A stretch of DNA of 15,600 bases from Candidatus Hadarchaeales archaeon (lineage in GTDB: Archaea > Hadarchaeota > Hadarchaeia > Hadarchaeales > Hadarchaeaceae): the NCBI GenBank assembly GCA_038823825.1, contig JAWBCC010000007.1, positions 1 through 15,600 on the forward strand. Direction: 5' to 3'. A model generated the notes under the pieces. That model had not been told where the DNA came from. It did not search any database and saw only the letters and a program-made list of their open reading frames with translations. The translations under genes were made by a program, and so were the position numbers. Positions within the stretch are counted from its first letter, which is position 1. Each line of letters opens with the position of its first letter. Positions 1-15,600 of this stretch are shown one piece after another.

Positions 1-2545
1 CCTCCGAGACTGAGCATCCAGTTGTGTCTATGTAGGCTGATCCTAGCGGACAGCTGAAGCTCCACGTTCCTTCACTCTTCGTGGCCTGCCACGTGTAGTG
101 GTTTCTCGTGCTGTCTGGGTCGCCACTGCCCAGAGAGCTCTCATAAGCCATCAAAGTTATGCTTGAGAGGTTCATATTTCCGTCCGAAACTGTTACAGTA
201 ACCGTGGTCCAGACATATGGCGTCCAGATTATTTCCGCTGGAACCACGCTCTGAACCTCTGGAGGAACGTTGGGCGTCTGCTGAATGGTAGCAGAAGCAG
301 GTAGCGCTGCAGCTGACGCGGTGTACGTCACCAAGAGATAGGGTCGGAGAGAAGCTGTTTCGTATTCTTTTGAATACCAATATGGCTCCGCGCTGTTCCA
401 GTCACTTCTCTCATCAACTGCTTTCACAGCAAGCGAAACGATTTTGTCGCCTGCGAACTGGTCTGAGACCCAGCTGGTGACATCCCAGCTCTCCCAGAAG
501 TTTTGCAATTTCGTCGGACGTGGAGAAACTCCCGTCCATCTGACGTAATCCACATAGAAAGTTCCGCTCGTTTCGATTGTAATCTTGAACAAACCATAAG
601 CTTGTCCCAGATTACTCCAATCGCTCGCCGGGATGGTTATCTCCTGCCATCTGTCAGTTCCATCCCATCCATAGTTACTTATATACTTGGTTTGCGTGGT
701 GCCCTGTGGCGCTTCTATCTCAACCTTTAGATTTGCAGTAGTTTTGACCCAGAATTTCAGGGCGGTCGCACTTGAGAGGTCTACGGTGTGATCATAGGGA
801 AGCCTGATAAACACTCCCCATCCAGCCCAGTTGCCCGTCGTTGAGGTCCGGAAACACCTTGTTCCTTCAGGAGAAGGCATGACATAATTCCGATCAAAAG
901 TCGCAGTACCTGATTCATCGTACCAAGTCAAGATTTCAGAGTTGACTGGGATACCGGCGTCAGAGTAGGGGGAAATCCCGACCCATCTAACCTTGTCGAT
1001 ATAGAATGTCCCGCTTGATTCAATCGTTATCTTGAATGGACTGTAAACTTGGTCGAGATTCTGCCATTCGCTGGCTGGAATAGTTATCTGTTGCCATCTG
1101 TCAGTTCCATCCCACCCATACCAGTTCAGATACTTTGTCTGGGTATTTCCCTTCGGCGCCTCGATTTCGATCTTCAGATTTGCCGGTGTTTTTACCCAGA
1201 ACCTTAAAGCTGTTGCTCCTGAGAGGTTTATGTAAACTGGCAGATCGAAGTGAAGTAGCAGAACGGTGTTCTCATTTGCTCCGAGATATCTCCCAGCTCC
1301 ATTGTTGTATCTGTAAGAAACTTCCTCCGAGCTTATCGCCTGATTCTCCACCCTAACCTCGTCTATTATCCCCTTGAAGAATCCCCAATCGCCATCGGCC
1401 TTTCTTCCCACGCATAGAGGCCTTGTGTTAGATGCTATGTTTCCCGTCCATGGTTCTGTGGCAACCAGAGAACCGTCGTAATAAAGCCTCAGATATGAGC
1501 CGTCAAATGTTCCAACTAGATGATGCCAGCCTGTTTGGAATGTTGTCTGATACGCAGCAAACGAGCCCCACTCCCCACCTCCTGGACCCACACCGAAAAC
1601 TATTTGGAACTGCCCGTTTTCATCAGTCTCTATATATAGCTCGTATCCCTTTGAATTATTGATGGCTCCTTCAAATTTCGAAACAACAACCTGACGACTA
1701 TTCTCGGCCGGCTGCTCGACAAAGTACGCCCAAGCTTCGACCGTCACTCTCGTCGGGTTTAGGCTTGCGCTGTCCTGAACGGAAACATACGCATTCGTTC
1801 CGTTGAATCCGAGAGCTCTATAGATTTTACCAGAATTTTCTGTAACACCGCCGTTAATTGTTCCATGATTGTTCAATCCGGAGTCGTCTCTCACATTCCT
1901 GTTGATGATAACACCCCAACCTGCCCAACTTCCAGCATTGGTGGATGTCTTGAAAGATTTACTGCCCTCTGGTGGAACTATACCGGTATATTCTACATCA
2001 AAGCTTCCTTGATCCCCCTCCGACCAGGTCCAGACGACAGAATCCGTTGGAATTCCCGCATCTGTGTATACATCATAATATGTGTCCGCAAAATACGTCT
2101 GTGCAACTCCTTCGAGATCTCCTATCGATGGCTGATTGTTCCAAGTTATCGTTGATTCGCTCCAAGCGTCGTTTGAGACCCGGTAGACCCCGATCTCTCT
2201 GTTGGTGTCTCCCGATTCGACGCCGCCATCATCATATCTGTAAAGGAAAAGTTTTGCCCCAGTTATTGTCGCATCACTCGGAATCTGTGAAAGATCAAAT
2301 TTGAGGAAAGATCTTCTGTACCATTCTGGATGCTGACCAGCGGCTGCAATATGGGATTCGCTCCCATAATTTGTGTTTGGCGTATGATTCTCTACCTTAG
2401 CATCAGCAACCGGAGAAAGCTTTACAGACCCATAAACTATTGTGGTCGCGGTACTCTGCGGGACTAGGAAAAGTTGCGGGGAAAGTGCAATTGATATTAA
2501 CATTATGGACAGACAAACCGAGAGGATTTGAGACTTTTTGAACAT
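1..2545 (-). CDS. Secreted multidomain lectin-like protein, 3'-truncated by the left window edge (848 codons visible). Absent from the supplied ORF track
   Basis: I translated the reverse strand by hand. From the ATG at 2545-2543 the frame stays open to position 2 with no stop. A GAGGT Shine-Dalgarno lies about 5 nt upstream. The N-terminus MFKKSQILSVCLSIMLISIALS looks like a Sec signal peptide. DNRLRE-type secreted-domain motifs are present: RSFLKFDLSQIPSDATITGAKLFLY, WSESTITWNNQP, WESWDVTSWV, RPYLLVTY. LamG/Laminin_G_3 motifs are present: GLNNHGTINGG, WHHLVGTFDGSYLRLYYDG, FKGIIDEVRVENQAIS. Two CBM-like copies end in TFYIDKVRW and TFYVDYVRW. The last ~80 aa (..NHYTWQATKSEGTWSFSCPLGSAYID..) are paralogous to the N-terminal domain of the 3803..5203 product. 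Confidence 0.85.
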   Translation of the reverse strand, partial: MFKKSQILSVCLSIMLISIALSPQLFLVPQSTATTIVYGSVKLSPVADAKVENHTPNTNYGSESHIAAAGQHPEWYRRSFLKFDLSQIPSDATITGAKLFLYRYDDGGVESGDTNREIGVYRVSNDAWSESTITWNNQPSIGDLEGVAQTYFADTYYDVYTDAGIPTDSVVWTWSEGDQGSFDVEYTGIVPPEGSKSFKTSTNAGSWAGWGVIINRNVRDDSGLNNHGTINGGVTENSGKIYRALGFNGTNAYVSVQDSASLNPTRVTVEAWAYFVEQPAENSRQVVVSKFEGAINNSKGYELYIETDENGQFQIVFGVGPGGGEWGSFAAYQTTFQTGWHHLVGTFDGSYLRLYYDGSLVATEPWTGNIASNTRPLCVGRKADGDWGFFKGIIDEVRVENQAISSEEVSYRYNNGAGRYLGANENTVLLLHFDLPVYINLSGATALRFWVKTPANLKIEIEAPKGNTQTKYLNWYGWDGTDRWQQITIPASEWQNLDQVYSPFKITIESSGTFYIDKVRWVGISPYSDAGIPVNSEILTWYDESGTATFDRNYVMPSPEGTRCFRTSTTGNWAGWGVFIRLPYDHTVDLSSATALKFWVKTTANLKVEIEAPQGTTQTKYISNYGWDGTDRWQEITIPASDWSNLGQAYGLFKITIETSGTFYVDYVRWTGVSPRPTKLQNFWESWDVTSWVSDQFAGDKIVSLAVKAVDERSDWNSAEPYWYSKEYETASLRPYLLVTYTASAAALPASATIQQTPNVPPEVQSVVPAEIIWTPYVWTTVTVTVSDGNMNLSSITLMAYESSLGSGDPDSTRNHYTWQATKSEGTWSFSCPLGSAYIDTTGCSVSE
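536..1243 (-). repeat. Intragenic duplication of a ~140-aa galactose-binding-like (CBM-type) domain within the 1..2545 ORF
   Basis: The protein copies align: ATALRFWVKTPANLKIEIEAPKGNTQTKYLNWYGWDGTDRWQQITIPASEWQNL..FKITIESSGTFYIDKVRW versus ATALKFWVKTTANLKVEIEAPQGTTQTKYISNYGWDGTDRWQEITIPASDWSNL..FKITIETSGTFYVDYVRW. At DNA level, tgccatctgtcagttccatccca is identical at about 1092-1114 and about 644-666. Confidence 0.75.
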
Positions 2546-2571
2546 CTCAACCTCGCTTTAAACTCAGATAC

Positions 2572-2594
2572 CACTCATTTTAATTTTTTCGAAA
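2572..2594 (-). promoter_or_regulatory. Candidate archaeal BRE/TATA promoter for the 1..2545 gene
   Basis: The minus strand reads TTTCGAAAAAATTAAAATGAGTGG. CGAAAA is BRE-like and AATTAAAA is an AT-rich TATA-like box centred about 36 nt upstream of the ATG at 2545. Four other intergenic regions share the same CG(A/G)AAA plus AT-box layout. Confidence 0.4.
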
Positions 2595-2611
2595 GAAGTA
2601 GGTGTTTTCGC

Positions 2612-2635
2612 ATTTTTAAGAAAATTTATTAAAAA
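2612..2635 (-). terminator. Candidate oligo-T transcription terminator after the 364-aa gene
   Basis: On the minus strand the TGA stop (2638-2636) is followed directly by TTTTTAATAAATTTTCTTAAAAATG. Archaeal termination typically uses T-runs. No strong hairpin is present. Confidence 0.4.
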
Positions 2636-3730
2636 TCATGAAAATTTCAAAATCACAGCTATTATTAAGATTAAGACGATTACCGAAACCACGGCAACAA
2701 CAGGCACAGTTGGAAATGGTTTCGGTTTCTCTACAATCAGCAGGCTGCTCAAACCATCGACAGAGATCGTGTGCTCGCCAGGCTCCTCGACGGATACTGT
2801 GAAATCTACTGTTGTTCTTTGTCCAGCCGCAAGCAACACTTCTCTCGTTTCAATCTGAACTCCGTCTATCTTCAGAGTTAGAGTGTAACTTCCAGAAATC
2901 GTTCCAACGTTTGCGACATCAACAGAAGCGGTCACTTGCTCACCTGGCCTGGCTCGATTTTTCGACAGCCGGAGATTTTCCACAGCAAATTCGGCTACCT
3001 CCTCCGAAACCGTTACTATTCGGGAGAATCCATCCACAGAAACCGTGTGGGTCCCAATCTGTTGTATCGAGAGAGAAAAGGTTACCGTTGCCGACTGACC
3101 TGGATTAAGCTCAACTTGTCTGTTGTCGATCTGTGTCCCGTTCAACCTCAAGATGACGTTGTAACTCCCGGCAATCGTTCCGAAGTTTACAACGCTAACC
3201 TGTACACTGAATGTTTCGCCCGGCCTGAGAGCCGATTTAGATATGCTGAGATTTTCCAGTCTGAACTGTGCCATTCCCACGATGTTCAAAATGGCGCTTA
3301 AATTATCCACGGAGATAGTGTGGGGTCCCAGCTGCAGAATGGATACTGTGAAAGAAACCGTTGTCGATTGTCCGGCTGCTAGATAGACAGTTAGGTTATC
3401 CACAACGTTGTTATCGACACGCAAAACTAACGTGTGTTGTCCATCTGCCGTGCCTACATTTTTCACAGTTACCTGAACAGTGACATTCTCGCCAGGAAGC
3501 GCGTTATCCTTAGATAGTTTCAAATTTTCTATCACAAACTGCGCAACATTCTCGGGCGGAGGTAGAGGTGGAGGCGGCGGGGGAGGAGGGATGTTTTCCG
3601 GCAAAACCGTCACCTGAACCTGAATAGGAATCTCTTGTGGGGCAATAACCGGCATGCAAAACAGAATGAGCATAAACACACTTGTTAAAATCGAGATCGC
3701 TCTTCTCATTTTTTCACCTTTTCTTTTCAT
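2636..3730 (-). CDS. Surface protein: signal peptide, polyproline hinge, three CARDB-like repeats and a C-terminal TM anchor. No recognisable catalytic domain
   Basis: ORF of 364 aa. MRRAISILTSVFMLILFCMPVIA is a signal peptide. The true start may be the second ATG at 3709, because GGTGA precedes it and the BRE/TATA at 3737-3753 predicts a transcription start near 3715. PPPPPPPPLPPP is a linker. There are three ~91-aa repeats of the form F.(I/L/V)ENL.(L/I)SK...PGE.(V/F)...V.V.N.G...G...L.L..(D/N)......V.L..GQ..TV.F..S....G.HT(I/V)SVD, which is a CARDB-type pattern. The C-terminal helix is VVAVVSVIVLILIIAVILKFS. Confidence 0.85.
   Translation of the reverse strand: MKRKGEKMRRAISILTSVFMLILFCMPVIAPQEIPIQVQVTVLPENIPPPPPPPPLPPPENVAQFVIENLKLSKDNALPGENVTVQVTVKNVGTADGQHTLVLRVDNNVVDNLTVYLAAGQSTTVSFTVSILQLGPHTISVDNLSAILNIVGMAQFRLENLSISKSALRPGETFSVQVSVVNFGTIAGSYNVILRLNGTQIDNRQVELNPGQSATVTFSLSIQQIGTHTVSVDGFSRIVTVSEEVAEFAVENLRLSKNRARPGEQVTASVDVANVGTISGSYTLTLKIDGVQIETREVLLAAGQRTTVDFTVSVEEPGEHTISVDGLSSLLIVEKPKPFPTVPVVAVVSVIVLILIIAVILKFS
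2732..3538 (-). repeat. Three tandem ~275-nt coding repeats (CARDB-like domains)
   Basis: The protein-level periodicity is clear, at aa 65-150, 156-241 and 248-333 of the 364-aa product. Divergence is typical of domain repeats rather than a recent DNA duplication. Confidence 0.8.
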
Positions 3731-3736
3731 CTGAAA

Positions 3737-3753
3737 GATATAAGTTTTTCGCC
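3737..3753 (-). promoter_or_regulatory. Candidate BRE/TATA promoter for the 364-aa gene
   Basis: The minus strand reads GGCGAAAAACTTATATC, with BRE-like CGAAAA and TATA-like CTTATATC. It lies directly downstream of the hairpin/T-run terminator and about 31 nt upstream of the ATG at 3709. Confidence 0.5.
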
Positions 3754-3760
3754 AATTTGC

Positions 3761-3795
3761 AAAAAAAAAGAAAAACGGCCCGGATCATCCGGGCC
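3761..3795 (-). terminator. Intrinsic-type terminator after the 466-aa gene (GC hairpin followed by a T-run)
   Basis: The minus-strand transcript reads TAA-gcgagag-GGCCCGGA-tga-TCCGGGCC-G-TTTTT-C-TTTTTTTTT. That is a perfect 8-bp GC-rich stem (3777-3784 pairing with 3788-3795), a 3-nt loop, then a 15-nt pyrimidine tract. Confidence 0.75.
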
Positions 3796-3802
3796 CTCTC
3801 GC

Positions 3803-5203
3803 TTATGGCTGTTGGGTTGAGAGCCAGATGTCATCCCAGAAGATGTCGGTTGATGGAACCGCAGTCGACGTTCTCTGAGCAGTTATGTAAATTCTTGCCC
3901 TTACCGCGTTCTCTGGAGCAGTAACTTGATAGGACACCTGTACCCAAGAGTCAAAAGCTGTTGCTGTGAAACCGCTGCCCGGTGTCTGTATGTAACCGCT
4001 ATCGTTTTCCCAGTATGGATACCATCTCACTCTGAAGAATAATCTATAGTTCTCCGGAAGAGCTCCACCTCCAGGATTCACTATATAGTAGTATCCCACA
4101 AGGTAGTACGTCGCGCCCGGGGTGAAGTTTGTAATGTTGTCTGAAGTCACGTATGAGCCATAACTGGTTGCCAGCTGTGTCTGCTTCGCCGAGTAACTAC
4201 CAGTTCTGGCGCGCTCACTAGATCTCGTCGAGTACGGTGGGGAGAACTGCCAGAAAGTGTCGTCCTCAAAGCTCGGGTTCTGAACCAAGTTCTGGGGTGA
4301 TGGGGGTACTATCAGAGTTTCCACTCTTACGTAAAACGTGTTTGTGTAGTTTCCTGCGACAACATTGCTCGGTATGTCCAGCCTCCACTGTATCTGTCTC
4401 TGAACACTTTCTCCATATGAAACATTCTTCCAGACGTTCTCGTACGTCGTGCTCAAGGAGACTTCTTCTTCACCTATCGCTTTTGCCGCGCTCGCGGGTA
4501 TTATATTTCCATTGGAGGTAAAGTTACCGGCCGCTTTGACTTTGATGGCGAAGTTCCGGTTTGAAGATACCGTCACAGTCATCGGACTCTGGGTTGCGTA
4601 AACGCTCTGCCCTTTGTAGCCGCTGAAGGAGAGGGTGTATGTGCTCAAAGACATCTCGAGGTAGACCTGAACCATAATCGCGTTGATATTCTCCAAATAG
4701 TTGTCTAAGCCAACGTTGTCTACTGCTCTAACATAAAGATCCCAAAATCCTGAAGCCGCGATCCTCGCAAGTTTCACCCGGAAGATTGCAGTGTATGTGT
4801 TTTCGGTCGGGTTCTCCTGAACTGACGAGTTGATGTTATCAATATAGTTCGCTCCAAGCGGACAGCTGAATCGCCAAGTTCCCGTGCTTTTCGAAGCCAC
4901 CCATGTGTAGTGGTTTCTGACGTTGTCGGGTGCCGCGTTATCGAGAGAGTTTTCGTAGGCCATTAGATAAATATTTTCCAAGTTCATCTCGTTGTCGTAA
5001 ACCACCACTACAATATTTGACCAGATGTTTGGAATTATCTCGACATTTTCTGGAGAAACCATGAGAACTGACGGTGGGTAGTATGGAATCTCCCAGATCT
5101 CTACTTCGACGTTAACCTGCTGCTCCTGATCCTGAGAGAGAACCGCCGGAATCATCGAAATGCTGATCAACAGTCCTAATAGAAGAGACACACTCTTCTT
5201 CAT
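3803..5203 (-). CDS. Secreted non-catalytic protein with two uncharacterised beta-sandwich domains (D1 'HYTW', D2 'QWRLDIP') and a C-terminal CBM4_9-like carbohydrate-binding domain. No membrane anchor
   Basis: ORF of 466 aa with an ATG start and a GGAGG Shine-Dalgarno 8 nt upstream. The signal peptide is MKKSVSLLLGLLISISMIPAVLS/QDQ. The C-terminal ~160 aa begin NLVQNPSFEDDTFWQF, continue ..ARTGSYSAK..PGATYYL.., and end FWDDIWL, which matches the CBM_4_9 (galactose-binding-like) pattern. The sequence carries 7 N-x-S/T sequons. D1 and D2 have paralogs at both window edges. Confidence 0.85.
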   Translation of the reverse strand: MKKSVSLLLGLLISISMIPAVLSQDQEQQVNVEVEIWEIPYYPPSVLMVSPENVEIIPNIWSNIVVVVYDNEMNLENIYLMAYENSLDNAAPDNVRNHYTWVASKSTGTWRFSCPLGANYIDNINSSVQENPTENTYTAIFRVKLARIAASGFWDLYVRAVDNVGLDNYLENINAIMVQVYLEMSLSTYTLSFSGYKGQSVYATQSPMTVTVSSNRNFAIKVKAAGNFTSNGNIIPASAAKAIGEEEVSLSTTYENVWKNVSYGESVQRQIQWRLDIPSNVVAGNYTNTFYVRVETLIVPPSPQNLVQNPSFEDDTFWQFSPPYSTRSSERARTGSYSAKQTQLATSYGSYVTSDNITNFTPGATYYLVGYYYIVNPGGGALPENYRLFFRVRWYPYWENDSGYIQTPGSGFTATAFDSWVQVSYQVTAPENAVRARIYITAQRTSTAVPSTDIFWDDIWLSTQQP

Positions 5204-5237
5204 TAATTTTCCTCCAAGAGCAAATTGTGATCATTAT

Positions 5238-5256
5238 TGTTTAAAACTTTTCGGTG
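5238..5256 (-). promoter_or_regulatory. Candidate internal BRE/TATA promoter for the 466-aa gene
   Basis: The minus strand reads CACCGAAAAGTTTTAAACA. CGAAAA is BRE-like and GTTTTAAA is a TATA-like box centred about 42 nt upstream of the ATG at 5203. This would leave a ~16-nt leader containing GGAGG. Confidence 0.4.
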
Positions 5257-5276
5257 CTGGACTTTTCCCCTTTTAC

Positions 5277-8200
5277 TTATTTGATTAGGAAAAACTTGAA
5301 AATCGCGAAAATGGCGCCTCCAATGGCTATCACAACTCCCACGACCCAAAGTGGAAAACCTGAAGGAACCACTTCCACGCTCTCGCTGAGCCCGTCCACA
5401 TTCACGGTGTGTGTTCCACTCTCATCGATTGACAAAGTGAAAAACACACATACAGACTCCCCCGCTGGAATCTCCAGAATTTTCTCATCTTTCTCGACGT
5501 TGTCAACAGCAAGCTTTATTGTTGTCTGCCCGGTCTCGTCACCGACATTTTTAACCCAGACATAAACCTTGAACTTTTCGCCGGGTGAAACTCTTCTCTT
5601 GGAAAGGCTCATGTTCTCGATGACGAAGACGGCCGGAGACCTCACAGTCAGCAGCAAGTTCTCCGACCACATTTTGCCGCCTCCGCTTACCGTCAGGCGC
5701 AGAGTGTACGTTCCCGCTTGGGCATTCGACCCAACCGAAACCGTCAGAGTTGATGTAAACGATGGAACTCCGGAAGACTGAGAAAAGGAAGCAGAGGAAT
5801 CTTGAGGAAGACCGGTCACCGAAAGATACATCGGTAGTTTAATTCCCGAAAGATAACCAATGGTAATCGTGAACGTCACAGATTCGCCGCGAAGAACCGT
5901 CCTTGATCTCGGAGAGACCGAAAGAGATATCTGTGGCGGCTGAACATTACCGAGATAGAAAATGAATTTCCCGCTTTCCCTTCTGTTTCCCATGCGATCT
6001 ACTGCAACAACAAACCATTCGTAGAAATTTTCGCCCAGTGCCGTGTTGTAAGTTGTGGCCGTCACATTTTCCACATTTTGTCCATTTATCCAGACTTCAT
6101 AATGGGAGAGCCCAGAAATTTCGTCCGAGGTAGCCTGCCACTGAAGGATGGGTGACTCTGAGAGGTGCGAACCGTTCTCCGGCGAAATTAGAGAAAACTG
6201 AAGAGGTGGTGTGAAATCCGCTACAAAGGTTTTCACAAGGCCCATCACCACCTTCCCGCTGTTGTTGTCCATAGCGACTGCGCGGAATTCGTAGGTTGAA
6301 TTTTCCATGATCCCCGAGACTATCGCCGAGAACCATTCACGCCAGCTCATTGTCCGTTTAGTGGTCTGGCTCCAAGAACCGCCCGCCGGTCTCCATTCCA
6401 ACCAGACCACAGTTTCCTGGTTATCAAGATCTTCAAGAAAACCGGAAAGAAGAACCGAACCAGATTGAACAGCCAGAGGATTTCCTGTCGTTGAGATTAT
6501 GGGAACCGCCTGTCCGTAAAAGGCGAAACTCGAAACTGATGGTGAGTGTGTTACATTTTCCGAGCGCAATGAAAACGTTACTCTCACAAATCTCGTCTGG
6601 GGAAGAGAGAGCGGAATTTTCTCAACACCTCCACTTAGAGTTATCCATCCGGTATTTTCCGCTGCCGTGGACCCGTCAAGTGAAGTCTCTACAAGAATCT
6701 TTACTTCTTCTCCCTGCGCGATCTTCGAGGATACTTCGAGAAATTCTAAAGACGACGTTTGGCCAAGATCGATCCAGTTTGAGATCCACTGACCGGATGT
6801 TTTGACTTCAGACAGCCCAGAATATAAAATCTTTATCTCGCTTTCAGACAGAGGTCTCCCGAAAACCATCACTTCATCGATCAATCCGTCGAAGCCCTCA
6901 CCTCCTCCGGGTTGATTTCCAATTGTGAACGAATTGGTATTTGAATTCAACCTCCCGAAGGAAGCCGGAGCTTCCCCAAGTCGAACCGCGTTGTCTTTGT
7001 AAATTCTGATTTTGCTCCCATCCCAGACGGCCGCTATTAGACTCCACGAATTGTTTGGAAAGTTTTGATCGGGGACCTCAAGCGTGTACTTGTTTCCAGC
7101 AGAATCCCAGACCATAAACGCGGTTGTTCCCCTAGCGCTCTCATTCACTCTCAACAGATAAACAATGTCTTTTTTCACGATTTCTCCGTTGTGCGGCTTC
7201 GAGCGCGGATTTATCCAAGCAACTATCGAAAGCCCAGAGAGTCCTTCCAAGATATCTTTATCTCCGACCTCTACTCTCGCCGTCCCTCCGGGAAAATCTA
7301 AAGCTCCGCCGATCCGTCCAGTAACCCATGATGCGCCAATAACCGTCCCGTGATTGCCGTAGCCGCTAGAGTCGTAAGCGGTTGCCCCAGATCCTTCATC
7401 GAATTTCCACCATCCGATTGGATCGAGCTTTATCAATTCGATCCCACCATATTGTTTGATTAAGAGATTTCCAGAGGTTGATCCAATTGACCACTCCTCC
7501 TGCGTATCGACAGAAAGAAGACTCTCCCTTTCTCTTACTGGAGCTCTAGCCAATCCAACGTACATGTCCGCTGCGCCGTAGTAAAGATACCAAATATTAT
7601 CAACTCTGACGAGACCTTCAGCGAAAACGCAATCCACGACCTGACCTGTCCTTTCCCAAGAGAACTCTGGTCGCATGAATGGCTCCTCGCATCTCGCCAC
7701 AATTTTGGTCGGGTCTCTTAACGAAAAAATGACCCAGCCAACTCTCATCATTCCTCCCGAGCCGAGCGGAGCATCAAGCGAGTTGTAAAGGAGGAATATT
7801 CCATTTTGAAGAACGAACGGTGCTGGTCCGGGTTCTATTGTAAGAGCATCAAAATATCCCCCGCGCCTTCGCATAACGACACCCCCAAGTGTCCAGTCTG
7901 TCAAGTTTTCGGAAAAGGCGTAGTAGAGATCGCCACCTCCAGCTCCCGCCTCCAGATACATCCAATATTTTCCATTTATCTTCACGGGGACTATAGCGCC
8001 GGATTTTGTCCACAGGCTTGTGTCTCTGAACGCAAGTCCAACCTTTTCCCAATTTTCTAAATTAGCGGATCTGGCAAGGGCAAGCCTCGCTGTGGTCCCA
8101 TCATAAGCCGTATACGTCATCCAGAAAGTTTCACCGATCTTCACAATTCTTGGGTCTTCGCATCCTCCACCGAGCTCATACCATTCTGTTGGAGCTATTG

Positions 8201-8924
8201 CTGGATTCGGTCTACGCTGCCAGTTTATTCCATCTGTGCTTGTGGCCATGCCGATTACGGAAGGTCCTCCATGTGAAGCCTGCGCCCTATAAAACATGTA
8301 GAAAACTCCATTGTGATAGGCAACAGCGGGATTATATGCGGCATACCCATCAAACCCGCTCCCACTTGGCCCAAAAACCGGAGAATTTTCCTTTACCCAT
8401 TCGTTCTCGAAGAATGGGGGTTTCGACTCTGCCTTTTTCACCGGAATGTTTTCCCGCCGGTTTACCTTGAATCTCTCCGGAAATTCCCTGCTTGATCCAT
8501 CCACACCAACCCAGACGCTCCAATTTCCAGGAGATGCTTTCCTATCAAGTTTTACTCTAAATGTCCATAGACCGGTGGAAACAGAGGATTTTGACGGATC
8601 GATATATCCAAATCCTGGACCTACCTCGGAGAACCCTTCACCCGACCGCCATCTGAATGTGTAGTGCTCCTCCAAGGAATCCCGAGCTTCAGGAGAAACT
8701 CCAGCTTTGTATAACTTGAGCAGAACCTCACTCGCGTTACCCGAAATCTGAACGCCTACGGAAAACCACACTTCCGGATCTATGTTGTCAAGAATTATTA
8801 TCGCGGATATCTGTGGAGCTGATTGCGCAAAAACAGTTGCTTCCGAAGTTGAAGCGATAAGAGTAAAAGCAGCTAAGAAAAAGACGAGTATCCTCCCGGA
8901 CTTCAAATCCGTCATCGTCTTCAC
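5277..8924 (-). CDS. Secreted, C-terminally membrane-anchored GH130-family (DUF377, beta-mannoside phosphorylase/hydrolase fold) multidomain protein
   Basis: ORF of 1215 aa. The start is either GTG at 8924, overlapping the upstream stop by 4 nt, or ATG at 8915, which is preceded by GAGTGA.
Domains, by aa:
- Signal peptide ..LIASTSEATVFA/QS.
- 37-155: D1-like domain (EEHYTFRW..GYIDPSKSSV..WTFRVKL..NWSVWVGVD).
- 172-462: GH130 motifs (YNPAVAYHNGVFYMFYRAQ, GMATSTDGINW, GCEDPRIV, WMTYTAYDG, YYGAADMYVGLA).
- 503-702: LamG (WWKFDEGSGATAYDSSGYGNHG..FDGLIDEVMVFGRPLSESEI).
- About 705-1095: about four further beta-sandwich, Fn3-like or Ig-like domains.
- 1099-1186: CARDB.
- TM helix WVVGVVIAIGGAIFAIF plus KFFLIK tail. 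Confidence 0.9.
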   Translation of the reverse strand: MKTMTDLKSGRILVFFLAAFTLIASTSEATVFAQSAPQISAIIILDNIDPEVWFSVGVQISGNASEVLLKLYKAGVSPEARDSLEEHYTFRWRSGEGFSEVGPGFGYIDPSKSSVSTGLWTFRVKLDRKASPGNWSVWVGVDGSSREFPERFKVNRRENIPVKKAESKPPFFENEWVKENSPVFGPSGSGFDGYAAYNPAVAYHNGVFYMFYRAQASHGGPSVIGMATSTDGINWQRRPNPAIAPTEWYELGGGCEDPRIVKIGETFWMTYTAYDGTTARLALARSANLENWEKVGLAFRDTSLWTKSGAIVPVKINGKYWMYLEAGAGGGDLYYAFSENLTDWTLGGVVMRRRGGYFDALTIEPGPAPFVLQNGIFLLYNSLDAPLGSGGMMRVGWVIFSLRDPTKIVARCEEPFMRPEFSWERTGQVVDCVFAEGLVRVDNIWYLYYGAADMYVGLARAPVRERESLLSVDTQEEWSIGSTSGNLLIKQYGGIELIKLDPIGWWKFDEGSGATAYDSSGYGNHGTVIGASWVTGRIGGALDFPGGTARVEVGDKDILEGLSGLSIVAWINPRSKPHNGEIVKKDIVYLLRVNESARGTTAFMVWDSAGNKYTLEVPDQNFPNNSWSLIAAVWDGSKIRIYKDNAVRLGEAPASFGRLNSNTNSFTIGNQPGGGEGFDGLIDEVMVFGRPLSESEIKILYSGLSEVKTSGQWISNWIDLGQTSSLEFLEVSSKIAQGEEVKILVETSLDGSTAAENTGWITLSGGVEKIPLSLPQTRFVRVTFSLRSENVTHSPSVSSFAFYGQAVPIISTTGNPLAVQSGSVLLSGFLEDLDNQETVVWLEWRPAGGSWSQTTKRTMSWREWFSAIVSGIMENSTYEFRAVAMDNNSGKVVMGLVKTFVADFTPPLQFSLISPENGSHLSESPILQWQATSDEISGLSHYEVWINGQNVENVTATTYNTALGENFYEWFVVAVDRMGNRRESGKFIFYLGNVQPPQISLSVSPRSRTVLRGESVTFTITIGYLSGIKLPMYLSVTGLPQDSSASFSQSSGVPSFTSTLTVSVGSNAQAGTYTLRLTVSGGGKMWSENLLLTVRSPAVFVIENMSLSKRRVSPGEKFKVYVWVKNVGDETGQTTIKLAVDNVEKDEKILEIPAGESVCVFFTLSIDESGTHTVNVDGLSESVEVVPSGFPLWVVGVVIAIGGAIFAIFKFFLIK

Positions 8925-9469
8925 TCGATTATTTTAGTAATTCGCTTTATCTCTGGATCTGTGAAAACATCGTGCTCATCGGTGCTAGTTGTGGAAAACT
9001 CAGAAACCACAGCTCCCTTCGGTCCAGCCTGGAACCAGTGCAACGTGTTTGGCGGAATTGTATACTGATCGCCAGGCTTCAGCACTATCTCATGTCTGGC
9101 TGTGAAATACTTTTCTCTTCCCTTAGGAATCTTGGCATGAATCTTTGGAGAAGGCTCGCCCGGCACGTAAAGGTATACTTTGCCCCAGCGACATCTGAAG
9201 GTCTCCATTTTTCCTGGTCTCTCACCAACTGGCGGATGTCTGTGCTCCGGACAAGTCTGATGGGGAAATAGAATCAACTCTTTCGCGCAGTAATAATCGT
9301 TGTTCACATAAACAACAAGCTGGAGTCCTATCCTCTCGACATCATTGAGACCGAAATCTGCAACCTCCATTTTTTCCTTTTCTTCTTTTGTCAGAACGAT
9401 TCCCGCCTGTTTGAGAAGCCTCAGCGCCCGGTCCCTGTACCTTCTCCATTGTTCGCGAGTTATTGCCAA
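8921..9469 (-). CDS. Cupin-fold D-lyxose/D-mannose ketol-isomerase (YdaE-like family), cytoplasmic
   Basis: ORF of 182 aa with a TTG start and a GGGAGG Shine-Dalgarno 9 nt upstream. From memory, the motifs match the lyxose isomerase family: EVADFGL, GLQLVVYVNNDYYCAKELILFPHQTCPEHRHPP, ETFRCRWGKVYLYV, YTIPPNTLHWFQAGPKGAVVSEFSTTSTDEHDVFTDP. No signal peptide is present. The stop overlaps the next gene's start (GTGA). Confidence 0.8.
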   Translation of the reverse strand: MAITREQWRRYRDRALRLLKQAGIVLTKEEKEKMEVADFGLNDVERIGLQLVVYVNNDYYCAKELILFPHQTCPEHRHPPVGERPGKMETFRCRWGKVYLYVPGEPSPKIHAKIPKGREKYFTARHEIVLKPGDQYTIPPNTLHWFQAGPKGAVVSEFSTTSTDEHDVFTDPEIKRITKIIE

Positions 9470-9491
9470 CTATATCGCCTCCCTAACTTTT

Positions 9492-9518
9492 CACTCATTA
9501 TCAATTAAAGCTTTCCGG
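9492..9518 (-). promoter_or_regulatory. Weak candidate internal BRE/TATA promoter with a downstream AATGAGTG element, ahead of the isomerase gene
   Basis: The minus strand reads CCGGAAAGCTTTAATTGATAATGAGTG. It has the same CG(G/A)AAA plus AT-box layout as the other intergenic regions. The predicted transcription start would fall at the Shine-Dalgarno, so read-through from upstream is equally possible. Confidence 0.3.
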
Positions 9519-9545
9519 TAAATTCTGAATTCCTTAATAAGAAAC

Positions 9546-10391
9546 CTAATGAGCTTCTTCCTCCTCCATTATCGCCATCATGAAGTATCTATGGAGGAGA
9601 ACGTAGATAACCAGCAGAGGCAAAACGGTCAGAATCGCACCTGCCATAAATAGATTCCACTTGGCGAGTCCTCCCATCATTCCGAAGAGTCCTACAGTCA
9701 CGGGCATCGCCTGAGACTCTACTCCACCGAGAACAAGACCAAAGAGAAAGTCGTTCCAAATCGAAGTGAACTGATAAATCATCACGGAAATGATGGCTGG
9801 TTTAGACGCCGGTAGAATTACCTTTCTGTAGATTTCCCAGTCGCTCGCTTTTCTTTTCTTCAATTCCCTTATTTTTTTGTCTGGAATGTGCGTGTAGAAG
9901 TTTCTAAAGAGAAGTGTGCAGATCGGAATTCCGTAAACTGTGTGAACGAAAACCATGCCGGGAAGAGTATACGTGAGATTCAGTTCGCTCATCGTCCTGA
10001 AAAGGGGAAAGACAATCGTCGTGTAAGGTAGGAATGTTCCTGCGACCAAAACCATGAAGAGCAACTCCTTATACCTGAACTTCTGCTTGGAGAATACATA
10101 ACCCATCCAAGATCCTATGATTATAGAGCAGAGAACCGCACCTGTCGTGAAGACTAGACTGTTGAGTAGTGGTCTCCCGAGTTTTTCTATGGCTTCTCCG
10201 TAAGCTTCCAAGGTCGGACTCCGGGGTGGCGCGAGCGGATTTGTGGTCCCTATTTCCGCCCAAGGCTTCAAAGAAGTGACTAAAGCGACCCAAATTGGGA
10301 GAAGGAAAATGAAGGTTACCACTATCAGAATCGCGTATATCAAAAGTCTTTTCCAATTCTTTTTGATATAATTCAAAACTTTCGCGATCAT
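9546..10391 (-). CDS. Carbohydrate ABC transporter permease (CUT1, MalG-like)
   Basis: ORF of 281 aa with six predicted hydrophobic helices. The BPD_transp_1-type loop reads ..KASDWEIYRKVILPASKPAIISVMIYQFTSIWNDFLFGLVL. The ATG overlaps the upstream stop (ATGA). Confidence 0.9.
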   Translation of the reverse strand: MIAKVLNYIKKNWKRLLIYAILIVVTFIFLLPIWVALVTSLKPWAEIGTTNPLAPPRSPTLEAYGEAIEKLGRPLLNSLVFTTGAVLCSIIIGSWMGYVFSKQKFRYKELLFMVLVAGTFLPYTTIVFPLFRTMSELNLTYTLPGMVFVHTVYGIPICTLLFRNFYTHIPDKKIRELKKRKASDWEIYRKVILPASKPAIISVMIYQFTSIWNDFLFGLVLGGVESQAMPVTVGLFGMMGGLAKWNLFMAGAILTVLPLLVIYVLLHRYFMMAIMEEEEAH

Positions 10392-11242
10392 CTATGTCCC
10401 CTGTATGAGAACCAGACGTATGGGAGAACTATCGCCAAAACTATTCCGACGAGAATGTTACCAATCACTGCCCCGTAGGCGACGTTCATTTTCTGGTAAG
10501 CTTCCACATAAACCAAAATTGGGAGGGTGTAGTAAGAGCCTGGAGGATACCCCCGAGCCATCGTCCACAGGAGATCAAAGGATGCTTTGAGAACAAAAAC
10601 GAAGATGACCACCGCACAACTCAGCAGAGGTATTCTCAACCTTGGAAACTCGACTTTCCAGAATATCTGCCACCAGTTCATCCCTTTTTTCCTTGCATTT
10701 TCTATTTCTTTTCTCGGAACAGATTTGAGACCGGCCAGCAAGACCAACGCAGAGTAACCTGAGAACTGCCAGATTATCGGAATCAAAACTGAAGCGAGTA
10801 TTGCGGATGAGCTTATCCAGTCGCGAGCAAAGAAACCCAATCTTATCGACCTCAGAAGTGAGTTTATCGCACCATCCGGCTGAAACATCCAAGACCATAT
10901 GACCCCAGTCACAACGAGTGAGAATGCAAACGGAAGTAGGAAGATTATGGTGAATATTTTTATCCCCTTTACTCGCTGGTTGAGCAAAAATGCGAGAAAT
11001 AGTCCTGCGGCAAGACAAAGCGGAATTGCGGAGAAGAGAATGAACGTGTTGAGAAGAGATCTCCCGAAGAGATCGCTTTTTATTACGGCAGAGTAGTTGC
11101 TGAGACCCACAAAATTGTACGAGGGAATCGCTCCCTTCCAATCGGTGAAGGAAATCACAACGTTCCAAGTGACCATTCCGTAAACGAAGTAGGCTGCCAG
11201 AACAAAGAGAACCAACACGGTTAGGAGTGTTGTTCTCTCCAA
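10388..11242 (-). CDS. Carbohydrate ABC transporter permease (CUT1, MalF-like)
   Basis: ORF of 284 aa and polytopic. The conserved loop reads EIENARKKGMNWWQIFWKVEFPRLRIPLL. It has a TTG start with GGGAG 5 nt upstream, 13 nt after the binding-protein stop. Confidence 0.9.
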   Translation of the reverse strand: MERTTLLTVLVLFVLAAYFVYGMVTWNVVISFTDWKGAIPSYNFVGLSNYSAVIKSDLFGRSLLNTFILFSAIPLCLAAGLFLAFLLNQRVKGIKIFTIIFLLPFAFSLVVTGVIWSWMFQPDGAINSLLRSIRLGFFARDWISSSAILASVLIPIIWQFSGYSALVLLAGLKSVPRKEIENARKKGMNWWQIFWKVEFPRLRIPLLSCAVVIFVFVLKASFDLLWTMARGYPPGSYYTLPILVYVEAYQKMNVAYGAVIGNILVGIVLAIVLPYVWFSYRGHR

Positions 11243-11255
11243 GAATCTCCCTCTA

Positions 11256-12614
11256 TCAGACGATGTCCCACGATATCGTGTAGGTTCCGGAGCGTATCAG
11301 AGAAGCGATTGTTGATGCCGAAGCGCTCACATTCTGGAACTCCACAAACTCGCTTATCTTCGGGTGAAGGTCGTACAGGATTTCGTTCGGAATGGCTATC
11401 CCGTGAGTGAAGCTCGGATAAAACTTAGTCTGCGGATTCCTCAGAGCAGAAGCCGCGTTCCTCGCATAACTGTTGGTGTATATATTGTCTGGAACATCAC
11501 GATAGGGGGAAACCGAACCTTTGACCGGGTTGAAGCTTGATTGAACCTCTAATGTCGTGTAAGAATAAACCCACCTTAGACCTCCAATCACATTACCTTT
11601 CTTCGGAACAACAAAACCGTCAACCACTAGACCAAACAAGTTTTCCGTTCCTGGCGCCAAAAAGATGTCGTACTGAACTCCAAGCGTCCATCCTCTCTGC
11701 TCGAAGTAAGCGTTGGCCCAATCGCCATGCACGTACATCGCAACACGACCGTTAAAGAGCTGACCGCAAGCCTCCGCCCAATTTCTAGCACGGTGATCAT
11801 CTGGAACATAACTCAAATATCTTTTGAATAACTGGAGGATTGGCTCCAGCTCTTCCGCCGTAACCGTTCCGTTTATGAACTTCTCATAGGTTTGTAGGCT
11901 ATATCCAGCCATTATTGTTTCAAATATTTGGGTGGCAGCCCAGTCAGTCCCCATTCCGTCACCAACCTCTAGCGGATAGATGTTCAGACCTCTCTCTTGT
12001 GCCCTCTGCTTGATTAAGTCACATAGATTGAAGAATTCTTCCCAAGTTCTAGGTGGATTCGTCATATCTATTCCGAGTTGCTGTAGGAGTTGCTTGTTGT
12101 AGAAAACTACATTCGTTCTGTGTACCCCAACTGGAACCAAATAGTAATTCCCATCAAGCTTGCACATCTTCTCTACTATAGCCGGTACACGTTCGGCAAT
12201 GTTCGCATACTCCCACAGATCGTTAAGATTTCTCAGATAGTATCCTCCGTATCTAGCTGTTTCGTAGCCGGGATGAGACTGGAAGGAACCCGGAATGTTT
12301 GTCCCGGCCACAAGAGAGGGAAGAATCCTCGGCGGCATGTTTCCACCGGCGCCTCCGGGCACGGGGACGGGCGTGAGAGTCATGTTCGGATAAAGCTGTT
12401 CCATCTTGTTCTTAAGAACTCTAAAACCTTGTTCCTCGACATCTATTGTCCACCAGTGGGCTACGCTCACGTTTCCACTTGCCTGATAATTTTCCACAAT
12501 TTCTTGAACATTCTCAGTAACTTCTGCCGGTCCTTCACGTCTCGTCACGACCAAAACCAATCCAGCAATTACAAGAATACCTATGACCACTGCGAGTATT
12601 TGCGTTATCTTCAA
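11256..12614 (-). CDS. Extracellular sugar-binding protein of the ABC transporter (family 1 / CUT1) with an N-terminal membrane anchor
   Basis: ORF of 452 aa. The N-terminal helix is ILAVVIGILVIAGLVLVV, followed by a long soluble domain of SBP_bac_1 size and character. TTG is the only possible start, because an in-frame stop lies 9 codons upstream with no other start codon between. GGAGG lies 8 nt upstream. The gene sits directly upstream of the two permeases. Confidence 0.8.
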   Translation of the reverse strand: MKITQILAVVIGILVIAGLVLVVTRREGPAEVTENVQEIVENYQASGNVSVAHWWTIDVEEQGFRVLKNKMEQLYPNMTLTPVPVPGGAGGNMPPRILPSLVAGTNIPGSFQSHPGYETARYGGYYLRNLNDLWEYANIAERVPAIVEKMCKLDGNYYLVPVGVHRTNVVFYNKQLLQQLGIDMTNPPRTWEEFFNLCDLIKQRAQERGLNIYPLEVGDGMGTDWAATQIFETIMAGYSLQTYEKFINGTVTAEELEPILQLFKRYLSYVPDDHRARNWAEACGQLFNGRVAMYVHGDWANAYFEQRGWTLGVQYDIFLAPGTENLFGLVVDGFVVPKKGNVIGGLRWVYSYTTLEVQSSFNPVKGSVSPYRDVPDNIYTNSYARNAASALRNPQTKFYPSFTHGIAIPNEILYDLHPKISEFVEFQNVSASASTIASLIRSGTYTISWDIV

Positions 12615-12616
12615 GT

Positions 12617-15361
12617 TTATCTCCTCCTTCCTTTTTTCATTCTAAGCACATAAAAACCAAACGCTAAAACAATGAACGCTGCTACTGATATAATTGCAAT
12701 GATGAATGTTGAGCCGAGGCCCGGTGTTCCTACAACGAAAGACGCCTGAAAGTTCTCAAGATCGATGGTATGCGTTCCCAAGGACAAAGCATGCGAGTAA
12801 ATGTTAAACACCACCGGAAGGGATTCCCCAGGCTGAAGAGAAACAGTTCTTGAATCCACAACAATCCCATCAAGCTTTAGCTGCAGGGTCTTCTCCACCA
12901 CTCTCGAGCTCTGGTTAGTAACGGTGACCTTAACTTTCAGAATGTCTCCTCGAGAGATGGAATTCGCCGATAAAGAGAAATTACTCAGAAGGATGTCGGA
13001 AACGGTAGAGCTAGACATGGAGGGTGGAGGCTCGCTCACGCCCCAGCTCGTGTTTGGATTTGGCCCCATCCAAAGCTCTAGCGTTCCTCCATTTATTATT
13101 TCAGAATGCCAGAGCCAAGCTCTTTCAAGTGGCTGCCCATTGAGTTTAGCTGATTGAACGTAAATGTTCGTTGGTGAATTGTTGTAAACGATTATTTCAA
13201 ACTTTTTGTTTTGACCGTAAAAGCTCGGCAGATTTATCGTTATCTTGTCAAAAATGGGGCTTCCGATGACATACGTGAGACTAGGTGGACAAACCGGATA
13301 GAAACCCATAGAACTGAAAATAAACCACGCTGACATCTGACCGCAATCATCATTTCCGGGTAGACCGTGGGGACCGAGCCGATATCTCGTCTCCAGAACA
13401 TTTCTCACCCAGTATTGTGTTCTCCATGGAGCTCCCGCATATACAAAGAGATAGGCGATGTGATGGCTCGGCTCGTTGCCGTGCCAGTAGTATCTCACCC
13501 TTCCCTGTTCCGTGAATCTGTTATCCGCAAGAAGAGAAGGTTCTTCGCTTTTTTCGAAGAGTCTTTCCAGCTTTCCGATGAAATTCTCCTTCCCCATTAC
13601 GTCTATTAGCCCCTGAACATCGTGCGGAACGAACCAAGTGTACTGCCACGGATTTCCTTCATTTGGTTGAGTTATATATGAGTAATAGCCCCGCGGGTCG
13701 AAGGGTTCTTCCCAGGTCCCATCGGATTTTCTTCCTTGAACATATCCTTTGTAGGGATTGCCGGGTTCGCCTGGAGCTTCCGGATTGTAAACATTCCTCC
13801 AGTTTGTTGCACGTTGCATGAAGTATCTATAATCGTTGTCCTTCCCAAGAGCTTTTGCGAGTTGTGCTATACACCAATCGTCGTAAGCATACTCTAAGGT
13901 CAGGGAAACAGATTCGCGGTATCCCCTATCGGTCGGACAGTAACCGAGAGTCATGTAGTCTTCAATTCCCGTTCTTGCCTCATAGAACGGAGGTGGACTC
14001 TGAGTAGCGTTCTTCACCATGGCCTCATATGCCTTCTGAACGTCGAAGTCCGTTATTCCCTTTAGATACGCCTCAGTCACCAAAGAATCTCCGTGAGTTC
14101 CGATCATTATACTCGAATAACCAGGGTTGGGCCACTTTGGCATCCACCCTCCCTGTTCGTACATGGCAACCAGAGAACGCATCATATCCCTAACTCTTTC
14201 CGGAACTAGGAAAATTTGGAGAGCGTGCAGGGCCCTGAAGGTGTCCCACATTGAAAAATCATTGTAGAACTCCCAGCCGTCGCATGTATGCACACGTGCG
14301 TCAAAAACGCTGAAATATTTTCCGTATTCGGATGAGACCCTGGGAAGGAGAAGTGCATGATAGAGCGCCGTGTAGAATTTTATTTTATCGGCGTCTGTTC
14401 CACCCTCAACTCGGATCATGCTGAGAAGCTGGTTCCACTTCTGTCTAGCCTGCTGTCTAACACCATCGAAGTCCCAACCAGGAATTTCAGCTTGCATGTT
14501 GTAACGAGCCTGCTCAACGCTTATGAATGAGATGCTCGCTTTCACGTAAACAACTTCTCCTGCGCTTACGGGGAAAGATACCCAAGCACCAGAATTGTAT
14601 GCGCGCACCTCAGTGTTGCCAGGATTTTTTGTGGAGCCCTGATATGTTCCCCACGAAGTAAACTGCTTGCTGAAGGTAACAACGTAGTATCCTTTGAATT
14701 CACCAGTTGGGGCTCTGTATAAACCGACGTCAGAATATCCGACAATCTCATTGTTTTCAGGTATTATCTTAGACCAACCTGTTCCTAAATGCGTGTCTAT
14801 CAAAATGTGAGCATTGCCCGAGTTTTCGAATGTAAGCCTAAGAAGACCGACGCGCATAGTCGAGGTGACTTCTACTCGAATCCCATAGTCATCGAATGTG
14901 ACCGCATAATAGCCGGGGGTTGCGATCTCCGTTTCGTGCCTTATCCTCGAGGATCTCTCCGGACCTGTTTTGACCTCGCTCCCGAACATCGGCATGATCG
15001 TTATGCATGCATAATCAGACATGCAGGAGCCGCTCGGGAAGTGCGATCCCCTTATTCCTGCTATTTCCATCGTGTCTGCTGGCTTCCACCTTCCTCCCTC
15101 CTCGATGAATATGTATTCATATGGATAGGAAATGTCTGAGGCCTGCTCCTTTCTCACCGGATCCCATGTTGTCATTGCGAAAGGAACAGCGGCGCCTGGA
15201 CTTGTGTGACCATGACGAGTTCCGATGAAAGGATCTACATAATCAACCGGATCCGTGCCACGCGGAGAAGTGAGCCAAGGAACAGATGCAGATGCAGAGC
15301 TTATAAAAATAAGAAGAAAAATCGTCATAACGACTAGACTTCTCCCGAATTCTCTATTCAT
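12617..15361 (-). CDS. Secreted GH92 alpha-mannosidase with a C-terminal CARDB domain and membrane anchor
   Basis: ORF of 914 aa. The signal peptide is ..IFLLIFISSASAS/VPW. GH92 signatures are present: DYVDPFIGT, LEYAYDDWCIAQLAKALGK, GNPWQYTWFVPHDVQGLI, YWHGNEPSHHIAYLF, LPGNDDCGQMSAWFIFSSMGFYPVCP. The CARDB-like domain spans aa 790-874, the TM helix is STFIIAIISVAAFIVLAFGFYVL, and the basic tail is RMKKGRRR. An ATG start has GGGAGGGG about 9 nt upstream. Confidence 0.93.
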   Translation of the reverse strand: MNREFGRSLVVMTIFLLIFISSASASVPWLTSPRGTDPVDYVDPFIGTRHGHTSPGAAVPFAMTTWDPVRKEQASDISYPYEYIFIEEGGRWKPADTMEIAGIRGSHFPSGSCMSDYACITIMPMFGSEVKTGPERSSRIRHETEIATPGYYAVTFDDYGIRVEVTSTMRVGLLRLTFENSGNAHILIDTHLGTGWSKIIPENNEIVGYSDVGLYRAPTGEFKGYYVVTFSKQFTSWGTYQGSTKNPGNTEVRAYNSGAWVSFPVSAGEVVYVKASISFISVEQARYNMQAEIPGWDFDGVRQQARQKWNQLLSMIRVEGGTDADKIKFYTALYHALLLPRVSSEYGKYFSVFDARVHTCDGWEFYNDFSMWDTFRALHALQIFLVPERVRDMMRSLVAMYEQGGWMPKWPNPGYSSIMIGTHGDSLVTEAYLKGITDFDVQKAYEAMVKNATQSPPPFYEARTGIEDYMTLGYCPTDRGYRESVSLTLEYAYDDWCIAQLAKALGKDNDYRYFMQRATNWRNVYNPEAPGEPGNPYKGYVQGRKSDGTWEEPFDPRGYYSYITQPNEGNPWQYTWFVPHDVQGLIDVMGKENFIGKLERLFEKSEEPSLLADNRFTEQGRVRYYWHGNEPSHHIAYLFVYAGAPWRTQYWVRNVLETRYRLGPHGLPGNDDCGQMSAWFIFSSMGFYPVCPPSLTYVIGSPIFDKITINLPSFYGQNKKFEIIVYNNSPTNIYVQSAKLNGQPLERAWLWHSEIINGGTLELWMGPNPNTSWGVSEPPPSMSSSTVSDILLSNFSLSANSISRGDILKVKVTVTNQSSRVVEKTLQLKLDGIVVDSRTVSLQPGESLPVVFNIYSHALSLGTHTIDLENFQASFVVGTPGLGSTFIIAIISVAAFIVLAFGFYVLRMKKGRRR

Positions 15362-15386
15362 CTAGAATTCCCCTCCCAGTATCCTT

Positions 15387-15427
15387 CTCATTCTCATTTT
15401 TCGGAAAGGTATATAAAGATTTTTGAC
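15387..15427 (-). promoter_or_regulatory. Archaeal promoter of the GH92 / ABC transporter transcription unit
   Basis: The minus strand reads GTCAAAAATCTTTATATACCTTTCCGAAAAATGAGAATGAG. It contains a consensus TTTATATA box (15417-15410) with an A-rich BRE-like stretch upstream, centred about 52 nt before the ATG. That predicts a ~26-nt leader carrying the Shine-Dalgarno. A tandem AATGAG-AATGAG lies between the TATA box and the predicted transcription start. Confidence 0.6.
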
Positions 15428-15434
15428 TCTTGCT

Positions 15435-15467
15435 GAAAAAAGAAAAAAGAAAGAAAAAGGAAAAGGG
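15435..15467 (-). terminator. Pyrimidine/oligo-T terminator of the right-edge gene
   Basis: The minus strand reads CCCTTTTCCTTTTTCTTTCTTTTTTCTTTTTTC. It begins 7 nt after the TAA stop, with several T4-T6 runs. Confidence 0.55.
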
Positions 15468-15473
15468 CTAGGA

Positions 15474-15600
15474 TTAGGCCGAAACTCTCACGTAGAATGT
15501 GTTCGTGTAGTCTCCTGGAACTGCGTCGGCAGGTATGTCGAGTCTCCACTGAATCTGCTTCTGAACATCTTCACCGTAGGAGACATTGCTCCAGACTGCT
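15474..15600 (-). CDS. 3' end (41 codons plus stop) of a gene encoding a paralog of domain D2 of the 466-aa protein. Absent from the ORF track
   Basis: My translation of the reverse strand gives AVWSNVSYGEDVQKQIQWRLDIPADAVPGDYTNTFYVRVSA*. This aligns with NVWKNVSYGESVQRQIQWRLDIPSNVVAGNYTNTFYVRVET of the 3803..5203 product. By eye, DNA identity to 4316-4440 is about 75 percent. Confidence 0.8.
   Translation of the reverse strand, partial: AVWSNVSYGEDVQKQIQWRLDIPADAVPGDYTNTFYVRVSA

Follow-up and report, generated by a model that had tools for sequence, protein, structure and literature searches.

WxL proteins of Lactobacillales and Bacillales are encoded in Csc clusters, where small WxL proteins, large proteins with a C-terminal WxL domain and the WxLIP protein (DUF916-DUF3324-TM) occur together (PMC9772566, PMC10599100). 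It has been proposed that such clusters serve carbohydrate utilisation (PMC9772566, PMC10599100, PMC1534035). The WxL domain comprises 160-190 aa, binds peptidoglycan and is reported in bacteria only. Donor-strand filaments (FimH/FimA, the threads Saci_0406/0405, TasA and bundling pili, cannulae) are composed of Ig-like subunits with a Sec signal peptide and a conserved N-terminal strand in the mature protein. In the cohesin-dockerin assembly of cellulosomes, a small helical repeat that binds Ca through a duplicated 22-residue segment (dockerin) pairs with a single jelly roll (cohesin). SusE and SusF of Bacteroidota are lipoproteins, held by a lipidated cysteine, which act together with SusCD. 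Domains of the NPCBM_assoc (NEW3), CARDB and DUF11 type are found as internal repeats before anchors. A secreted module of two domains, D1 and D2, encoded in a Hadarchaeales locus, is compared here with these systems.

Copies of the module in a mannoside locus

The window, that is the whole stretch of 15,600 nt which was analysed, carries every gene on the minus strand, and Rfam and tRNA scans of it returned no RNA genes. From the right edge downwards it encodes the end of a gene cut by the edge (15474..15600), a GH92 alpha-mannosidase with a TM anchor (12617-15361), an ABC sugar-binding protein (11256-12614), two permeases (10388-11242 and 9546-10391) and a cupin isomerase of D-lyxose/mannose type (8921-9469), the last five assigned from Pfam and gene tables. 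Next comes the gene of a GH130 multidomain protein of 1212-1215 aa (5277..8924; Pfam, NCBIfam), which consists of a signal peptide, D1 alone, GH130, LamG, Ig-like repeats, CARDB and a C-terminal TM anchor, in this order. It is followed by the gene of a secreted 466-aa protein, called p466 (3803..5203), and directly downstream by that of a 364-aa protein (2636..3730) with a signal peptide, a proline-rich linker, three CARDB domains (Pfam, E 9e-28) and a C-terminal TM anchor. The 5' part (848 codons; Pfam) of another gene reaches the left edge (1..2545).

p466 has exact matches in three Hadarchaeales MAG contigs and comprises a signal peptide, D1-D2 and a C-terminal CBM4_9-like domain (translation, Pfam, NCBIfam). 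The signal peptide was read at approximately aa 1-23 (MKKSVSLLLGLLISISMIPAVLS; 5135..5203) and contains no lipobox cysteine; its presence and the absence of a membrane anchor, both claimed by the sequence-only reading, were confirmed from the translation. An N-terminal extension ahead of D1 (aa 30-44, VNVEVEIWEIPYYPP; 5072..5116) was delimited by alignment A4, the structural model and column conservation. D1 (aa 45-166; 4706..5071; AlphaFold model and alignments) is predicted to be an eight-stranded Ig-like beta-sandwich with the motif NHYTW..G.W.FSCPLG..YID, and D2 (aa 167-296; 4316..4705; AlphaFold model) an Ig-like beta-sandwich with the final motif QIQWRLDIP....G.YTNTFYVRV. The boundaries proposed earlier, 4670-5071 for D1 and 4316-4666 for D2, fit the model.

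The C-terminal domain of p466 (aa 303-466; 3806..4297) is probably a CBM4_9-type jelly roll, but this earlier assignment is weak. The match to CBM4_9 (PF02018) spans profile positions 1-135 of 136, with a score below the cut-off (17.2 bits vs 25.9, Pfam E 0.0068); that of NCBIfam NTTRR-F1 (E 1.4e-5) is below its cut-off as well. Searches of PDB and the sequence databases gave no match for this domain. Because of its shallow alignment, the full-length p466 model was of low confidence (pLDDT 60), and Foldseek on that model was uninformative. The suggestion that p466 is a SusE/F-like protein can be kept as a functional analogy: it is non-catalytic and secreted, it combines Ig-like domains with a putative CBM, and its gene lies between those of glycosidases and a transporter. 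Closer kinship is not borne out, since p466 has neither the lipobox cysteine nor a SusE match in Pfam and the neighbouring importer is an ABC transporter, whereas SusE and SusF work with SusCD.

It had been claimed that D1 and/or D2 occur four times in the locus, and this paralogy holds by BLASTP (query: p466 residues 1-300; target: the tiny database of the window's proteins) and by an independent family profile. D1-D2 stands at the N-terminus of p466 and at the C-terminus of both edge proteins, and the GH130 protein has D1 alone. In the left-edge gene the N-terminal strand and the first two thirds of D1 are preserved (2..313), cut by the contig end; the identity to D1, estimated earlier at about 55%, was measured at 52% over 93 aa (E 4e-24), with a family profile match of E 3e-27. 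The last 41 codons and stop of the right-edge gene are the end of a D2 copy (79% over 38 aa, E 2e-19) with no CBM behind it, as had been noticed. The GH130 protein opens with a diverged D1 (8451..8855), likewise anticipated, which reaches 32% over 109 aa in BLASTP (E 1e-6 in the tiny database). Its residues 24-158 (approximately) match HMM positions 30-185 of profile A4, built without the GH130 sequence, at E 5e-19 and over D1 only, and comparison with proteins P0012 and P0049 agrees; this copy is of the 'HYTF[KR]W..GFSEVGP' type, frequent among the large proteins of other lineages.

Recovery of the flanking sequence, recommended in the sequence-only reading, was achieved with the sister contig JAWBEW010000003.1, which shares 99.96% identity with the window and contains the rest of each edge gene. 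The complete right-edge protein (copy at L004:6772-8634) has 620 aa, with a signal peptide, DUF2341 and D1-D2. The complete left-edge protein (copy at L001:12701-15706) has about 1001-1015 aa, with a signal peptide, CBM96/DNRLRE, LamG, two repeated beta-sandwiches and a C-terminal D1-D2. Both completed proteins (620 aa and 1001 aa) end directly after D2, without a membrane anchor. Across the extended locus every recognisable enzyme has a TM anchor; the D1-D2 proteins, lectin-like throughout, have none.

Predicted fold and distribution of D1-D2

In the AlphaFold model of D1-D2 (m77da7156d36a) two tandem Ig-like beta-sandwiches are predicted with pLDDT 96 and pTM 0.87; the D1 strands occupy aa 45-162, a linking strand follows at 167-178 and D2 extends to aa 296. 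The pTM value indicates a fixed arrangement of the two domains, which the model thus presents as one rigid unit. The first ~10 residues of the modelled D1-D2 have a pLDDT of ~70, and the extension ahead of D1 is unstructured in this monomer model. An origin of D1 and D2 as internal duplicates of each other was rejected (hhalign probability 0.6%).

Neither domain could be placed in a named family by eye in the earlier reading, and this was borne out: Pfam, NCBIfam and PDB sequences (the latter by phmmer and profile) yielded no above-threshold family for D1 or D2 in searches covering the window copies and 37 diverse relatives, with hmmscan against Pfam-A at E up to 0.1-1. Word-index homology searches retrieved almost nothing past close Hadarchaeales relatives. 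Foldseek on the D1/D2 model, recommended at the same time, was run against PDB and BFVD and gave only generic tandem Ig-like matches, none of them specific, with TM-scores of 0.2-0.35. For D1 there was no match to accessory Ig-like families in Pfam (window copies and 37 members). The sole outside similarity of D2 is a weak NPCBM_assoc/DUF4625 match at its last two strands. The best score of NPCBM_assoc/NEW3 (PF10633) was 21.8 bits against a cut-off of 24.4, over the last 33-36 residues only, and sub-threshold matches of this type were found in 7 of the 37 family members. The C-terminal hairpin motif of NPCBM_assoc, CARDB and DUF11-type domains resembles the last D2 strands (..LDIP.....G.YT.T.YV.V); the matches, however, cover ~35 residues, and D1-D2 is a terminal module or a whole protein, not an internal repeat.

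It is conceivable, at a rather small probability, that D1-D2 is a new CBM-like pair, which would target the attached domains to mannan, N-glycans or the cell's own glycosylated envelope. The GH92/GH130/ABC mannoside locus, the fusions to LamG, DUF2341, CBM96 and the CBM4_9-like domain, and the C-terminal placement usual among CBMs would all suit such a function. D2 also bears a weak resemblance to accessory Ig domains of glycosidases (NPCBM_assoc, GH123_N, DUF4625), and RbmA, a glycan-binding matrix protein, appears among the generic Foldseek matches. Nevertheless, D1-D2 matched no CBM family, all Foldseek matches are Ig tandems of the generic kind, and two further points against this reading come from the family at large, described below.

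Searched exhaustively with HMMER, 1.84 billion representatives yielded only 145 clusters. Approximately 37 of them are complete stand-alone proteins consisting of a signal peptide and D1-D2, and in ~40 the module forms the very end of a protein of 430-1600 aa, behind varied N-terminal domains; nearly all of the 145 are either small secreted module-only proteins or large secreted proteins with a C-terminal module. In this census a C-terminal TM anchor was found in no protein with the full module. The D1-only proteins P0032, P0049, P0097 and a 320-aa protein of locus L017 do have a C-terminal TM. The nearest neighbour of a module belongs to its own size class, small or large, in 101 of 119 cases, where class frequencies predict ~52%; by similarity, the small and the large modules form two distinct groups. 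This strict pairing of stand-alone and C-terminal forms in two module classes would be unexpected for a CBM.

The small members have a strand, 'ISGSATVSNVAPSV', immediately after the signal peptide (alignment A4), which is as conserved as the folds (2.05 vs 1.68 bits per column). Its first half is present in only ~40-50% of the large proteins; those of Hadarchaeales retain the N-terminal strand, and aa 30-44 of p466 correspond to the strand 'SG.ATV.N.AP.V', which is conserved among the small members. Most relatives of the module stem from metagenomic contigs, and Hadarchaeota are its sole named source. A scan of a genome collection added one more locus, from a Hadesarchaea MAG, and a scan of a viral collection revealed no module locus. 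PolB or MCM-like genes are present in some module loci. A viral or mobile origin of the module was considered for this reason and rejected, with no viral-contig match and no specific viral fold match. A sorting signal like the T9SS-CTD was also rejected, because module-only stand-alone proteins make no sense for a signal that is cleaved. The family defined by D1-D2, a module of ~265 aa with a short conserved strand in front, is rare and undescribed, and its members are proteins secreted by uncultured archaea.

Could D1-D2 be a passive spacer or stabilising Ig tandem without a specific partner, disseminated by duplications within lineages and by domain shuffling? Ig-like domains very often serve as fillers in archaeal surface proteins, and the Hadarchaeales module copies stem from recent duplication: the two at C-termini are 97.5% identical at the DNA level, and the small, +CBM and large forms show 72-85% mutual identity within Hadarchaeales. 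A spacer, however, would be expected between a functional domain and an anchor, not at a free C-terminus or as a whole secreted protein. The pairing of small and large forms is kept across lineages, where module identity is only 22-35%, which argues for selection on a specific role and makes the spacer reading quite improbable.

Gene neighbourhoods and the proposed assembly role

Small and large module genes lie in one cluster in 7-8 of ~11 independent loci, being adjacent in L007, L011, L012, L015, L016 and L017 and close in L006 and L018. Membrane-anchored Ig-like proteins, each made up of a signal peptide, a single or double Ig-like domain and a TM helix at the C-terminus, are encoded downstream of module genes in L004, L007, L008, L012, L018 and L021. 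L004 has a 182-aa protein of this build (L004:2022-2567). On comparison, those of L007 and L008 are clearly related and the others weakly. In the window's own lineage no small stand-alone member was seen within 30 kb, a point against the assembly role discussed below, and the related contig L006 has one. The 364-aa CARDB-TM protein shows weak similarity to the TM protein that follows the small gene of L012 (E 1e-5 in a small database) and is a candidate for a membrane-anchored partner. Most other module loci are without a recognisable glycoside hydrolase, which again speaks against the CBM-like reading.

This layout parallels that of WxL/Csc clusters and of adhesin-tipped pili, without detectable homology. 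As in the WxL system, there are module-only small secreted proteins and large proteins with varied adhesin- or lectin-like N-termini in which the module is always last; both kinds are found in one cluster, often together with a protein of Ig-like domains and a C-terminal TM helix, and the modules of small and large proteins represent different subtypes. There are differences as well: D1-D2 is built of two Ig-like sandwiches and is longer than a WxL domain, and its TM-anchored partners are heterogeneous. WxL binds peptidoglycan, and Hadarchaeota are not expected to have murein. Hmmscan of the window proteins and 37 members gave no D1-D2 match to the WxL profile (PF13731). The dual Trp-x-Leu motif is absent from D1-D2; there is one loose W/F-x-L-D-I-P segment in D2, with the Trp often shifted by one position. 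Among the downstream Ig-TM proteins, WxLIP_PGBD matched one only, at E 0.087.

We tentatively favour the reading that D1-D2 is a module for protein-protein assembly and retention at the cell surface, although its probability is put at somewhat less than even. Anchor-less D1-D2 proteins would be held at the surface through the module, and its partners may be other D1-D2 proteins, the small stand-alone members and/or the membrane-anchored Ig-like proteins encoded nearby. In this locus, the GH92 and GH130 enzymes are tethered by their own C-terminal TM helices, and the three D1-D2 proteins without a recognisable catalytic domain, namely the DUF2341 protein (620 aa), the CBM96 and LamG protein (1001 aa) and the CBM4_9-like p466, would join them. 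The lone D1 at the distal N-terminus of the GH130 protein may be a docking point. All parts together could form a surface complex which captures and degrades mannosides beside the ABC importer. The analysis establishes paralogy, fold, lack of a known family, architectures and gene neighbourhoods; binding by the module, its target and the existence of the complex are inferred.

Envelope attachment or protein-protein assembly in the manner of cohesin and dockerin had been put forward in the sequence-only reading; the family anatomy and gene neighbourhoods lend it real but circumstantial support, and homology to cohesin or dockerin was not found. The likeness lies in a non-catalytic module that recurs on several proteins of one locus, which act on or bind glycans and are possibly gathered at the surface, but D1-D2 is all-beta and unlike a helical repeat or a single jelly roll. 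Neither Cohesin (PF00963) nor Dockerin (PF00404) matched D1-D2 in Pfam (window proteins and 37 members), and no scaffoldin with repeated receptor modules was seen; the sole Cohesin match of the window falls on a short segment of the CARDB protein. Some observations count against assembly. The D1-D2 model is already complete and confident as a monomer, Ig-like proteins with a TM anchor are commonplace in archaeal surface loci and the candidate partners differ among themselves, and a beta-sandwich at the end of a protein from a glycan locus might be no more than a carbohydrate-binding module.

The assembly idea also has a narrower form, which we consider unlikely: D1-D2 would be the building block of a new archaeal surface polymer, whether filament or lattice. 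Each small protein would lend the conserved strand at its N-terminus to the following subunit (donor-strand or beta-strand addition), large proteins with lectin-like domains would be tip or decorating subunits, as FimH with its pilin domain, and the base would consist of TM-anchored D1 or Ig-like proteins. N-terminal donor strands and conserved mature N-termini are common to archaeal threads, bundling pili and cannulae (PMC9715654). With such filaments D1-D2 proteins share the Sec signal peptide, Ig-like subunits, the conserved strand at the mature N-terminus of the small members and a neighbouring gene for a related protein with extra domains, in which functional domains are N-terminal and the subunit domain C-terminal. 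The strand is less frequent in large than in small proteins, the small-beside-large gene order is like that of major/minor pilin operons, L017 encodes a protein of strand, D1 and TM, and SafDAA (5y9h) is found among the generic Foldseek matches.

On the other hand, both sandwiches are predicted complete in the monomer at pLDDT ~98 without a donated strand, there is no sequence or fold match to a thread subunit, TasA, AbpA or CanA, and the strand kept in Hadarchaeales large proteins blurs the distinction of tip and shaft. No conserved assembly factor lies nearby. Neither a chaperone or usher nor a dedicated peptidase or isopeptide signature came to light, and the module loci read contain no signal peptidase gene. 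The TasA-like role considered earlier found no backing in Pfam, NCBIfam or PDB-sequence matches, and TasA and bundling pilins are not among the listed Foldseek matches in PDB. The full picture, in which D1-D2 proteins build a new archaeal surface assembly of small subunits polymerising through strand donation or lattice contacts, large functional heads and a membrane-anchored D1/Ig-like base, forming here a counterpart of the cellulosome or utilisome that displays lectin-like binders beside GH92 and GH130, is likewise doubtful.

Significance for archaeal surface biology

How secreted glycan-binding proteins and enzymes are retained at the surface is largely unexplained for archaea without a cell wall polymer, sortase signal or lipid anchor, especially in uncultured lineages such as Hadarchaeota. 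D1-D2 is a concrete candidate: a 265-aa module with a confident model, a cluster pattern of small, large and anchor proteins, and a mannoside locus in which anchored enzymes occur together with module-bearing binders. If the CBM-like reading were true, a new carbohydrate-binding family of thermophilic archaea would be gained. If the assembly role were true, D1-D2 would represent an independently arisen archaeal system working like WxL, cohesin-dockerin or adhesin-tipped pili, and more than 100 surface proteins now called 'hypothetical' would receive a better annotation.

Module copies and gene order in the window

The two-domain module D1-D2 (~265 residues) recurs in four window genes, as the sequence-only reading had held. 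In a BLASTP comparison of window proteins with residues 1-300 of p466, the secreted 466-aa protein encoded at 3803-5203, the left-edge ORF matched with 52% identity over 93 aa (E 4e-24), the right-edge fragment with 79% over 38 aa (E 2e-19) and the GH130 N-terminus with 32% over 109 aa (E 1e-6). A family profile of 37 members, built with the GH130 sequence left out, matched GH130 residues ~24-158 at E 5e-19 and covered D1 only. This lone D1 is of the 'HYTF[KR]W..GFSEVGP' type common in other lineages; the remaining D1 copies of the locus belong to a derived 'HYTW..FSCPLG' subtype. An AlphaFold2 model of p466 residues 33-299 (input alignment of 37 diverse relatives; mean pLDDT 96.4, pTM 0.87) presents ~12 unstructured residues followed by D1, a sandwich of eight strands, which a long strand connects to a second sandwich, D2, with the domain boundaries drawn earlier. 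The C-terminal domain of p466 is weakly assignable to CBM4_9.

Both edge genes could be completed on a sister contig of 59 kb that shares 99.96% identity with the window. The full right-edge product is a 620-aa protein composed of a signal peptide, DUF2341 and D1-D2; that of the left-edge gene, at ~1001 aa, has a signal peptide followed by CBM96/DNRLRE, LamG, two sandwich repeats and D1-D2. Each ends a few residues beyond D2. Their D1-D2 coding copies (L004:7870-8634 and L001:14942-15688 on the sister contig) share 97.5% identity across 747 nt; in the window they lie at 1-262 and 15492-15600, ~15 kb apart in direct orientation. Since both window ends fall inside these near-identical copies, the gene truncations result from the assembly having broken at a repeat. 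The left-edge gene also contains a 262-nt direct repeat of 72% identity (522-783 and 969-1230), encoding twice a beta-sandwich ('ALRFWVKT.ANLK.EIEAP.G..QTKY..YGWDGTDRWQ.ITIPAS.W') for which no Pfam match was found.

The window sequence is common to three Candidatus Hadarchaeales MAGs, one of them represented by JAWBDA010000007.1 (GCA_038822855.1), and every gene is located on the minus strand. In transcription order, with assignments backed by Pfam, these are the 3' end of the right-edge gene (stopping at 15474), GH92 (12617-15361), an ABC sugar-binding protein with two permeases (9546-12614), a cupin D-lyxose/mannose-type isomerase (8921-9469), a multidomain GH130 protein of 1215 aa (5277-8924), p466, a protein of 364 aa containing three CARDB domains (2636-3730) and the long left-edge gene (1-2545), which runs past the left end. 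At three junctions, GH130/isomerase (8921-8924), permease/permease (10388-10391) and GH92/binding protein (12614-12617), a stop codon overlaps or directly adjoins a start codon, an arrangement that suggests a single operon with coupled translation. GTG or TTG serves as the start codon of several genes.

All recognisable enzymes of the extended locus (GH92, GH130 and a 1364-aa LamG/GH130-like protein) end in CARDB and a TM helix; its three full-D1-D2 proteins carry lectin-like domains and neither a recognisable catalytic domain nor an anchor. GH130 and GH92 each combine a signal peptide with a C-terminal CARDB/TM anchor and should therefore both act extracellularly. An extracellular GH130 is more likely to be a beta-mannosidase than a phosphorylase; its top NCBIfam matches, beta-1,2-mannobiose phosphorylase and BT3780-type beta-1,2-mannosidase, are both far below cut-off. 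In the CARDB protein, a proline run (PPPPPPPLPPP) separates the signal peptide from the first CARDB domain, and a short Cohesin match of 26 residues is of sub-threshold length.

Extent and architectures of the module family

Among 1.84 billion representative proteins, a profile search recovered 145 clusters at E <= 1e-3 (71 at <= 1e-10), from which the family can be called rare. Its named sources are only Hadarchaeales/Hadesarchaea MAGs and one 'subsurface metagenome' record. Two architectures dominate: small proteins (~295-335 aa) consisting of a signal peptide and the module, and large secreted proteins (430-1600 aa) with the module at the extreme C-terminus behind varied N-terminal domains (LamG, DUF2341, DNRLRE/CBM96, beta-helix, propeller-like repeats). 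The D1-D2 plus CBM order of p466 is limited to three Hadarchaeales clusters. Lone D1 is also found at the N-terminus of GH130 proteins, and in the 3213-aa metagenomic protein P0049 a single chain runs through D1, GH130, LamG, another GH130-like domain, GH92 and CARDB repeats to a TM anchor. Here the enzymes of the window locus are fused, so that P0049 connects GH130, GH92 and D1 in Rosetta-stone fashion.

C-terminal TM anchors are absent from every full-module protein of the family but present in several D1-only proteins. The nearest neighbour was of the same class for 101 of 119 modules, against ~52% expected from class frequencies, so small and large modules are more than local duplicates. 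Directly after the signal peptide, small proteins share a segment with the consensus ISGSATVSNVAPSV, conserved as strongly as the folds; its first half occurs in only ~40-50% of large proteins.

Neighbourhoods of related genes

At 7-8 of ~11 independent loci read, one cluster contains both a large and a small gene. They are directly adjacent at L007, L011, L012, L015, L016 and L017, the last in the order large-small-large followed by a strand, D1 and TM protein, and two genes apart at L018. At L006, a close relative of the window locus, a small gene preceded by a further gene ending in D2 replaces the 620-aa gene upstream of GH92. Often encoded downstream are small proteins in which one or two Ig-like domains follow a signal peptide and lead, through a linker at L004, L007, L008, L012 and L021, to a C-terminal TM helix: L004:2022-2567 (182 aa, ~6 kb past the right end of the window), L007:11092-12847 (two), L008:8915-9472, L012:2334-4044 (two), L021:4676-5626 and one at L018. 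Those of L007 and L008 are clearly homologous (E 1e-30) and the others weakly similar; no Pfam family was found for those at L004, L007, L008, L012 and L021. In the window, the CARDB-TM protein holds this position after p466.

On the 147-kb JGI contig of L021 (GC 44%), whose source organism may not be archaeal, two tandem cysteine-rich secreted proteins of 550 aa (1281-4598) with distant C-terminal D1-D2 (E 1e-19 to 1e-22) precede a protein with a signal peptide, two Ig-like domains and a TM helix. Some small/large loci are surrounded by numerous small ORFs without annotation and by replication genes (PolB, PD-(D/E)XK nuclease and heliorhodopsin at L008, an MCM-like helicase at L011), which hints at integrated or mobile elements; the module loci gave no match in a viral contig collection.

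Proposed assembly and retention at the cell surface

The lack of membrane anchors, the conservation of two co-encoded classes and the presence of anchored Ig-like proteins nearby point, tentatively and at somewhat under even chances, to D1-D2 as a unit for protein-protein assembly and for retention at the surface. The earlier proposal of envelope attachment or protein assembly thus gains circumstantial support from architectures and gene neighbourhoods, the interactions themselves being what we infer. The module fits poorly as a spacer or cleaved sorting signal, being either the whole secreted protein or the free C-terminus of large ones. A carbohydrate-binding role of D1-D2 is a serious rival, although most other module loci are without recognisable glycosidases. 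A more specific assembly variant would be a donor-strand type polymer with small proteins as shaft and large ones as adhesin-like heads. It is suggested by the conserved strand at the N-terminus and by the arrangement of the operons, and in archaeal threads, too, the mature N-termini are conserved and a related cap gene lies next door (PMC9715654). This variant is nevertheless unlikely; against it, both domains are complete in the monomer model, and the module lacks homology to known filament subunits.

Under the assembly and retention reading, the window locus would encode a surface complex that captures and trims mannosides beside the ABC importer and cytoplasmic isomerase, with the D1-D2 proteins as its putative retained binders. 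The closest documented logic, by analogy only, is the WxL/Csc cluster of Firmicutes, for which a role in carbohydrate utilisation has been proposed (PMC9772566, PMC10599100, PMC1534035); neither the WxL nor the WxLIP profile matched the module, and a dual WxL motif is absent from it. Its description as undescribed is upheld: it is a new family that apparently works like known surface-display modules and belongs to none of them.

Follow-up and report, generated by a model that had tools for sequence, protein, structure and literature searches.

A probable mannoside-foraging operon with surface-anchored GH92 and GH130 enzymes in a Hadarchaeales archaeon

The window analysed here, a stretch of 15,600 nucleotides that is the entire contig of a Candidatus Hadarchaeales MAG, probably carries a mannoside-foraging operon, in which surface mannosidases, mannose import and isomerisation to fructose would be combined. 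Six co-directional genes, all on the minus strand, code for a GH92 enzyme, a CUT1 binding protein, two permeases, an isomerase cupin and a GH130 protein. The families of the products, the residue patterns of their active sites, their predicted topology and the conservation of the gene order were computed, and we infer the substrates, the sugar that is transported, the direction of flux and the co-transcription of the array.

In the proposed mechanism, a Ca-dependent GH92 exo-α-mannosidase and a GH130 protein would sit outside the membrane, each tethered to it through a C-terminal CARDB domain plus a helix. The GH130 protein, which also has LamG and Ig modules, is a hydrolase-type enzyme predicted to be an exo-β-1,2-mannosidase. 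The two enzymes would free mannose from external mannose-rich glycans, and the membrane-anchored binding protein and the two permeases, powered by an ATPase encoded elsewhere, would take it up as the monosaccharide. The cytoplasmic cupin would convert mannose to fructose, to be phosphorylated for glycolysis by a PfkB-type kinase also encoded elsewhere in the genome. The first-pass annotation had described the pathway as complete; its enzyme, importer and isomerase families stand, but no ABC ATPase, sugar kinase or regulator gene was found in the window. The features are listed below in the direction of transcription; domains were assigned with Pfam, membrane helices by hydropathy, and transcription and translation signals were read from the sequence.

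15436-15466, minus strand: T-rich tract, likely archaeal terminator
15410-15417, minus strand: putative TATA box TTTATATA, 52 nt upstream of the GH92 ATG
about 15369-15376, minus strand: ribosome-binding site GGGAGGGG of GH92
12617-15361, minus strand: GH92 exo-α-mannosidase, 914 aa (Pfam, TIGR01180)
11256-12614, minus strand: CUT1-type solute-binding protein, 452 aa (SBP_bac_1 and SBP_bac_8)
10388-11242, minus strand: ABC permease 1, 284 aa, MalF/GlcT-like (BPD_transp_1)
9546-10391, minus strand: ABC permease 2, 281 aa, MalG/GlcU-like (BPD_transp_1), in ATGA overlap with permease 1
8921-9469, minus strand: cytoplasmic cupin of the D-lyxose/D-mannose isomerase family, 182 aa (Lyx_isomer, PF07385)
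5277-8924, minus strand: surface-anchored multidomain GH130 protein, 1215 aa (1212 aa from the ATG at 8915)
about 8445-8822, minus strand: lineage-specific β-sandwich of the GH130 protein, following the signal peptide
7530-8414, minus strand: GH130 domain (Glyco_hydro_130)
6831-7289, minus strand: Laminin_G_3 domain of the GH130 protein, after which Ig-like repeats follow
5397-5624, minus strand: CARDB domain of the GH130 protein
5289-5345, minus strand: transmembrane helix of the GH130 protein
3803-5203, minus strand: secreted protein, 466 aa, with signal peptide and no anchor, tandem Ig-like sandwiches and a CBM-like C-terminal domain
3761-3796, minus strand: GC-rich hairpin (GGGCCCGG..CCGGGCC) and 15-nt T-rich run, likely transcription-unit end

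The gene set and order first proposed, from GH92 to GH130, were recovered in full (six of six genes), and so was the TATA element ahead of GH92. The T-rich tract follows the stop codon (15474-15476) of the gene upstream, and a new transcription unit likely begins there; behind the tract lies the putative promoter element TTTATATA, immediately preceded by an A-rich stretch. The junctions agree with the description in the ATGA overlap and in the gaps of 2 and 13 nt, whereas the GTGA overlap hinges on a GTG start at 8924: in the NCBI annotation the GH130 protein starts with the ATG at 8915, which leaves a 5-nt spacer after the cupin gene instead. A spacer of 76 nt between permease 2 and the cupin (9470-9545) was absent from the first-pass annotation. 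The co-directional array runs on past 5277 to the gene for the 466-aa protein, with no terminator found in the sequence between it and the GH130 gene, and the hairpin and T-run sit after this gene, which is possibly the last of the unit. TATA-like boxes are also present in the 76-nt gap and before the 466-aa gene, and could give rise to several transcripts instead of one.

Membership in GH92 is given by full-length matches to both family domains, all above curated cut-offs (Glyco_hydro_92N, E 1e-52, 179.7 bits, cut-off 34.5; Glyco_hydro_92, E 4.5e-184, 613 bits, cut-off 24.6; TIGR01180, 656 bits, cut-off 249.6), which bears out the original assignment. A signal-like N-terminus is followed by the N-domain (residues 41-278), the catalytic domain (284-767), a CARDB-like domain (about 787-880) and a transmembrane helix (887-905) with the basic tail LRMKKGRRR. 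The equivalents of the catalytic acid (E533, in NEGNPW) and base (D644, in GNDDCG) of BT3990 are kept, numbering being transferred through the 2WVX alignment (chain index + 19), and the position of Asp642BT3990 is occupied by asparagine, likewise in the active enzymes 6F8Z and 7ZGM. In α-1,2-specific GH92 enzymes, a His584-Glu585 pair of the C-domain binds the +1 mannose (PMC9522356); the pair is absent here, the aligned residues being Ala-Asp, and the best PDB matches are the α-1,3-mannosidases 7ZGM and 6F8Z, by a small margin. Tethering of both glycosidases, as first suggested, agrees with hydropathy: GH92 and the GH130 protein each have a signal-like hydrophobic N-terminal segment and one C-terminal transmembrane helix with a basic tail, whereas no hydrophobic segment was detected in the cupin.

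A survey of neighbourhoods, which the first-pass annotation had called for, showed that the GH92-binding protein-permease-permease core recurs in five diverged contigs (GH92 identity 44-80%), followed by the isomerase in four of them (L088, L089, L092 and L093) and accompanied by a PfkB sugar kinase in two (L089 and L093). Gene order in L088 (80%) is identical to that of the window, and L092 (64%) has GH92, the binding protein, two permeases and the isomerase. In L089 (66%), GH130, GH92, the binding protein, two permeases, the isomerase and an overlapping PfkB adjoin PFK, FBP aldolase and an archaeal-type TIM. L093 (44%) contains GH92, the binding protein, a MalK-type ATPase, two permeases, the isomerase and a PfkB 78% identical to that of L089. 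In L091 (63%), on a contig that also codes for an archaeal TBP, the core is followed by a ROK glucokinase-type kinase and a PGI/PMI above its curated cut-off. Both the isomerase (twice with PfkB) and the ROK hexokinase with PGI/PMI are routes from mannose to fructose-6-phosphate. Since diverged contigs share this gene order, the arrangement is not due to chance; the isomerase was found in none of 80 more distant GH92 loci.

These neighbourhoods also bear on whether the surface enzymes serve the trimming or turnover of S-layer or membrane glycoconjugates of the cell itself, with the importer salvaging the released mannose, which we regard as unlikely. Mannose is common in archaeal glycoproteins, and the enzymes are anchored in the cell's own membrane, near many lineage-specific surface proteins. 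Nevertheless, the enzymes are linked with an importer and, as in L089 (PfkB, PFK, aldolase and TIM), with the entry into glycolysis, which is a catabolic signature, and no glycosyltransferase or oligosaccharyltransferase gene was found nearby, in the window or in the part of the sister contig examined.

For the foraging of external mannosides, the importer is the next component, and its assignment to CUT1 was corroborated by HMM matches of the binding protein (SBP_bac_1) and of two MalF/MalG-type permeases (BPD_transp_1). The binding protein has a TTG start preceded by a GGAGGAG site and an N-terminal transmembrane anchor (residues 6-24, by hydropathy); its best solved relatives are monosaccharide binders (the Thermus glucose/galactose-binding protein 2B3B, E 1e-33, 4R2B and 5DVF), and it matches archaeal GlcS weakly in NCBIfam. 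The best NCBIfam matches of permeases 1 and 2 are, respectively, archaeal GlcT and GlcU (160 bits for the latter), both under the cut-offs. The closest solved and curated relatives are monosaccharide (glucose-type) systems, and mannose would be the transported sugar. Neither the window nor the 30 kb examined of the sister contig encodes a MalK/MsmK-type ATPase; one is present in L093, and the importer presumably relies on a shared ATPase whose gene lies elsewhere. Di- and oligosaccharides are the usual cargo of CUT1 systems and the scores against the GlcS/T/U equivalogs are far under the cut-offs, so that short manno-oligosaccharides, broken down further inside the cell, could be considered as cargo in place of mannose. 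We find this improbable, since neither the window nor any of the five related loci codes for a cytoplasmic glycosidase or phosphorylase, the only cytoplasmic enzymes there act on monosaccharides, and the best solved relatives of the binding protein bind glucose or galactose.

The cupin, whose TTG start is preceded by GGGAGG, belongs to the mannose/lyxose isomerase family, as first assigned (Lyx_isomer, 39.6 bits, cut-off 20.8), and is close over its full length to two solved isomerases that share its fold family, 7NZO (TsLI of Thermofilum sp., E 3e-80, 61% identity) and 2Y0O (YdaE of B. subtilis, E 2e-65, 62% identity). The conversion of mannose to fructose that had been assigned to it, judged by the family alone the least secure step of the pathway, is backed by the conserved neighbourhoods (PfkB, or ROK with PGI/PMI), whereas TsLI, the closest characterised archaeal isomerase, argues against it, since it prefers lyxose and has a mannose activity below 2% (De Rose et al., 2021, PMC8378251). 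Arg175, blamed for this low activity, is kept in the window cupin, whereas the disulfide cysteine Cys22TsLI is replaced by glycine; in addition, TsLI was studied as an isolated enzyme without physiological context, while the window gene is embedded in a mannoside locus. The coupling to PfkB and the ROK plus PGI/PMI alternative in related loci led us to take mannose as the probable substrate. The retained Arg175, the proposed specificity residue, would also suit a locus that targets a glycan containing D-lyxose or another rare pentose, with lyxose imported and converted by the cupin to xylulose; GH92 and GH130 would then accept lyxopyranosides (mannose without C6). This is quite improbable: L089 and L093 couple the isomerase to a PfkB-type kinase, with scores near fructokinase, and not to an FGGY xylulokinase, hexokinase and PGI/PMI take the place of the isomerase in L091, which points to a hexose, and the cupin is equally close to YdaE (62%). 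D-lyxose glycans are, moreover, very rare in nature.

Within the mannoside locus, GH130 is a single domain (residues about 171-465) of the 1215-aa protein, in which Big_7 was also matched; its identity rests on Glyco_hydro_130 (E 1.2e-54, 185.9 bits, cut-off 26), as anticipated. The −1 subsite residues Asn74, Arg89 and Asp142 of BT3780 are kept (YNPA, FYRA and CEDPR), the last motif holding the Glu141-Asp142 pair. GH130 hydrolases have lost three basic phosphate ligands, have carboxylates instead and carry a signal peptide, and Lys199 specifies β-1,2 linkages among them (Cuskin et al., 2015, PMC4599007). None of the three basic residues is found in the window protein (YLE, LTIE and LYN versus LHR, SARVG and IYH in the phosphorylase 9FJ8): an acidic, non-basic loop, YLEAGAGGGD, lies opposite LHRR, threonine replaces the arginine of SARVG, and LLYN aligns with IYH. 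The equivalents of Lys199 (TKSG, aligned with CKSG of BT3780) and of the hydrolase glutamate Glu268 (TIEPGP) are present, and the Glu227 position falls in the YLEAGAGGGD loop, which holds a glutamate and an aspartate and, owing to a four-residue insertion, allows only an ambiguous one-to-one assignment. Glu227 and Glu268 are the carboxylates that together serve as catalytic base in hydrolases of the BT3780 type. Since the phosphate-binding residues are gone and the hydrolase glutamate and β-1,2 lysine are kept, the domain is predicted to be a secreted β-1,2-mannosidase and not a phosphorylase. It is not an orthologue of BT3780, given 166 bits against the NCBIfam equivalog cut-off of 550. Its best PDB matches are the β-1,2-mannosidase BT3780 (5A7V) and 9FJ8. 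That it is a phosphorylase, like most characterised GH130 enzymes, is extremely improbable. In favour of this reading, β-1,2-mannobiose phosphorylase is the top NCBIfam match (181 bits, short of the cut-off of 450) and 9FJ8 scores about as well as BT3780. Against it, all three basic phosphate ligands are missing, Glu268 is retained, as is the asparagine of LLYN, and a signal peptide and a membrane anchor set the protein apart from known phosphorylases, which are cytoplasmic.

Of the substrates that had been suggested, N-glycans are the least supported, because no endo-β-N-acetylglucosaminidase or PNGase is encoded at the locus and the GH130 determinant is that for β-1,2, not β-1,4, linkages. 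GH130 is less tightly tied to the module than the other genes are, since its nearest relatives (49% identity and below, in species-representative genomes) have no GH92 or isomerase within 10 kb. β-1,2-Mannosides have no known natural source in hot or subsurface habitats, which counts against the foraging reading; the same absence was remarked upon for Thermoanaerobacter (Chiku et al., 2014, PMC4264767).

The 466-aa protein, a candidate glycan-binding accessory, matches CBM_4_9 weakly and belongs to a family of 16 proteins, every named member of which is from Hadarchaeales; its AF2 model (pLDDT 71.7) gave only generic β-sandwich matches. The locus adjoins genes for numerous surface proteins that are specific to the lineage and contain CARDB, LamG and Ig modules. 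NCBI assigns the proteins to Candidatus Hadarchaeales, and the longer sister contig runs on into housekeeping genes.

In Bacteroides thetaiotaomicron, the MAN-PULs for yeast mannan combine GH92 α-mannosidases with the GH130 β-1,2-mannosidase BT3780 (Cuskin et al., 2015, PMC4599007). Like the window, they are clustered catabolic loci with secreted GH92 and a hydrolase-type GH130 carrying the β-1,2 lysine; unlike them, the window lacks TonB dependence, a lipoprotein anchor, GH76, GH99, GH125 and a hybrid two-component regulator, and no SusC/SusD pair was found in it or in the part of the sister contig examined. It has instead C-terminal transmembrane-helix anchors and a monosaccharide-type CUT1 importer, entry into glycolysis would be by isomerisation to fructose, and its host is an archaeon. 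Teth514_1785-1796 of Thermoanaerobacter sp. X-514 is a β-1,2-oligomannan cluster (Chiku et al., 2014, PMC4264767). It is likewise a thermophile operon with an ABC importer and β-1,2-mannoside-specific GH130, but its GH130 phosphorylases are cytoplasmic, oligomannan is imported intact and the product goes to GDP-mannose, whereas the window has a GH92, its GH130 is predicted to be extracellular and hydrolase-type, and its importer would likely carry free mannose. Extracellular glycosidases that feed a binding-protein-dependent importer and cytoplasmic catabolic enzymes are also clustered in ABC-transporter glycan operons of Gram-positive bacteria and Thermococcales, such as those of Streptococcus pneumoniae (an N-glycan system with GH92) and Thermococcus kodakarensis (a chitin cluster), which differ from the window in enzyme families and anchoring. 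We know of no D-lyxose/D-mannose isomerase step described in Gram-positive or Thermococcales ABC glycan operons. In the literature searched, no description of an archaeal locus of this kind was found, in agreement with the earlier claim that such GH92/GH130 surface systems are not characterised in archaea. The comparison with a bacterial PUL also holds, as a functional analogue and not as a member, and the locus would represent an archaeal counterpart, built on an ABC transporter, of the bacterial loci for glycan foraging.

All long ORFs of the window lie on the minus strand, and the cluster described in the first-pass annotation (GH92, binding protein, two permeases, cupin and GH130) was confirmed, with every family assignment recovered in Pfam and NCBIfam searches, by a large margin in the case of GH92 and GH130.

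Features of the window, from right to left (promoter elements and spacer read from the sequence; GH92 to GH130 genes assigned with Pfam and NCBIfam)
15474-15600, minus: last 42 codons of the upstream gene (C-terminus of a DUF2341 protein)
Between the upstream gene and the TATA-like box, minus: T-rich tract
15410-15417, minus: TTTATATA box upstream of GH92
Ahead of GH92, minus: GGGAGGGG ribosome-binding site
12617-15361, minus: GH92, 914 aa
11256-12614, minus: CUT1 binding protein
10388-11242, minus: permease 1
9546-10391, minus: permease 2
9470-9545, minus: 76-nt spacer between permease 2 and cupin
8921-9469, minus: cupin, 182 aa
5277-8924, minus: GH130-containing protein, 1215 aa
3803-5203, minus: secreted protein, 466 aa, downstream of the GH130 gene
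3761-3796, minus: hairpin and T-run after the 466-aa gene
2636-3730, minus: protein with three CARDB domains, 364 aa
2-2545, minus: LamG/DNRLRE protein, >848 aa, incomplete at the left end of the window

The junctions named earlier (a 2-nt gap, a 13-nt gap and an ATGA overlap) are correct, but the 76-nt spacer before the cupin had gone unmentioned, and the GTGA overlap holds with a GTG start, whereas with the ATG at 8915 used in the public annotation the two genes are 5 nt apart. TATA-like AT-rich boxes are present approximately 35-40 nt upstream of the cupin (CTTTAATTG, in 9470-9545) and of the 466-aa gene (TTTTAAAC, in 5204-5276); these could be internal promoters, in which case the array could give more than one transcript. 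The LamG protein gene (2-2545) is preceded by its own T-rich and TATA-like region and is thus probably a separate transcription unit. The left 2.5 kb was considered as an ORF-free stretch and this was rejected, as a long minus-strand ORF lies there and extends past the window end. Rfam and tRNA scans detected no RNA genes in the window.

We hypothesized that anchored exo-mannosidases would release mannose outside the cell, that a CUT1 system of monosaccharide type would take it up, that the cupin would turn mannose into fructose and that a PfkB kinase encoded elsewhere would phosphorylate the fructose, and we consider this four-step reading, taken as a whole, reasonably probable. The earlier interpretation of a mannoside-harvesting locus is thereby supported with refinements (a GH130 predicted to be hydrolase-type, a monosaccharide-type importer and a conserved core), the exception being its description of the pathway as complete, which does not apply within the window, where the ATPase gene for the importer is absent and from which the PfkB kinase is placed elsewhere.

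The GH92 protein retains equivalents of both catalytic residues, the acid Glu533 and the base Asp644 (BT3990 numbering, transferred through an alignment with 2WVX). At the position of the His584-Glu585 pair, a mark of alpha-1,2-specific GH92 enzymes (PMC9522356), the protein has Ala-Asp, and its best solved matches are the alpha-1,3-mannosidases 7ZGM and 6F8Z (BT3130), with a small lead over alpha-1,2 enzymes. The C-terminal helix anchors proposed for both glycosidases were observed as one hydrophobic helix followed by a basic tail; together with a CARDB domain, these form a cassette common to GH92 (12647-13003), the GH130 protein (5289-5624) and the 364-aa CARDB protein (2636-2900), which resembles a reusable module for anchoring proteins at the surface. 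NCBIfam models for archaeosortase-type signals (PGF-CTERM or similar) gave no match. The binding protein has its anchor at the N-terminus, and the cupin has no hydrophobic segment. Enzymes anchored in this way might instead trim the cell's own glycans, a reading we regard as unlikely in a cluster where the two glycosidases stand with importer and isomerase genes.

Import of mannose or of manno-oligosaccharides had been proposed; the CUT1 importer stands, and its nearest relatives narrow the cargo. The best solved relatives of the binding protein are glucose or galactose binders (2B3B, 4R2B and 5DVF), and the best curated matches of all three importer parts belong to the archaeal glucose system GlcS/T/U, far below the equivalog cut-offs, which by sequence suggests an importer of monosaccharide type, and one not orthologous to GlcS. 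An importer carrying oligosaccharides is, with such relatives, decidedly unlikely.

The cupin shares 61% identity with the Thermofilum sp. D-lyxose isomerase TsLI and 62% with B. subtilis YdaE, and its family is unusually conserved, many thermophilic bacteria and archaea having members that are 65-70% identical. TsLI, compared at 10 mM substrate against a Km of 74 mM, has <2% activity on mannose, which was attributed to Arg175 (De Rose et al., 2021; PMC8378251), and, since this residue is conserved in the window cupin, the cupin substrate is not settled by sequence alone. A lyxose-directed system would be in line with the enzymology of TsLI; we give it little credence in view of the loci of close GH92 relatives, drawn from metagenomes, whose contigs we read for gene content.

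Gene content of metagenome contigs carrying close GH92 relatives (GH92 identity to the window in brackets)
L088 (80%): gene order as in the window, GH130-LamG protein included
L089 (66%): GH130 upstream of the core; isomerase and overlapping PfkB kinase downstream; PFK, FBP aldolase and archaeal-type TIM genes nearby
L092 (64%): core, then a 129-aa ORF, then the isomerase, where the contig ends
L091 (63%): no isomerase; ROK glucokinase-type kinase and PGI/PMI above its curated cut-off; archaeal TBP on the same contig
L093 (44%): core with a MalK-type ATPase, followed by isomerase and PfkB

The survey of GH92 neighbourhoods in metagenome contigs showed the core (GH92, binding protein and two permeases) recurring with two alternative mannose entry routes. 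The PfkB kinases of L093 and L089 are 78% identical. The isomerase arrangement and the ROK plus PGI/PMI arrangement offer two different ways of converting free mannose to fructose-6-phosphate, and their occurrence behind the same core is the strongest argument available that the transported sugar is mannose and that mannose is the in vivo substrate of the cupin. Among the metagenome matches listed, 80 more distant GH92 loci (35-49% identity) served as background: the isomerase was present in none of them, a related binding protein in one and a distant GH130 (24-27% identity) in five.

The best solved matches of the GH130 domain are the beta-1,2-mannosidase BT3780 and beta-1,2-mannoside phosphorylases. 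In GH130 hydrolases the three basic phosphate ligands of phosphorylases are lost and replaced by carboxylates, and further features are secretion and Lys199 for beta-1,2 linkages (Cuskin et al., PMC4599007). In an alignment of 22 sequences, the window domain retains Asn74, Arg89, Glu141-Asp142, Lys199 and Glu268, has Asn and Thr at the positions of the phosphorylase His (IYH) and Arg (SARVG), respectively, and carries, in place of the phosphorylase LHRR, an acidic loop (YLEAGAGGGD) in which basic residues are absent; the Glu227 position falls in a loop with a 4-residue insertion, so that its equivalent is ambiguous. This residue pattern, with the signal peptide and membrane anchor, predicts a hydrolase of beta-1,2 type, and a phosphorylase, in spite of the phosphorylases among the solved matches, is scarcely credible.

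When species-representative genomes were searched with the GH130 protein and the best 80 relatives considered (the window's own species not being among the matches listed), these were mostly bacterial single-domain genes with at most 49% identity, the closest listed coming from a Thermoplasmata MAG (49%), followed by Acidobacteriota (approximately 45%). As none of these 80 has a GH92 or isomerase gene within 10 kb, GH130 is an accessory, which has come to accompany the core in no fewer than two lineages: that of the window and L088, and that of L089. The closest listed match, from Thermoplasmata archaeon UBA9212 (L003, 4443-7327), has three tandem domains (42%, 49% and 37% identity to the window) on a short contig. 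The public annotation of the GH130 protein (5277-8924) reads "LamG-like jellyroll fold domain-containing protein", with no mention of GH130, and surveys by product name consequently overlook it.

As for substrates, the mannoside reading is supported, and the eukaryote-type N-glycan is the weakest of the three originally suggested, because genes for ENGase and PNGase are absent and the beta-1,2 determinant is found in the GH130 domain. Chiku et al. could not name a source of beta-1,2-mannan for a thermophile (PMC4264767).

The window is one entire contig of 15.6 kb, and its protein products are listed by NCBI under Candidatus Hadarchaeales archaeon. The genes of the window are also found on a 59-kb contig from a sister assembly. 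There, the surface-protein array stops after the LamG protein, with guaA, IMPDH, purH and pyrG coming next, and the genes upstream of GH92 encode the DUF2341 protein and a LamG/CARDB protein of 1364 aa that includes a GH130-like domain of divergent sequence; a 182-aa gene upstream of the latter was considered as a second cupin and rejected, tblastn similarity being absent. Such divergent domains occur in large surface proteins adjoining GH92 in two lineages (L001, 2567-6661; L089, 7704-10004); they are 28-30% identical to the domain in the window and keep the Glu-Asp and Lys motifs, but their loops are very different, and they may be either active enzymes or lectin-like modules. On the 59-kb contig the LamG protein truncated in the window (2-2545) has 1001 aa; its N-terminal domain is DNRLRE/CBM96-like, and it further contains a LamG domain and an internal repeat of approximately 140 aa present in two copies. 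Four proteins of the island also share a beta-sandwich module restricted to the lineage (motif NHYTW..GTW.FSCPLG..YID), which lies at the N-terminus of the GH130 protein (8445-8822), in the 466-aa protein (3803-5203), at the C-terminal end of the window's truncated LamG protein copy (2-300) and at the C-terminus of the upstream DUF2341 protein (15474-15600). Its role may be in surface assembly or glycan binding. The 466-aa family has 16 members in a database of 5.8 billion clusters, all named ones being Hadarchaeales; in some members a Kelch or DUF2341 domain is fused. For the 466-aa protein, a predicted structure and a fold search returned generic Ig/CBM-like beta-sandwich matches only, and no specific function.

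The locus resembles the Bacteroides mannan PUL in pairing GH92 with a GH130 of predicted hydrolase type, but is not a PUL, since the SusC/SusD pair is absent. ABC-based glycan operons of Gram-positive bacteria and Thermococcales follow the same logic as the window locus. In the Thermoanaerobacter beta-1,2-oligomannan cluster, unlike in the window, the GH130 enzymes are cytoplasmic phosphorylases (PMC4264767). Full-text searches, with incomplete literature coverage, turned up no account of archaeal GH92/GH130 loci, of Hadarchaeota using mannosides or of isomerase, mannosidase and ABC genes occurring together.

The D-lyxose/D-mannose isomerase family has so far been studied for sugar manufacture, and the locus supplies a physiological setting for it. 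We tentatively propose that the conserved GH92-CUT1 importer-isomerase-PfkB module gives the widespread thermophile "D-lyxose isomerase" family a natural role: its members would catalyse the first step of a mannose pathway in which the kinase acts late (mannose to fructose to fructose-6-phosphate) and which surface alpha- and beta-mannosidases would supply. Hadarchaeota members might then be glycan scavengers, perhaps on mannose-rich envelopes or solutes of neighbouring thermophiles. Archaea likewise possess the combination of GH92 and a GH130 of predicted hydrolase type that is familiar from gut Bacteroides, here assembled with an ABC importer and helix anchors, and the enzymes are candidate thermostable alpha- and beta-1,2-mannosidases. 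To our knowledge, Hadarchaeota members are known from metagenomes only, and surface-anchored glycan foraging would give them a concrete, testable heterotrophic trait.

Follow-up and report, generated by a model that had tools for sequence, protein, structure and literature searches.

A predicted surface-tethered GH130 protein with hydrolase-type active-site residues in a multi-domain cassette of a Hadarchaeales archaeon

Results

The GH130 gene and its locus

We have analysed a window of 15,600 nucleotides (contig JAWBCC010000007.1) from a metagenome-assembled genome (MAG) of Candidatus Hadarchaeales, a hot-spring archaeon. One strand carries, with small gaps, the genes of a GH92 alpha-mannosidase, a CUT1-type ABC importer, a sugar isomerase and a large GH130 protein (Table 1), to which an alternative GTG start at 8924 would add three residues. 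At NCBI the GH130 protein is MEM1689922.1 (Candidatus Hadarchaeales archaeon), named 'LamG-like jellyroll fold domain-containing protein'. Three independent MAG contigs at NCBI encode the identical 1212-aa product, and the 90% cluster of this protein holds eight members (NCBI, JGI, ENA, Logan); the gene is real.

Table 1 Features of the GH130 protein and of the neighbouring genes, in window coordinates.
Feature	Position	Strand	Evidence
Surface-anchored GH130 protein, whole gene, 1212 aa	5277..8915	-	ORF list and translation
Signal peptide, residues 1-30 (MTDLKSGR, ILVFFLAAFTLIASTS, EATVFA/Q)	8826..8915	-	Hydropathy segment 4-29
N-terminal domain, ~130 aa, probably Ig-like	8436..8825	-	BLASTP to neighbouring protein
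GH130 catalytic domain, five-bladed beta-propeller, residues 168-462	7530..8414	-	PF04041, PDB phmmer, AF2, Foldseek
Glu253-Asp254 (BT3780 Glu141-Asp142)	8154..8159	-	Alignments
Lys304-Ser305; Lys304 = BT3780 Lys199, beta-1,2 linkage determinant	8001..8006	-	Alignments
Strand-loop-strand KYWMYLE-AGAGGG-DLYYAFS	7905..7970	-	Alignments, Asp spacing, AF2 hairpin
Glu322, at position of phosphate-binding Arg of GH130 phosphorylases	7950-7952	-	Alignments
Glu361 in TIEPGP (BT3780 Glu268)	7833..7835	-	Alignments
Asn378 in LLYNS, at phosphate-binding His position of phosphorylases	7782..7784	-	Alignments
Met390, at BT3780 Tyr302 position	7746..7748	-	Alignments
Asp450 (BT3780 Asp363)	7566..7568	-	Alignments
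LamG/concanavalin-A-like jelly-roll (Laminin_G_3)	6831..7289	-	PF13385 E 6.6e-23; AF2 pLDDT 70-89
Series of all-beta (Ig/Fn3-like) modules	5640..6773	-	AF2 secondary structure, Big_7 match
CARDB domain	5397..5624	-	PF07705
C-terminal membrane anchor GFPLWVVGVVIAIGGAIFAIF, short tail KFFLIK and stop codon	5277..5360	-	Hydropathy segment 1179-1212
D-lyxose/D-mannose-family sugar isomerase, cupin, 182 aa	8921..9469	-	PF07385, NCBI name
CUT1-type ABC importer	9546..12614	-	Domain search
Importer solute-binding protein	11256-12614	-	
Importer permeases (two)	10388-11242, 9546-10391	-	
GH92 alpha-mannosidase, 914 aa	12617..15361	-	PF07971 E 4.5e-184; sequence, hydropathy

The protein is arranged as signal peptide, Ig-like domain, GH130, LamG, several beta-sandwiches, CARDB and C-terminal TM anchor. 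In agreement with the original prediction that a signal peptide and a C-terminal TM segment enclose the GH130 domain, the hydropathy profile has just two hydrophobic segments, at residues 4-29 and 1179-1212. The signal peptide has a K/R-bearing n-region followed by an h-region, and its cleavage site (VFA/Q) was placed by eye; a search with the PGF-CTERM model did not match the protein. The sequon density is similar to that of the other secreted proteins of the locus.

The N-terminal domain is modelled by AF2 at low confidence and has zero matches in the Pfam scan, and shows homology with residues 56-158 of a neighbouring 466-aa secreted protein (BLASTP E 3e-8). In the all-beta series, AF2 gives pLDDT values of 84-93 to the last module and low values to the others; the series includes a confident Ig-like domain at 5640-5933 and a Big_7 match at 6039-6194 (26.2 bits, Pfam scan of the fragment). 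PF07705 reaches 25.1 bits with the whole protein as query and 30.3 bits with the fragment (cut-off 22.7). The LamG domain is possibly a glycan-binding module.

The PF04041 (Glyco_hydro_130) match covers residues 171-465 of the GTG-start ORF (window 7530-8414; E 1.2e-54), which is essentially the interval 7539-8411 proposed before; its 185.9 bits against a 26-bit cut-off are far beyond chance. Throughout this domain the AF2 pLDDT exceeds 94. Actually, whole-domain similarity gives hydrolases no preference: phmmer against the PDB finds both the hydrolase BT3780 (5a7v) and the phosphorylase Teth514_1788 (9fj8) at E ~3e-43, Foldseek gives a TM score of 0.89 to 9fj8 and 0.72-0.77 to GH130_3 hydrolases, and the NCBIfam models for beta-1,2-mannobiose phosphorylase and BT3780 score 181 and 166 bits, both far under their cut-offs.

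As for the neighbours, the GH92 protein carries a signal peptide of its own and a CARDB-like module, ends in a TM anchor, and is likely the partner enzyme of GH130. The isomerase gene lies directly upstream of the GH130 gene in the same orientation, its product is free of hydrophobic segments by hydropathy, and the pairing is kept in a 67%-identical relative (P0314, synteny in L083); some D-lyxose isomerases are poor on mannose. Within the cluster there is no ATPase gene for the importer. Overall, the surrounding genes fit the release of mannose outside the cell.

Residues of the active site

The reverse strand at 7929-8015 gives LWTKSGAIVPVKINGKYWMYLEAGAGGGD, as originally reported, and EDPR at 8148-8159 lies inside GGCEDPRI. 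According to the alignments, Asp254 is the predicted proton donor and Glu253 the predicted +1 subsite ligand, i.e., one half of the beta-1,2 'E/K' pair. All the residues whose mutation kills activity in BT3780 (E141, D142, K199 and D363) are kept, including Asp363, an essential ligand of O4/O6 of the -1 mannose.

The phosphate site is different. When the protein is aligned by HMMER to Teth514_1788 (9fj8), a beta-1,2-oligomannan phosphorylase, NKDASLFPEKINGKYVMLHR stands opposite TKSGAIVPVKINGKYWMYLE, so the conserved phosphorylase Arg is Glu322 in our protein, which bears out the earlier claim. The offset of this site from the catalytic Asp is +68 in both proteins (+64 for R168 of UhgbMP), and the surrounding strand-loop-strand forms a confident hairpin in the AF2 model (model residues 291-298 and 304-310). 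The second basic ligand, His231 in UhgbMP and the His of IYH in Teth514_1788, is replaced by Asn378. After the +1 Lys, hydrolase-type relatives have Ser, as in Ser305, and phosphorylase-type relatives Asp or Asn; the Glu361 position holds Gly in the latter.

We consider Glu361 the stronger of two candidate catalytic bases, judging from the alignments. The other, Glu322, stands one residue ahead of the BT3780 Glu227 position, which itself is without an acid here, so a co-base role of Glu322 can only be suggested; its orientation in the pocket is inferred from the strand register only. In addition, Tyr302, which in BT3780 touches O1 of the -1 mannose, is Met390. With a Glu one residue early, a five-residue Gly-rich loop and Met for Tyr302, the water-activating site is remodelled, and this could make the activity altered or weak.

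Signatures among GH130 relatives

Residues that discriminate hydrolases from phosphorylases have been published (Cuskin 2015, PMC4599007; Li 2020, PMC7660257 Table 2). Among 341 aligned GH130 domains, including 42 of phosphorylase type and 244 of hydrolase type, the two signatures separate cleanly. The phosphorylase signature K-[DN]/R/G/H is found in 42/42 domains, while the hydrolase-type domains have K-[SA] in 232 of 244 cases, never the Arg, and E and N at the following sites. Our protein reads K-S/E/E/N, and it is hydrolase-type together with its nearest ~120 homologues; in the nearest 90%-clusters, Lys199 is present in 120/120, and the Glu268-equivalent Glu and the Asn for His in all but one or two. 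An N-terminal hydrophobic leader occurs in 160 of 212 hydrolase-type relatives and in none of 12 of phosphorylase type. Likewise, none of the characterised GH130 phosphorylases has a signal peptide (Li 2020, PMC7660257).

These data also bear on a phosphorylase or transglycosylase working on external phosphate, with the backbone of the Gly-rich loop as the anion binder instead of Arg. The scaffold is indeed closest to the Teth514 beta-1,2 phosphorylases, and Gly-rich loops can bind anions. Moreover, the argument that a CUT1 importer would hardly take up mannose-1-phosphate is weak, because the glycerol-3-phosphate system Ugp is itself a CUT1 member, and the importer class alone is thus compatible with phosphate esters. 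However, the two basic ligands have been lost together with the D/N ligand, the pocket contains two carboxylates (Glu227 of BT3780 is described as clashing with phosphate), leader peptides are absent from the phosphorylase-type relatives, the nearest relatives are all hydrolase-type, and the next step would be taken by an aldose-ketose isomerase instead of a phosphomannomutase. We regard this possibility as highly improbable.

The cassette of ~1000 aa (Ig-like, GH130, LamG and beta-sandwiches) is conserved and found in four lineages only. Its Gly-rich loop with Asp329 is specific to this clade: the motif M-Y-[LY]-E-x3-GGGD-L is confined to the query cluster, P0314, P0166/P0388 and P0167, LamG always follows GH130, and the Tyr302 position is Met or Leu in every member. 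P0314 (987 aa) and the metagenomic giants P0166 (3213 aa) and P0167 (2575 aa) share the cassette at 47-67% identity, as well as the loop and Met/Leu. P0314 also has the signal-peptide-to-TM design. P0166 is extended, within one polypeptide, by a degenerate second GH130-like domain, fn3 and GH92, and P0167 by DUF2341 and Big_5. In the literature searched, we found no characterisation or description of the three.

Could the GH130 module be a glycan-binding, lectin-like domain with weak or no catalysis, serving to bring the surface protein or GH92 to mannans? In favour are the loss of Tyr302, the lack of conservation at the Glu227 position, the modest activity of BT3780 itself and the second, clearly degenerate GH130-like domain of the giants. 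Against this, Glu322 and GGGD are invariant, and the BT3780-essential residues and Glu361 are kept, in all four lineages at 47-67% identity, which indicates selection on the active site; the degenerate domains show what decay looks like, since both have Trp or Ala for Lys199 and one, that of P0167, has Tyr for the Glu268-equivalent Glu. A lectin-like role is therefore unlikely.

The linkage is less secure. The enzyme may be a hydrolase other than a beta-1,2-mannosidase, with the -1/O1 site and the LamG/Ig modules suited to another linkage, aglycone or sugar, for example beta-mannose in the envelope glycans of archaea or bacteria. Among the hydrolase-type subgroups, the base loop changes together with the Tyr302 position and their combination in this clade is unique, the clade is well separated in the tree (50/50 bootstraps) with ~32-33% identity to characterised enzymes, the E/K linkage rule is based on few characterised enzymes, and one GH130 is reported with xylanase activity. 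On the other hand, the E/K pair, Arg210, Asn195, Asp450 and Phe431 are as in beta-1,2-mannoside-active enzymes, and mannosides are suggested by the mannose-type isomerase and by GH92, both as a neighbour and as a fusion partner. We thus take this alternative as a minor but serious possibility.

Discussion

Since both phosphate ligands are lost and the domain is predicted to be extracellular, we conclude, with a probability of roughly 0.8, that it is the hydrolase-type module of a type-I, surface-tethered, inverting exo-beta-mannosidase rather than a phosphorylase. The original prediction of an external GH130 hydrolase is upheld, with more behind it than the sequence alone could reveal, by Arg to Glu322, His to Asn378, Ser305, Glu361 and the signal peptide, as well as by the alignments to phosphorylases and hydrolases. 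By analogy with BT3780, Asp254 would give the proton, probably relayed via the substrate O3, and water instead of phosphate would attack C1 from the alpha face. Glu361 would activate this water with the assistance of Glu322, which would fill the pocket where Arg and His hold phosphate in phosphorylases. As Lys304 and Glu253 would hold the +1 mannose, beta-1,2 specificity is predicted. Outside the cell, the enzyme and the tethered GH92 may act on a mannose-rich glycan; the CUT1 system would import the released mannose or short mannosides, and the putatively cytoplasmic isomerase would convert mannose to fructose. The residue identities, the signatures across the family, the predicted topology, the fold and the gene context come directly from the analysis; hydrolytic activity, linkage, substrate and the roles of Glu322, LamG and the isomerase are inferred from them.

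The hydrolase assignment follows published criteria and is therefore not new, and the phosphorylase-to-hydrolase switch is known; here it appears in an unusual archaeal, multi-domain form. What is new is the archaeal host, the conserved cassette, which is restricted to four lineages and joined to GH92 in P0166, and the remodelled base site with Glu at the Arg position, GGGD loop and Tyr302 to Met/Leu. The suggestion of a new architecture stands in part. In the 2020 GH130 survey, multimodular members were few, CBMs were lacking and this arrangement is absent, but metagenomes hold many multimodular GH130s, and the GH130-LamG cassette is shared by three further lineages.

Among known systems, the Bacteroides GH130_3 beta-1,2-mannosidases BT3780 and BACOVA_03624 (PDB 5A7V, 3QC2; Cuskin et al. 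2015) are likewise secreted, without the phosphate-binding Arg/His, and located with alpha-mannosidases in a mannan-degrading locus; BT3780, of modest activity, belongs to an alpha-mannan locus, where it removes beta-1,2-Man caps for alpha-mannosidases. The Glu268-equivalent base, Asp142 acid, Glu141/Lys199 pair, Asn74, Arg89 and Asp363 are common to both sides. The archaeal protein differs in its low identity (~32-33%; 166 bits against a 550-bit NCBIfam equivalog cut-off), its host, its anchored 1212-aa multi-domain form (~380 aa and single-domain in Bacteroides), the absence of the Bacteroides loop insertions, and Glu plus GGGD in place of W-G-E227.

Teth514_1788 and Teth514_1789, the Thermoanaerobacter GH130_6 beta-1,2-(oligo)mannan phosphorylases (PDB 9FJ8, 7FIP), share the E/K +1 pair and the active-site spacing, and the former is the best structural match (rmsd 2.1 A, same compact propeller). 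However, they are cytoplasmic and single-domain, have K-D, Arg, Gly and His where our protein has K-S, Glu322, Glu361 and Asn378, and are phosphate-dependent with weak GDP-Man transferase activity.

The nearest sequence neighbours, at 44-54% identity, are hydrolase-type GH130s of thermophilic archaea and soil bacteria (e.g., Desulfurococcaceae WFO75059.1, Thermoprotei and Acidobacteriota), all uncharacterised, some labelled 'beta-1,2-mannosidase' at JGI. They share the K-S / E-P-G-P / Y-N signature and N-terminal leaders, but are single-domain proteins of 310-370 aa with an F-G-D or Y-L-A-D base loop and Tyr302 kept, and the locus of the closest one is without the GH92/ABC context.

Predicted topology and domain composition

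The open reading frame of the GH130 protein opens upstream of the ATG at 8915 where the deposited product begins (Table of features). Three NCBI MAG contigs encode this product of 1212 aa without any difference, among them JAWBDA010000007.1 (GCA_038822855.1), to which the window corresponds, and its NCBI name, 'LamG-like jellyroll fold domain-containing protein [Candidatus Hadarchaeales archaeon]', agrees with the archaeal host. The peptides quoted in the original prediction match the translation exactly. In the hydropathy profile there are just two hydrophobic segments, at N-terminal residues 4-29 (ending in VFA before Q) and C-terminal residues 1179-1212, the latter closing with a short Lys-containing tail. 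Since these segments read as a signal peptide, called from hydropathy and motif, and a C-terminal anchor, the arrangement predicts a type-I protein in which everything between them lies outside the cell. The outward-facing GH130 domain that had been proposed is thus upheld at the level of predicted topology.

Directly before the C-terminal TM segment, the tetrapeptide 'GFPL' is found both in our protein (PSGFPLWVVG) and at the C-terminus of P0166 (KTGFPLPVAIAG), an uncharacterised relative of 3213 aa, and this is reminiscent of PGF-CTERM sorting signals. A formal assignment to the PGF-CTERM/archaeosortase A substrates was rejected: despite its 'SGFPL', the C-terminal 47 aa have no NCBIfam match at E up to 1.

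Features of the GH130 locus, in gene order, with two genes of a longer Hadarchaeales contig
Feature	Coordinates	Strand	Remarks
GH92 alpha-mannosidase (1st)	12617-15361	-	signal peptide and anchor
CUT1 solute-binding protein and two permeases (2nd)	9546-12614	-	
D-lyxose/D-mannose-family isomerase (3rd)		-	without hydrophobic segment
GH130 protein (4th)	5277-8915	-	1212 aa
Open reading frame of the GH130 protein	5277-8924	-	
N-terminal domain of ~110 aa	8436-8825	-	within GH130 protein
GH130 domain (PF04041)	7530-8414	-	within GH130 protein
C-terminal segment with GFPL	5298-5369	-	within GH130 protein
Secreted 466-aa protein (5th)	3803-5203	-	
Anchored triple-CARDB protein (6th)	2636-3730	-	repeats behind poly-proline linker (PPPPPPPLPPP)
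Start of CBM96/LamG protein (7th)	1-2503	-	contig ends inside gene
1364-aa protein (LamG, faint GH130 match, CARDB)	L001:1-1469		upstream of GH92
620-aa DUF2341 protein	L001:1580-3442		upstream of GH92

The Pfam model PF04041 (Glyco_hydro_130) matches the protein with 185.9 bits against a cut-off of 26 bits (E 1.2e-54), and the match spans positions 17-313 of the 320 in the profile. In the AF2 model of residues 29-485 the GH130 propeller has a pLDDT above 94, and the Foldseek search with it (E 2e-27) gives a TM of 0.89 to 9fj8, the structure of the GH130_6 beta-1,2-oligomannan phosphorylase Teth514_1788, and 0.72-0.77 to 5a7v, 3qc2 and 3taw. The modelled domain is therefore a GH130 domain with the fold of a five-bladed beta-propeller, superimposable on solved structures. 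Pfam further finds Laminin_G_3 (E 6.6e-23), CARDB and a weak Big_7, which rises above the cut-off when scanned as a fragment. The AF2 model of the C-terminal 724 aa, used for secondary structure and domain count only, has a mean pLDDT of 62.7 and is all-beta, with a moderate LamG, one confident Ig-like module and low values for the rest. At the N-terminus, the domain of ~110 aa has no family in Pfam and resembles residues 56-158 of the adjoining 466-aa secreted protein (BLASTP E 3e-8, 32% identity), whose own C-terminus matches CBM_4_9 at a level below the threshold (E 4e-4).

Conversion of the phosphate site

According to published work, GH130 phosphorylases carry an Arg (UhgbMP R168) and a His (H231) and have neither base nor signal peptide, while GH130 hydrolases have a D/E base and signal peptides and lack the Arg and His; in addition, beta-1,2 specificity is expected where an E/K pair is present (Li et al. 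2020, PMC7660257, Table 2). A 2025 ACS Catal. paper holds that the Arg is one determinant of whether the activity is phosphorylase or hydrolase and that Glu227 of BT3780 clashes with phosphate, and names GH130_3 as the sole hydrolase subfamily. BT3780 and BACOVA_03624 from Bacteroides are without basic phosphate ligands and act as inverting beta-1,2-mannosidases (Cuskin et al. 2015, PMC4599007). In BT3780 the acid is Asp142 and the redundant bases are Glu227 and Glu268, with 0.4% of activity left in E268Q, 3% in E227Q and none in the double mutant; E141, D142, K199 and D363 are essential, Lys199 is the beta-1,2 determinant, and Tyr302 touches O1 of the -1 mannose (PMC4599007).

We have assigned the residues of the Hadarchaeales protein by HMMER alignment to BT3780, BACOVA_03624, BDI_3141 and the phosphorylase Teth514_1788 (Table of active-site residues). 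Counted from the catalytic Asp, the key positions fall at +50, +68, +124 and +196, compared with +50, +68, +121 and +189 in Teth514_1788 and +46, +64, +127 and +200 in UhgbMP, and because these spacings match, the column assignments are secure. Glu322 lies at +68, the same spacing as the phosphate-binding Arg of Teth514_1788.

Active-site residues of the GH130 domain
Residue	Equivalent position	State
Asn195	BT3780 N74	conserved; -1 subsite ligand
Arg210	BT3780 R89	conserved
Glu253-Asp254	BT3780 E141-D142	conserved
Asp254	invariant catalytic Asp (BT3780 D142, UhgbMP D104)	present
Lys304	BT3780 K199	conserved
Ser305	phosphorylase D/N following +1 Lys/Arg	replaced
Glu322	phosphate-binding Arg (UhgbMP R168)	replaced
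Glu361 (TIEPGP, aligned with LTECGPP)	BT3780 E268	conserved; Gly in phosphorylase-type relatives
Asn378 (LLYNS, aligned with IYH)	phosphate-binding His (UhgbMP H231)	replaced
Met390	BT3780 Tyr302	replaced
Phe431	BT3780 F344	conserved; -1 subsite ligand
Asp450	BT3780 D363	conserved; -1 subsite ligand

The loss of the phosphate-binding Arg, which the original prediction had noticed as a single missing ligand, is thus confirmed and turns out to be part of a larger change: the Arg and the His are both absent, and the whole phosphate site has been converted through Glu322, Asn378 and Ser305. The Glu141/Lys199 pair of the +1 subsite, on which the beta-1,2 rule is built, is kept as Glu253/Lys304, and by this rule a beta-1,2 linkage specificity is plausible and somewhat favoured.

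Family-wide comparison

As an independent sample, we have combined the 120 nearest 90%-clusters with the best 150 found when 1.84 billion 50%-representatives were searched exhaustively, and the key columns were taken from phmmer alignments of 341 domains. Arg, Gly in the E268 column, His, and D/N after the Lys are present in 42/42 phosphorylase-type domains. For the 244 hydrolase-type domains, defined by Glu at the Glu268 equivalent together with Asn, the Arg occurs in 0/244 and S/A follows the Lys in 232/244. Our protein reads K-S/E/E/N. Phosphorylase-type sequences appear at 204 bits or less only; all relatives scoring above them carry Glu at the Glu268 equivalent, and in nearly all of these Asn takes the place of the His. 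A hydrophobic N-terminal leader is found in 160/212 hydrolase-type proteins versus 0/12 phosphorylase-type ones. Overall, the sample reproduces the published rule and puts the Hadarchaeales protein on the predicted hydrolase side.

Based on the residue signature, the Glu268 equivalent and the predicted signal peptide, the protein should be a GH130 hydrolase rather than a phosphorylase, as was originally proposed, and we put the probability of this at about 0.8-0.85.

Among hydrolase-type GH130s the base loops fall into several classes (x-G-[DE]; a long loop with Y-L-A-D; a long loop with x-G-E; E-x3-GGGD), and the residue aligned with BT3780 Tyr302 changes along with them, being Tyr, Tyr, Asn/His and Met/Leu in that order. 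None of the classes varies at the Glu268 equivalent, a matter of construction alone, as this Glu belongs to the hydrolase-type definition. Among archaeal and metagenomic proteins, two tandem hydrolase-type domains with differing base-loop classes occur in one polypeptide on L003 (Thermoplasmata archaeon UBA9212) and in P0168-P0170 and P0001.

A remodelled base loop and the overall scaffold

In BT3780-like enzymes and most archaeal relatives the base loop reads M-Y-[FW]-G-[DE], and in a large bacterial group M-Y-Y-L-A-D. Here it reads M-Y-L-E322-AGAGGG-D329-L-Y-Y, a region that the AF2 model presents as a confident beta-hairpin. No acid stands in the exact BT3780 Glu227 column (x-G-[DE] after the GKY strand); Glu322 occupies exactly the phosphorylase Arg position, one residue ahead of that column, and is followed by the Gly-rich insertion. 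Within the homologue set, the motif M-Y-[LY]-E-x3-GGGD-L-[YF]-Y is confined to the protein's own cluster and the uncharacterised relatives P0314 (67% identity), P0166/P0388 and P0167. All five clade members have Met/Leu at the Tyr302 position, compared with Tyr in 195/244 hydrolase-type domains, and the clade is recovered in 50/50 NJ bootstraps. That Glu322 and GGGD are kept across lineages at 47-67% identity argues for function, and we infer that Glu322 may act as a co-base.

The affinity of the scaffold was considered separately. PDB E-values are equal for the Bacteroides hydrolases and the GH130_6 phosphorylases. The NCBIfam phosphorylase model scores 181 bits and the mannosidase model NF058598 (BetMansidBT3780) 166 bits, both far under their cut-offs (550 for the latter, so that similarity does not reach equivalog level). 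The best Foldseek TM is to Teth514_1788, and NJ distances are slightly nearer to BT3780 (1.05 vs 1.31). In the NJ tree the clade stands amid hydrolase-type sequences, outside the BT3780 cluster; phosphorylase-type domains were monophyletic in 0/50 of these rough bootstraps. As the scaffold does not stand nearer to the Bacteroides hydrolases than to the GH130_6 phosphorylases, we call the protein a hydrolase-type GH130 and do not count it as a demonstrated member of GH130_3. The reported GH130 'xylanase' AH2 was set aside as a precedent for other specificities, its paper giving no comparable subfamily or residue information.

Relatives sharing the GH130-LamG cassette

The 2020 GH130 survey included no CBM-containing member and very few multimodular ones, which combined GH130 with GH2, GH43, GH92, GH127 or GH142, with a second GH130, or with GT81. 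In present metagenomes multimodular GH130s are many, carrying T9SS sorting domains, SGNH esterases, TPR/NACHT, F5/8-type C, GH2 or nucleoside hydrolases. The cassette of ~1000 aa, with Ig-like, GH130, LamG and beta-sandwich modules, is shared only with P0166 and P0167 (2575 aa; ~50% identity), and in shortened form with P0314 (987 aa). Hence the suggestion of a new architecture for the family holds when set against enzymes that have been characterised or surveyed, yet this protein does not stand alone. P0166 and P0167 were recovered solely through the exhaustive representative search; the full-length and C-terminal homologue searches, swamped by GH130 or LamG words, missed them, and the C-terminal search missed even the protein's own cluster.

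In P0166, from a JGI metagenome (residues 28-1058, 1350-1685 and 2257-2965), the whole cassette at 49% identity is followed by a second GH130-like domain that is degenerate, then fn3, an entire GH92, CARDB and a TM anchor. This GH130-GH92 fusion is a Rosetta-stone link to the separate tethered GH92 gene of our locus. On L001, the longer Hadarchaeales contig JAWBEW010000003.1, two further genes lie upstream of GH92, and the modules of their products occur fused in P0166 and P0167; the 1364-aa product may correspond, as a separate protein, to the degenerate second GH130-like domain.

Gene neighbourhood

The genes of the window are all encoded by the minus strand and separated by short gaps, and the order isomerase-GH130-unknown gene is also seen beside P0314. 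Besides a signal peptide and a CARDB-like C-terminal module, the GH92 protein carries a TM anchor at its C-terminus, the tail of which is strongly basic (RMKKGRRR). Tethering to the cell surface is therefore predicted for the two glycosidases of the locus alike. An importer ATPase gene is absent from the cluster and from the 24 kb of L001 examined. For the triple-CARDB protein the start codon varies by caller (364 aa here, 357 aa at NCBI), and the CBM96/Disaggr_repeat/LamG protein, 1001 aa on L001, is another large secreted glycan-related protein of the gene string.

It had also been argued that a CUT1 importer is unlikely to take up the mannose-1-phosphate that a phosphorylase would release. 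This argument is weak alone, because Ugp is a CUT1 member as well; that the locus has an isomerase instead of a phosphomannomutase does agree with a hydrolase.

Discussion

If the predicted activities hold, a mannose-rich glycan would be trimmed outside the cell, with GH130 taking off beta-linked caps and GH92 the alpha-mannose, as in Bacteroides mannan loci; mannose would next be taken up and isomerised to fructose. From the operon and the GH130/GH92 fusion in relatives comes a model, open to testing, in which Hadarchaeales forage on mannoglycans.

More tentatively, and with the odds rather against it, the protein together with P0314, P0166 and P0167 might form an undescribed GH130 hydrolase lineage. 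It would have a distinct water-activating site (Glu in place of the Arg that binds phosphate, a GGGD loop that does not vary, and Met/Leu for Tyr302) and an obligate LamG partner, and would supply the beta-mannosidase arm to an archaeal mannan harvesting system, tethered to the cell surface and analogous in function to a PUL (GH130, GH92, binding modules, ABC importer and isomerase); its specificity might differ from that of the Bacteroides beta-1,2-mannosidases. Such a lineage would imply an extracellular glycan-foraging lifestyle for Hadarchaeales. In the literature searched we found no paper naming both Hadarchaeales and GH130 and nothing relevant on Hadarchaeales glycoside hydrolases. As far as we have found, no earlier candidate for an archaeal GH130 hydrolase would be both surface-tethered and multi-modular, and the predicted beta-mannosidase may be thermostable and of use in glycan analysis.

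Since the phosphorylase-to-hydrolase switch in GH130 is already established and published prediction rules hold for this protein, the core claim adds to known biology rather than introducing a new principle. A Glu exactly at the Arg position would be a third way to fill the phosphate pocket, which could inform the evolution and engineering of the switch.
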